A DNA stretch of 64,000 bases, taken from Kordia sp. Lineage in GTDB: Bacteria > Bacteroidota > Bacteroidia > Flavobacteriales > Flavobacteriaceae. Location of the stretch: contig NZ_OZ245041.1 of NCBI RefSeq assembly GCF_965224175.1, positions 1,456,249 to 1,520,248 on the forward strand, written 5' to 3'. Numbering within the stretch: position 1 is the stretch's first letter; the number at the start of each line of letters is the position of its first letter. The translations under genes and the position numbers were made by a program. Under the pieces are notes generated by a model, which had not been told where the DNA came from, did not search any database, and was given only the letters and a program-made list of their open reading frames with translations. Below, one piece after another: positions 1 to 64,000 of the stretch.

Positions 1-819
1 AAGTATTTTTTGATGAAATCCTGCATCAAAGAAAATTAACGTTCCAACAATCATAACAAATGGAAACATTCCGATAGGAAATAATACACGCGTAAATACA
101 TGAAAAAATACGACTAATGCAAAAGCAATTAAACGTGTTCTTTTGTAGAGTAGTAAAAACGGAATACATAAATCATATAGCATTCCTGACCAACTCATGG
201 CAAAGTGAAACCAGTTTTGTTGCATTAAAGATTCACCAATAATTGGTAAATCGTATTTTGAAGGCAGCCATATTTTTAGTGGTTGCGCTTTGAATAACCA
301 ATCTGAATTAATTTTTGCCAAACCTGCGTAGAAGTATACAATTCCAAGTAAAAGCTTAATCGAATCAATAGTCCACTTCGGAATTTGCTCGTAGGTTCTT
401 TTTCTCAATAAATTGTCAATAGAAAATGTAGCATTCGCAGGAAGGAAAATCATCAAAAAGCTCAAAATACTAATAAAATAATAGTGATTGAGATAGGTTG
501 TTTTTTCCATCAATTCGATATACGTAAAACTCAAAAAAAACGTGATGATTGCCAATCGATATTTGAGTCCGAGTGCAACAAAAAATGCTGACAGTCCGCA
601 AAGAATAAAAATTAAATACGTGTAGTTTCCAATAGGTTTTACCCATTCAAAACCATAATACGAAAAATGAAAAGTTGGTTCGAGATATACACTTTCTATC
701 CAGCCGTGCGCCCAAAAACGTATAATTCCATAACACATCATCAACCCAAAACCAATACGAAAAACCGCTAATGGTGCCGCATTTGTTTCTTCTTGTATGT
801 ATGTTAAAAAACGATTCAC
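1..819 (-). CDS. HTTM-domain (vitamin K-dependent gamma-carboxylase-like) membrane protein; 3' end runs off the window
   Basis: Not in the ORF track. Manual translation from GTG at 819 gives VNRFLTYIQEETNAAPLAVFRIGFGLMM...YIELMEKTTYLNHYYF..., in frame with ...FVMIVGTLIFFDAGFHQKIL at the window edge. LAVFRIxFG and YLNHYYF are HTTM hallmarks. Confidence 0.85.
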   Translation of the reverse strand, partial: MNRFLTYIQEETNAAPLAVFRIGFGLMMCYGIIRFWAHGWIESVYLEPTFHFSYYGFEWVKPIGNYTYLIFILCGLSAFFVALGLKYRLAIITFFLSFTYIELMEKTTYLNHYYFISILSFLMIFLPANATFSIDNLLRKRTYEQIPKWTIDSIKLLLGIVYFYAGLAKINSDWLFKAQPLKIWLPSKYDLPIIGESLMQQNWFHFAMSWSGMLYDLCIPFLLLYKRTRLIAFALVVFFHVFTRVLFPIGMFPFVMIVGTLIFFDAGFHQKIL

Positions 820-907
820 TCGATAATCGAGGTTTTAATGTTTTAACGCGTACGTTAAAATACTTTTACTAGTTTCTTCACACTTCGTGGACTTTCCCCG
901 AAGTAGT
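815..907 (-). repeat. Copy A of a ~95-bp hairpin-rich dispersed intergenic element (REP/MITE-like)
   Basis: Reverse complement ACTACTTCGGGGAAAGTCCACGAAG...GAAACTAGTAAAAGTATTT...CATTAAAACCTCGATTATCGAGTGAA aligns by eye with 20430-20525. Confidence 0.7.
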
Positions 908-971
908 AGTTTTTATACAAAAAAAGGCTGCCTTATTACGACAACCTTGTTTTATTAATCAATTTTGCTGT

Positions 972-2081
972 TTAGTCTCCATCTGCGTCTACATAATCAA
1001 CACTGATGTTAAATGCTTGTAACATGTCAACTTTTAATAAAACAACAGCGGCTTGTAGCGCATCATACGCTTCTGTCATTTTGGTATTGTCAGTATTTAT
1101 TTGAGTGATAAAATTCGAATTTAAGGCTTGAATTTTACCGCGAGCAGTATTGAACTGATTATTAATTAAAGTAGCTAATTCAGTTCTTTCTAAAGATGTT
1201 AAGTATGTTTTGAAGCTTTCGCCAGTAGCGCTACCTCCAAATTGTGTTCCGTTGAATATATTTTGTACCGCAGTTAAAGCTTCTAAAGCTAATTCTTTTG
1301 ATGCTTCTTCGTTGTAAAATCCTTCTACTCTATCTGGTAAAGATGTTGAAGAGAAGTTTCCTGCTGGAATTCCAATTTTGTTAGCTCTTAATCCTTTTTC
1401 GTAGTAAAAAATAAAGTCGTTTACAAATTTGTTTGCTGCACTTGTCGCTGTATTTGAAGTACTTGCTACAAATGTATCTCTGTATGAAGATGTCCAGTCG
1501 TTTAGTACAGACTGTGTCAACATTTGCATTTGATCTACAAGATCAGAAAGGTATGTTTTGTATTTAGCTGCGTCTGTAGCTGTCGTGTATTTGTTTACAA
1601 TTTCGGCATCTGTACCTGCAAGTCCGTATAGCATATAATCTAATGCTGGAAAACCAACTGCATCATTGTTATTTGGATGCCCTAAATCATAACTTCCGCT
1701 TGCTACATTGTTTTCCACATCTGTAGTGTTTACAGGATATGTATTCATTTGGAAATAATAAAGCGTTTGCTCAGCTAGTCCAATGTTGAAAGATTCTACA
1801 TGTTGCCAAGCTTTATAGGCAGTTAACCAAGCAGTACGTAATGCATCAAGATTTGCTTGATTTGGTGTCGTATTAAAATTATCTTTTGCAGTTACCAAAG
1901 CACCTAAATCTGTGTTTAAGTTTTGGTATGATGGAATAACGATGTTATCTGCAATGTTTTCTAACATTGCTGCTCTATCAAATGTAGTTCCATTTCCTCC
2001 TCCAGGAGCTGGAGAATCATCACTTGAACTACAAGCAACAATAAATAAAGCTAAAAGTACTATTGAAAAAATCTTCTTCAT
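972..2081 (-). CDS. Imelysin-family (IrpA/EfeO-like, peptidase M75 fold) iron-regulated lipoprotein
   Basis: Lipobox IVAC followed by acidic SSSDD; AW...W...F.IG motif; GFPALDYMLY (GxHxxE-equivalent position); C-terminal DADGD typical of flavobacterial imelysins. Confidence 0.85.
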   Translation of the reverse strand: MKKIFSIVLLALFIVACSSSDDSPAPGGGNGTTFDRAAMLENIADNIVIPSYQNLNTDLGALVTAKDNFNTTPNQANLDALRTAWLTAYKAWQHVESFNIGLAEQTLYYFQMNTYPVNTTDVENNVASGSYDLGHPNNNDAVGFPALDYMLYGLAGTDAEIVNKYTTATDAAKYKTYLSDLVDQMQMLTQSVLNDWTSSYRDTFVASTSNTATSAANKFVNDFIFYYEKGLRANKIGIPAGNFSSTSLPDRVEGFYNEEASKELALEALTAVQNIFNGTQFGGSATGESFKTYLTSLERTELATLINNQFNTARGKIQALNSNFITQINTDNTKMTEAYDALQAAVVLLKVDMLQAFNISVDYVDADGD

Positions 2082-2086
2082 ATTTC

Positions 2087-2109
2087 TTATTTCTATTTAT
2101 TCTAAATAA
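2087..2109. promoter_or_regulatory. Candidate palindromic operator, consensus TTATTTAGAAT-N-ATTCTAAATAA (site 1)
   Basis: TTATTTCTATT-T-ATTCTAAATAA lies between the TATTTTTG -7 element (2116-2123, minus strand) and the imelysin start. The right half is perfect. Confidence 0.5.
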
Positions 2110-2122
2110 ACAGTGCAAAAAT

Positions 2123-2165
2123 AAAAAAGTAGCAAATGGTATCCTAATACATTTGCTACTTTTTT
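2123..2165 (-). terminator. Intrinsic terminator-like hairpin after the DUF4856 gene
   Basis: AAAAAAGTAGCAAATG-11 nt-CATTTGCTACTTTTTT. Confidence 0.8.
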
Positions 2166-2187
2166 ATATTAATTCTAAATAATTTTC

Positions 2188-3396
2188 CTAGTTGGCAGCT
2201 TGTGCTGTAGTAAAGCTGAATTCAGCTGAAATTGCGTCAGAAATTTGGTCTAATGTTGTGTCAGTTACATCCCAAAAACCATTTCCAGCCATTAACTGAT
2301 CAATAAATCCATCAACTTCTGCTTTTGTGAAATAAGGTTCATTTGTTCCTGGCTTACGTGTAAATTGTAAACTGTAGATAAATCCGTATCCTTCAGATAA
2401 ATCATGGAAAGCACTTGCATTATCAGTTCCTAAGTTATTTTTTCCTTGTTGTAAGTAATATACAGCTCTTACGGCGATAACTGTAGAGATTTTTTCTCTA
2501 ATAATGTCAGCTTGTGCATCACGTACTGTATAATTTTTAGCAACAATAGCAGCTCTTCCTAATTTGAACGCTTCATATACTTCAGAGGCAATTCCTCCAA
2601 AATCTGTATCGTTTTCAACTCTTTGAAGATATTTGTTCATGAAGCTGTCTTGGTTCAATATTGGTGCAGTAGCACTATCAGTTCCATATAAATATCCAAA
2701 TGCTTCATCCCATTTGTGCTCCATTGTTGTATAGTTTTTACCTTCTGCAAGTGTTCCTGCATCATTGTCTGCTCTGTTATCTCCAGCATCTAATACAGAA
2801 GTACTTAAGTAGTTGTTTAACATTTGATCAGCCATTAATGCTCCAATCAAACCTTTGTTTACAGCTTGGTTATACTCTAAACCTTTTCCGTTGATATAAC
2901 GTGTAGATCCTCCACCAGCTTCTTGTAACTGTCCTGGGTTTCCTGCAGTTGCATTGTTAGTCCAAGCTGGAAATACTTCTGATACTTGTGCTGCGATCCA
3001 TGAATCAAAATCTGCTTTGATTGCGTTTGCTTCTGTTGTATTAGCTGAGAAATAATCTGAAGAAGCAGCTGTTTTGCTACGAATACTTTTTCCTGATGCA
3101 TTTAAATCTGCATCACTAAAATCATTATTTCCTTCTTCGTGTGCAAACATTCCATCTAATGATGCTTCAGTTCTTGAATTGTCTTTTAGAGCATCAATAA
3201 ATTCTTCTCCCATTTCAATTCTTGTAGTCTGTCCGCTGTAACTTACAGTTGTGTTTCCTCCTCTTGTAAATGCATATGTTGCTGGTGCAATTACTTCTGG
3301 TTCTGGAGTTGTAGTCATTCCTGCGTCGTCATCACTTGAACATGATGTGAATACAAATGTTGAAAGTGTCAATAATCCTAGGATTGCTTTTTTCAT
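2188..3396 (-). CDS. DUF4856-family surface lipoprotein (iron-uptake locus)
   Basis: Start moved to MKKAIL (3396) because a -7 promoter element overlaps the ORF-track start. Lipobox FTSC + SSDDD; TVSYSGQTTR and MEHKWDEAFGY motifs; adjacent to imelysin. Confidence 0.8.
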   Translation of the reverse strand: MKKAILGLLTLSTFVFTSCSSDDDAGMTTTPEPEVIAPATYAFTRGGNTTVSYSGQTTRIEMGEEFIDALKDNSRTEASLDGMFAHEEGNNDFSDADLNASGKSIRSKTAASSDYFSANTTEANAIKADFDSWIAAQVSEVFPAWTNNATAGNPGQLQEAGGGSTRYINGKGLEYNQAVNKGLIGALMADQMLNNYLSTSVLDAGDNRADNDAGTLAEGKNYTTMEHKWDEAFGYLYGTDSATAPILNQDSFMNKYLQRVENDTDFGGIASEVYEAFKLGRAAIVAKNYTVRDAQADIIREKISTVIAVRAVYYLQQGKNNLGTDNASAFHDLSEGYGFIYSLQFTRKPGTNEPYFTKAEVDGFIDQLMAGNGFWDVTDTTLDQISDAISAEFSFTTAQAAN

Positions 3397-3432
3397 TATG
3401 ATTGTTTTAAATGGTATTATTTTTTGTTTTGG

Positions 3433-3440
3433 CAAATATA
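3433..3440 (-). promoter_or_regulatory. Bacteroidota sigma70 -7 element (TATATTTG)
   Basis: Matches TAnnTTTG, 37 nt upstream of the ATG at 3396. Confidence 0.55.
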
Positions 3441-3465
3441 TTATGGGATTTTGAATTGAGCAAGC

Positions 3466-3488
3466 TTATTTAGAATTAATCTTAGTTA
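3466..3488. promoter_or_regulatory. Candidate palindromic operator (site 2)
   Basis: TTATTTAGAAT-T-AATCTTAGTTA. The left half is perfect; the site overlaps the -33 region of the DUF4856 promoter. Confidence 0.5.
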
Positions 3489-3739
3489 AATTAAAAATAA
3501 GAAATTAAAACACTATTAATCAATATCTTAAAACTTAAAACATTGACTGATCTTATTGTTTTTTTCATAAACAGGAATGAAAATACTAGGAGATTTATCT
3601 TTATTTTGCAATATTTTTAAAGGGTAAAATACTTTATTGTGTGTGAAGCATTTATGAATTGCCTAGCTTGAAAATATTAAAGGAAAAGTTATGCAGAAAG
3701 CTATTTGAGTTGAGTAAGAGTCTTTAGAGTTATAAAAGC

Positions 3740-3773
3740 AAAAACCTCGAAACTGAAAAGTTTCGAGGTTTTT
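3740..3773 (-). terminator. Intrinsic terminator
   Basis: AAAAACCTCGAAACT-GAAA-AGTTTCGAGGTTTTT, just downstream of 3799..5058. Confidence 0.85.
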
Positions 3774-3798
3774 TATAAATATATTTTTCTTTAGGAAT

Positions 3799-5058
3799 CT
3801 ACTCTCCCATCAACTCCATTAACTTAGCAGAAACTCTTTTATAAGTTCCATCTTCTAAGCGTGAACGGATAGCTGAAAATGCTTCTAAAGTTTCTTCTAC
3901 ATCTTGTAATGTATGTGAAGCTGTTGGGATCATACGAAGTAATATTAATCCTTTAGGAATTACTGGATATACTACGATTGAACAAAAGATTCCATGGTTT
4001 TCACGTAAATCTTTTACCAACGCCATAGCTTCAGGAATGCTTCCTTTTAAGTATACTGGTGTCACACAACTTTGCGTGGTTCCAATGTCAAAACCACGTT
4101 CTTTTAATCCGCTTTGTAATGCATTTACGATTTTCCAAAGGTTTTGCTTCAATTCTGGCATTGTGCGCAACATATCTAAACGTTTTAACGCTCCAACTAC
4201 CAATTGCATTTGTAATGATTTTGCGAACATTTGTGAACGCAAATTATATTTTAAGTAATCTATTATTTCTTGATCAGCTGCAATGAAAGCTCCTGTACTT
4301 GCCATTGATTTTGCAAATGTTGCAAAGTATACATCAATTTCATCTTGTACTCCTTGCTCTTGTCCAGCTCCAGCTCCAGTTGCTCCTAATGTTCCAAAAC
4401 CGTGAGCATCATCAACAAATAAACGGAAGTTATATTTTTTCTTTAAGGCAACTATTTCTTTTAATTTTCCTTGCTCACCACGCATTCCAAAAACTCCTTC
4501 AGAAATCACTAAGATTCCTCCGCCAGTTTGCTCTGCCATTTTGGTAGCTCTTTCTAAGTTTTTTTCTAAACTTTCAATGTCATTATGTTTAAACGTAAAA
4601 CGTTTTCCCATGTGTAAGCGTACACCATCAATAATACAAGCGTGTGAATCTACATCGTATACAATGATATCATCTTTAGCAACTAATGCATCAACAGTAG
4701 ATACCATTCCTTGATATCCAAAGTTTAGTAGATATGTTGCTTCTTTTCCAACAAATTCTGCCAATTCGTTTTGTAATTGCTCGTGTAAGTCTGTGTGTCC
4801 AGACATCATACGTGCTCCCATTGGATACGCAGATCCGTAAGCTTGCGCTGCTTCCGCATCTATTTTACGTACTTCTGGATGATTTGCCAAACCAAGGTAA
4901 TCGTTAATACTCCAGGTAATCACATCTTTTCCTTGAAACTTCATTCGATTTGAAATCTCTCCTTCTAGTTTCGGAAAAACAAAATATCCTTCTGCCTGTG
5001 ATGCCCATTTTCCTAGTGGTCCTTTGTCCTTGTAAATTTTAGCAAATAAATCCTTCAT
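3799..5058 (-). CDS. capB: PLP-dependent alpha-oxoamine synthase (AONS/KBL/SPT family); probable cysteate-C-fatty acyltransferase of sulfonolipid (capnine) synthesis
   Basis: NDYLGLANHP, HACIIDG, DDAHG and the PLP-Lys motif TFAKS. Lies directly downstream of a CBS-like gene, the arrangement known for the capA-capB pair. The family is certain; the capB assignment is an inference. Confidence 0.65.
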   Translation of the reverse strand: MKDLFAKIYKDKGPLGKWASQAEGYFVFPKLEGEISNRMKFQGKDVITWSINDYLGLANHPEVRKIDAEAAQAYGSAYPMGARMMSGHTDLHEQLQNELAEFVGKEATYLLNFGYQGMVSTVDALVAKDDIIVYDVDSHACIIDGVRLHMGKRFTFKHNDIESLEKNLERATKMAEQTGGGILVISEGVFGMRGEQGKLKEIVALKKKYNFRLFVDDAHGFGTLGATGAGAGQEQGVQDEIDVYFATFAKSMASTGAFIAADQEIIDYLKYNLRSQMFAKSLQMQLVVGALKRLDMLRTMPELKQNLWKIVNALQSGLKERGFDIGTTQSCVTPVYLKGSIPEAMALVKDLRENHGIFCSIVVYPVIPKGLILLRMIPTASHTLQDVEETLEAFSAIRSRLEDGTYKRVSAKLMELMGE

Positions 5059-5233
5059 CTATCTTACGTTTTTCTTTATGTATCAATTCGGGTTATTGTA
5101 ATTTATGAAGTTTTTTTGAAAACTTCAACGGCAAAAATAATTATTTTTATGAGCCTATCATAATTATTACCCTTTTATGTTCGATTGCTATTTTTTTGAG
5201 AAAGTTTTTGAATAATTATTGTTCTTATAAAAG

Positions 5234-5265
5234 AAAAGCAGCATAATTGTTATTATACTGCTTTT
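5234..5265 (-). terminator. Terminator-like hairpin
   Basis: AAAAGCAGcATAAT-tgtt-ATTATaCTGCTTTT. Confidence 0.6.
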
Positions 5266-5291
5266 TAATATGTTAGAATCAAATTTAATTT

Positions 5292-6332
5292 TTATTTGAT
5301 GTATTCTATTTTTTGTGCTTCTTCTAAATTTTTACTATCAAAGAATCCTTGAGAACTCATCCATTCGTCACTGTATACTTTACTCATGTAACGAGAACCG
5401 TGATCTGGAAAGATTACAATTACATTACTATTTTCGTCAAATTCTCCTTCTTCAGCAAGTTGTTCTATTGCTTGCATTGCAGCTCCACTGGTGTAACCTA
5501 CAAATAAACCTTCTGTTTTTGAGATTTCACGAGCTTTGTGTGCGCTTTCTTCGTCTTTTACTTTGATAAATTTATCAATTACATCAAAATCTGTTGCTGT
5601 AGGAATTAAGTTTTTACCTAATCCTTCTATACGATATGGATAGATTTCGTTTGCATCAAATTCTCTTGTTTCGTGGTATTTTTTTAGTACAGAACCATAA
5701 GCATCTACACCTAAAACTCTAATGTTAGGATTTTGCTCTTTTAAGTATTTAGCCGTTCCTGAAATTGTTCCTCCAGTTCCACTACATGCCACAAAGTGCG
5801 TAATTTGTCCATTGGTTTGTTTCCAAATTTCTGGACCTGTACTGTTGTAATGCGCATCAATGTTTAGTTCATTAAAATACTGATTGATGTATACAGAACC
5901 TTTTGTTTCTTCGTGAATACGTTTTGCTACTTGATAGTATGAACGTGGATCATCTGCGCTGACATGTGCTGGACAAACATATACTTTTGCACCCATAGAA
6001 CGCAACATGTCTATTTTATCTTTGGAAGATTTTGAACTTACCGCTAAAATACATTCATATCCTTTGATGATACTCACCATAGCGATACTAAATCCTGTGT
6101 TCCCTGAAGTCGTTTCTATAATGGTATCACCTGGCTTGATGATTCCTTTCTTTTCTGCCTCTTCAATAATATATAAAGCGATTCTATCTTTTGTTGAATG
6201 TCCTGGATTGAATGCCTCAACTTTAGCATAGAAATTTCCTTTGATGTTCTTAGTTATGTGTTTTAACTTTATCAAAGGTGTGTTCCCAATTAGTTCGAGT
6301 ACATTATCAAAAGCATTAATTTGTTGTTCCAT
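5292..6332 (-). CDS. capA: PLP-dependent cysteine synthase / cystathionine beta-synthase family enzyme; probable cysteate synthase
   Basis: [20 protein letters not shown] (PLP Lys), TSGNTG, GTGGT. Synteny with the alpha-oxoamine synthase suggests CapA. Confidence 0.6.
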
Positions 6333-6415
6333 AAAAACTATTAAGTTGGTACAGGGTTTTATTTTTGAGTTTTGAAATTAAGCAAAACCTTGCAAATTTA
6401 AGTTAAATTTTTTAA

Positions 6416-8476
6416 TTACTCCTTTATATTTTCTAAGTCCAGTAAAAACGCGTATTCTTCAGCCACTTCCTTCAAAGATTCAAAACGCCCTGAGGCACCT
6501 CCGTGTCCTGCATCCATATTTGTATGTAATAGTAAAATATTATTGTCGGTTTTCATATCTCGCAGCTTAGCAACCCACTTTGCAGGTTCCCAATATTGAA
6601 CTTGTGAATCGTGTAAACCAGTTGTTACGAGCATGTGTGGATACGCTTTTGTTTCTACATTGTCATATGGCGAATATGATTTCATATATTCATAGTATTC
6701 TTTTTCATTCGGATTTCCCCATTCATCATATTCTCCTGTTGTTAACGGAATACTATCGTCTAACATTGTGGTAATTACATCTACAAATGGAACCGAAGCA
6801 ATAATTCCATTGTACAACTCTGGATTCATATTTGCGATAGCTCCCATTAGTAATCCTCCAGCACTTCCGCCAGAAGCGTATAAATGTTCAGGTGACGTGT
6901 ATTTTTGTTCAATTAAGTATTTAGAACAATCAATAAAATCTGTAAAGGTATTTTTCTTAGCTTCTAGTTTTCCATCATCATACCAATTTCTACCTAAGTA
7001 TTCTCCTCCGCGAACATGTGCAATTACATAAATGAATCCTCTATCAAGTAAACTTAAACGAGAAGAGGAAAAATAAGGATCAATAGTAGAACCATATGAA
7101 CCATACGCATATTGTAATACTGGATTGTTTCCGTCTTTTTTGATTCCTTTTTTATACACTACCGACATTGGAATTTTAGTACCATCTGCCGAAGTTGCCC
7201 ATAAACGTTCTGAAACATAATTATTTTTGTCAAACTTCCCACCAAGAACCTCTTGTTCTTTTTTGATATCTTTTGCTTTTGTGACCATGTTGAAGTCAAT
7301 CACAGAAGCTGGTGTTGTCATGGAGTTGTATGTGTAGCGTAATATTTCGGTATCAAAGTCTACATTTATGTTTGTATTTGCTGTATACGTTTCATTGTCA
7401 AATGGCAAATAGTAATCTGCTGTTCCGTCCCAACGAATGATTCTAATTTTATTTAAACCATTATTACGTTCGCTCAGCACATAAAAGTCTTTAAATATTT
7501 CAATATCTTCTAGTAAAACATCGACGCGATGTGGTACCATATCTTCCCAAGATTCCATTCCTGTTTTATCTTCAGGAGTTCTAGATAGCTTAAAGTTGAT
7601 GGCGTTGTCTTTGTTGCTCATTACGTAGAAATGATCTCCATAATGCGAAATACCATATTCTAAGCCACGAACACGAGGTTGAAATACTCTAAATTCTCCA
7701 TCAGGGTTATCTGCTTCCAAAATCCTATATTCCATTGTCAACGTACTATATGAGCCTATGACTAAATATTTTCTAGATTTGGTTTTGTATACAAATGTGA
7801 TATAAGTTTCGTCTTCTTCATGAAAAACTACAGTATCATTAGCAACATCATCACCTAGTTTATGTTTATAGATTTTTTCTGAACGTAATGTTTGTTCGTC
7901 TTTATTTGCATAGAACAAAGTAGTATTGTCTGCTGCCCAAGTTGAACTTCCTGTCGTATTTTCAATACGTTCTTTATATACTTCACCTGTTTCCAAGTTT
8001 TTTATATGAATTACATATTGCCTTCTACTTACAGTATCTACACCATAAGCTACTAATTTATTGTTAGGACTTACGCTAATTCCAGAAAGTTTGTAGTACG
8101 AATGGTCTTTTGCCATTTCATTGACATCAAACAGAATTTCTTCTGGCGCATCTAAAGATTCTTTTTTGCGCGTGTGAATTGGGTAATCTTTTCCTTCTTC
8201 AAATTTTTTAATATACCAATACCCATTTAACTTGTATGGTACAGAAGCATCATCTTCTTTGATTCTGCCTTTTAACTCTTCAAATAAGTCTTTTTGAAAA
8301 TCCTTTGTATGCGCAGTCATTTCATCATTGTAAGCGTTTTCAGCATTCAAATACGCAATTACTTCAGGGTTTTCTCTATCATTTAACCAATAATAGTTAT
8401 CAATTCTAATATCACCATGTTTTTCAAGATTTGTAGGCTTCTTGTCAACTGTTGGTACTGATATATTTTTTTTCAT
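6416..8476 (-). CDS. ptrB: Oligopeptidase B (S9A prolyl oligopeptidase family)
   Basis: DNYYWL, GGSAGG (catalytic Ser), HDSQV (Asp), AGHGGASGRF (His). Confidence 0.92.
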   Translation of the reverse strand: MKKNISVPTVDKKPTNLEKHGDIRIDNYYWLNDRENPEVIAYLNAENAYNDEMTAHTKDFQKDLFEELKGRIKEDDASVPYKLNGYWYIKKFEEGKDYPIHTRKKESLDAPEEILFDVNEMAKDHSYYKLSGISVSPNNKLVAYGVDTVSRRQYVIHIKNLETGEVYKERIENTTGSSTWAADNTTLFYANKDEQTLRSEKIYKHKLGDDVANDTVVFHEEDETYITFVYKTKSRKYLVIGSYSTLTMEYRILEADNPDGEFRVFQPRVRGLEYGISHYGDHFYVMSNKDNAINFKLSRTPEDKTGMESWEDMVPHRVDVLLEDIEIFKDFYVLSERNNGLNKIRIIRWDGTADYYLPFDNETYTANTNINVDFDTEILRYTYNSMTTPASVIDFNMVTKAKDIKKEQEVLGGKFDKNNYVSERLWATSADGTKIPMSVVYKKGIKKDGNNPVLQYAYGSYGSTIDPYFSSSRLSLLDRGFIYVIAHVRGGEYLGRNWYDDGKLEAKKNTFTDFIDCSKYLIEQKYTSPEHLYASGGSAGGLLMGAIANMNPELYNGIIASVPFVDVITTMLDDSIPLTTGEYDEWGNPNEKEYYEYMKSYSPYDNVETKAYPHMLVTTGLHDSQVQYWEPAKWVAKLRDMKTDNNILLLHTNMDAGHGGASGRFESLKEVAEEYAFLLDLENIKE

Positions 8477-8612
8477 GTATAGTATGTTCTTATTACAGGA
8501 ATTTGTAAGTATAAAATTAATTAACAGTGCGGTTACTTTTTTTCATTTGAAAAGTATGCTAAAAGTCCACAATTTAATAATTTTGTAAAAATTAACCTTT
8601 AATTATATATAA

Positions 8613-8936
8613 ATGTTTGGAGATTTAATGGGAATGATGGGTAAATTGAAAGAAACCCAGAAAAAAGTAGAAGAGACAAAGCAACGATTACATTCTGTTT
8701 TGATTGATGAAAAAAGTTCTGATAACTTGTTAAACGTTACTGTGACAGCAAATCGAGAAATTAAGTCAATTCAAATTTCAGATGAATTATTAGAAGATAA
8801 AGAGCAACTTGAAGATTATTTAATTTTAACATTAAATAAAGCCATTAAACGTGCTGGAGAAGTTCACGAAACAGAAGTTGCTGCTGTTGCTAAAGATGGT
8901 ATGCCAAATATTCCTGGCATGGATATGTTTTCATAA
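8613..8936 (+). CDS. YbaB/EbfC family nucleoid-associated protein
   Basis: [19 protein letters not shown]...VTVTAN..IKSI.I...LEDYL..TLNKA. Confidence 0.9.
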
Positions 8937-8961
8937 ACATAAAAACATACATAAATACTTC

Positions 8962-8991
8962 AAAAGAGTTACTGTAAAAAGTAACTCTTTT
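8962..8991 (+). terminator. Intrinsic terminator
   Basis: AAAAGAGTTACT-gtaaaa-AGTAACTCTTTT plus a T-run. Confidence 0.85.
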
Positions 8992-9108
8992 TTTATTTCC
9001 AGAAATCAAAAGACGCTTTTCAGAAATTAATTTGAAGCCATTTTCTTATTTGATATTAAGTTTAACCTGTCGACATTAAACATTTATAAACATTAAAATC
9101 ATTTTATT

Positions 9109-9330
9109 ATGAAAAAGACAAAATTTTCTGAAAAATTACAATTAAACAAAAATGTGGTTTCTAATTTAGATAGCAACTATATTGTCGGAGGTGGTCCTAC
9201 TTGGCAATTTACTTGTCTAGACGATTGTATTTCTGTAAATGCAAAAAAATATGCTTGTCATCATCCAATCTATACAGACGATTGTCCAGGTTCTGTAGGT
9301 TGCGAACCTGTTTCTGCAGTAAACTGCTAA
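9109..9330 (+). CDS. Double-glycine leader peptide; Bacteroidota class I lanthipeptide-like precursor (6 Cys)
   Basis: Leader KLQLNKNVVSNL...IVGG; core GPTWQFTCLDDCISVNAKKYACHHPIYTDDCPGSVGCEPVSAVNC. Confidence 0.7.
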   Translation: MKKTKFSEKLQLNKNVVSNLDSNYIVGGGPTWQFTCLDDCISVNAKKYACHHPIYTDDCPGSVGCEPVSAVNC

Positions 9331-9361
9331 TTCAATAATTTACTACTTAAAAACAAATATT

Positions 9362-9616
9362 ATGAAAAAAAGAAGTATCAAAAATTTAGCATTAAACAAA
9401 GAATCAATTTCAAATATCCAATCTGCTGTTTTTGGAGGAGATGCATGTTCTTCAGACACAAAAACAACAGCTGGAGCTGATCCATTTACTACTTCAATTG
9501 TATCTGACGGTCCATTACCAATGACTGCTGATATTAAAGATTGTCCTAAAAATAGTTTGGCAGGAGATTGTTCACTAGGGTATTGCCCGGAAACTTTTTG
9601 GTGTCCTGTAAACTAG
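9362..9616 (+). CDS. Double-glycine leader peptide; lanthipeptide-like precursor (5 Cys, Ser/Thr-rich)
   Basis: Leader KNLALNKESISNI...VFGG; core DACSSDTKTT...DCPKNSLAGDCSLGYCPETFWCPVN. Confidence 0.7.
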   Translation: MKKRSIKNLALNKESISNIQSAVFGGDACSSDTKTTAGADPFTTSIVSDGPLPMTADIKDCPKNSLAGDCSLGYCPETFWCPVN

Positions 9617-9644
9617 TTTAAAAACACTAAAATTTAGTTCAAAA

Positions 9645-9672
9645 AAAAGGGAAGTCAAATGACTTCCCTTTC
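9645..9672. terminator. Bidirectional intrinsic terminator
   Basis: AAAAGGGAAGTCA-aa-TGACTTCCCTTTT between convergent genes. Confidence 0.85.
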
Positions 9673-9699
9673 TTATTGAGTTTATCTTAATTTATAAGC

Positions 9700-11382
9700 T
9701 TAGTTCTTTTGATCTAAAACTCTAAATTGTGTTCTTCTGTTTGCTAAGTGCTCTCTTTCTGTACAAGAAACACCATCTTTACATCTGTTTAATAATCTTC
9801 TTTCTCCGTATCCATTAGAAACAATCTTACTAGAGTTAATTCCTTTAGAAATTAAGTAGTTAGTTACAGCTTGTGCTCTTCTTTGAGATAATGCTTCGTT
9901 ACTAGAAGCTGTTCCTCTTGAATCTGTGTGAGAAGCAATTTCTACAGAAACTCCACTCTGTAATACTGGTAATAATTTACTATCAATCTCACGCTTAGCA
10001 GCAGCAGTTAATGTTGCACTACCTAAGTTCCAGTTGATATTTAAGTCGTTATAAACTAATAATTTACAATCAACTTCTTTCCAAGTTGTTAATCCTCCTT
10101 TTTTAGTTAAAACTTCTTTTGTTACAGTTTTGTATACTGCAGGAACTTCAGTTGCAGATACACTAGCATCTTCTACTAATTTTGTAGTTTTTAATGTAGC
10201 TTGCTTTTGTTTTACAGGAATTGCTCTTGTAGTTGGCGCAGAAGTCATTACTGTTTTCTTGTAAGTTTTACTTACTGAAGGAATATCTTCTACACGAGTA
10301 CTTTCGTTTGTAATGATTGTTTTCTTAACAGTTTCAGTAACTGCAGGAATTTCAACTCTCTCTGTTGTTGGAGGCGTTACCATTACTCTACGCTTCATTG
10401 TTTTTATCTTAGCTGGTACATCAACAACACGTGTTGTAGGAGGCGTTACCATAACTGTTTTCTTGATCGTTTTAGTCACTTCTGGAATAGGAATTACACG
10501 AGTACTAGCTGGTTTTACCATGATAGTTCTAGTAAATGTTCCTTCTCCACATGGTTTTCCTCCATTTGTACTAGGATCACAATCTGCTGTTCTTTCAGAA
10601 GATGCATCAGCAGCTAAACGTTTTACAGGAATTGTTACATTTTGAGCTGGAATAGCTTTGTAACACCAGTATCTACAATCATCTGGGTTTGATGAGTTAC
10701 AATCTGCTGGTGGAATTTCGCTCATTTGCCATTGCGCAGCAGCTGGCTTTATCTCAACAGTTTCAAAATCGCTAGTAAAAGATGCAGGAACTACACTAAT
10801 TGAAGATCCGTACTCTCTTTTCTTATACGTTATTGTTTCTTTTCCCCATTCAGCTGGGATAACTTCTAAACGCTGAGAAGCTTCTTTAACTGTGATTACA
10901 ACATCTCTTGTTTCATACACAGCTGGTACGATTTCAACTTTTTGGTATGCAGGTCTTGTAACTACATCAAAAGTTCTTGTTTCGTAAACAGCAGGAACAA
11001 TTCTTAAGCTATAGCTTGCTTCTTTAACAACTACAGTTTCAGAATCTCTACTTGTTTGTGATGGGACTTTCACTAAACGTTGAGATGCTTCTTTTGTTAC
11101 TACTTCAAAAGTTTCAGTTCCGTATTCAGCTGGGACAACAGCTAATTCTTCACCGGCAACTTTAGATACAACTGTTTCATTTACAGAAGTATACTTAGCA
11201 GGAGAAACTCTAAGTTTTTTGTAAGCTGGCGACACCATAACTTGTACTTCTTGATTTTCATACACATCAGGAGTTACACAACGTACGTAACATTTTCCAG
11301 GCTCTGGGTTTGTTGGCAAGTCTTGTGCAAAGGCAAAAGATCCAATGGCTAAGGCTAGTCCAAATAATAGTTTTTTTCTCAT
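9700..11382 (-). CDS. Secreted protein with V/I-P-A repeats and a C-terminal OmpA-like peptidoglycan-binding domain
   Basis: Signal peptide (..AFA|Q); many V(V/I)PAxYxTxxxxV repeats; C-terminal HTDSRG..SN..LS..RA..V, GYGE, NRR. Confidence 0.8.
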   Translation of the reverse strand: MRKKLLFGLALAIGSFAFAQDLPTNPEPGKCYVRCVTPDVYENQEVQVMVSPAYKKLRVSPAKYTSVNETVVSKVAGEELAVVPAEYGTETFEVVTKEASQRLVKVPSQTSRDSETVVVKEASYSLRIVPAVYETRTFDVVTRPAYQKVEIVPAVYETRDVVITVKEASQRLEVIPAEWGKETITYKKREYGSSISVVPASFTSDFETVEIKPAAAQWQMSEIPPADCNSSNPDDCRYWCYKAIPAQNVTIPVKRLAADASSERTADCDPSTNGGKPCGEGTFTRTIMVKPASTRVIPIPEVTKTIKKTVMVTPPTTRVVDVPAKIKTMKRRVMVTPPTTERVEIPAVTETVKKTIITNESTRVEDIPSVSKTYKKTVMTSAPTTRAIPVKQKQATLKTTKLVEDASVSATEVPAVYKTVTKEVLTKKGGLTTWKEVDCKLLVYNDLNINWNLGSATLTAAAKREIDSKLLPVLQSGVSVEIASHTDSRGTASSNEALSQRRAQAVTNYLISKGINSSKIVSNGYGERRLLNRCKDGVSCTEREHLANRRTQFRVLDQKN

Positions 11383-11634
11383 GTCTTAAAAATGATTAAT
11401 TATTTAATTGTTGTTATTAATTCATTAACAATGTACGAAATTATCTATTTAAAAAAGAATCCTATTATCGAAATGCTATGCAAGCATACTATTAGGTTAA
11501 AGTGCTTTTTTTTTCGTTTAAAAGCATTTTTTAGGGAAAAATCCTGTATTATGAATTAAAAATGCACTTTATAGCATTTATTTTACAATATATTTTTGAT
11601 ATATTTACTCATCTAACTAAATCTCTAATTAACT

Positions 11635-11964
11635 ATGTTTGAATTATTCCAAAGCGAAAACAATCAAAAATTCTACTTTAACTTAAAAGCAAAGAATGGA
11701 CAAATCATCATGTCTAGTCAAGGATATGCTGATAAAAGCGGTGCTAAAAACGGTATTGAATCTTGTAAAAAGAACTCAACAGACGATAGTAAATTTGAAC
11801 GTAAAACTGCTAAGAATGGAAAGTTTCACTTTAATTTAAAAGCTGGAAATGGACAAATTATTGGAAGTAGTCAAATGTATGCAAGTGAAGCAGGAATGGA
11901 AAACGGAATCGAATCTGTAAAGAAAAATGCAGGAAGTGCAGAAACAAAAGACTTAACTGAATAG
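11635..11964 (+). CDS. yegP: YegP / DUF1508 family protein (two repeats)
   Basis: FYFNLKAKNGQII..SQGY and FHFNLKAGNGQIIG.SQMY..GIESVK. Confidence 0.88.
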   Translation: MFELFQSENNQKFYFNLKAKNGQIIMSSQGYADKSGAKNGIESCKKNSTDDSKFERKTAKNGKFHFNLKAGNGQIIGSSQMYASEAGMENGIESVKKNAGSAETKDLTE

Positions 11965-11979
11965 AATGAAGCTTTATAC

Positions 11980-12009
11980 AAAAAAGCAGCTCAAATGAGC
12001 TGCTTTTTT
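11980..12009. terminator. Bidirectional intrinsic terminator
   Basis: AAAAAAGCAGCTCA-aa-TGAGCTGCTTTTTT. Confidence 0.85.
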
Positions 12010-12037
12010 TATGTGCTATTTTTAGTGAATTATGAAA

Positions 12038-13060
12038 TTATACAACTTTCTGAATCACTTTCAAAAACTCTTGATGCATCTCTGCAGTGTAATCTAAATG
12101 CGTTACAATTCGTAATTTTCCACTTCCCATTCCAATTAGATCGATTCCTAACCTTTCTAGTTTTTCTAAAAAAGCTTTTTCATCAATATCATCTTGCAAA
12201 TAAAAGATAATGATATTCGTATCTATCGGTTCTACCTTTTTTATGATTGCCAAACGTTCTAAGGTCTTCCCTATTTCTTTGGCTTTCTCATGATCTTCAG
12301 CTAGGCGTTCAATATGATGATCTAATGCATATGTTCCAGCAGCTGCTAAATATCCAGCCTGACGCATTCCTCCTCCTAATATTTTTCGAATTCGCAATGC
12401 TTTGTGAATTGTTTCTTCATCTCCCACCAATACAGATCCTACCGGACAACCCAATCCTTTAGATAGGCAAACAGAAATTGTATCAAATAGTTTTCCGTAT
12501 TGCTCAGGAGTTTCTCCTTTTTCAACCAAAGCATTCCATAAACGCGCTCCATCTAAATGAAATCCTAAATCATTTTCACGGGCAACTGCATGAATTTTTT
12601 CTATTTCAGTAAAATCCCAACAAGCACCGCCACCTCTATTTGCTGTGTTTTCTATAGCTATTAATGCGGTTAATGGACTGTGATAAAAATCTGGTGGATT
12701 GATGGCTGCTTTGGCTTGCGCTGCTGTAAACATTCCGCGATGTCCATCAATTAATTTACAAGAAGCTCCACTGTTAAAACTAACGCCGCCACCTTCATAA
12801 TTATATATATGAGCGTCTTTATCACAAATCACTTGATCACCAGGATTTGTATGTATTTTGATCGCTGTTTGATTTGCCATTGTTCCACTAGGAAAAAACA
12901 ACGCTGCATCTTTACCAAACATTTCTGCAACTTTTTGCTCTAAATGATTGATAGATTCATCTTTTTTAAAAACATCATCTCCAACTTTGGCTTCAAACAT
13001 AGCTTTGAGCATTTCTGGAGTCGGTTTGGTAACCGTATCGCTTATTAAATTAATTCGCAT
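12038..13060 (-). CDS. ltaE: Low-specificity L-threonine aldolase
   Basis: SDTVTKPT, VGDDVF, SGTMANQ, ENTANRGGG, HLDGARLWNA, CLSKGLGCPVGS. Confidence 0.92.
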   Translation of the reverse strand: MRINLISDTVTKPTPEMLKAMFEAKVGDDVFKKDESINHLEQKVAEMFGKDAALFFPSGTMANQTAIKIHTNPGDQVICDKDAHIYNYEGGGVSFNSGASCKLIDGHRGMFTAAQAKAAINPPDFYHSPLTALIAIENTANRGGGACWDFTEIEKIHAVARENDLGFHLDGARLWNALVEKGETPEQYGKLFDTISVCLSKGLGCPVGSVLVGDEETIHKALRIRKILGGGMRQAGYLAAAGTYALDHHIERLAEDHEKAKEIGKTLERLAIIKKVEPIDTNIIIFYLQDDIDEKAFLEKLERLGIDLIGMGSGKLRIVTHLDYTAEMHQEFLKVIQKVV

Positions 13061-13105
13061 TTTTTTATTGGGTTTTGAGTATTGGGTGTTTGGAGTTGAA
13101 AATCA

Positions 13106-15526
13106 TTAATGATTATAATGACAATTATCTGTTCCAATTGGTGAACCATCAGGAATTTTTGGTGAAGCTTCTTTGCTAAATTTTTCAGGATATTTTTTGA
13201 ATTGATCCAACATTTCTACATAATAATATTGATAGGCTTTTTCTGCCTCTTTATATTTTTTTGCTTTTATTTTCTCTGTAATTTCATGTAAAAGATATTG
13301 ACTTTGCGCTGTTACTGCTGGAGAAGCATTTGGATGTTTCGCTAAATGCATCAAATGTTTCAATACATTTACATTCACAGCGTGTCCCAACTCACGTTCA
13401 TAAGCATCAGAATAAGATCTATATAAGGTTCTATCTAAGACTTTATTGGTCATTTCAATAAAATCTAATTGTTTCTTATTTAAGCTTTTTTGTTGAATTA
13501 AACGCTCAGCACGTTCTGGATGAAACAAAAATGATAATGTCATATCACTCGCAGTTGCTGCTGGACTTACTGCATCAAAAGCAACTCCTGTTTTTCCCTT
13601 AAATGATTCTCTCGATCGCCAATATGTATACGCTCTTGGAGGAAACATATCTAACTTATCTGCTGGAATTTTAAGTGTTTTCGCATTCAAGGTTTCCAAA
13701 ATAGCGTCTAAAGCTTCACGCTGCGTATTTGCTGAAACAACTTTGGTAACTAATTGTCCGTCTCCTTTAGTAGCATAATTATATTCCAATCCGCCAATGA
13801 GTTTTGAAGTGGCTTCTGTTTGATATCTGTGGAAAAAATATAACGGTACAAATACGTCTTCTAAAACCGTATATGGTTCATGACTACGAATATTGTCTTT
13901 TGAGAAGTTTTTAATAGCTAATGCACGAACATCCAACACATTTTGTAATTCTTCTGAAGCACTTTTCCCATTATCCCATAAATGCGCTTTTGCATGCGCT
14001 CCTCCAATTGGTCGTGCATCAGCATCAGAAATAAAACGATGTCCGTTTGCATATGCTTTATCTAATATATTTCTTAATCCTTCTTTTTCCGCTTTCGCCG
14101 TATTGAACTCTGAGTAAGAATAAGCTACTGTAACCTTGTCCCAAGAACCAATTCCTATAGCGTATGCGTTTGATAAATCTATTTTCCCATTAGTTATTTT
14201 TACTGTAGGATGTGGATAATCCATTACAGAACTTCTATTATTCGTACTTGCTGCAAAGTTGTGTGCAAAACCAATCGTATGACCAACTTCATGAGCAGAT
14301 AATTGACGAATTCGCGCCAACGCCATTTGTAACATTGGTTGATAATTATCATCTGTATTTGCAAAAGGCTTGTTCAGTAAAGCTTGTGCTATTAAAAAAT
14401 CTTGACGAATACGTAAACTTCCCAAACTCACATGTCCTTTAATAATTTCTCCTGTTCGAGGATCAACCACACTAGCTCCATAACTCCAACCACGTGTAGA
14501 ACGATGAACCCATTGAATTACATTGTAACGAACATCCATTGGATCGGCATCTTTTGGTAACATTTTTACCTGAAAAGCGTTTGTGTATCCTATTTCTTCG
14601 TATGCTTCATTCCACCAACGCGCACCATCTAACAAGGCAGAACGTACAGGTTCTGGAGTTCCAGGATCTAAATAATATATAATAGGTTCTTTAGCTTCAC
14701 TCTTTGCTGCATTCGGATTTTTCTTTTCTAAACGATGACGTGTCACAAAACGCTTTAGCATTGGTTCCTGAATTGGCGTTGCATAATCGTAATACGAAAT
14801 ACTAATGGCTCCGCTTCTCGGATCAAATACTCTTGGTGTATAATTTGCATCTGGCAATTCTACAAAGGAATGATGTTGAATTACTGAAACCAATGATGCA
14901 TTAGGCGTAACACTACTAATGTTTCCACCTTTTGGTTTTCCACTAAAAGTCAATAAAGCTTCAAACTCTACATTTTTAGGAAATGCTTTTACACGTTCTA
15001 AAGCCAATGCACTTTTTGTTTTATCTAATTTGTAAGTTCCTTGTTTATTATTTGCTAAACTTTCAATGACTCCATGTGTATCTTGTAATAAAAAAGGTGT
15101 GAAATCGATAGTATATTTTTTATCTTTTTCTGAAATAATTGGGAAACCAAACAATACAGATTTTGCAAAAGCCTGTTCTACACTTTTTCGTTCCAACTCA
15201 TTGGTAGTATTTGCTCTATATCTCAAATTAGGCTGAACCAACATTAATTTGTTACCTCTTTTTTGAAACTGAACAACAACTCCATCTCCTATTTGTCCTC
15301 TATCCAAACCTATATCATTTGAGCCTACACCACTAGCTAGCGAGTAGACATACAAAAAGTCTTCTTCTAATTTTTCAACTTCTAAAAAGATTTTATCCGT
15401 TTTCTCTTCATAAGAAAAATTAAAAAATCCTGCATAATGTTCGCGTGGATATTGTTTCTTTTTCTCTTGCGAAAAGCTAATTGAAGCACATAAGAAAATG
15501 AAAATCAGAAGTGTATATTTTTTCAT
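13106..15526 (-). CDS. Secreted zinc-dependent metalloprotease (DUF5117/DUF4953 Met-zincin type)
   Basis: Signal peptide; PR.FDPRSG; HEVGHTIGFAHNF; SVMDYP Met-turn. Confidence 0.88.
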   Translation of the reverse strand: MKKYTLLIFIFLCASISFSQEKKKQYPREHYAGFFNFSYEEKTDKIFLEVEKLEEDFLYVYSLASGVGSNDIGLDRGQIGDGVVVQFQKRGNKLMLVQPNLRYRANTTNELERKSVEQAFAKSVLFGFPIISEKDKKYTIDFTPFLLQDTHGVIESLANNKQGTYKLDKTKSALALERVKAFPKNVEFEALLTFSGKPKGGNISSVTPNASLVSVIQHHSFVELPDANYTPRVFDPRSGAISISYYDYATPIQEPMLKRFVTRHRLEKKNPNAAKSEAKEPIIYYLDPGTPEPVRSALLDGARWWNEAYEEIGYTNAFQVKMLPKDADPMDVRYNVIQWVHRSTRGWSYGASVVDPRTGEIIKGHVSLGSLRIRQDFLIAQALLNKPFANTDDNYQPMLQMALARIRQLSAHEVGHTIGFAHNFAASTNNRSSVMDYPHPTVKITNGKIDLSNAYAIGIGSWDKVTVAYSYSEFNTAKAEKEGLRNILDKAYANGHRFISDADARPIGGAHAKAHLWDNGKSASEELQNVLDVRALAIKNFSKDNIRSHEPYTVLEDVFVPLYFFHRYQTEATSKLIGGLEYNYATKGDGQLVTKVVSANTQREALDAILETLNAKTLKIPADKLDMFPPRAYTYWRSRESFKGKTGVAFDAVSPAATASDMTLSFLFHPERAERLIQQKSLNKKQLDFIEMTNKVLDRTLYRSYSDAYERELGHAVNVNVLKHLMHLAKHPNASPAVTAQSQYLLHEITEKIKAKKYKEAEKAYQYYYVEMLDQFKKYPEKFSKEASPKIPDGSPIGTDNCHYNH

Positions 15527-15665
15527 TCGGATATTATTTTAACAGAATCAAAACCGTTTGAAGCATTACAAAAAATAGCTTTATTAATGATTCTAGTGGT
15601 TTTTCAATTTTACGCTATGAATATACGTAAAACATCTTATTTTTGTGAGAATTAAAATAACAAAC

Positions 15666-16767
15666 ATGCTTACATCAGATCATATAAAAGATCTTATCAA
15701 TCGCCTTGGTGCGTTAAGGAGGTATCTTTGACATTGATGCCAAACTCATAGAAATTGCAAACGAAGAGGAGAAAACTTATGCTCCTAACTTTTGGGACAA
15801 TCCAAAAGAAGCAGAAATCATCATGAAACAACTCCGTGGAGAAAAAAAGTGGGTTGGCGACTACAACGAAGTTGCTGATTTAATCGGAGATTTAGAAGTT
15901 CTATATGAATTCTTCAAAGAAGGTGATGCTACTCAAGAAGAAGTTGAAGCTCAATTTGAAAAAACAACCTCTAAAATAGAAGATTTAGAATTTCGAAACA
16001 TGTTATCTGACGAAGGTGACAGTATGAGTGCTGTTTTACAAATTACTGCTGGTGCTGGCGGAACTGAAAGTTGTGATTGGGCAAGTATGCTAATGCGTAT
16101 GTATTTAATGTTTGCTGAAAAGCAAGGTTATAAAGTCAAAGAACTCAACTATCAAGAAGGTGATGTTGCAGGAATTAAAACAGTGACTTTAGAGATTGAA
16201 GGTGATTATGCTTTTGGTTGGCTAAAAGGTGAAAATGGCGTACATCGTTTGGTACGTATATCTCCATTTGACAGTAATGCAAAACGACATACTTCTTTTG
16301 CTTCTGTATATGTATATCCTTTGGTAGATGATACTATAGAAATTGACATTAATCCTGCAGATATTGAAATTACTACTGCTCGTTCTAGTGGAGCTGGTGG
16401 ACAAAATGTGAATAAGGTTGAAACAAAAGTACAATTGACTCACAAGCCTTCTGGGATTCAAATTTCATGCTCGGAAACACGTTCGCAACACGACAACCGA
16501 ACACGCGCAATGCAAATGTTGAAATCTCAGTTATATGAAATTGAGTTAAAAAAGCAAATGGAAGCGCGTGACGATATTGAAGCTGGAAAAATGAAGATAG
16601 AATGGGGATCGCAAATCCGCAACTATGTTATGCATCCATACAAACTGGTAAAAGATGTGCGTACTGCGCATGAAACAGGAAATGTAGATGCCGTAATGAA
16701 CGGACAAATTGATGAATTCCTAAAGGCATATTTAATGACTATGGGACAGAAAAAAGATGAATTATGA
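15666..16767 (+). CDS. prfB: Peptide chain release factor 2, programmed +1 frameshift
   Basis: ORF1 ATG at 15666, [21 protein letters not shown], ends at TGA 15729-15731. The +1 frame from 15730 ([15 protein letters not shown]...) is in frame with ORF 15823..16767, which has SPF and GGQ motifs. Confidence 0.97.
15717..15732 (+). promoter_or_regulatory. prfB frameshift signal: internal Shine-Dalgarno AGGAGG, 3-nt spacer, CTT-TGA-C
   Basis: AGGAGG TAT CTT TGA C read directly from the sequence. Confidence 0.95.
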
Positions 16768-17381
16768 TTATTTATGGAGGTGGTTCTAAAGATTTAGGTA
16801 CACGAAAATTACAAGCATATAGTTGCTCCAATTGCGGTGCTTCTGATGTACATGTTCATGCAAAAGTTCAATATGGAACATTGTTTTTCATTCCACTTTT
16901 TCCAGCAAATAAAAAGTATACTTCTGTTTGTGGTAATTGCAATCAAACGCTGATACAAGAGCAAATGCCACAAAAAATGTTAGATAAATTGGCTTTGGAA
17001 AAACATCATTTCAAGTCACCTATATATTTATATTCTGGTATAGTGTTGTTGATTCTTTTAGTTGGATTTTTTGTATATTCTGAGATAAAAGATAAACAAG
17101 AATTAGAAAAAACCATACAAAATTTACAGCCAAAATCGATTATTGTATTTGATAATGAAAATGGTGATTATTCATTTTCTAAAATTTTAGAACATAATGG
17201 AGATACAATATTTGTCCAACACAGTAATTATGTTATTGATGGGTATCCAAATAAATCTGATTATGAAAGAGAATCCGCTAAAAAAGAAGACTTTTTCGCA
17301 GATGAAATTTATTATTATTTACAAAAAGAGATTGATACGTTTTATAAGAATGGAGAAATTGAAAATGTCATTAAATACTAA
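16764..17381 (+). CDS. Zinc-ribbon domain membrane protein
   Basis: CSNC...LFFIPLFP...CGNC; one TM helix; 4-nt overlap with the prfB stop. Confidence 0.75.
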
Positions 17382-17387
17382 GATATC

Positions 17388-17729
17388 ATGCTAAAAATAT
17401 ACCACAATCCACGATGTAGCAAATCTAGACAAGGAGTCGCCATTTTGGAAGCATCTGGAAAAGATTTTGAAATCGTAAAATATCTAGACGAACCACTTTC
17501 TGTAACTCATCTTACAGAAATCATCAAACTTTTAGGAATTACACCGATTAATTTAGTCCGAAAGAATGAAAAAATCTGGAAAGAAGAATTTAAAGGAAAG
17601 ACCTTAACTGACGCTGAAATCATTCAAGCTATGGTAGACAATCCAAAATTGATAGAACGCCCAATTGTTGTTCATGATAACAATGCTGTTATTGGAAGAC
17701 CTCCTGAAAATATAACTTCAATTTTGTAA
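17388..17729 (+). CDS. arsC: ArsC/Spx family protein (glutaredoxin-type arsenate reductase-like)
   Basis: IYHNPRCSKSR and LIERPIV. Confidence 0.8.
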   Translation: MLKIYHNPRCSKSRQGVAILEASGKDFEIVKYLDEPLSVTHLTEIIKLLGITPINLVRKNEKIWKEEFKGKTLTDAEIIQAMVDNPKLIERPIVVHDNNAVIGRPPENITSIL

Positions 17730-17744
17730 TAAAAAAAGAAGTGC

Positions 17745-17782
17745 AAAAAAGCCGTTTCAATACGTATTGAAACGGCTTTTTT
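17745..17782 (+). terminator. Intrinsic terminator
   Basis: AAAAAAGCCGTTTCAATA-CG-TATTGAAACGGCTTTTTT. Confidence 0.85.
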
Positions 17783-17883
17783 CTTTTAACAGAACTTTAA
17801 CGACCTTCCGTTAAACCATGCAGTTTCTTTGCAGTCAAACCAACACCAAAAAAAATGCTATTTATAGAAAACCATTCATCCAA

Positions 17884-37056: not shown

Positions 37057-37797
37057 ATGATGTTACAAGAAGAAGTTTTAGCGCCAGCTTTAGAAACCTT
37101 AAAAACGTTGATACAAACGGCTGTTGAAAGTGAAGAAAAAATAACAGCTGCACGTATCAAAGATATTGTAGAACAAGCACAAATCACGCAGAAAGATTTG
37201 GAACCGTATGCAGATTTTGATCACCCAATTGAAGATGGTTACGGACGTAAAATGATTTATGATGGAGGAAAGTTTGAAATTATGGCAATGTCATGGAATC
37301 CTGGAGATTATTCTTCTATCCATAATCATGGATATACACAATGGGGCGTAGTACAAGTTTTTGGAAATGTACATCACTTTATTTATCAAAATAAAAACAA
37401 TCAATTGCGTTTTGCTAAGAAAGAGATTTTAACTTCTGGATCTATTGTAAAGGTTGTGAATGCAATGATTCACCAAATGGGAAATCCTTCTACAGATCGT
37501 TATATGACTTTACATATTTACGGATCTTGTGATAAAGCTGGAGATATTACAGCTGATGCAAAGAATTACGAATTAGAGCACGATCGTGTAAATCACACTA
37601 CAGGAGGCGCGTTTTTCAATCTGCCAGAAGATCAGATTTATGATTTTGAACCAGGACCGATTCCTACAGATGATGTATTTATCAACTATGCAAAGTTAAT
37701 GATTGATTATTACCACAGACAAGAACAAACTCCTGAAATTATAGAGTTAAAAACAAAATTGATGAAGAAATTACAAGAGCGAATTTGTCTTTCGTAA
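37057..37797 (+). CDS. Cysteine dioxygenase-family (3-His cupin) protein
   Basis: MSWNPG.YSSIHNHG..QWG, IHQMGNP, TLHIYG. Confidence 0.82.
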   Translation: MMLQEEVLAPALETLKTLIQTAVESEEKITAARIKDIVEQAQITQKDLEPYADFDHPIEDGYGRKMIYDGGKFEIMAMSWNPGDYSSIHNHGYTQWGVVQVFGNVHHFIYQNKNNQLRFAKKEILTSGSIVKVVNAMIHQMGNPSTDRYMTLHIYGSCDKAGDITADAKNYELEHDRVNHTTGGAFFNLPEDQIYDFEPGPIPTDDVFINYAKLMIDYYHRQEQTPEIIELKTKLMKKLQERICLS

Positions 37798-37819
37798 TTA
37801 AAGATATATATTTTATCTC

Positions 37820-37849
37820 AACGCCTTACTATGTTTTTAGTAAGGCGTT
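37820..37849 (+). terminator. Intrinsic terminator of the four-gene operon
   Basis: AACGCCTTACTA-tgtttt-TAGTAAGGCGTT plus a T-run. Confidence 0.85.
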
Positions 37850-37893
37850 TTTTTTAAAAACTTAGTATCTTCATCGTATAAATAATTTAAAGC

Positions 37894-38721
37894 ATGAATC
37901 TAAAACACATTTTACTATACATCTGTACATTTTTTATCTTCACTTCACTTTCTGCACAAGAAAAAAACATTCAAAAGCAAGCAATTACTATCGGAGAATC
38001 TGTAACGTTTCAGTCTAGCATTTTGAATGAGAAACGCACATTAAACATCTACTTACCAGAAAGTTACTCAAAAGAAACTACTAAGAAATATCCTGTCATT
38101 TATTTATTAGATGGTTCGATGGATGAAGATTTTATTCATATTGCCGGCTTGGTTCAATTTGGCTCTTTTTCATGGATTAATATGGTTCCAGAATCGATTG
38201 TCGTTGGAATTTCTAATGTAGATCGAAAACGTGACTTTACGTATCCTACAAATAATAAAAAAGACAAAGAAGACTTTCCAACTACTGGTGGATCAGCGAA
38301 ATTTATTCTAGCTCTTGAAAAAGAAGTTCAGCCTCTTATTGCTAAAAATTATAGAATAACCAATACCAAAACATTAATTGGGCAATCACTTGGTGGTTTG
38401 GTTGCAACTGAAATATTGTTTAAAAAACCACAGCTTTTTGACAATTATATTATTGTAAGTCCGAGTTTATGGTGGGACGATGAATCTTTACTGAAAGCTA
38501 CACCTGCAGCATTTCAACAAAAAAAATCAATTTTTATTGCTGTTGGAAAAGAAGGTCCAATCATGGAACGTGTTGCCAAAGAACTATATTACAAACTCAA
38601 TATAGAAGGAGAAAAAAATTATACTTTAAATTTTAAATTTCTAGAAGCTCAAGATCATGGAGACACTTTACATTTAGCTACTTATCATGCTTTTGAAGCT
38701 ATTTTTAAAAAGGATAAGTAG
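37894..38721 (+). CDS. Secreted alpha/beta hydrolase (IroE/Fes-like esterase)
   Basis: YPVIYLLDG, R.RDFT, IGQSLGG, SPSLWW, DHG. Confidence 0.88.
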   Translation: MNLKHILLYICTFFIFTSLSAQEKNIQKQAITIGESVTFQSSILNEKRTLNIYLPESYSKETTKKYPVIYLLDGSMDEDFIHIAGLVQFGSFSWINMVPESIVVGISNVDRKRDFTYPTNNKKDKEDFPTTGGSAKFILALEKEVQPLIAKNYRITNTKTLIGQSLGGLVATEILFKKPQLFDNYIIVSPSLWWDDESLLKATPAAFQQKKSIFIAVGKEGPIMERVAKELYYKLNIEGEKNYTLNFKFLEAQDHGDTLHLATYHAFEAIFKKDK

Positions 38722-38730
38722 TTAGCATTA

Positions 38731-39054
38731 TTAATTTCCTAATGAATATAAGCTGTAATATTTATAGATTACAATCATAATAATTATTAATGATAAAAAG
38801 AAAGTTCGGCGTTTGATACATGTAAAATTCTTCTTCTTCAAGTCTACAACTAAAAGCCAAAAATAAGTTGCTAAACACAAAATAGCTGTTAGTACCGTTG
38901 ACCAACCTAGAAGAGCTGTGTATATATTTTTTGGAAAAACTATAATTTTATATTTCCCTGGTAGCAAGAATAGTACAAAGAATAATGTTGCTATAGAATA
39001 AAAAAATGTGTTGATATTTTTTAGTCCTGTAAAAGTTATTCTTGATAGGTTCAT
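38731..39054 (-). CDS. Small 3-TM protein, diverged paralogue of 39094 and 41619 (candidate immunity protein)
   Basis: KNINTFFY...F..FLLP..YK motif shared with the other two. Confidence 0.65.
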   Translation of the reverse strand: MNLSRITFTGLKNINTFFYSIATLFFVLFLLPGKYKIIVFPKNIYTALLGWSTVLTAILCLATYFWLLVVDLKKKNFTCIKRRTFFLSLIIIMIVIYKYYSLYSLGN

Positions 39055-39093
39055 TTCAATGTATGATTAAATTTATTATGCAATCCATACTAA

Positions 39094-39387
39094 CTACAAA
39101 TTTCCTAACGAATACGCCATGTAAAACCAATAAGCGACAGAAACCGCTATAATTAGTGTAAAGAATAGTGTTCTATTTAGTAATCTTTTAAAATTCTTTT
39201 TGCTAATATCCACAATCAATAAGCCAAAAAAGACTACACAAGAAAGTAAAATAAGTGCTATCATTAACCATCCTAAATAATTGAGTGAGTAAACTGCCAT
39301 TTTATACTCTACTGGAAGTAGAAATATCAAAAATGATGTAAGTAAGGCTACGTAAAAGAATGTGTTGATATTTTTGAGAGTTATCAT
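39094..39387 (-). CDS. Small 3-TM protein (near-identical to 41619..41912)
   Basis: MITLKNINTFFYVALLTSFLIFLLP... Confidence 0.75.
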   Translation of the reverse strand: MITLKNINTFFYVALLTSFLIFLLPVEYKMAVYSLNYLGWLMIALILLSCVVFFGLLIVDISKKNFKRLLNRTLFFTLIIAVSVAYWFYMAYSLGNL

Positions 39388-39504
39388 ATATTTAGTTTAG
39401 TTGCTACTTTTTATTGTAGTATTTCTTATGAATATACCTGTTTTGTAAGTAAGAAGAGGAAAATTCCTAATGCTATTTCAATTTTTGAAAACCATACAAT
39501 CTTT

Positions 39505-39951
39505 TCAAAACTTTTCAAACAATTTTTGAGGTGGTTCATATTCAATAAAATCTTTACTCCAAATAACTCTATATTTTTGATATGTATTATTTGTGTTTTT
39601 TTCAATAAAAAAGAGTTGAGTTGTCGTATTAGCACCTTTTAAATTCGAATACTTTTCTACAAATTGTTTTAAACTAATTGACTTTATTTTCTGAAAATCA
39701 TTATCATCAATTTTTGAAACATCATTACTGTCTTTATAGTTGATAAAAAATTCTCCACACAATTTAAATCTAATTGTATTTTTTACATCCGTTAGTTTCT
39801 CTGTTTTACACTTATAGGTATGGAAAGTATCTATCTTTTTTATTGTGTATTCAATCATTGTGTTATTTTCAAAAACAACATGAATTTTTTTCTCACTACT
39901 ACAGGAAATTAAAAAGTAAAGTATAAAGCTGTTTACTATTATTGATTTCAT
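39505..39951 (-). CDS. Lipoprotein, identical in protein sequence to 42031..42477 (candidate immunity protein)
   Basis: Lipobox LISC; start overlaps the upstream stop (TAATG). Confidence 0.8.
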   Translation of the reverse strand: MKSIIVNSFILYFLISCSSEKKIHVVFENNTMIEYTIKKIDTFHTYKCKTEKLTDVKNTIRFKLCGEFFINYKDSNDVSKIDDNDFQKIKSISLKQFVEKYSNLKGANTTTQLFFIEKNTNNTYQKYRVIWSKDFIEYEPPQKLFEKF

Positions 39952-40436
39952 TATTCAGTACATGTTTCGTTAGCATTATTTTCAAGCAAGTCATTCAAGA
40001 CAATTAATATACGATTCTTTTCACTAGTAGGTAATTGTTGAAAAGCAATAATGGTTGGTGTTTGATTTGGGTAATTCATTAAACCAAGCCATGCTATATC
40101 CTTGTATAGTTGTAGTGGCTCTTCATTTATAGGAACAACAGTACCTGTATCAAATTCTTGCGTAGCTCTAGCAAATGTACCTCTGTAATAATCTGCCATG
40201 TAATTATGACTCCAATCTTTTGTTGTTCTAAAATATTCATAAATTATATGAAGATCACCATTTTCCAGTGAAGCAATAGCTTCTTCAGGTGTTACATTGG
40301 GTAAATTACCCAAACCAATTTCTTCTAATATTTGCCTTAAAAATTCTGCGTGGATAACTTCATGAATTATTGTATTAGCTACGAATAAATTTGGGTTGAA
40401 ATTTACATTTTTAAATGAGTTCGGTTGGTTATTATT
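39951..40436 (-). pseudogene. Orphan C-terminal cassette (161 aa, includes HEVIH) of the 42477..44204 protein
   Basis: The in-frame homologous reading continues from the ORF-track TTG at 40313 up to 40436. An in-frame TAA at 40446-40448 and no ATG precede it. Confidence 0.85.
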
Positions 40437-40468
40437 AGAGTAATCTTATAATCCTATACTTCCCTCAA

Positions 40469-40894
40469 TTATCTAATATCTAACCAATAAACTTCATGTT
40501 GAATATAGTTTCCGAATTCTGTTTTCTCTATTATATAGATAACTTTAAAAGTATCCTTTTTACTAAACATATCTCGTTTTAAATGTTTTTTATAAAGTGC
40601 TTCATGTTCAATAAAACTTATTTTTTTTATATCCTGAGCTCTAATCACTTTAGTTTGTTTATTTGTTTTTTTGAACCGTTCTTGGCAGAAGAAAAAAGTG
40701 TCATTATCTAATTTATGCATTTTCCCTTGATACAAAATCAAAGATTTATCCTTTTTTTTATTTGTTTTTGATTTTATACAATTTGTATTTTTCCCATCTT
40801 GAAAAAGAATGAAAATAGCTTCTTCTTCTTGACCGAAACAACTTGAACTTACTAAAAACAGAAAGGTTATTAAGAATATTCTCACTCTGAACAT
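40469..40894 (-). CDS. Secreted protein, distant paralogue of the 148-aa lipoprotein
   Basis: Start moved to MFRVRIFL. Shared pattern C.E.F...I..I...(Y/F)(I/F)IEK....Y....V.W. Confidence 0.6.
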   Translation of the reverse strand: MFRVRIFLITFLFLVSSSCFGQEEEAIFILFQDGKNTNCIKSKTNKKKDKSLILYQGKMHKLDNDTFFFCQERFKKTNKQTKVIRAQDIKKISFIEHEALYKKHLKRDMFSKKDTFKVIYIIEKTEFGNYIQHEVYWLDIR

Positions 40895-40920
40895 TTTGAT
40901 TGAACTTATCAACTTTCTTA

Positions 40921-41529
40921 TTAGGAAATTTGTAAGTTTTGTCTTTTGATTATCTTCCATTTTCCATTAATTTTTTCTAGAACTAAAAGATCAGTAAAAC
41001 CGTTTAATTTTCCTCGACTCATCCCTATAACGAGCAAAGCTTTTGTATAATTGTGGTTAAAATTAATTGTCGAGAAATTATATAGAATATCAATAGTCTC
41101 AAAAATATTTTTTTCTCGATCTTTTATGTAACGAATAGTTTTATAATGATCTTTTCTTTTCAGATTTGATAAATCAATATCGATTGTATATTCTTTAGTA
41201 TTATCAATCTTTATGGTATTATCAATACTTTGTAAAACTTCATTTGTTCTGTCAGTATATGTAATATTTATTGGTTTCATTTTTGAGTTTATACCAACAA
41301 GTAAAAATTCATCTTTAGAAGATATATTATCTTTTTCCGTACGTGTTGATATGTTTGAAGGAGGAATTGGAATAGGCTTCGTAAACTTATCTACTAAACT
41401 TATAATAATTTCATTTGTATATAAGGATTGATCAGATTGTTCATTTTCAATTTCTTTACATGAATATAAACAAGTTACTATCAAAAATAGCATACTAATC
41501 TTAGTTACAATTAACTGATGTCGTTTCAT
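40921..41529 (-). CDS. Hypothetical lipoprotein
   Basis: Start moved to MKRHQL; lipobox LYSC; C-terminal FS.INFN..YTKA...LEK.NGKWKI. Confidence 0.7.
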   Translation of the reverse strand: MKRHQLIVTKISMLFLIVTCLYSCKEIENEQSDQSLYTNEIIISLVDKFTKPIPIPPSNISTRTEKDNISSKDEFLLVGINSKMKPINITYTDRTNEVLQSIDNTIKIDNTKEYTIDIDLSNLKRKDHYKTIRYIKDREKNIFETIDILYNFSTINFNHNYTKALLVIGMSRGKLNGFTDLLVLEKINGKWKIIKRQNLQIS

Positions 41530-41618
41530 TGACGATGGTTTGATATTGATTTTGTTTTTCTTGTAAAGTACCATCATATATCAGAAAAAGGATTAGATTT
41601 TTTCCATCATTCATAAAA

Positions 41619-41912
41619 TCATAAATTCCCTAACGAATACGACATGTAAAACCAATAAGCGACAGAAACCACTATAATTAGGATAAAGAATAGTGTTCTA
41701 TTTAGCAATCTTTTAAAATTCTTTTTGCTAATATCAACAATCAATAAGCCAAAAAAGACTACACAAGAAAGTAAAATAAGAGCTATCATTAACCATCCTA
41801 AATAATTGGGTGAGTAAACTGCCATAGTATATTCTATTGGCAATAGAAATATCAAAAATGATGTAAGTAAGGCTACATAAAAGAATGTGTTGATATTTTT
41901 GAGAGTTATCAT
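41619..41912 (-). CDS. Small 3-TM protein (candidate immunity/accessory protein)
   Basis: Near-identical to 39094..39387. Confidence 0.75.
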   Translation of the reverse strand: MITLKNINTFFYVALLTSFLIFLLPIEYTMAVYSPNYLGWLMIALILLSCVVFFGLLIVDISKKNFKRLLNRTLFFILIIVVSVAYWFYMSYSLGNL

Positions 41913-42030
41913 GTATTTAGTTTAGTTGCTACTTTTTTATTGTCGTATTTCTTATGAATATACCTGTTTTGTAAGTAAGAAGAGGAAAATTCCTAATGTT
42001 ATTTCAATTTTTGAAAACCATACAATCCTT

Positions 42031-42477
42031 TCAAAATTTTTCAAACAATTTTTGAGGTGGTTCATATTCAATAAAATCTTTACTCCAAATAACTCTATAT
42101 TTTTGATATGTATTATTTGTGTTCTTTTCAATAAAAAAGAGTTGAGTTGTCGTATTAGCTCCTTTTAAATTCGAATACTTTTCTACAAATTGTTTTAAAC
42201 TAATTGACTTTATTTTCTGAAAATCATTATCATCAATTTTTGAAACATCATTACTGTCTTTATAGTTGATAAAAAATTCTCCACACAATTTAAATCTAAT
42301 TGTATTTTTTACATCCGTTAGTTTCTCAGTTTTACACTTGTAGGTATGGAAAGTATCTATCTTTTTTATTGTGTATTCAATCATTGTGTTATTTTCAAAA
42401 ACAACATGAATTTTTTTCTCACTACTACAGGAAATTAAAAAGTAAAGTATAAAGCTATTTACTATTATTGATTTCAT
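42031..42477 (-). CDS. Lipoprotein translationally coupled to the HExxH protein (candidate immunity protein)
   Basis: TAATG overlap at 42475-42479; lipobox LISC. Confidence 0.8.
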   Translation of the reverse strand: MKSIIVNSFILYFLISCSSEKKIHVVFENNTMIEYTIKKIDTFHTYKCKTEKLTDVKNTIRFKLCGEFFINYKDSNDVSKIDDNDFQKIKSISLKQFVEKYSNLKGANTTTQLFFIEKNTNNTYQKYRVIWSKDFIEYEPPQKLFEKF

Positions 42478-44204
42478 TATTCAGCACATGTTTCGTTAGC
42501 ATTATTTTCAAGCAAGTCATTCAAGACAATTAATATACGATTCTTTTCACTAGTAGGTAATTGTTGAAAAGCAATAATGGTTGGTGTTTGATTTGGGTAA
42601 TTCATTAAACCAAGCCATGCTATATCCTTATAAAGTTGTAGTGGCTCTTCATTTATGGGAACAACAGTACCTGTATCAAATTCTTGCGTAGCTCTAGCAA
42701 ATGTACCTCTGTAATAATCTGCCATGTAATTATGACTCCAATCTTTTGTTGTTCTAAAATATTCATAAATTATATGAAGATCACCATTTTCCAGTGAAGC
42801 AATAGCTTCTTCGGGTGTTACATTGGGTAAATTACCCAAACCAATTTCTTCTAATATCTGCCTTAAAAATTCTGCGTGGATAACTTCATGAATTATTGTA
42901 TTAGCTACGAATAAATTTGGATTGAAATTTACATTTTTAAATGAGTTCGGTTGATTATTATTATTAAGTGTAATAACAATTGTGCCATTATCATCTGGCC
43001 ACTGAGTAATTGCTCTATCTGTAAGTCCTAAATCTCCTAATTTAAATGTTAAATTTGCTTTTGATTTACTGTCAGTGAACCTAGCTAAAGCTTTAGTTAA
43101 TATACTACCGTCTTTCATTTTGTTATAGATGCATTTCGCCTTACCCGTAAAGCTCGAATCTAAAATTATTTTCTCATCAAAATCCACTTCTCCTCCATCA
43201 CGGAGAGCTTCAATAGCCTCATCCAAAAACTTTTTATTTCCTTCACATCCATTCGCTTCAATATATTGCGTAATCGCGATCGCACTTTGTCCGCCAACGA
43301 ATGTTTTGAGCCAATCAATGTCTGAAGACGATAACGGTAGCGGGTTATTTGCGTCCAAAGAACCAATATAACCATTATTCACACAATTAACAACACGTTG
43401 CCAATACGGTATAAAAGGTACAGTTTCTATTGGGTCATCGTCATCTGAGTCATTTCCGCCACCTGTTGTACCACCGCCATTTCCGCTTCCTTGAGTTCCG
43501 CCTCCTGAACATGCCCAACGATCAATAATAATCCATTCGCAAGTTTCAGATGCCGGCATACAATTTACGGTTACCTGACATAAACATCCATCTTGATTCA
43601 TACTGTGCTGTCCGTTACCAGTACAACGATATTGTGTACATTGATATTCTTGTGTTGTTTCTACTAAAACTGGTGTTCCTTCTAAACAAGGTCTAATACC
43701 ACCAGGATATGATTTTTCTAACAATGTGTTTCCTGCAATGCTTTCCATAATTGTATGGTCGCGATCAAGTTCTACACCATTTTCTGTGACAAGCTTGGGA
43801 TATTTTAGTAAGAATTGATATTCTTCACCATCATTGAAATCAAGCAGCATATAATTTATAAGATGTGTTTCTGATTCTGCATGATCAATCACGGAAGTTG
43901 TATATTGTGTATAGGTATTGCGTTCAATGATTTGTATTGTAGAGAGATCGAGAGAAAAATTAGGAGTATCTACCTCATCAGCATTTTTTGAGCTATTTTC
44001 TGCACGAGAAACTGCTGATAGTTTTTTGTAGATCGTGGGATTAATGCTACGTAAATGAGTTCCATTCTCTATTTTAACAACAAAATCTGACTTTTGAGAT
44101 TGTTCGTTTTCAGCGATACGCGTAGCATCATCCTGCTCACAGGAAGTTACACTGAACAACAGTATACATACAATAAAAGATAATCGTTTTAAAAGACGTT
44201 TCAT
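42477..44204 (-). CDS. Large surface lipoprotein with a Cys-rich segment, Gly-rich linker and C-terminal HExxH zinc-metallopeptidase (toxin-like) domain
   Basis: Start moved to MKRLLK (44204). Lipobox VTSC + EQDD; 8-Cys segment; GGGTQGSGNGGGTTGGG; TIIHEVIHAE. Confidence 0.75.
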   Translation of the reverse strand: MKRLLKRLSFIVCILLFSVTSCEQDDATRIAENEQSQKSDFVVKIENGTHLRSINPTIYKKLSAVSRAENSSKNADEVDTPNFSLDLSTIQIIERNTYTQYTTSVIDHAESETHLINYMLLDFNDGEEYQFLLKYPKLVTENGVELDRDHTIMESIAGNTLLEKSYPGGIRPCLEGTPVLVETTQEYQCTQYRCTGNGQHSMNQDGCLCQVTVNCMPASETCEWIIIDRWACSGGGTQGSGNGGGTTGGGNDSDDDDPIETVPFIPYWQRVVNCVNNGYIGSLDANNPLPLSSSDIDWLKTFVGGQSAIAITQYIEANGCEGNKKFLDEAIEALRDGGEVDFDEKIILDSSFTGKAKCIYNKMKDGSILTKALARFTDSKSKANLTFKLGDLGLTDRAITQWPDDNGTIVITLNNNNQPNSFKNVNFNPNLFVANTIIHEVIHAEFLRQILEEIGLGNLPNVTPEEAIASLENGDLHIIYEYFRTTKDWSHNYMADYYRGTFARATQEFDTGTVVPINEEPLQLYKDIAWLGLMNYPNQTPTIIAFQQLPTSEKNRILIVLNDLLENNANETCAE

Positions 44205-44419
44205 TACTAACTTTTTTATTCGAAAAAGCAAAGAAAGTATAGGTTTTTGGGGAAACACAATTGTAACGCTTTTACAAATATACAAATTTTTCTTACATAT
44301 AATTATTTTTTATAAAGTTTTTTCTTACGTTTATTGTTTGTCAGAAATATGTCATAACATAAAAAAGTCTTACTTTTACTTTGTAAGACTTCTTGTTTTC
44401 ATATGTATAATTAAGCTAA

Positions 44420-45382
44420 CTATGAGTTTTGTATAAACCACATGTATATAGGCATTCCTAGTGTTATATTGAAGGGAAATGTAATGGCTAATGCCATTGG
44501 TAAGTATAAACTTGGATTTGCTTTTGGTGCGGCAATTCGCATAGCAGCAGGAACAGCAATATAAGAAGCACTTGCTGCTAATACGGCTAATAATAACCTG
44601 TCACCTTCACTTGATAATATATGAGAAGATAAATAAGCGACCGTAATTCCATTAACTAAAGGAATAAAGATTGCAAAGACCAAGGCAAACCATCCTTTTT
44701 TGATTAGTGCGCCAATTTCTTTTCCACTTGTAATTCCCATATCTAATAAAAATACAGCCAAAAAACCTTTGAATATATCTGTTGTGAAAGGTTTAATTCC
44801 TTCGGCTTGCGCATCACTCGCCATAAAACCGATTACTAAACTTCCTAATATTAGTAATACACTTCCGTTTGTTATTGCATGTTTTACTAATCCAATAATT
44901 TCTTCGTATGATTTTTTACCATTGGAATGAATTCGCATCAGTAGTACTCCAACAATAATTGAAGGTGCTTCCATCAAAGCCATAACAGCAACCATATGTC
45001 CACCAAATTGTATATTTTTCATTTCTAAAAAACTGATTGCCGTTACAAATGTTACTGCACTTACCGATCCGTAAGCTGCTGCAATAGCGCCTGCATTTTC
45101 CACAGTAAACTTTAATCGTAAAATATAATATGTATACAAAGGAACTATGATTGCAAGCGCAATTCCCACGATGAGCGACCAACCTATATCAGCTGTATAA
45201 CTACTGTGTGCTAATTCTTGCCCGCCTTTGAAACCAATAGCGAGCAAGAGATATAATGAAATGAATTTTGATGAATTTTTAGGAATTTCAAGATCACTTT
45301 TTACTTGTGCTGCAATGATTCCTAAAACGAAGAATAATAATGCTGGATTCGTTAAATTATCGAATAGTAAGTGTAAATCCAT
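44420..45382 (-). CDS. sbtA: Sodium-dependent bicarbonate transporter SbtA
   Basis: YLLLAIGFKGG, AYGSVSAVTF, MEAPSII, FLLDMG, ASASYIAVPAAMR, TFPFNI..G.P.Y. Confidence 0.93.
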   Translation of the reverse strand: MDLHLLFDNLTNPALLFFVLGIIAAQVKSDLEIPKNSSKFISLYLLLAIGFKGGQELAHSSYTADIGWSLIVGIALAIIVPLYTYYILRLKFTVENAGAIAAAYGSVSAVTFVTAISFLEMKNIQFGGHMVAVMALMEAPSIIVGVLLMRIHSNGKKSYEEIIGLVKHAITNGSVLLILGSLVIGFMASDAQAEGIKPFTTDIFKGFLAVFLLDMGITSGKEIGALIKKGWFALVFAIFIPLVNGITVAYLSSHILSSEGDRLLLAVLAASASYIAVPAAMRIAAPKANPSLYLPMALAITFPFNITLGMPIYMWFIQNS

Positions 45383-45411
45383 TGTATAATTTTGTAAGAC
45401 TTTGAAATGTC

Positions 45412-45702
45412 TTAGTCAATAATTTCTATGTTAAGAATTCCACTGATTTTTACTTGCTTTCCTGCTTTTTTGGCTTCTAAGTAAATAGCTCTAAAATCCT
45501 CCTTTTCGCGCATTAACTGCCCCACTCTACTATCGTCAAAAGTTGTATCCGTGTTGATATCTCCTTCACACATAGCTAATCTGTGAATTTTATGGAAATT
45601 GATTTTTTCATCAATCAATGAATTGATTACTTCTTTTGCTTCCATTGCTGTAAATTTTCCATCTACTAAATTTACTTTGTGCATTACTTCTGTTGTTGTC
45701 AT
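45412..45702 (-). CDS. Small conserved hypothetical protein upstream of sbtA
   Basis: Start moved to MTTTEV; LVDG.FT..EAKEVI..LIDEKINFHK. Confidence 0.65.
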   Translation of the reverse strand: MTTTEVMHKVNLVDGKFTAMEAKEVINSLIDEKINFHKIHRLAMCEGDINTDTTFDDSRVGQLMREKEDFRAIYLEAKKAGKQVKISGILNIEIID

Positions 45703-45823
45703 GATTCTTAATTTGTTACTGATTGAACTTGTTTTACCACTGTTATTTTTTGCTTTGCAAAGGTTAAGTTTTATATTCATATATTTTTATTTATATTTAT
45801 TATCAAAAACATAAATACCTTTT

Positions 45824-46744
45824 ATGAATTATACATTACATCAATTAAAAGTTTTTGTAGAAATTGTAAAGAAACAAAGTATTACGAAAGCTTCTGAAGC
45901 CTTATTTTTAACACAACCTGCTGTTTCTATTCAACTTAAAAAGTTTCAAGATCAGTTTCCTTTACCGCTTACAGAAGTCGTTGGACGAAAGTTATATGTG
46001 ACTAATTTTGGAAAAGAAATTGCAGTTACTGCACAGAAAATTTTGGATGAAGTATCAACTATTGATCATAAAACAAAAGAATATCAAGGAAAACTCGCCG
46101 GGAAATTAACACTTACATGTGTGTCTACAGGAAAATATGTAATGCCATATTATCTTTCTGGATTTGTGAATCAACATGCAGGAATTGATTTTACAATTGA
46201 TGTAACGAATAAACAAAATGTTGTGAAAGATTTGGAAGAAAACAAAGTTGATTTTGCATTGGTTTCTGTATTGCCAAGTCATTTAAATCTTGAAACGTTA
46301 CCATTGCTTAAAAATAGTTTGTATTTGGTTGGTGGAAAAGAACGTGAAAATAATAGAAAAGGTAAAATTGTCGATATTTTTCAAGAACAACCATTATTGT
46401 ACAGAGAAAAAGGTTCGGCCACTCGAAATGCCATGGAGAATTTTATTGATGGAAAGAATGTTTCTGTTCAAAAGAAAATTGAATTGACTTCGAATGAAGC
46501 TTTGAAACAAGCCGTTATTGCTGGTTTAGGATATTCTATTATGCCATTATTAGGAATTAAAAATGCTGTCGATAAAGGCGATATAAAAGTGATTAAACAC
46601 AAAGGATTGCCTATCCACACACAGTGGAATCTCGTTTGGCTCAAAAATAAATCTTTATCACCTGTAGCAACTGCGTTTATCGAATATTTACAGGCTGAAA
46701 AGCACGTTATTAAACAAAAGTATTTTGATTGGGTTGCAGAATAA
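45824..46744 (+). CDS. LysR family regulator (CbbR/CmpR-like), divergent from sbtA
   Basis: YTLHQLKVF, SITKASE.LFLTQPAVS.Q.K, REKGSATR, SNEA.KQAV.AGLG. Confidence 0.92.
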   Translation: MNYTLHQLKVFVEIVKKQSITKASEALFLTQPAVSIQLKKFQDQFPLPLTEVVGRKLYVTNFGKEIAVTAQKILDEVSTIDHKTKEYQGKLAGKLTLTCVSTGKYVMPYYLSGFVNQHAGIDFTIDVTNKQNVVKDLEENKVDFALVSVLPSHLNLETLPLLKNSLYLVGGKERENNRKGKIVDIFQEQPLLYREKGSATRNAMENFIDGKNVSVQKKIELTSNEALKQAVIAGLGYSIMPLLGIKNAVDKGDIKVIKHKGLPIHTQWNLVWLKNKSLSPVATAFIEYLQAEKHVIKQKYFDWVAE

Positions 46745-46889
46745 TTTTGGAATTTTATATTCTATATTTTAAATGTTGAATGAGAAATGATGAATTATTT
46801 TTTAATTGATTGAAAATATTTTCGTTACTCCTTTTTTTACAACAAATACACGAATTGTTTTTTAGTAATTAAATCTTTCAATGAAACAA

Positions 46890-47783
46890 TCAATGTGTAA
46901 AATTTCCAAAATAGACCATATTGATATCTAGCTCTGTGTTGCCAAGTGTAGAACCATCATGGAAACAATTATCCGTTGGCGCAATGTAGTAATCTCCAGG
47001 TTTTTGTTCCATTCTGATTACTGGATAGTCTGGAAAGTGTTTGAAAAAAGTTTCTGCTACATTGTATACATCTACTTTGCTGATGTCCGTAACTTCTTTG
47101 AGCATGTTATGTACCTGAATCATTGATAAGTTAATGTACAGAAAGTAACGCGTTTGCGCTCCAAGATTGATACAGATTCTATTTCCATGCTTGTATGTTG
47201 TGTGCAAGGTCATGAATTGTGTTCCATCATTGTGCATGCCCATATATTTTTTCTCAGGAATGGTAAAATCTTCTGGTAAGCGTGTAATATCGCAAGCTAC
47301 CATTTCTACGTTAGGCAGATTTGCTGTAATGCAATGCAAATGAAAAGGTTTATTATTTGAGATGGTTTGTAAGAAGTTATTCAACTCAATATTCAAAGCT
47401 AAGGTCAACTCCTTTTCTTCTCCAAAACGTTGCATTACGTGTTCTCTTCCTCTACAAGTACTAAAATTAATTTCTTGTATGAGTTGTTTTGCTCTTTCTG
47501 GCAATGCTCCCAAATAGATATTATTATGATCTTTTAATTCGCCTGCAGCCGTTATAATCCGTTTTTCTGTAGTTTCTAGTGGACGCCAATCGCGTTTAGG
47601 AATGTAAGCTTCATCAATATACAACGGTACAAAAGAAAAGTGTTCAAAATTTACTTGTGAACCTGTATGTTCTGAGTGATGAATAACTCCTGAATTGATT
47701 TGTATAGTGTCATAACCTGTAGGTAATTTACTGTGAATTCCAATTCCTTTTTTTATCGTGGTTTCCGTTGCTATTGCTGTCAT
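46890..47783 (-). CDS. Putative non-heme Fe(II) (2OG-type DSBH) oxygenase, paralogue 4
   Basis: MGMHNDG ... RICINLG ... YIAPTDNCFHDGST (HxD...H triad). Confidence 0.6.
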   Translation of the reverse strand: MTAIATETTIKKGIGIHSKLPTGYDTIQINSGVIHHSEHTGSQVNFEHFSFVPLYIDEAYIPKRDWRPLETTEKRIITAAGELKDHNNIYLGALPERAKQLIQEINFSTCRGREHVMQRFGEEKELTLALNIELNNFLQTISNNKPFHLHCITANLPNVEMVACDITRLPEDFTIPEKKYMGMHNDGTQFMTLHTTYKHGNRICINLGAQTRYFLYINLSMIQVHNMLKEVTDISKVDVYNVAETFFKHFPDYPVIRMEQKPGDYYIAPTDNCFHDGSTLGNTELDINMVYFGNFTH

Positions 47784-47795
47784 AATCTTAATTTT

Positions 47796-48677
47796 TTAAT
47801 GTTGAAAACTGCCAAAATATACAATACATACGTCCAAATGTTTTCCTCCTAAAGTAGAGCCATCATGGAAGTAATTATCGGTAGCAGCGATATAATATTG
47901 ATATGGTTTTTGCGCTACTCGAATGACAGGATACTCCGGAAAATGCTTGAAGAAATACGCTGGAATGTTTGATACATTTATGTTTGCTATTTCTGTTTCA
48001 TCTAATTTTTCTGTTAGCATCGTGTACGCTTCTTTTAAAGACAAATTCACAAAAAGTAGATACCGTGTATCTTTTCCTAAATTAATACTGATTCTATTGC
48101 CAAATTCGTGTGCATTGTGAATCGTCATTGATTGTGTAGCGTCATTGTGAATTCCCATAAACTTTTTTTCTGCTTGTTTGAAACCTCTTGGTAACTTCGT
48201 AGTATTAGAAGCCACCAATTCTACATTGGGATAGTTGACACCAATACAATGAAACTTAAATTCTTTATTATTTGCCATTGGCATCAAAAAGTCGTTGAGT
48301 AGCTTTGTAGCTTCTAGAGTAAGTGCTGGATTGGCTTCGAAACGTTCAAAAACCTCATCTCTATCTATACTATGTTCTAATCCAATTTTTTGAAAACATT
48401 CTTTTAACGCAGTCGGAATTTCTCCTAAATACAAAGTATTGTGATCGTTACATGATTCATCTGGAGATAAACAAGTAATTTCTTCTTGAGTTAAGGGTCG
48501 CCAATCGCGTTTATTTACATATGCATAATTCACATATTCTGGAATGAATTCTTCATCTAAATAGCTTACTAAAGCTGCTTTGTGATGCGAATGATGAACT
48601 GTTCCTGAATTAATCATTAGTGCATCTACTCCATCAGGAAGCAGATTTTGAACCATTATATTTCTTTTTATTTTCAT
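47796..48677 (-). CDS. Putative non-heme Fe(II) oxygenase, paralogue 3
   Basis: MGIHNDA ... RISINLG ... YIAATDNYFHDGST. Confidence 0.6.
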   Translation of the reverse strand: MKIKRNIMVQNLLPDGVDALMINSGTVHHSHHKAALVSYLDEEFIPEYVNYAYVNKRDWRPLTQEEITCLSPDESCNDHNTLYLGEIPTALKECFQKIGLEHSIDRDEVFERFEANPALTLEATKLLNDFLMPMANNKEFKFHCIGVNYPNVELVASNTTKLPRGFKQAEKKFMGIHNDATQSMTIHNAHEFGNRISINLGKDTRYLLFVNLSLKEAYTMLTEKLDETEIANINVSNIPAYFFKHFPEYPVIRVAQKPYQYYIAATDNYFHDGSTLGGKHLDVCIVYFGSFQH

Positions 48678-48701
48678 TACAATCGCTATTTAGTTATGAT
48701 A

Positions 48702-49583
48702 TTATTCTTGAAATTTCCCAAAATAGATCATCAATACGTCCAATGCCGTCATTCCTTCTGTAGAACCATCATGAAAACAATGATCTGTTGGTGCAATGTA
48801 GTATTGATAAGGTTTTTGTGGAATTTTAATCACTGGATACTCTGGAAAATGTCTAAAAAACAGTTTCGATATGTTATATAAATCTACATGTAAAACTGAA
48901 ATCCCGATTTTCTTTTTTAACATGTTAAATGCTTGCGTTAAGGAAAGATTTGCATATAGAAAATAACGTGTTTCCTTGCCTAAATTTATAGTAAAACGAT
49001 TTCCCGATTTGTACGTTGCATGTATTGTTGTAGGTTCAGCACCGTCGTTATGAATTCCCATACATTTTTTGTCTTCTTCTCCATAACCTTCAGGAAGCAC
49101 ATTTGTATCTGCTGCTACCATGTCTATATTGGGCAAATTGGCTCCTATATAGTGAAAATGAAATGGTTTTTCGTTTGCAAAACCGTTCAGATATTTTTGC
49201 ATTGTATTACTCAATTTTAGCGTCATATCATGATCGCGTTTCATACATTCGCGCACATCATCTGGTCGTAAGCATTCCTTAAATTTTAAGGCGTCGAAAA
49301 TAGTTTTTAATTCATCTGGAATGTCTCCAACATAGATGGTATTGTAATAATTACGTTGCTCATTCGCGGTTAACGCTTTTATTTCATTTTGAGATAATTT
49401 TCGCCAATCGCGACGTACCATGTATGCATCATCTTCGTATTGTGGTACAAAAGACCAATCGAGATAATTTACTTTACTTTTTTCTTGTTTTGTATGATGA
49501 ATGGTTCCTGAATTTATGAAAACTTCATCAAAAAAATTATCGAGTGTACTGTGTAATCGTATGCCATTTTGTATAATTTCCAT
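48702..49583 (-). CDS. Putative non-heme Fe(II) oxygenase, paralogue 2
   Basis: MGIHNDG ... RFTINLG ... YIAPTDHCFHDGST. Confidence 0.6.
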   Translation of the reverse strand: MEIIQNGIRLHSTLDNFFDEVFINSGTIHHTKQEKSKVNYLDWSFVPQYEDDAYMVRRDWRKLSQNEIKALTANEQRNYYNTIYVGDIPDELKTIFDALKFKECLRPDDVRECMKRDHDMTLKLSNTMQKYLNGFANEKPFHFHYIGANLPNIDMVAADTNVLPEGYGEEDKKCMGIHNDGAEPTTIHATYKSGNRFTINLGKETRYFLYANLSLTQAFNMLKKKIGISVLHVDLYNISKLFFRHFPEYPVIKIPQKPYQYYIAPTDHCFHDGSTEGMTALDVLMIYFGKFQE

Positions 49584-49594
49584 AGCGCTAAGTA

Positions 49595-50431
49595 TTAAGG
49601 AAGTTGATCAAATATACCTGTGTATACCATTGTGATATCTATTTGTTTTGTACCTGCTGTAGAACCGTCATGAAAAAAATTATCTGTTGGTGCTACATAG
49701 AATTGATAAGGCTTTACCGCAATTTTAGTGACTGGATATGTTGGGTAATATGTATAAAAATGCTGTGCGATATTGTCTGGATTTAAAGGTGTTTTTGTAA
49801 GATCCATTTTCATTTTCAACATATTATATACTTGAATCATCGTAAGATTTGTATACACTAAAGTTCTGATTTCATTACTTAGATTGATAGAGATTCTATT
49901 GCCTGATTTGTGTGCCGTATGAATGGAAAAATGCCTGCTTTGATCAATGTGTAAGCCTAAGTATAAAAATGCGCCTTCTACATAAAAACTAGTCATTGTT
50001 TCTCTGTTAGGAATTGCATATGTGATTTTGTGAAATTTGAAATTGCCTGTAGAAGAGAGTTTGTTTAGAAAAACATGTAATTCTTTGTTTATTTTTTCAA
50101 CATGAGTTTCATTGGCTTGAAATCTTGGTATTACATCGTATGCATCCGTAATGTCTTTGAGCGTTAATAATTGAAAAGCTTCTTTTAGTTTTTTTGGAAT
50201 ATCGTCTACGTACAAACTCCTGCGATAGTCAAAATTTGTAGTTTTCGTACCTACCAAGGTATTCAATTGTTCTTGTGTAGGTATTTGCCAAGTTTGTAAC
50301 GGAATATAGGAGTCTTCAAAATAAGTAGCTCCATTGTATTCTTTTACATGTTGTGCTCCAGTATTTACCAATAGCTGATCAGACACATTTTTTATGCCTG
50401 TAAAAAGCTGTATTCCTTTGCGTAGTTTCAT
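49595..50431 (-). CDS. Putative non-heme Fe(II) oxygenase, paralogue 1 (most diverged)
   Basis: LGLHIDQ ... RISINLS ... YVAPTDNFFHDGST. Confidence 0.6.
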   Translation of the reverse strand: MKLRKGIQLFTGIKNVSDQLLVNTGAQHVKEYNGATYFEDSYIPLQTWQIPTQEQLNTLVGTKTTNFDYRRSLYVDDIPKKLKEAFQLLTLKDITDAYDVIPRFQANETHVEKINKELHVFLNKLSSTGNFKFHKITYAIPNRETMTSFYVEGAFLYLGLHIDQSRHFSIHTAHKSGNRISINLSNEIRTLVYTNLTMIQVYNMLKMKMDLTKTPLNPDNIAQHFYTYYPTYPVTKIAVKPYQFYVAPTDNFFHDGSTAGTKQIDITMVYTGIFDQLP

Positions 50432-50496
50432 CTATGGTTATTCGTTAATTTTATGATACATACTTTAATCACAAAAAATTAATTGTGATCACTATT

Positions 50497-51759
50497 TTAC
50501 ACTTGTAATTCCTTTTTAAACGATCTTAGTTTTTCTTGAATAAGTGGATCAATTTTTATTTCACTTTCCTCTTCAAAACTATTGATGATTTCCTCATACA
50601 CCAATGGTTCAACTCCAAGTTCTTCAACAGATGTTGCTGGCAATGAGTTTAAAATATCGTTCTGTATAAAGCTTATCAAACGAACCATATCTTTGCAGTA
50701 CATTGTAGGATTGTCAAAGCCATTTGCTTCCGAGTATCGATGTCCTAAAAATCCACCTCCACAAATATCAAAAACCGGACAGTTTAAACATTGTTCAGTC
50801 ACTTCATCATGTGCTCGGTAATACAATTGAAACGTATCGTCTTCAAATAAATCTTCAAGATTGTTGTTGTGTACATTGATGTCATTTCGAGTAATTCCTT
50901 CAAAACATGCTCTTAACGAATCTACTACTTCCACACTTCCATCAGATTCTACGACAGCAACTCCATTGGTACGTCTTCCCATGAGTTGATTACCAATACC
51001 TTCTTGTCCCATGATCATTTTAACCAGCGTTTCAAAAAAGTAAATACTAGGACGGTTATTTCTATCTTCTTTCCATAATTTGTACAAACCAATAAACCAA
51101 TCAGCATATGGCGTATAATTTTTATCGTGTAATTTACTGACATCCAAACCTAAAGGTGCTTGATCATAATGTCCATCTGGTAAGAGTATGTTTAAACTGC
51201 TTACGGCTAATTTTTTCATTTCTGCATACAATTCTTCAATAGGAATGTTAATATTAACAACTAGCAGTAATCCTCTTAAATTGTATTTTTTTCCTAATTC
51301 AATAGCTTTGGCAACCTGCGTATATGAACCTTTTCCATTGTGAAAAACCCTGTATTCATCATGATACTTTTCTGGACCATCAATACTAATTCCAACAGCA
51401 ATATTTAATTTTTGAAGCAATGTATACCACTTCTCATCAAGAGTTACTCCATTTGTTTGCATTGTAAACACATAGGCTAGTGTTGGCGCTGTATTTTTAA
51501 AAATGGCAATACATTTTTCAAAATATTCAGGTTTTGCTAATAATGGTTCTCCTCCATGAAATACGATTTGTACATGCGTGATTTCTGCATTTTCACAATA
51601 GCTCTTTAATCTATCAGCAAAATTTTGCACCGTTTCTAGTGACATAAATTTTGGCTGTTTTAAATAGGTTTGATCGCCCATGTTGTACATATAGCAATAT
51701 GAACAGTTGAGATTACACCTACTGGCAGTTTTCAATACAAAAGAAGTGACTCTATACAT
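50497..51759 (-). CDS. Radical SAM/SPASM peptide maturase, FxsB / cyclophane-forming (triceptide) type
   Basis: VLKTASRCNLNCSYCYMYN (CxxxCxxC), FHGGEPLL, MQTNG, ISIDG; SPASM CLNCPVFDICGGG..HRY....GFDNP..YC.D. Confidence 0.8.
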   Translation of the reverse strand: MYRVTSFVLKTASRCNLNCSYCYMYNMGDQTYLKQPKFMSLETVQNFADRLKSYCENAEITHVQIVFHGGEPLLAKPEYFEKCIAIFKNTAPTLAYVFTMQTNGVTLDEKWYTLLQKLNIAVGISIDGPEKYHDEYRVFHNGKGSYTQVAKAIELGKKYNLRGLLLVVNINIPIEELYAEMKKLAVSSLNILLPDGHYDQAPLGLDVSKLHDKNYTPYADWFIGLYKLWKEDRNNRPSIYFFETLVKMIMGQEGIGNQLMGRRTNGVAVVESDGSVEVVDSLRACFEGITRNDINVHNNNLEDLFEDDTFQLYYRAHDEVTEQCLNCPVFDICGGGFLGHRYSEANGFDNPTMYCKDMVRLISFIQNDILNSLPATSVEELGVEPLVYEEIINSFEEESEIKIDPLIQEKLRSFKKELQV

Positions 51760-51786
51760 AACTATTTTTTTTCTAATTCATAAAAA

Positions 51787-51820
51787 ACTAGATAATCTCT
51801 AGTTGTAGAGATTATCTAGT
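51787..51820 (-). terminator. Perfect 15-bp hairpin with U-tract between the precursor and rSAM genes
   Basis: ACTAGATAATCTCTA-GTTG-TAGAGATTATCTAGT, followed on the minus strand by TTTTTA. Confidence 0.88.
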
Positions 51821-51827
51821 CAACTTT

Positions 51828-52091
51828 CTATCCAGCAGGTGAATCTGATATTGGTCCTACAGGATCTCTAGGATCAGCTGGCGCCATCTGTAAGAAAGTA
51901 TCAATTTTGTCATACGCAGAAGCTCTAGATGCTTTAGAACTAACAGCTACTACAGGACAATTTGCACTTGCTCGACCTCCAAAGATTGCTTTGTAAAGGT
52001 CTAATTGGTCTTCATTTGAGTTGCTTAACGCTTTGTTTACAACTTCTTTTGATTTTAAGTTTGAAGTGATTTTTGAATTTTTCTTCATCAT
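51828..52091 (-). CDS. Putative RiPP precursor peptide (87 aa)
   Basis: MMKKNSKITSNLKSKEVVNKALSNSNEDQLDLYKAIFGG|RASANCPVVAVSSKASRASAYDKIDTFLQMAPADPRDPVGPISDSPAG; sits between the TonB barrel and the rSAM. Start moved from 52151 to the MM at 52091. Confidence 0.75.
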   Translation of the reverse strand: MMKKNSKITSNLKSKEVVNKALSNSNEDQLDLYKAIFGGRASANCPVVAVSSKASRASAYDKIDTFLQMAPADPRDPVGPISDSPAG

Positions 52092-52183
52092 TAAAAAATT
52101 TAAATGGTTAATAAAACTGTCATTAGTATGGACATGACAATCGCCCTTCACTTTATGAGTAAAATGAAAAAACTATTCGTTGC

Positions 52184-54598
52184 TTAGAGACGTCTTTGAA
52201 TATCACTATTACCTGTATCTCTACTACGTTGGTTTTTTACTGTTGATTTACCAAAAGCGTAGCGTACTGCAAAAGCTATGCTTCTGGTGTCGTGATAATT
52301 GGTATCATTGATACGTATATCACCAACTTGAATGTTATATCGGTCTTTGTTGCTTCTAAGTAAATCTCTTCCAGATAAGGAGAGACTAAATCTTCCGATA
52401 TTTTTTCGTAGTGCAATTTCAGTTTCTAGCCTGTTACCGATTTCGGTGTTGACTAATGTAAAGGGGAAAGTGTTTTTAGCGAATACTGTTAAGGAGATTC
52501 CTTTTACTTTTGATATCGTAAAAGTCTGATTCGCTACTATACTAAATACTAACGAATTACTGTCGATAGTTATTGTGTCATCGGCATAACTTCCTGTGGT
52601 TTGTACATGACCAAAAAGAGAAGTTGCATTGAATCGCCACCAAGGTTGAATTTTTGTTGCCATGGTAACACTACCTGAATAGGAATATTTGTTTCCGTAA
52701 TTCGTTTTTCTGTTAATAATGATTCCTTCGTCAGAATTGAAAGGAAGCGCGTAAAACTCATCTAATAGTTGACTCGCAGCTATTTGTGCAACAATACGAA
52801 CTTTACCTGCTACTTTTGTGTAATTTAATTCTTGACGATAGTAACGGGAAGGGTTTAAAAAAGGGTTTCCTTCAAAAAAGGCTCTATCTGTTGTATATTC
52901 TCGAAAAGGGTTTACATCCCAAAAACTAGGACGTGTTATTCTACTCGATACTGAAAATACAAAACTATGTGCATTGTTCGGTTTGTATCGCAGAAAAGCT
53001 GTTGGAAAAAAGTTTGTATAATTTCTATCTACAACTTTGGTTCCTTCTAGTTTTCCTTTAGCGATTGTATTTTCTATACGCGCTCCAAATTGATACGACC
53101 AAGTATCACTTAAAGTATGATTTATGACTGCGTATAATGCGTTTATATTTTCATCATATTCAAAGAAATTACTTCGTGTAGGATCATCAATCCAAATCAT
53201 TTCTACGATAGCTCTGTTGTCAAAATTTAGGTCATTATCTACTTTAGATAGTGAAAATTTCACACCAGTTTCAACAGCTATATTTTCGCTTAGTGGAAAT
53301 TCTAGATCAAGCTTAAAAGAAGTACTTTTTATATCTTGAATTGTTGCATTACGAAACCAATCGCGAATGTATAAGACATCGTTGTTTTCAAGTGTGACAA
53401 CATCCGTTTTACTGATTCCAGTATTATCTGAGGAAAATTCTAAAAAATCAATATCAGCTGTAAGTAACGTACCTTTACCGTCTAATTTTCCTTGATAATT
53501 AAGGTTTAACGAATAGGTTCGATTGACAGCTTCATCTCTATTTTTTGTGAATGTCAGTGAGTCATTTAACGTGTAGGCATCAAAGCTAATTGCATCTCTA
53601 TTTTGATTTTCATCCGCACCTGAAAATTCAAATAACATTCCGACAATATGTTTGTCATTGATTTCATAGTCTACTCCAAAGTTTGCTCCAGAGAAGAATG
53701 TTTTCATAGTATTTTCGCGATCTATGAAGCGTGTTTCGATATCAGTTGGTTCTGAAATTGGATAGAAAATATCTTTTTCATAATTGGTACGTCGTTCTCT
53801 GTTGCTCAGATATGCTGTTGAGAATAGATTCCATTTAGATTTTCTGTAGTTTAGGTAGATACTTCCTGCTTCTGAGAACAATCGTGTTTGACGGGCGCTT
53901 AAACTTGCGGTTCCTTCTAAACCTTCTTCTTTGTTTTTTTTAGTGACAATATTTATGATTCCTGCTCCGCCTTCAGCTTCAAATCGACTCGAAGGTGTTG
54001 TGATGACTTCTACAGCTTCTAGATTATCAGCTGGTAGGCTTTTTAGATAATTCATTAATACTTCACCAGAAAGTCGTTTTTTTCTACCATTTATGTAAAC
54101 TATCACGCCTTGCGTTCCGGCTATTTCAATCGTTCCGTTTTCGTTTGTAGACACGAAAGGCGTTTTGTTTAAGGTTTCCCAGACACTACTTCCTAGTATC
54201 AAGTCGGAATTAGCTACATTGAAACGCAAGCGATCCGTTTTTCGTTCAATGATATTTTTCTCTGCAGTAATGACTACTTTAGAGAGTTCTTTATTTTCTT
54301 TGAAACGAAAGTTAAGTCTTGTATTTTTTGTGATATTAGAAACTATAATAGAATCTGCATATCCTATATGACTAAAATTAAGCGTATAATTTCCTGATTT
54401 TAAGTTTTTTACTTTATAATAACCAAGACTATCTGTAATTAAATTTTTAACGAGTATATTATCTTTTACAACACTGATAAAGACATCGGGAAGTGGCATC
54501 GCATTAGTATCAGTTACGACACCATCAATTGTATATTGACAATGCGCAAGCTTAATGCTAATGATGATAAACATCAATGCTATTTGTACTTTTTTCAT
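52184..54598 (-). CDS. TonB-dependent outer-membrane beta-barrel protein heading the RiPP operon
   Basis: Signal peptide; carboxypeptidase-regulatory-like domain; plug L.KTPFV....G.I.I.G..GV.VYING; SSRFEAEG..GIINI; GNPFL.P; C-terminal RY.FG. Same family as 17884..20322. Confidence 0.85.
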   Translation of the reverse strand: MKKVQIALMFIIISIKLAHCQYTIDGVVTDTNAMPLPDVFISVVKDNILVKNLITDSLGYYKVKNLKSGNYTLNFSHIGYADSIIVSNITKNTRLNFRFKENKELSKVVITAEKNIIERKTDRLRFNVANSDLILGSSVWETLNKTPFVSTNENGTIEIAGTQGVIVYINGRKKRLSGEVLMNYLKSLPADNLEAVEVITTPSSRFEAEGGAGIINIVTKKNKEEGLEGTASLSARQTRLFSEAGSIYLNYRKSKWNLFSTAYLSNRERRTNYEKDIFYPISEPTDIETRFIDRENTMKTFFSGANFGVDYEINDKHIVGMLFEFSGADENQNRDAISFDAYTLNDSLTFTKNRDEAVNRTYSLNLNYQGKLDGKGTLLTADIDFLEFSSDNTGISKTDVVTLENNDVLYIRDWFRNATIQDIKSTSFKLDLEFPLSENIAVETGVKFSLSKVDNDLNFDNRAIVEMIWIDDPTRSNFFEYDENINALYAVINHTLSDTWSYQFGARIENTIAKGKLEGTKVVDRNYTNFFPTAFLRYKPNNAHSFVFSVSSRITRPSFWDVNPFREYTTDRAFFEGNPFLNPSRYYRQELNYTKVAGKVRIVAQIAASQLLDEFYALPFNSDEGIIINRKTNYGNKYSYSGSVTMATKIQPWWRFNATSLFGHVQTTGSYADDTITIDSNSLVFSIVANQTFTISKVKGISLTVFAKNTFPFTLVNTEIGNRLETEIALRKNIGRFSLSLSGRDLLRSNKDRYNIQVGDIRINDTNYHDTRSIAFAVRYAFGKSTVKNQRSRDTGNSDIQRRL

Positions 54599-55080
54599 GT
54601 AATTCCCCCGAATTAATACAAAACAATTCTGTTGTAAAACGTTCCATGCGGTTTACATAGAAAGTGAATTTTTACAAAAAAAATAGAATTATTCAGTTTT
54701 TATTACCCTTACTAACTTACAATAAAAATATTATTTTACGATCAGCTTTTTCCATAATTAACGAATAATTAATTTTTTATTTTCATAATATTTTTATTGT
54801 ATATAGAGTGTTTTAGGTAGATTTTCAAAGTACTTAATAGTTAAAAATTAGAAAAATAAAGCGTTGAAAACTCAAAAAATCTTTGAGTGTCCAATATTCA
54901 ATCTTGAGTGTATTATTTTTTAGTATGAATGATAAAAAAATCACATATAAAAGTGATTAAAAAACTTACATTTTCACTCGTAAACTTATTATTTTTCAGT
55001 ATCTTATATCCATCTTTATTTGATGACTAAACATCAGATATTTTTTAACTAACACTAACCATATCCCATATTTAAAAAAC

Positions 55081-56754
55081 ATGAAAAATTTTATTTTTAT
55101 GATCATTTTTGGCACCTTATTTTCCTTAAATGCTCAACAGAAAGATTCTCCCAAATTAGTCGTCGGAATTGTCGTAGATCAAATGAGTTATGAATACTTG
55201 TATCGCTTTTATGATAAATTCGGCGAAGAAGGTTTTAAGTTACTAATGAATCAAGGAACCAATTGTCGTAATATGCATTATAATTACGTTCCTACATTTA
55301 CAGGTCCTGGTCATGCTTCCATTTATACAGGTACCACACCAAGCAATCACGGAATTGTTGCTAACGATTGGTATCGTAGAAGTACTGGAAAAATTGAAAA
55401 TTGTGTTGCCGATTCTACAGTGCATACTATAGGTTCTAATACTGACCGTGGTGTTTTTTCTCCATTTAATCTAAAAGCAAATACTATTACAGATCAGTTG
55501 AAATTAACCTATGCAGATTCAAAAGTAATTTCAGTTTCTATTAAGGAACGAGGTTCTATTTTGCCAGGCGGTCATTTGAGCGATGGTTCGTATTGGTTTG
55601 ATTATGAAACAGGCAATTTTATTACGAGTTCTTTTTTTAAAGAAAAACTTCCAGATTGGATTGTAGATTTTAACGCAAAACGATATCCAGACGAAAGTCT
55701 TAAGAAAATATGGAATACCTATTATCCCATTGAACAATATACAGCAAGTGGTCCAGATGATTCTCCGTATGAATATCCTATAGGAAACACCACAAAACCT
55801 GTATTTCCATACGATTTAACAAAAATTATTATTGATAGAGATCAATTTAAAACCGAAGCCGAATATTTATATAATAAGTATTTAATTTTTACTACTTCTC
55901 CTTTTGCAAATACACATTTAACAAACTTGGCAATGACAGCTATTGAAGGAGAAGATTTAGGAAAAGACAATCAGACGGATATGCTTACGATTAGTTTTTC
56001 TTCTACAGATATTGTTGGACATTATTTTGGACCTTATGCAGTTGAATTGCAAGATATGTACATTAGACTTGATATGGAGATTGCACGACTTATTAAGTAT
56101 TTGAATAAAACAGTAGGTGAAAATGAATTCACAATTTTTCTGACTGCCGATCATGGTATTGTTCCTGTTCCACAGTTTATGTTAGATCATAATCTTCCAG
56201 GAGGTTATCTTTTTACCGATGGACCAGAAGCTGAATTACGCAAATCTGTAGCGAATAAATTCGGAACCGATGTGATTAGTGAACTTAATAATAATAATAT
56301 TTATTTGAATAGACCTGAAATTGCTAGACTTGGTTTGAATTTGAGTGAAGTTGCCGATTTTGTTTCTGATGAAGTAAGACAATGGGATCATATGAAACGT
56401 GTGTATACTGAGGATGAATTGTATATTGCTGCTAGTGATGACGAATGGATGGACATGGTAAGAAGAGGACACTTCAATGTAGAAAGCGGAGATTTAATTT
56501 TTATACTGCAACCTGGATATTTGCCAAAATCAAAAGATATAAAAGAAGCTAGGATGGGAACAACACACGGATCTCAATTTAATTATGACACGCAAGTTCC
56601 GTTGTTGTGGTATGGAAAAAATATTCCAGCTCAAGAAATACATCGTCATTTGAATATTACAGATATTTCAGCAACACTGACACAGATATTATATCTACAG
56701 AGTCCGAATGCATTGACAGGAAAACCGATACTTGAAATTTTAGATAAGAAGTAA
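55081..56754 (+). CDS. pafA: PafA-type alkaline phosphatase (nucleotide pyrophosphatase/phosphodiesterase superfamily)
   Basis: VVGIVVDQM, PTFTGPGHASIYTG (Thr nucleophile), SSTDIVGH.FGP, TADHG, GTTHGS. Confidence 0.9.
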   Translation: MKNFIFMIIFGTLFSLNAQQKDSPKLVVGIVVDQMSYEYLYRFYDKFGEEGFKLLMNQGTNCRNMHYNYVPTFTGPGHASIYTGTTPSNHGIVANDWYRRSTGKIENCVADSTVHTIGSNTDRGVFSPFNLKANTITDQLKLTYADSKVISVSIKERGSILPGGHLSDGSYWFDYETGNFITSSFFKEKLPDWIVDFNAKRYPDESLKKIWNTYYPIEQYTASGPDDSPYEYPIGNTTKPVFPYDLTKIIIDRDQFKTEAEYLYNKYLIFTTSPFANTHLTNLAMTAIEGEDLGKDNQTDMLTISFSSTDIVGHYFGPYAVELQDMYIRLDMEIARLIKYLNKTVGENEFTIFLTADHGIVPVPQFMLDHNLPGGYLFTDGPEAELRKSVANKFGTDVISELNNNNIYLNRPEIARLGLNLSEVADFVSDEVRQWDHMKRVYTEDELYIAASDDEWMDMVRRGHFNVESGDLIFILQPGYLPKSKDIKEARMGTTHGSQFNYDTQVPLLWYGKNIPAQEIHRHLNITDISATLTQILYLQSPNALTGKPILEILDKK

Positions 56755-56780
56755 CTTTGTTTCAAGATCGTTATAATTAA

Positions 56781-56824
56781 AAAATACTTTTAGAAGACTT
56801 TTGTAAGTCCTTTAAAAGTATTTT
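56781..56824. terminator. Bidirectional terminator between pafA and the kinase
   Basis: AAAATACTTTTA..GACTT-TTGT-AAGTC..TAAAAGTATTTT. Confidence 0.75.
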
Positions 56825-56848
56825 TTTATCTAGATTTCAGTTAAATTA

Positions 56849-57856
56849 TCAGTCTAACACTTTATACATTTCTATCCACTTTTTTACAAAAGTGATGGCT
56901 TCATCAAAGTATTGATCGTGTATCCATGATTTTCCCCAAGCTGAAATTCCATCAACATGCACACCTAAAAGCCAAATATGTCTTATAACAACAAAGACAT
57001 TGGCTGCTTTTATTTCATCTTCACTGAGTGATTTTACACTGGAATAACCTTCTAAAAATGCTTTCCAAAGAAGCAATCTCTTGTCTAAATGTTCTTGTTC
57101 CCAATTGTTGTTGGGCACACAACTCCAAAGAAAAACAGAAATATCATACGCGCGCCATCCATAGCCAAAGCAATCAAAGTCAAAAACAGAAATTTTACCA
57201 TGTTCATCTGAAAAAATATTCCCATAATGAAAATCACCATGACAAATACCATAATCTAATGCTGATTGAGATTGTATGTCAGAGATTTTAGCACGTAATG
57301 CAGTTGCCGTCGCTTTTAAATAATTGAAATCAGCTTCTCGGTGTTTTAAAAATGGTTGTACTTGTTCTAGCGGAATATCTAGTAAATGTTCCATATTGAG
57401 TTCAAACCGTTCTAGTTTTTTCATTTTATCGGAAGTCTTGTGTATAGACGCCACTACTCTTCCGTAATTTCTGCTTGTAGAAACATCTAATTCTTTGATG
57501 CTTTTTCCTTTTGCTGATTCAAACAAAACAACATAGCGAATTCCTTCTGGAGCATTAATTTCTAGGATATACTCATCTTGCTTATTTCGAATAGGAATCG
57601 CAACTTCAATATTGTTTTTATGAAGATAATTGATGAGTTCTAACTCTGAAGTAATATCATTTTTTGTTCTCCATTGATTCGTATATATACGCAAATAGTA
57701 TGTGTTTCCTTCGTCTAAAACTTCATACGTATCATTCAGTCCTGGTTTGAAAAGCATGCATTCGCAAGCAGGATTTAAGTTGAACTGCGACAGAATGTGT
57801 TTTTTTATACCTTCGTTTGTAAAGGTTGATTTATAGGTAGGAAATATTTCTTTCAT
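56849..57856 (-). CDS. APH / homoserine kinase type II-like phosphotransferase
   Basis: G.NDTY, YYLRIY, CHGDFHYGN (Brenner motif), FDFD. Start moved to MKEIFP (57856), 13 nt after the NRPS stop. Confidence 0.85.
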   Translation of the reverse strand: MKEIFPTYKSTFTNEGIKKHILSQFNLNPACECMLFKPGLNDTYEVLDEGNTYYLRIYTNQWRTKNDITSELELINYLHKNNIEVAIPIRNKQDEYILEINAPEGIRYVVLFESAKGKSIKELDVSTSRNYGRVVASIHKTSDKMKKLERFELNMEHLLDIPLEQVQPFLKHREADFNYLKATATALRAKISDIQSQSALDYGICHGDFHYGNIFSDEHGKISVFDFDCFGYGWRAYDISVFLWSCVPNNNWEQEHLDKRLLLWKAFLEGYSSVKSLSEDEIKAANVFVVIRHIWLLGVHVDGISAWGKSWIHDQYFDEAITFVKKWIEMYKVLD

Positions 57857-57869
57857 AGTTTGGTTTTCA

Positions 57870-60800
57870 TTAGAAGCGTACACTGCTGACAATATTTGTT
57901 TCTAAACTTAGTTTTTGTTGCTTATGTATAAGTTGATTTGAGTATTCGTCATTTTCAAAGACATGCGTAATGATGTTTCCATGATGACAATCTACATTAA
58001 TGACTTCTAAATTTTCAACGAATTGTTTTACATTATTATCTGCTAAGGTTTGAATATACGCCTGAATTTCATCACTGCCTTCAAAATCAATTCGTGTATC
58101 GTGTTGCAATGCTTTGAATAGAACTACGCGACTTCTTGTCAATATTCCAGAAATCGGTTGTTTGCTAATTTTATGTTCAGCTGCAGCTGCTCTCATTACA
58201 TTGGCTACATAAGTTTCGTCATAACCATCGGCAATCATTTGTGCAGTAGCTATTTTAGTATTTTCAATTTCGTCATACCTATCTAACAATGCTAACAAAT
58301 GTGCATCTCTGATCAATGTATCTAGTAAATACACATTTATATTTCTACATCCTTTTTGTTCTAGAATGTAAGCCATTTCCAGTGCAATTTGTCCTCCTAA
58401 CGACCAAGCACATAGATTGATAGTTTCTGTTAGATTTTTTGTAAGCAACTCATTTACATACTTTTCTGCTAGTAAATTTAGGTTTGAAATAGAATCTTCA
58501 TTCACAATATTATAATTGTCAATTCCGTACGAGTTCATATTGTTTCGGAGCTTATTCGCTAACTCTGTATACACTTCACAACCGCTTTTAGCTGGATGCA
58601 CAAATAAAAGATTTTTTTCGTTAGCTAAATCGACATTCATCTTTTTGATAAGTGTATTTGATGATCGCTTTTTAGGTACATTTAAAAGTAAATTCTCAAT
58701 ACTTTTATGTTTAAACAAATCCGCAATACTCAACTCTTCTCCTTCGGTAGAAAAAGCTTTATTCATTTTAACAATTAGCTTTATGGCTAAAATAGAGTTT
58801 CCTCCTATCTGAAAGAAATCATCTGTAATTCCAACTTTTTCTATGCTTAAAACTTCTTGCCATATAGAACAGAGATTAATTTCTACATCAGTACTTGGAG
58901 CTTTGTACAATTCTTCATTCACAAATTCTGCATCAGGCAATGCTTTACGATCTAACTTACCATTAACTGTCAACGAAAAATGATCTAGTGCAACCAAAAT
59001 ACTAGGAATCATATAATCAGGAAGTTGATCTGACAAATGTGCTTGTATTTTTTCTTTATCAACTTTTCCATCGGAAACATAATAACCCACTAAATATGTA
59101 TGATCATTTTTTTGTTTTGCCAATACACAAGCCTGCTTAACACCTTCTACTGCTCTTAGCGTATTTTCTATTTCGCCTAATTCTATTCGATAACCTCTTA
59201 TTTTTATTTGGAAATCATTTCTACCAATGTATTCTATATTTCCATTAGCTAGCCATCTTACTAAATCGCCTGTTTTGTAGAGTTTTATATAACCATTTGT
59301 TTGATCTTTTTCCGTTGCAAATGGGTTTTCAATAAACCTTTCCGCACTGAGTTCTGGTCGATGTAAATAACCACGAGTTAAATCTACACCACTAATAAAC
59401 AATTCACCTTGAACGCCTACAGGGACTGGTTGATAGTTATCATCTAGAACATAAAATTTAATATTCTGAATTGGTTTTCCGATGTGAACTAAATCAATAT
59501 CTGCTTGAATGTCATCGTAAGCGCTTACATCAATTGCTACTTCTGTAGGACCATAAAGATTGTTTAGTTTTATTGTAGGAAATAGATTTTTAAAATCATT
59601 CACCAATTGCAATGGAAGTGCTTCTCCACTACAAAAAACTTGCTGTACAGCATGTAGCGATTGTGATGATTTACTTTCTAAATGAGCCACAAAACCATGC
59701 AACATACTTGGTACAAAATGTAACTTTGTAACTGATTGATCGTTTAGTACATGATGCAAATACTCAGGATCTTTGTGTCCGTTTACTTTCGCAAAAATCA
59801 ACTTACTTCCAGAGATAAGAGGCAATAATAATTCCCATACAGAAACATCAAAAACATATGGCGTTTTCTGTAGTATTGTATCAGATTCATTAAAGTTATA
59901 TGCTTCTTTTTGCCATAACAATCTATTCACTAAAAGTTGATGTGTCACCATCGCGCCTTTTGGTTTCCCTGTAGTTCCAGAAGTATAGATTACATAGGCT
60001 ACATCTGTAGCTATGTGCTGATTCGTAACATTTGTTGTTGTGTTGTGTTGGTAACAATTTGAATCTAAAGTTATCAAACGAACTGCGTTGATTTGCTGTA
60101 AATTTTCCGCCAAATGAGATTGCGTCAATACAACTTCTGTTTTGGTATCTTCAATGATATAATTGATTCTTTCCGCAGGATATTCAGGATCTATCGGAAC
60201 ATACGCAGCTCCAGATTTCATGATTCCTAATATGCCAATGATCATTTCCAAGCTTCTATCTAAACATAAAGCGACCAAAGTATCTGATGTAATGGTTATT
60301 TCTGATTGTAGATATCTTGCCAATTGATTTGCTTTCGCATTTAATTCAGCATATGTCAGCGTTTCGCCTTCAAATGAAACTGCAATAGCATTTGGTGTTT
60401 GTAAAACCTGCTTTTCAAACAATTCATAAATCGTTTTGTCTTCTGGATATGGTGTTTCTGTCTGGTTCCAATCTACAACGATCTGTTGGTATTCTGCTTC
60501 GGTAATCGTTGACAGCTCTGTGTGTTTTTCATCTAAATTTGAAGGTAACTGATTTAGTAATAATTCAATCTTGCTCAAATTGAAAGTAGCTTGTTTTCGG
60601 TCTAAAATACTTTGATCTGATTTTAAGTTGATCACTAACTTTTCTCCTTGTTCGTATGCTGTAATTCCTATTGGATAATCTAATTTTTCTACGCCATAAC
60701 GAAATTCAGGATGTAGCTTATCGTCACCTTCTTGTTTTGCATCAGACATCGGATAGTTTTCAAATACTAGCAAACTATGAAACAATCGTTTTCCTTCTTT

Positions 60801-63800
60801 TTGCAAGTCCGCAAGATTCGCAAAACTGTGACTGTTAATATCTGTAATTTGCTGATGTACGTACTGAATTTGTTCCAAGATTGTATTGTCATTGGTCCAA
60901 TCAATAATTAATGGCAAAGTATTAATGTACAATCCAACACTTTCTTCAATACCATGAACTGGAATATCTCTTCCTGAAACTGTAGTTCCAACAATAGTTT
61001 GCTTGTCTTGTGTGTATTCCTGAATCAATTTGTGCCAAGCAAATTGAACCAAGGTATTTAGTGTAAGTCCTGTAGTTTTTGTTAGTTTTTTCAATGCATG
61101 ATATTCGCTTCCTGAAATTTCAATGGCTGTATCTAAAGGACTTTCTAGCGATTTCACTGTATCTAAATCCTGTTTGTGCGACAATAATGGCGATAAATCA
61201 TTGGTTTGTGCTATGGTTTTAACCTTCGTTTGCCAATAGTCAGCAACACTTTGTTTTTTATTGGATACATAAAGTTGCGCTTCCAAATAAGAAGTGTCTA
61301 CTTTGACAGCAACTTTTTGATTTTGTTGCAACTGTTCATAATGATTGTGAACCGTATTTAATAAAACTGGTCCGCTCCAACCATCAGAAATACTGTGATG
61401 TTCAGATTTTAATATGGTGTAATGTGTCGCTGATTGTTTGATGATGTACAATCGAAGTAAACACGGAACGCTTAAATCAAAAGCAATTTGCCTATCTTTT
61501 TCTTGTAGTTCAACAAGATACTTATTGCGTGCTTCTTCAGTTAAATGACTTATATCTAACAATTCAGAATTCAAGCTAGCTTTGCGATAAATTACTTGAA
61601 TGATATCTTCTTCCCAATTGAATCCTGTTCTGAGAATTGGGTACTTTTTAATCGCTAATTTCCAAGACTTAATATAATTCTCAACATGTAGCGGTTGTTT
61701 GTAATCAAATAAAATCTGTACGCGATATGCATCGTCTTCTTTTTGACTCAATGCATGATATACAAATCCTTGTTGTAAGCTATTCGCTGGATATATGGCT
61801 TCTATTTGTCTGTCTTTCTGCAAATTGTCTAATAGATTTTGTGAAATGGTAACTGTACCAAAATCACTTGGCGTGTGCTTTGTTTCTTTGCTTTTGATTT
61901 TGTCTAAACAGTGTTTGATGACTGCTGATAAATGCTGCTCAAAGTTGGCTGCGAAGCGTTTTGTTTGTTTTGATCCTAATCTGCTATCTATTCGAAAACG
62001 CAATTTGCCTTCTACAACCATTCCATTAATGTTGATTAATGTTGTATCTTCATTTTCATCATGAATCGCCATGCCTGCATCTTCAGACACAACTTGCCAG
62101 TATTCGTCTTTGCTATCAAATTGACCTAAGTAATTGAAACTTATTCTTGGTAAATTGATCATTTCCTCAGGAAAAATTGCGCCAAATCCAATGCCTTTGT
62201 TTGGAATCTTACGAAGGTTTTCTTTGATCGATTTGATACTTGACGAAATCGTATCTTCTAATTGTAATTCAACAGGATACAACGTTGTAAACCAACCAAC
62301 AGTTGCACTGTGATCAATGGTTTCATTTAATGCTTCTCTTCCATGACCTTCTAAGGTAATGAATTGGTTATTAGAACTGTTCCAATCTTGAAGCGTGAAG
62401 CCTAAAGCAGTTAATAATAAATCATTTACTTCTGTATGATAGGCTTTGTTTGCTTTTCGTAATAGATTTTTTGTTTGCTTTTTGTTGAGTTTGGTTTTTC
62501 CTGTAGAAACTTCTTTTTCTTCAATTTTCAAAGGAACAATGCTTTGTAATAGATTGTTCCAATATGTTCTTTCTGTTGGATGCTTCTCTTCATATTGTGA
62601 CACTTCTTCAACCCATTGACGATAACTACTTGATTTGCTTTCAAGTGTTTTTCCTTCATATAAAGATTTGATATCTTCAATTAAGATTCGCCAAGAAACC
62701 GTATCAATGATTAAATGGTGAAAAGCAAAAAATAAGCGTGCGCTTTTGTCTTCATATCCTTCAAGATATGCCGATGTCCACAACGGAATTTCATGAATAT
62801 CAAAATTACTTTGTAGCGCTGTTAGTTTAGTAGCGATTTCTTTTTCTGATAGATTTTCTACATTTAAAACTGAAATTTCTGGAACTTCAATTTCTGAGAG
62901 ATAACGCTGATTTCTATCTCCAAAAATCAAACGCAATACATCATGTTGCGTCACAATTGCTTCTATTATTTCTTGAAGTTTTTCTGTATTTAATTTTGGA
63001 ACTTTTAATAGAAAACTTTGATTCCAATGATTGAATTTCCCGAATTGACCACGTTGCTTTTTATCAAAAAACCATTTTTGCACAGGAAGCAAATCAAAGG
63101 TTCCTTCTAGCAAACCTTGTTCGGCAGTAATGGCAACTGTTTTTACATCTTCAGCAATGAAAAGTGCTAATTTTGAAATGGTTCGATGATCAAAAATGGC
63201 GCGAACACTACAATTGAGTCCTTGTTTTCTCAGTCTTGAACTTAATTGAATACTTAAGATAGAATCGCCGCCGATACGGAAGAAATCATCAGAAACACCA
63301 ATTTTTTCAAGATTTAAAACTTCTTGCCAAACTTCACATATTTTAATCTCCAAATCAGTGCTTGGCGCTTCATAAGATTCTTCACTGACAAACTCAGCTT
63401 CTGGTAAAGCTTTTCGATCTAATTTATTATTAATTGTTAAAGGAAAGTATTCCAATTCAACCAAAATACTCGGAACCATATAATCAGGAAGCTGAGCAGA
63501 AAGATGTTCTAAAATTTCTTCCTGACCTACCATTTCATCGGAAACATAATAACCAATTAAGTATTTATTACCATTTCGTTCTTTGGCTAATACACAACAT
63601 TGTTTGATGTTTTTAATAGCACTGATTCTATTTTCAATTTCTCCTAATTCTATACGATAACCTCTTATTTTTACTTGAAAATCATTGCGTCCCATGTATT
63701 CCATGTCTCCGTCTGGAAGCAAGCGTACCAAGTCGCCTGTTTTATACAAACGCGTGTACCCTTTTTCTATATCTGATTGACTTGCAAATGGATTTTTAAT

Positions 63801-64000
63801 GAATTTCTTCGCTGTGAGTTCAGGTTTATTTAAATATCCACGCGCCAATCCTGCACCGCCAATATGCAATTCGCCCACAACACCAACTGGCACAGGTTTG
63901 TTGGTAGCATCTAATACATAGCTTGATAAATCATTTATGGCTTTTCCTATGTTTGAAGACGCTTTTTCATCTTCAAATACTTCTTTGTACGTAACATGAA
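57870..64000 (-). CDS. Non-ribosomal peptide synthetase, 5' part outside the window: [A end]-PCP-E-C-A(Ser)-PCP-TE
   Basis: The frame stays open to the window edge (the ORF-track M at 63893 is an internal GTG). PCP GGDSI; E domain HHLIIDTVSW and EGHGRE; C domain HHSISDGWS; A domain YTSGTTGKPKG; PCP GGNSI; TE HPAKSG and AWSLGG. Confidence 0.95.
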   Translation of the reverse strand, partial: HVTYKEVFEDEKASSNIGKAINDLSSYVLDATNKPVPVGVVGELHIGGAGLARGYLNKPELTAKKFIKNPFASQSDIEKGYTRLYKTGDLVRLLPDGDMEYMGRNDFQVKIRGYRIELGEIENRISAIKNIKQCCVLAKERNGNKYLIGYYVSDEMVGQEEILEHLSAQLPDYMVPSILVELEYFPLTINNKLDRKALPEAEFVSEESYEAPSTDLEIKICEVWQEVLNLEKIGVSDDFFRIGGDSILSIQLSSRLRKQGLNCSVRAIFDHRTISKLALFIAEDVKTVAITAEQGLLEGTFDLLPVQKWFFDKKQRGQFGKFNHWNQSFLLKVPKLNTEKLQEIIEAIVTQHDVLRLIFGDRNQRYLSEIEVPEISVLNVENLSEKEIATKLTALQSNFDIHEIPLWTSAYLEGYEDKSARLFFAFHHLIIDTVSWRILIEDIKSLYEGKTLESKSSSYRQWVEEVSQYEEKHPTERTYWNNLLQSIVPLKIEEKEVSTGKTKLNKKQTKNLLRKANKAYHTEVNDLLLTALGFTLQDWNSSNNQFITLEGHGREALNETIDHSATVGWFTTLYPVELQLEDTISSSIKSIKENLRKIPNKGIGFGAIFPEEMINLPRISFNYLGQFDSKDEYWQVVSEDAGMAIHDENEDTTLININGMVVEGKLRFRIDSRLGSKQTKRFAANFEQHLSAVIKHCLDKIKSKETKHTPSDFGTVTISQNLLDNLQKDRQIEAIYPANSLQQGFVYHALSQKEDDAYRVQILFDYKQPLHVENYIKSWKLAIKKYPILRTGFNWEEDIIQVIYRKASLNSELLDISHLTEEARNKYLVELQEKDRQIAFDLSVPCLLRLYIIKQSATHYTILKSEHHSISDGWSGPVLLNTVHNHYEQLQQNQKVAVKVDTSYLEAQLYVSNKKQSVADYWQTKVKTIAQTNDLSPLLSHKQDLDTVKSLESPLDTAIEISGSEYHALKKLTKTTGLTLNTLVQFAWHKLIQEYTQDKQTIVGTTVSGRDIPVHGIEESVGLYINTLPLIIDWTNDNTILEQIQYVHQQITDINSHSFANLADLQKEGKRLFHSLLVFENYPMSDAKQEGDDKLHPEFRYGVEKLDYPIGITAYEQGEKLVINLKSDQSILDRKQATFNLSKIELLLNQLPSNLDEKHTELSTITEAEYQQIVVDWNQTETPYPEDKTIYELFEKQVLQTPNAIAVSFEGETLTYAELNAKANQLARYLQSEITITSDTLVALCLDRSLEMIIGILGIMKSGAAYVPIDPEYPAERINYIIEDTKTEVVLTQSHLAENLQQINAVRLITLDSNCYQHNTTTNVTNQHIATDVAYVIYTSGTTGKPKGAMVTHQLLVNRLLWQKEAYNFNESDTILQKTPYVFDVSVWELLLPLISGSKLIFAKVNGHKDPEYLHHVLNDQSVTKLHFVPSMLHGFVAHLESKSSQSLHAVQQVFCSGEALPLQLVNDFKNLFPTIKLNNLYGPTEVAIDVSAYDDIQADIDLVHIGKPIQNIKFYVLDDNYQPVPVGVQGELFISGVDLTRGYLHRPELSAERFIENPFATEKDQTNGYIKLYKTGDLVRWLANGNIEYIGRNDFQIKIRGYRIELGEIENTLRAVEGVKQACVLAKQKNDHTYLVGYYVSDGKVDKEKIQAHLSDQLPDYMIPSILVALDHFSLTVNGKLDRKALPDAEFVNEELYKAPSTDVEINLCSIWQEVLSIEKVGITDDFFQIGGNSILAIKLIVKMNKAFSTEGEELSIADLFKHKSIENLLLNVPKKRSSNTLIKKMNVDLANEKNLLFVHPAKSGCEVYTELANKLRNNMNSYGIDNYNIVNEDSISNLNLLAEKYVNELLTKNLTETINLCAWSLGGQIALEMAYILEQKGCRNINVYLLDTLIRDAHLLALLDRYDEIENTKIATAQMIADGYDETYVANVMRAAAAEHKISKQPISGILTRSRVVLFKALQHDTRIDFEGSDEIQAYIQTLADNNVKQFVENLEVINVDCHHGNIITHVFENDEYSNQLIHKQQKLSLETNIVSSVRF

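Follow-up and report, generated by a model that had tools for sequence, protein, structure and literature searches.

The closest described counterpart of the locus considered here is the mic cluster of Mucilaginibacter inviolabilis, to which the triceptide minviopeptin belongs (Guo et al., PNAS 2026, PMC12912966). In that system, the MicA core, YSKIHASGGFTKDL, is cyclised by MicB at YSK, HAS, and FTK, and MicC, an Fe(II)/2-oxoglutarate (2OG) enzyme of known structure (PDB 9VKM), hydroxylates the backbone Cα and splits the N–Cα bond, cleaving at Gly (PMC12912966). Clusters with one or several MicC homologues beside radical SAM (rSAM) enzymes have already been noted (PMC12912966).

A comparable logic operates in the ChlB/FxsB/YhhB systems, where a cyclophane synthase and a 2OG-dependent oxidase, sometimes fused, act on the same peptide. 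Darobactin and dynobactin are rSAM cyclophane or ether peptides with antibiotic action, and methanobactin (MbnA/MbnT) is a RiPP metallophore system with a dedicated TonB-dependent transporter.

The stretch analysed here, 64,000 nucleotides of Kordia sp. DNA (the window), had been interpreted from its sequence alone as encoding a candidate new RiPP class. That designation was too strong: the enzyme families are now known and MicC-type clusters have been published (PMC12912966), so a new branch within the triceptide/mic-like systems is the better description of the cluster. The underlying proposal of a RiPP operon is sustained by a conserved precursor with a GG leader and a cyclophane-type rSAM enzyme. 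Judged by sequence and conservation, this is a real, conserved Bacteroidota RiPP operon, the peptide of which is probably cross-linked by the rSAM enzyme, oxidised by four related iron enzymes, and handled by its own TonB-dependent outer-membrane transporter, and we consider it likely that the product is a triceptide-type RiPP related to the minviopeptin system.

Both systems comprise a Bacteroidota precursor followed by an FxsB/YhhB-like rSAM enzyme and a MicC-family enzyme (and, in mic, the C39 ABC transporter MicT); GG closes the leader in each, each core carries Y-x-K ... F-x-x three-residue motifs, and the oxygenases share the metal triad, the 2OG-binding Arg, and the fold. A mic-like locus (L047) also has an OMP_b-brl_3 TonB-dependent-type gene nearby. 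The Kordia cluster differs from mic in lacking the ADP-ribosyltransferase MicD and an exporter, in opening with a transporter gene, and in encoding four oxygenases (two to four across the family) rather than one. Its leader and core belong to other families, the Kordia-type core having an invariant Cys and the Kordia core no Gly-Gly cleavage site.

Organisation of the operon and its precursor

Positions 46890-54598 hold seven ORFs: a transporter, an 87-aa peptide and, past a 16-bp hairpin, a radical SAM/SPASM enzyme followed by four paralogues that resemble oxygenases (Table 1). The sequence-only reading of seven co-oriented genes was confirmed, with all ORFs, their coordinates, and the gaps of 11, 24, and 12 nt between paralogues verified on the minus strand; of the remaining gaps, 92 nt separate barrel and peptide, 68 nt lie between peptide and rSAM, and 65 nt precede the first paralogue on the rSAM side. 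The order barrel, peptide, rSAM, and two to four oxygenases, with or without a C39 ABC transporter thereafter, was found in ∼45 Bacteroidota loci, a recurrence far beyond chance. Carriers span Flavobacteriia, Sphingobacteriia, and Chitinophagia and include Kordia, Aquimarina, Tenacibaculum, Flavobacterium, Chryseobacterium, Pedobacter, Mucilaginibacter, Chitinophaga, Niastella, and others. A search for transcript data found none, the public runs with the Kordia locus being DNA assemblies. A Phosphodiest-family gene (alkaline-phosphatase superfamily) at 55081-56754 adjoins the cluster.

Table 1. Positions of the operon features within the window.
Feature	Position	Strand	Basis or description
Conserved upstream block	54650..54740	(-)	Alignment of six Kordia upstream regions
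TonB-dependent transporter-like outer-membrane protein, 804 aa	52184-54598	(-)	Pfam, AF2/Foldseek
Precursor gene	51828-52091	(-)	87 aa counted from ATG
Precursor leader, residues 1-39	51975..52091	(-)	Terminates in double-glycine motif ...NEDQLDLYKAIFGG
Precursor core, residues 40-87, with stop codon	51828..51974	(-)	RASANCPVVAVSSKASRASAYDKIDTFLQMAPADPRDPVGPISDSPAG
Hairpin	51780..51821	(-)	16-bp stem, 4-nt loop (51821-51786), then T run
Radical SAM/SPASM-type peptide maturase, 420 aa	50497-51759	(-)	NCBIfam models, PDB match to ChlB
OxA, MicC-family Fe(II)/2OG oxygenase, 278 aa, clade A	49595-50431	(-)	24% identity to MicC
OxB, MicC-family oxygenase, 293 aa, clade B	48702-49583	(-)	Homology, clade placement
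OxC, MicC-family oxygenase, 293 aa, clade C	47796-48677	(-)	Double-stranded β-helix model; phmmer against MicC
OxD, MicC-family oxygenase, 297 aa, clade D	46890-47783	(-)	Homology; tracks precursor Arg

Within the 482 nt of intergenic DNA preceding the transporter gene lies a block in which TTTTTATTGTAAGTTAG..GGTAAT is invariant and is followed by TTTGTAA and AACC blocks, the surrounding sequence having diverged among the six Kordia regions. A strict Bacteroidota −33/−7 regular expression had no match, and the block is likely to represent the operon promoter/operator region. The strong hairpin described between the peptide and rSAM genes is confirmed: it lies directly 3′ of the precursor stop codon, with an energy of −20.7 kcal/mol (z = −5.9), and none of 200 shuffled sequences was as stable. 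A 12–17-bp stem occupies the equivalent position in essentially all of the 32 related loci examined; stem sequences vary between genera, so that position is kept and sequence is not. We read the element as a putative intrinsic terminator/attenuator or mRNA-stabilising stem-loop. Transcription would start upstream of the transporter gene, and the hairpin would terminate or stabilise most transcripts, in which case precursor mRNA should exceed enzyme mRNA.

A single precursor-like ORF is present in the 64-kb window, in agreement with the earlier interpretation. Mechanical ORF calling from an upstream GTG yields 107 aa; homologues begin at MKK. Protein-level conservation of the small ORF extends over three classes, on which grounds it is a real RiPP precursor, with a 39-residue leader that would be recognised by the radical SAM/SPASM enzyme. 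In an alignment of 21 precursors from ∼10 genera, Asp31, Leu32, and Phe37 of the leader are invariant and Tyr33, Lys34, Ala35, Gly38, and Gly39 are at least 90% conserved, giving the conserved end LDLYKAIFGG; in the core, Cys45, Tyr60, Phe66, and Leu67 are invariant and Ala59 and Asp64 at least 90% conserved. The only conserved glycines are those of the leader GG, with none in the core. A Pro-rich follower of 15–20 residues after FLQ(A/M) is confined to the Kordia loci. The invariant Cys45 has no role under a pure cyclophane model.

The TonB-dependent transporter and the proposed fate of the product

The proposal of a dedicated TonB barrel holds, as the AF2 model (pLDDT 82) has a true TonB-dependent transporter fold: the top 50 Foldseek matches in the PDB, among them PhuR, PirA, PqqU, PfeA, Cir, and OprC, are all TonB-dependent transporters (E ∼1e-21, ∼780 columns). 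The protein consists of a signal peptide, a CarboxypepD_reg-like domain (residues ∼22–100), a plug (∼115–220), and a β-barrel (∼226–782), and matches the Pfam models OMP_b-brl_3 (9e-79), CarbopepD_reg_2 (3.7e-12), and TonB_dep_Rec_b-barrel (8e-12), the Plug domain scoring 19.2 bits, under its cutoff of 23.9. Its orthologues with 45% identity or more come from the taxa that carry the cluster, and identity beyond these is at most 34%; by this measure, the barrel forms an orthologue group of its own, restricted to such taxa. It is wholly absent from the Chryseobacterium loci and is therefore not essential to biosynthesis.

The cluster had also been described as lacking a protease and an exporter. 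Searches with tblastn across the 64-kb window indeed detected neither a C39/ABC exporter nor a cluster-type aspartyl protease, but the absence is lineage-specific. A C39-peptidase ABC transporter is encoded directly 3′ of the last oxygenase in 17 related loci. Chryseobacterium loci have an aspartyl protease, and in Chryseobacterium and Aquimarina loci a retropepsin-like lipoprotein takes the place of the C39 transporter. Because the GG leader and, in 17 loci, the C39 ABC transporter are those of PCAT export systems, the missing exporter is, on comparative grounds, specific to the Kordia lineage and not a property of the system. Cleavage of the leader after GG and export of the peptide would fall to a C39-peptidase ABC transporter that is within the cluster in other genera and would have to lie elsewhere in the Kordia genome.

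In the least certain step of the model, the co-evolving transporter may re-import the mature peptide or its metal complex over the outer membrane, which would point to a metallophore or signalling peptide and not to a plain antibiotic. Methanobactin offers an analogy, as both are RiPP operons encoding their own TonB-dependent transporter; the Kordia-type core holds potential ligands (Cys, two Asp, Tyr, and, in many species, His), and its oxygenases could make β-hydroxy-Asp. The likeness is one of analogy only; the modifying enzymes are not homologous, and the Kordia cluster has no metal-responsive regulator. That the product is instead a secreted, bacteriocin-like antibacterial, with the barrel acting in immunity, as a decoy, or as a secretion aid and importing no product, strikes us as possible but somewhat unlikely: in its fold the barrel is a complete TonB-dependent importer, with both plug and barrel, and it is the first operon gene in 25 loci, and a producer would not normally encode uptake of its own toxin, although bacteriocins are classically exported by way of a double-glycine leader and a C39 ABC transporter and related rSAM cyclophane/ether peptides (darobactin, dynobactin) are antibiotics. 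In Pedobacter and Mucilaginibacter loci the cluster is flanked by LytTR response regulators, a type usual at peptide-pheromone or bacteriocin loci, as would suit an antibacterial; minviopeptin, however, was non-inhibitory in the panel tested (PMC12912966).

Four oxygenases of the MicC family

The oxygenases had been assigned to an uncharacterised family, but all four are MicC homologues (9VKM; E = 2.4e-48 for a profile of the paralogues, 6e-18 for OxC by phmmer), and MicC itself was characterised, as part of a triceptide cluster, in 2026 (PMC12912966). Identity to MicC is only 24–29%, and the paralogues are 33–48% identical to one another, with an invariant H..D...H triad; OxA had no match in Pfam or NCBIfam. 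Equivalents of MicC His160, Asp162, His253, Arg188, and Tyr244 are kept in all 122 cluster oxygenases, whereas the position of Lys266, which is essential in MicC (PMC12912966), is Thr, Leu, Cys, and Asn in the four paralogues. The AF2 model of OxC (pLDDT 95.8) is a double-stranded β-helix (DSBH), and its top 50 Foldseek matches are all Fe(II)/2OG oxygenases, the best being KdoO (E = 4e-4). The DSBH fold and HxD...H triad are shared with KdoO, KanJ, JmjC, and clavaminate synthase, but the relationship to KdoO-type enzymes is remote (TM ∼0.35, 10–12% identity), no Pfam model is matched, and the putative substrate is a peptide rather than a sugar or small molecule. The enzymes are HxD...H proteins, as had been recognised, of the Fe(II)/2OG type and differ from the αKG-HExxH hydroxylases (ChlH domain, YhhC) that partner ChlB, FxsB, and YhhB.

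The paralogues form four ancient orthologous clades in a neighbour-joining tree built without support values. Clade A is present in every locus and always adjoins the rSAM gene, its start overlapping the rSAM stop in most loci; Kordia shares clade B with Chitinophaga, Pedobacter, Niastella, and Flavobacterium. An Arg four or five residues before the invariant Tyr (Arg56 here) is found in 15 of 15 precursors accompanied by clade D and in 2 of 28 without it, counts that ignore kinship and may reflect 3–4 independent lineages. Natural fusions join a cyclophane-type rSAM domain to one or more MicC-like domains (P0130, P0236, and P0242); their rSAM domains score above the GrrM/OscB cutoff in two cases and just below it in P0236.

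OxA–OxD would act on the core, probably once it is cyclised. Each has a complete iron triad, a 2OG-binding Arg, and an old clade of its own, and we therefore propose that each oxidises a different core site. Candidate reactions are β-hydroxylation at the X2 positions (Asp61, Asp64, and Leu67), an OxD-catalysed oxidation at Arg56 or close by, and MicC-like Cα hydroxylation with backbone cleavage, which could trim the Kordia-specific tail. The +16 Da steps anticipated previously are one possible outcome but not the sole expectation, because oxidative backbone cleavage is what MicC carries out.

Trimming of this kind, in which at least one paralogue would remove the Pro-rich tail (leaving an amide) and/or the leader at GG by Cα hydroxylation and N–Cα scission, has a direct precedent in MicC, the sole characterised family member (PMC12912966). 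The presence of a follower absent elsewhere, the restriction of conserved glycines to the leader GG, and the lack of an encoded protease in the 64-kb window would all accord with it, yet we regard it as unlikely. MicC requires a scissile Gly, the tail junction FLQ(A/M)AP contains none, and Lys266 is not conserved; moreover, Chitinophaga has the same four clades together with a C39 transporter and a tail-less precursor, so neither the tail nor the missing protease goes with any one paralogue.

The radical SAM enzyme and its proposed cross-links

Both motifs quoted for the rSAM enzyme are present, as FVLKTASRCNLNCSYCYMY and ICGGGFLGHRYSEANGFDNPTMYC, the second with Thr where Ser had been given. 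Its assignment to the FxsB/XyeB/GrrM group stands only in the sense of nearest neighbour, because every curated NCBIfam cutoff is missed: the scores are 339 bits for YhhB (NF041707; cutoff 445) and 314 for FxsB (TIGR04269; cutoff 370), followed by XyeB (180), the anaerobic sulfatase maturase (anSME) model (177), and PapB (116), with SCIFF-type models also matched. Among solved structures, the cyclophane synthase ChlB comes nearest: its rSAM domain aligns with residues 3–373 over 370 residues (phmmer E = 3e-56, compared with 5e-33 for anSME), and the two share architecture and Cys pattern, although the Kordia enzyme comes from another phylum and serves another precursor family. It is 38% identical to the rSAM enzyme of a mic-like cluster, and the NCBIfam score profile of the two is the same. 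The CX3CX2C motif (Cys15, Cys19, and Cys22) and Cys324, Cys327, and Cys333 are found in 45 of 45 homologues, Cys355 in 44, and Cys285 in 42. By these measures it falls among the cyclophane synthases of three-residue type and not among the sulfatase maturases, and it probably forms such rings itself.

The proposed cyclophane motifs are Tyr60-Asp61-Lys62 and Phe66-Leu67-Gln68, the core being readable as YDK | (H/I)DT | FLQ. Homology to ChlB and MicB-like enzymes and the invariance of Tyr and Phe suggest that the aromatic rings of Tyr60 and Phe66 would be joined to the β-carbons of Lys62 and Gln68, with a loss of 2 Da per ring; a third ring may form in species with His in the middle triplet.

Instead of, or besides, cyclophanes, the enzyme could cross-link Cys45 as a thioether (sacti-/ranthipeptide-like) or through another bond (C–O, C–N), with the oxygenases acting thereon. 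We think this quite improbable: the cyclophane models score two to three times higher than PapB, the closest solved and characterised relatives, ChlB and the MicB-like enzyme, are cyclophane synthases, and the invariant Tyr and Phe are the first residues of three-residue motifs, which is also the arrangement in MicA. What speaks for such a bond is that Cys45 is invariant in all aligned precursors and unexplained by cyclophanes, that neighbouring SPASM families such as PapB form thioethers, and that the enzyme falls short of every cyclophane family's trusted cutoff.

A sulfatase-type maturase acting on a neighbour such as the adjoining phosphodiesterase, beside a spurious small ORF, is effectively refuted even though the anSME model is matched and a 38% identical phosphodiesterase adjoins a MicC homologue elsewhere (L048), because the anSME model reaches half of its cutoff and half the score of the cyclophane families, the precursor is conserved across three classes, the phosphodiesterase accompanies the cluster in no other Kordia locus, and the Cys context, CPVVAV, does not match the C-x-P/A-x-R motif of sulfatases.

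The cluster and its distribution

The genes between 46890 and 54598 are best read as an operon for a triceptide-type RiPP, with kinship to mic, the minviopeptin cluster of Mucilaginibacter inviolabilis. Seven ORFs follow one another in the same orientation on the minus strand, in the order barrel, precursor peptide, radical SAM (rSAM) enzyme and four MicC-family paralogues (OxA to OxD), and the gaps between the paralogues (11, 24 and 12 nt) are those described in the sequence-only reading. The products are named 'hypothetical protein', 'radical SAM protein' and 'outer membrane beta-barrel family protein' in public databases. The G+C content of the window is approximately 33% throughout, and the cluster proteins are 76–87% identical to their counterparts in Kordia species, which very probably makes a Kordia (Flavobacteriaceae) their source.

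Genes of the cluster and other features of the window
Feature	Positions	Strand	Basis
Outer-membrane barrel protein, 804 aa	52184-54598	-	ORF
Precursor peptide, 87 aa	51828-52091	-	ORF
rSAM enzyme, 420 aa	50497-51759	-	ORF
Spacer between rSAM and OxA, 65 nt	50432-50496	-	
OxA, 278 aa	49595-50431	-	ORF
OxB, 293 aa	48702-49583	-	ORF
OxC, 293 aa	47796-48677	-	ORF
OxD, 297 aa	46890-47783	-	ORF
LysR gene	45824-46744		
Secreted type I phosphodiesterase/nucleotide pyrophosphatase	55081-56754	+	
APH/choline-kinase-like phosphotransferase, 347 aa	56849-57892	-	
Large NRPS, 2007 aa	57870-63893	-	ORF
Secreted protein, 602 aa	42477-44285	-	
Second OMP_b-brl_3-type barrel	17818-20322	+	

A scan of one genome per species located the cluster at 43 loci, to which further look-ups added more; locus architectures were derived from ORF calling and BLAST. 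Kordia, Tenacibaculum and Aquimarina share the order barrel, peptide, rSAM and four paralogues, the Aquimarina barrel (locus L011) being a 95-aa remnant only. The same order in Chitinophaga is followed by a C39-peptidase ABC transporter, and Pedobacter, Niastella, Flavobacterium and others combine three paralogues with a C39 transporter, as in Pedobacter cryoconitis (LytTR regulator, barrel, peptide, rSAM, three oxygenases, C39 ABC). The Chryseobacterium version, which sits inside a starch-utilisation locus, consists of peptide, rSAM, two paralogues and a retropepsin-like lipoprotein, without a barrel. In related loci, the first paralogue usually begins before the rSAM stop codon, with an overlap of 4 nt in most; the Kordia window instead has a spacer here with a small inverted repeat (ATCACAA...TTGTGAT).

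The absence of a protease or ABC exporter from the cluster, as first noted from the sequence, holds for the 64-kb window, which encodes neither a C39-peptidase ABC transporter nor a retropepsin-like lipoprotein, though the C39 transporter is encoded in 17 homologous loci. The lipoprotein that closes the Chryseobacterium clusters (L026–L038 and L041; ∼9870–11040) is a retropepsin-like aspartyl protease (PF13650, weak match), and a homologue lies beside the Aquimarina cluster (3770–4702, minus strand of L011); it is a candidate for an alternative leader peptidase.

Several loci depart further from this arrangement. One more distant cluster is headed by a 32%-identical barrel, and the genes that accompany it encode a different peptide, an rSAM, a single MicC-like protein and a C39 ABC transporter. 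Chitinophaga sp. 30R24 (L045, 2069–9726) carries a more distant variant with two tandem rSAMs and two MicC-like genes, with a barrel in between. In the likewise more distant L051 (8001–15089), a barrel precedes a 78-aa peptide with YRA/YAD/YVK motifs, and the rSAM, a lone MicC-like gene and a C39 ABC transporter come next. At L021, a second barrel/rSAM/C39 cluster (13594–18873) immediately follows the first. Mucilaginibacter gracilis (L050) has an orphan orthologue of the cluster transporter (8001–10412), followed by integrase, transposase and defence-like genes; the peptide and enzymes are missing, and the cluster was apparently lost or displaced. The sole match outside Bacteroidota, a 3.7-kb contig from a MAG labelled Aggregatilineales (L042), holds a Mucilaginibacter-like precursor, a barrel fragment and an rSAM and is probably a mis-binned Bacteroidota contig.

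The precursor peptide and the radical SAM enzyme

An alignment of 21 precursors from approximately ten genera shows that the small ORF is a real gene. In the leader (...NEQLDLYKAIFGG), Asp31, Leu32 and Phe37 are invariant and Tyr33, Lys34, Ala35, Gly38 and Gly39 nearly so; it thus closes with a double-glycine site of the classical type, which matches the C39 transporter of the 17 related loci. Invariant residues of the core are Cys45, Tyr60, Phe66 and Leu67. The aromatic-X-X motifs characteristic of triceptides are present as Y60-D-K and F66-L-Q, with H-D-T in between in many species. The conserved end of the core can be parsed into successive triplets: for Kordia and Chitinophaga these are Y-D-K, (H/I)-D-T and F-L-Q, and Y-D/N-R/K, x-D-x and F-L-R in Chryseobacterium. 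A Pro-rich tail after FLQ is confined to Kordia. The cyclophane reading does not account for the invariant Cys45.

The sequence-only reading had assigned the rSAM enzyme to the FxsB/XyeB/GrrM group, and this assignment stands in part. The best NCBIfam models are YhhB (NF041707; 339.1 bits, cutoff 445) and FxsB (TIGR04269; 313.8 bits, cutoff 370), but the enzyme reaches the cutoff of no curated family, with XyeB (TIGR04496) at 180.1 bits against 450 and GrrM/OscB (TIGR04261) at 117 bits against 310; homologues from other genera score 291–333 bits with the FxsB model. A grouping with anaerobic sulfatase maturases, which would have spoken against a peptide-modifying enzyme, is disfavoured by this ranking, since the corresponding model (TIGR03942) gives 176.7 bits against a cutoff of 349. 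The nearest solved structure is the rSAM domain of the multiple cyclophane synthase ChlB (E = 3e-56, residues 3–373), with anSME weaker at E = 5e-33. The YhhB and FxsB models, the ChlB match and a 38%-identical MicB-like enzyme (see below) together place the rSAM/SPASM protein among homologues of the characterised 3-CyFEs, a feature expected of triceptide (three-residue cyclophane) RiPPs. The CX3CX2C motif and Cys324, Cys327 and Cys333 occur in all 45 homologues compared, Cys355 in 44 and Cys285 in 42.

A 16-bp hairpin with a T run lies directly 3' of the peptide stop codon (−20.7 kcal/mol; z = −5.9 relative to shuffles), and a hairpin of 12–17 bp occupies the same position in essentially all 32 related loci examined. 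Because this position is kept while the stem sequences differ between genera, the comparison argues for a functionally conserved element, putatively an attenuator or stabiliser.

The MicC-family oxygenases and comparison with mic

None of OxA to OxD has a Pfam or NCBIfam match, and the ∼100 database relatives of OxC are all annotated as hypothetical, lack Pfam domains and, where the source is named, come from Bacteroidota. The predicted structure of OxC (pLDDT 95.8) returned only Fe(II)/2-oxoglutarate dioxygenases among its top 50 structural matches, KdoO first, at weak similarity (TM ∼0.35). The structure of MicC (9VKM), an α-ketoglutarate-dependent non-heme iron oxygenase, was not among these Foldseek returns; it was found, as the one strong match, by a search of the PDB with the oxygenase family profile, which it matches over its full length (positions 3–290, E = 2.4e-48). 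The description of these proteins as an uncharacterised family must therefore be withdrawn, as MicC has been characterised (PMC12912966).

In M. inviolabilis, the rSAM enzyme MicB installs three cyclophanes (YSK, HAS and FTK) in the MicA core (YSKIHASGGFTKDL) (Guo et al., PNAS 2026, PMC12912966). MicC, earlier annotated as hypothetical, hydroxylates Cα of Gly8 and splits the N–Cα bond to leave a C-terminal amide; His160, Asp162, His253, Arg188 and Lys266 are essential. MicD ADP-ribosylates a His (PMC12912966). The four Kordia paralogues are 24–29% identical to MicC in pairwise comparison, and equivalents of the 2-His-1-Asp triad (His160, Asp162 and His253), of the 2OG-binding Arg188 and of Tyr244 are present in all four and in all 122 cluster oxygenases. 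The essential Lys266 of MicC is not conserved, its aligned site being occupied by Thr, Leu, Cys and Asn in OxA to OxD, respectively. The core contains no conserved Gly, the only conserved glycines being those of the leader GG.

For comparison at the locus level we used L047, a mic-like locus whose MicC homologue is 46% identical, as a 97%-identical MicC copy is available only on a 1.5-kb contig. The L047 locus encodes a precursor (...IVGG/SSAPGYSKVHVSGGFEKSIGVIEA) and an rSAM, after which lie the gene of the MicC homologue, one for 192 aa and a C39 ABC transporter, in that order, with an OMP_b-brl_3 receptor gene nearby. A close relative of its rSAM has been shown to form Tyr-Lys, His-Ser and Phe-Lys cyclophanes. 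The L047 and Kordia rSAMs are 38% identical and share the same NCBIfam score profile, which places the Kordia enzyme in the same broad group as MicB-type enzymes. The Kordia cluster differs in having no counterpart of the 192-aa gene; likewise, from the rSAM to the end of the operon there are only the four oxygenases and no MicD-type ADP-ribosyltransferase.

The cluster had at first been put forward as a candidate new RiPP class. Both enzyme families, like the general plan of the system, have precedents, and published work has already drawn attention to clusters carrying several MicC homologues as likely to yield other chemistry (PMC12912966), so we regard the cluster as a variant of known logic. 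The accompanying statement that no cluster of this composition had been described agrees with the literature searched on triceptides, cyclophanes and YhhB in Bacteroidota, in which no description of the gene set was found; clusters with several MicC homologues are drawn in figures S52 and S53 of PMC12912966 and may include this architecture.

In a neighbour-joining tree of the 122 oxygenases, clade A is represented in every locus and adjoins the rSAM, and a second lineage has one copy in Chryseobacterium and is divided in the other loci into clades B, C and D. All four clades occur in both Kordia and Chitinophaga, so the copies are old and separately maintained and not recent duplicates. An Arg at position −4 or −5 relative to the invariant Tyr occurs in 15 of 15 precursors from loci with clade D versus 2 of 28 from loci without it, one of the two exceptions being a truncated contig. 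The counts are phylogenetically non-independent, and the association, drawn from sequence comparison, is thus a lead rather than proof; the covariation of OxD with Arg56 gives a site assignment that can be tested directly. A search for precursor features that follow clade B or C yielded none that did so cleanly. The recognition of MicC-type enzymes dates only from 2026 and came through a single member, whose protease-like reaction is unusual. The present family, in which one short and strongly conserved core is presumably the substrate of two, three or four orthologous enzymes, constitutes a natural test set.

When 1.8 billion representatives were searched with the profile, 1331 clusters matched at E ≤ 1e-3, of which 367 reached E ≤ 1e-30. 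This wider family includes natural fusions of an rSAM domain to at least one MicC-like domain, of 670 aa (P0236), 633 aa (P0242) and 994 aa with three profile matches (P0130), the rSAM parts of P0130 and P0242 exceeding the GrrM/OscB cutoff and that of P0236 falling just below it. These fusions, which parallel the known rSAM–HExxH fusions, confirm the functional coupling of MicC-type oxygenases to cyclophane synthases and indicate that it is general.

The transporter, the proposed pathway and neighbouring genes

The barrel protein matches OMP_b-brl_3, a CarboxypepD_reg-like N-terminal domain and a TonB-receptor barrel in Pfam, with the Plug domain below threshold (19.2 versus 23.9 bits). Because a sequence search against the PDB was uninformative, its structure was predicted with AlphaFold (pLDDT 82; residues 105–112 at low confidence). 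The model matches the fold of TonB-dependent transporters (TBDTs), a 22-strand barrel with an N-terminal plug, and the top 50 Foldseek matches are all TBDTs (PhuR, PirA, PqqU, PfeA, FhuE, Cir and OprC; E ∼1e-21 over ∼780 columns). Orthologues with at least 45% identity occur only in cluster-bearing taxa, the next identities being at most 34%, and look-ups from barrel homologues confirm the link between barrel and cluster. A TBDT leading the operon is unusual for a triceptide cluster.

In the pathway we propose, the leader would be recognised by the rSAM, which would form cyclophanes at Tyr60/Lys62 and Phe66/Gln68; four site-specific oxidations by the MicC-family enzymes would follow, an exporter whose gene lies elsewhere in the genome would remove the leader at GG and the dedicated TBDT would handle the product. 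The analysis establishes the genes and how they are conserved, their families, catalytic residues and folds; bond types, step order, the chemistry of the oxygenases and both the direction and the purpose of transport are inferred. YhhC generates erythro-β-hydroxy-Asp in YhhA, and SmaO is an Asp hydroxylase (PMC12186529). By analogy with YhhC, hydroxylation could plausibly fall on the conserved Asp61 and Asp64, and the combination of β-hydroxy-Asp with an importer would fit a metallophore. We consider it possible, if rather unlikely, that the multiply oxidised cyclophane peptide is re-imported by its producer through a co-evolved TBDT, as a ribosomal metallophore (binding Fe, Cu or Zn through β-hydroxy-Asp, Cys, His or Tyr, for example) or as a peptide signal that Bacteroidota import across the outer membrane, and that each of the four paralogues carries out a distinct, site-specific and possibly new reaction, with OxD acting on Arg56. 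Import of the product by the transporter, if it takes place, would point to such a metallophore or signal in marine and soil Bacteroidota, for which functions of this kind are little documented; should none of these proposals prove right, the cluster still adds a triceptide branch whose tailoring steps are new.

No match to the strict Bacteroidota promoter pattern (TTG...TAnnTTTG) was found 5' of the transporter, precursor or rSAM genes, a sigma-70 scan gave background levels, and the only public runs containing the locus (X1–X4) are flat-depth DNA assemblies. LytTR-type response regulators lie directly upstream of the cluster in Pedobacter/Mucilaginibacter loci (L049, 7090–7836; L015, 2155–2895; L021, 1541–3392) and in mic-like L047 (5247–5999), with none in the window; these neighbours suggest peptide-pheromone-style regulation.

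The flanking LysR and phosphodiesterase genes were rejected as cluster members because their synteny with the cluster is not kept outside the closest relative; the phosphodiesterase is not syntenic in other Kordia loci. The latter gene is divergent from the transporter gene, and a 38%-identical homologue lies directly upstream of a MicC homologue in Pseudarcicella (L048, 6358–7959). Its adjacency may be coincidental, but is curious in view of the use of ADP-ribose by the mic system. The NRPS immediately upstream of the cluster contains C, A, PCP and TE domains, and its reading frame may extend upstream of the listed GTG start; the phosphotransferase gene overlaps its end, and the two look like a separate secondary-metabolite locus beside the RiPP operon. 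The second barrel of the window is 26% identical to the cluster transporter and has no associated peptide or rSAM genes. The 602-aa secreted protein, which lacks a Pfam match, has a Cys/Gly-rich middle and an HEVIH (HExxH) motif and may be a metalloprotease or toxin-like.

Follow-up and report, generated by a model that had tools for sequence, protein, structure and literature searches.

The minviopeptin (mic) cluster of Mucilaginibacter inviolabilis encodes the precursor MicA, the radical SAM enzyme MicB, the oxygenase MicC, and the ADP-ribosyltransferase MicD (PMC12912966). MicB makes an FTK ring, while MicC breaks a Gly at its N-Calpha bond, so that a C-terminal amide remains, in a reaction that requires prior ADP-ribosylation (PMC12912966). 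The same authors give KdoO (PDB 6a2e) among the structural homologues of MicC, and remark on clusters with several MicC homologues of unknown role, none of which they characterised (PMC12912966). ChlB (PDB 9gm3) is described as a fused radical SAM / 2-oxoglutarate-HExxH enzyme (PMC11499958, PMC12636437). Its native ring motif is YDR (PMC11499958), the Asp being hydroxylated only once the ring has formed (PMC12186529, PMC12636437). YhhB joins Tyr-C3 to Arg-Cbeta (PMC11002830), and YhhC forms erythro-beta-hydroxy-Asp on the modified YhhA (PMC11002830, PMC12186529). The 2-oxoglutarate-HExxH enzyme PosC/PflC beta-hydroxylates its core and oxidatively removes the C-terminal follower at Ala, leaving an amide (PMC12636437). 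A Cys-Tyr cross-linking 2-oxoglutarate dioxygenase has also been reported in a RiPP (cited in PMC12636437), and proline beta-hydroxylation by a 2-oxoglutarate enzyme of a family other than that of MicC is known in RiPPs (PMC13060819).

The window analysed here, a stretch of 64,000 nucleotides of a Kordia sp. genome (contig NZ_OZ245041.1, positions 1,456,249 to 1,520,248), contains seven genes on the same strand that encode an outer-membrane barrel, a short precursor, a radical SAM enzyme, and four paralogs related to MicC:

52184..54598, minus strand: 804-aa outer-membrane barrel, TonB-dependent-receptor-like, first gene of the cluster (Pfam)
51828..52091, minus strand: precursor
50497..51759, minus strand: radical SAM/SPASM peptide maturase, 420 aa (NCBIfam and PDB profile matches)
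49595..50431, minus strand: predicted MicC-family oxygenase, paralog 1, 278 aa (MicC profile, alignment, tree)
48702..49583, minus strand: predicted MicC-family oxygenase, paralog 2, 293 aa (AlphaFold2 model; profile match with 9vkm)
47796..48677, minus strand: predicted MicC-family oxygenase, paralog 3, 293 aa (alignment, tree)
46890..47783, minus strand: predicted MicC-family oxygenase, paralog 4, 297 aa (alignment, tree)

Judged by its genes, the cluster belongs to a known RiPP class, of which it represents a variant yet to be characterised, and it resembles the triceptide pathways of mic, Yhh, and ChlB. We put at roughly 0.6 the probability that 51828-52091 encodes the precursor of a triceptide-type RiPP, within a seven-gene Bacteroidota cluster and matured by the pathway proposed below, with an inferred product chemistry. 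When genomes were scanned with the radical SAM protein, 51 loci came back; that of Kordia algicida OT-1 is the closest (83%), which places the window in a different Kordia species. The gene order recurs in five Kordia genomes, in Tenacibaculum, in Aquimarina (without the barrel), in Chitinophaga ginsengisoli, and in three MAG/metagenome contigs. The barrel exhibits a CarboxypepD_reg domain, an OMP_b-brl_3 domain (Pfam E 9e-79), and a weak Plug. In 10 of 11 distinct related loci, an orthologue with 47-82% identity is the gene immediately ahead of the precursor, whereas the second barrel of the same type in the window shares 26% identity with it, so that the barrel co-evolves with the cluster; it also stands next to over half of the Bacteroidota cyclophane-synthase loci retrieved. 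The mic and Kordia loci are both Bacteroidota triceptide clusters, with a MicC-family oxygenase encoded behind the radical SAM cyclophane synthase. However, mic has one MicC where the Kordia locus has four tandem paralogs, and MicD is found only in mic: the Kordia cluster, with its barrel, precursor, radical SAM enzyme, and four paralogs only, has no ADP-ribosyltransferase gene.

The minus-strand reading of 51828-52091 translates into an 87-aa peptide, MMKKNSKITSNLKSKEVVNKALSNSNEDQLDLYKAIFGGRASANCPVVAVSSKASRASAYDKIDTFLQMAPADPRDPVGPISDSPAG. An earlier note on this DNA had described this ORF, and a script check of positions finds the ORF and all the residues it named in place. Since the homologues of the precursor have MKK as their N-terminus, the second ATG (52088) is probably the real start, with M2 as the first residue of an 86-aa product. 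A longer GTG-started ORF of 107 aa is probably not a real gene, as it runs across a conserved non-coding element, and no plus-strand ORF of at least 50 aa overlapping the precursor region is present in the ORF listing. Pfam and NCBIfam scans of the precursor did not return any match. A word-indexed search reports 33 homologues (46-86% identity) from Kordia, Aquimarina, Chitinophaga, and metagenomes, and an HMM scan of 1.84 billion representative proteins yields only 21 matches to the family, which is therefore small and specific; two long repetitive proteins that match the leader profile (P0157 and P0166) were judged spurious. In all, 36 distinct precursor cores were assembled from Kordia, Aquimarina, Tenacibaculum, Chitinophaga, and MAGs. 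Remote members follow a common plan, with a ...LDLYK(A/S)IFGG leader, one Cys, AY(D/N/S)(K/R), and F-L-(K/R/Q) near the C-terminus. To judge from these homologues, the ORF is a real, conserved RiPP precursor gene. Of note, the public sequencing runs that contain DNA of the window are assembled contigs of flat depth, and are uninformative on expression. The precursor is divided as follows:

51975..52091, minus strand: leader, residues 1-39, ending in IFGG (translation and homologue alignment)
51888..51974, minus strand: conserved core RASANCPVVAVSSKASRASAYDKIDTFLQ, residues 40-68 (alignment of homologues)
51942..51959, minus strand: C45-P-V-V-A-V motif with the sole cysteine (alignment, position script)
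51906..51914, minus strand: Y60-D61-K62, candidate three-residue cyclophane site (conservation and YDR-ring precedent)
51888..51896, minus strand: F66-L67-Q68, second candidate cyclophane site (conservation; MicB FTK-ring precedent)
51831..51887, minus strand: Pro/Ser/Asp-rich clade-specific tail, residues 69-87, in (P-x-x)n register (alignment)

The leader is closed by G38-G39, and all 33 homologues share Q29, L32, Y33, A35, I36, F37, G38, and G39, the conserved leader end of the family being ...QLDLYKAIFGG. The GG leader proposed in the earlier note is supported, the F37-G38-G39 segment being invariant in this set; outside of it, the GG is replaced by GK in Tenacibaculum and by AG and NN in remote members. 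A GG site at the end of a conserved leader is the mark of the double-glycine leader class, whose other mark, a C39-peptidase ABC transporter encoded in the cluster, is absent from the 64-kb window and from beside the other Kordia, Aquimarina, and Tenacibaculum clusters. It is instead encoded in four related clusters, namely a Chitinophaga locus and three MAG/metagenome loci (L001, L004, L012, and L013), while the Flavobacteriaceae versions are devoid of it. A protease-domain transporter is found both in mic and in relatives of the Kordia cluster.

Two non-coding elements flank the precursor:

52118..52172, minus strand: conserved non-coding element ahead of the precursor gene (12 aligned loci, 5 genera)
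51786..51821, minus strand: 16-bp hairpin, then a U-run, in the gap that separates the stop codon of the precursor from the radical SAM gene (folding, z = -5.2)

The upstream element, of consensus TTTTTCATTTTACT ... GAAGGGC-N3-TGYCAT-GTCCTTACTG-ATGRCA, comprises a hairpin or palindrome (52118-52139), and one of its stem pairs changes from U-A to C-G in five sequences. It is probably regulatory. The riboswitch label was dropped because the RNA fold is thermodynamically unexceptional (z = -1.6), and Rfam analysis of the intergenic regions, this element included, reports chance-level matches only. The downstream hairpin resembles a terminator or attenuator, and each of the other related loci that were folded has an equivalent behind the stop codon, 13-19 bp long and different in sequence. 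A hairpin behind the precursor gene is the usual RiPP layout for making more precursor than enzymes.

The radical SAM enzyme possesses a CX3CX2C motif at residues 15-22. The best-scoring NCBIfam models are YhhB (NF041707, 339.1 bits, cut-off 445), FxsB (TIGR04269, 313.8 bits, cut-off 370), and XyeB (180 bits, cut-off 450), which are all cyclophane synthases and are each matched under their cut-off, while the PapB ranthipeptide model scores 116 bits. As the curated cut-offs of YhhB and FxsB are both missed, the enzyme is not a YhhB or FxsB equivalog, and its specificity could differ from theirs. The best relative of solved structure is the radical SAM domain of ChlB (9gm3, E 3.3e-56), which matches residues 3-373 end to end. 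On the strength of these matches, the enzyme is a relative of the three-residue cyclophane ("triceptide") synthases. The likeness to ChlB would extend to its order of reactions, a YDR ring and then Asp hydroxylation, but the ChlB hydroxylase is a fused HExxH-fold domain, whereas the oxygenases of the Kordia locus are four stand-alone MicC-family proteins with a double-stranded beta-helix. The Yhh system differs in that the top NCBIfam score stays below the equivalog cut-off, that the Kordia paralogs match no Pfam or NCBIfam model, and that the Kordia core has no His motifs; the Kordia motif reads YDK, and YDR in five homologues. Among the 51 radical SAM loci, no YDR/HNR YhhA-like precursor was seen.

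Pfam and NCBIfam scans of the four paralogs did not return any match, and hence no prolyl 4-hydroxylase family; their own family is made up of Bacteroidota proteins annotated as hypothetical only. In contrast, a profile of 55 paralog sequences searched against PDB sequences matched one entry, MicC (9vkm, E 4.8e-35), and each paralog shares 25-29% identity with MicC (E 1e-19 to 1e-27). Residues H178, D180, and H271 align with the MicC triad H160/D162/H253, and R206 with R188, the 2-oxoglutarate-binding arginine of MicC. MicC K266 is not conserved, while an additional arginine, R196, is invariant across the paralog family; no paralog at any of the loci has lost the triad or either arginine (R206 and R196). 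The AlphaFold2 model of paralog 2 (pLDDT 94.5, pTM 0.92) adopts a double-stranded beta-helix fold. Foldseek analysis of this model against the PDB reports weak matches (best E 2e-3) with KdoO 6a2e at the top. The matches examined, including KdoO, JMJD5, and FIH, are all Fe/2-oxoglutarate oxygenases, and they are of superfamily level only, 9vkm itself not being returned. Paralogs 2-4 are 45-49% identical to each other, and paralog 1, the most divergent of the four, shares 32-35% with them; nevertheless, its orthologous group is represented in every related cluster, and a neighbour-joining tree splits the paralogs into four positional orthologous groups. The four oxygenases that the earlier note had placed next to the precursor are thereby borne out: profile and alignment assign them to the MicC family of Fe(II)/2-oxoglutarate oxygenases, and the predicted metal triad is intact in all four. 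To our knowledge, a single MicC-family enzyme has a known reaction, and beta-hydroxylation has been demonstrated for none.

The conserved core contains ten invariant residues (C45, V47, V48, A49, V50, R56, S58, Y60, D61, and L67) and four near-invariant ones (P46, A57, D64, and F66). As the earlier note had stated, Y60 and F66 are the only aromatics C-terminal to the GG, and the two candidate motifs that it built on them are both conserved: residue 62 is K or R in every homologue, residue 66 is F, or W once, and the pattern Y60-D61-K/R62 followed by F/W66-L67-X68, of the kind expected from a triceptide core, holds over the 36 cores. Its comparison of the motif with the AYDR of YhhA fits the Yhh and ChlB literature; five aligned homologues spell AYDR out, where the window precursor has YDK. 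The MicA motifs (YSK and FTK) are similarly of the aromatic-X-K type, although MicA is unrelated in sequence and the Kordia-type precursor, in contrast with the MicC substrate, has an invariant Cys motif. Since the nearest radical SAM relatives, ChlB and YhhB, make Tyr-Asp-Arg rings, Y60-D61-K62 is by analogy the most likely ring site, with the Tyr ring joined to the Lys C-beta, and D61 is a candidate site for beta-hydroxylation. The spacing between YDK and F-L varies from 2 to 5 residues across the 36 cores, which favours separate small rings over a single bridge from Y to F. The C45-P-V-V-A-V motif is a candidate recognition strand or cross-link partner. Position 69, directly after F-L-x, is occupied by a small residue in every precursor, mostly Ala. 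This is reminiscent of PosC/PflC, which cleaves at a small residue, but the latter has an unrelated fold and comes from an unrelated organism, so that the likeness is by analogy alone. In the divergent precursor of one locus (L012), the segment reads AYYNTFL and is devoid of D61, K62, and D64, and this locus has just two paralogs; this single case fits with oxygenases that act on the core.

Taken together, the pathway might proceed as follows. The precursor mRNA would be in excess owing to the strong hairpin behind the stop codon. The radical SAM enzyme, guided by the leader, would then connect the ring of Tyr60 with the Lys62 beta-carbon, and possibly also Phe66 with Gln68, before the four oxygenases modify the conserved 29-residue core. 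Our leading guess for the latter, by analogy with YhhC and ChlB, is that Asp61 is beta-hydroxylated within the ring; further candidate targets are Asp64, the Cys45-Pro-Val-Val-Ala-Val segment, and an oxidative cleavage just past F-L-x. Such a cleavage would drop the tail and leave a C-terminal amide, which is the one demonstrated chemistry of MicC, and as MicC cleaves oxidatively, removal of the follower is a reasonable job for one of the paralogs. The features of the MicC reaction itself are not found, however, as the precursors have no conserved post-core Gly (12 of 36 cores end in Gly) and the cluster no ADP-ribosyltransferase. Removal of the leader at the GG site would fall to a C39 transporter-protease of the type encoded in the Chitinophagia clusters, and not in the window. 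The P-x-x-P tail would be an extension found in one clade, and the four oxygenases would not need it.

The conservation of the cysteine raises the best-surviving alternative, in which one MicC-like paralog cross-links Cys45, for example to a Tyr, yielding a bicyclic product, while the other paralogs hydroxylate. The single cysteine pointed out in the earlier note is indeed invariant. A nearby MicC-like gene is found at 15 of the 15 loci with Cys-bearing cores (12 of this family plus L015, L016, and L039) against about a quarter of the Cys-less ones among the radical SAM loci examined, a count that takes the loci as they stand and hence includes their shared ancestry. In the tree, the MicC-like proteins from Cys-bearing loci are those placed closest to paralogs 1-4, and the Cys-Tyr-forming dioxygenase mentioned above provides a precedent. 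Against this, the association may owe something to common descent and the substrate of MicC itself contains no Cys, and we consider this cross-link unlikely. A second alternative restricts the ring to F66-L67-X68 and makes Y60-D61-K62 a recognition or hydroxylation site. The F-L pair does survive in the divergent precursors L012/P0164, where YDK is replaced by YYN, and it lies near the C-terminus as in some triceptides. However, residue 68 varies (Q, K, R, or L in the 36 cores), the K/R at position 62 is the basic third residue favoured by the closest characterised enzymes (PMC11499958), and Y and D are under stricter conservation, all of which makes a ring at F66 only rather improbable. The same low standing is given to a third alternative, that the radical SAM enzyme itself forms a thioether from Cys45 in the manner of sactipeptides or ranthipeptides (for instance from Cys to Asp), instead of or beside the cyclophane, the Cys then being class-defining. 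One Cys persists even in remote relatives with other aromatic motifs, two invariant or near-invariant Asp are available, and the PapB ranthipeptide model matches the enzyme, but at 116 bits this is far below the 339, 314, and 180 bits of the cyclophane-synthase models, ChlB is the best structural relative, Cys-less cores are common at related radical SAM loci, and the presence of the Cys follows the MicC-like genes and not the radical SAM enzyme. The reading that we prefer thus keeps the cyclophane at Y60-D61-K62, with hydroxylation of the core as the leading role of the oxygenases.

The remaining alternative concerns the tail. The tail prolines of the window precursor are P71, P74, P77, and P80, in an i+3 register, and P85, all as given by the earlier note, which omitted P46. 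When the 19-residue tail is shuffled, a period-3 run of four prolines arises in 1.2% of the cases (p = 0.012), and the share rises to 4.2% when periods of 2 to 5 all count. Among the 19 tailed homologues, 34 P-x-x-P pairs are observed versus 9.7 expected, a number that none of 20,000 shuffles reached, whereas PxP pairs are depleted and there is not a single PP pair; these figures come from related sequences and are not an independent-sample probability. The register is, on these counts, non-random and confined to one clade, the Kordia-type. The tail itself is present in 19 of the 36 distinct cores, is 11-23 aa long, and is rich in Pro, Ser, Asp, and Ala, whereas the other 17 cores stop 2-5 residues past F-L and have no proline there. 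P71 is kept in 18 of the 19 tailed homologues, P74 in 15, P77 in 11, and P80 in 5; the run of four at period 3 is found in 5 of 19. Between the window and K. algicida, the tail is about 58% identical as counted on the alignment, as compared with about 94% for residues 2-68 on the 33-homologue alignment; by this comparison, its rate of change is well above that of the remaining precursor, and it is probably a dispensable follower. The tail-less Aquimarina and Tenacibaculum clusters hold one paralog from each of the four orthologous groups, and that of the tail-less Chitinophaga has four as well, which indicates that the oxygenases predate the tail and are independent of it. The related loci were also compared for a gene accompanying the tailed precursors, and no such tail-specific gene was found. 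A 696-aa ORF behind paralog 4 in two Kordia loci, considered as a prolyl peptidase, is a DsbH-type thioredoxin, and a prolyl oligopeptidase in the window (6416-8476), considered as a partner of the tail, is 40 kb away and unlinked. Therefore, although the register is beyond chance, the prolines are the best-conserved residues of the tail in the Kordia-type clade, and proline beta-hydroxylation is known in RiPPs from a different family of enzymes, the idea of the earlier note that the oxygenases act, at about one site each, on the four regularly spaced prolines or on the intervening aspartates, as in a collagen-like or polyproline substrate, is highly improbable and already largely refuted by the comparison of clusters, since nearly half of the cores have no tail while their oxygenases persist, few tailed homologues have four prolines in register, and the paralogs belong to the MicC family. 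In homologous clusters, where the earlier note had asked for conservation, Y60 and F66 hold, whereas the Pro register is kept within a single clade only. The better retention of the prolines nevertheless suggests some constraint on the tail that the follower reading does not explain.

Beyond the assignment of the cluster, each of the four ancient paralogs may catalyse a different oxidative step, the candidates being ring-dependent beta-hydroxylation of Asp61 and Asp64, a cross-link that depends on Cys45, and oxidative backbone cleavage after F-L-x, with loss of the P-x-x-P follower and an amide left behind, which would define a subclass of densely oxidised, possibly bicyclic triceptides; this is a tentative proposal that we hold to be rather unlikely. 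If it is true, the chemistry of the MicC family would extend past Gly cleavage, the TonB-dependent-receptor-like barrel would handle the product in export or re-uptake, and beta-hydroxy-Asp ligands would allow a metal-binding role. Kordia is an algicidal genus. The comparison singles out Y60, D61, K62, D64, F66, and C45 as residues for mutation, the tail being probably deletable, and the co-evolving outer-membrane barrel hints that these peptides undergo a transport step that has yet to be studied. Both the triceptides and the oxygenases of the MicC family were discovered recently, and one precursor accompanied by four intact MicC paralogs, whose orthologous groups are now sorted, offers a compact natural experiment in the diversification of the MicC family.

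The precursor gene is preceded, on the side of the barrel gene, by a conserved sequence element, and its stop codon is followed by a strong hairpin:

52118-52172 (-), conserved sequence element in the barrel-precursor intergenic region
51786-51821 (-), strong hairpin after the precursor stop codon

The hairpin recurs 3' of the precursor stop in every related locus (L001, L003-L007, and L009-L013), usually with a U-run; its sequence varies from locus to locus, its position and strength being kept. The upstream element, GAAGGGC-N3-TGYCAT-GTCCTTACTG-ATGRCA, is common to Kordia, Tenacibaculum, Aquimarina, Chitinophaga, and MAGs, with a near-invariant loop and one stem pair that changes from U-A to C-G in five sequences. 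Because an Rfam search of the element returned no match and its fold energy is unremarkable, a protein-binding palindrome is an equally possible reading. In some gene predictions the element is translated, as 'MKGNCHVLTD...' joined to the precursor.

Among the relatives, the leader GG is replaced by GK, AG, or NN in some members, the rest being kept (Tenacibaculum locus L011, 7667-7879; profile-matched proteins P0154, P0156, and P0163), so GG cleavage cannot be universal in the precursor family. A divergent precursor (locus L012, 7569-7784, and protein P0164), …CDIVVAAKTNNGRVGAAGAYYNTFLLATV, is devoid of the D-K-x-D segment, and in the L012 cluster the MicC-like paralogs number only two and are joined by a C39 transporter. 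In the Chryseobacterium loci L032, L033, and L042 (about 7700-9972), the precursor, which ends with ...GGEWVKIKTKFSKGG-TLDPSTGTGLEQEN, is followed by a radical SAM gene and a single MicC-like gene for a 260-residue protein. In these precursors, the GG that follows the final aromatic-X-K motif resembles the known cleavage site of MicC (HAS-GG-FTK), making these loci candidates for MicC-style follower removal. Lastly, the leader profile matches two long proteins, P0157 (774 residues) and P0166 (571 residues), 5-7 times each; their tandem repeats contain '...INEQLIQIYDGIFGF...', and both are probably translations of repetitive DNA. These repeats resemble EQLDLYKAIFGG.

Four further ORFs of the window were considered:

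45824-46744 (+), LysR-family regulator adjoining the oxygenase paralog 4
57870-63893 (-), 2007-residue ORF
42477-44285 (-), 602-residue ORF with an HExxH motif (IHEVIH) and a stretch rich in Gly and Asp
6416-8476 (-), prolyl oligopeptidase

The LysR-family regulator adjoins paralog 4 in the window and in K. algicida (L005, 13101-14021), and is absent from this position in the other loci; it may control the cluster locally. The 602-residue ORF has no Pfam match, and neither it, the 2007-residue ORF, nor the prolyl oligopeptidase is linked to the cluster. Regarding the barrel, of the 51 Bacteroidota loci (L005-L055), roughly 30 encode an OMP_b-brl_3/TonB-dependent-receptor-like protein of ~800 residues next to the radical SAM enzyme, often accompanied by a C39 transporter, and this barrel looks like a general feature of such peptide clusters.
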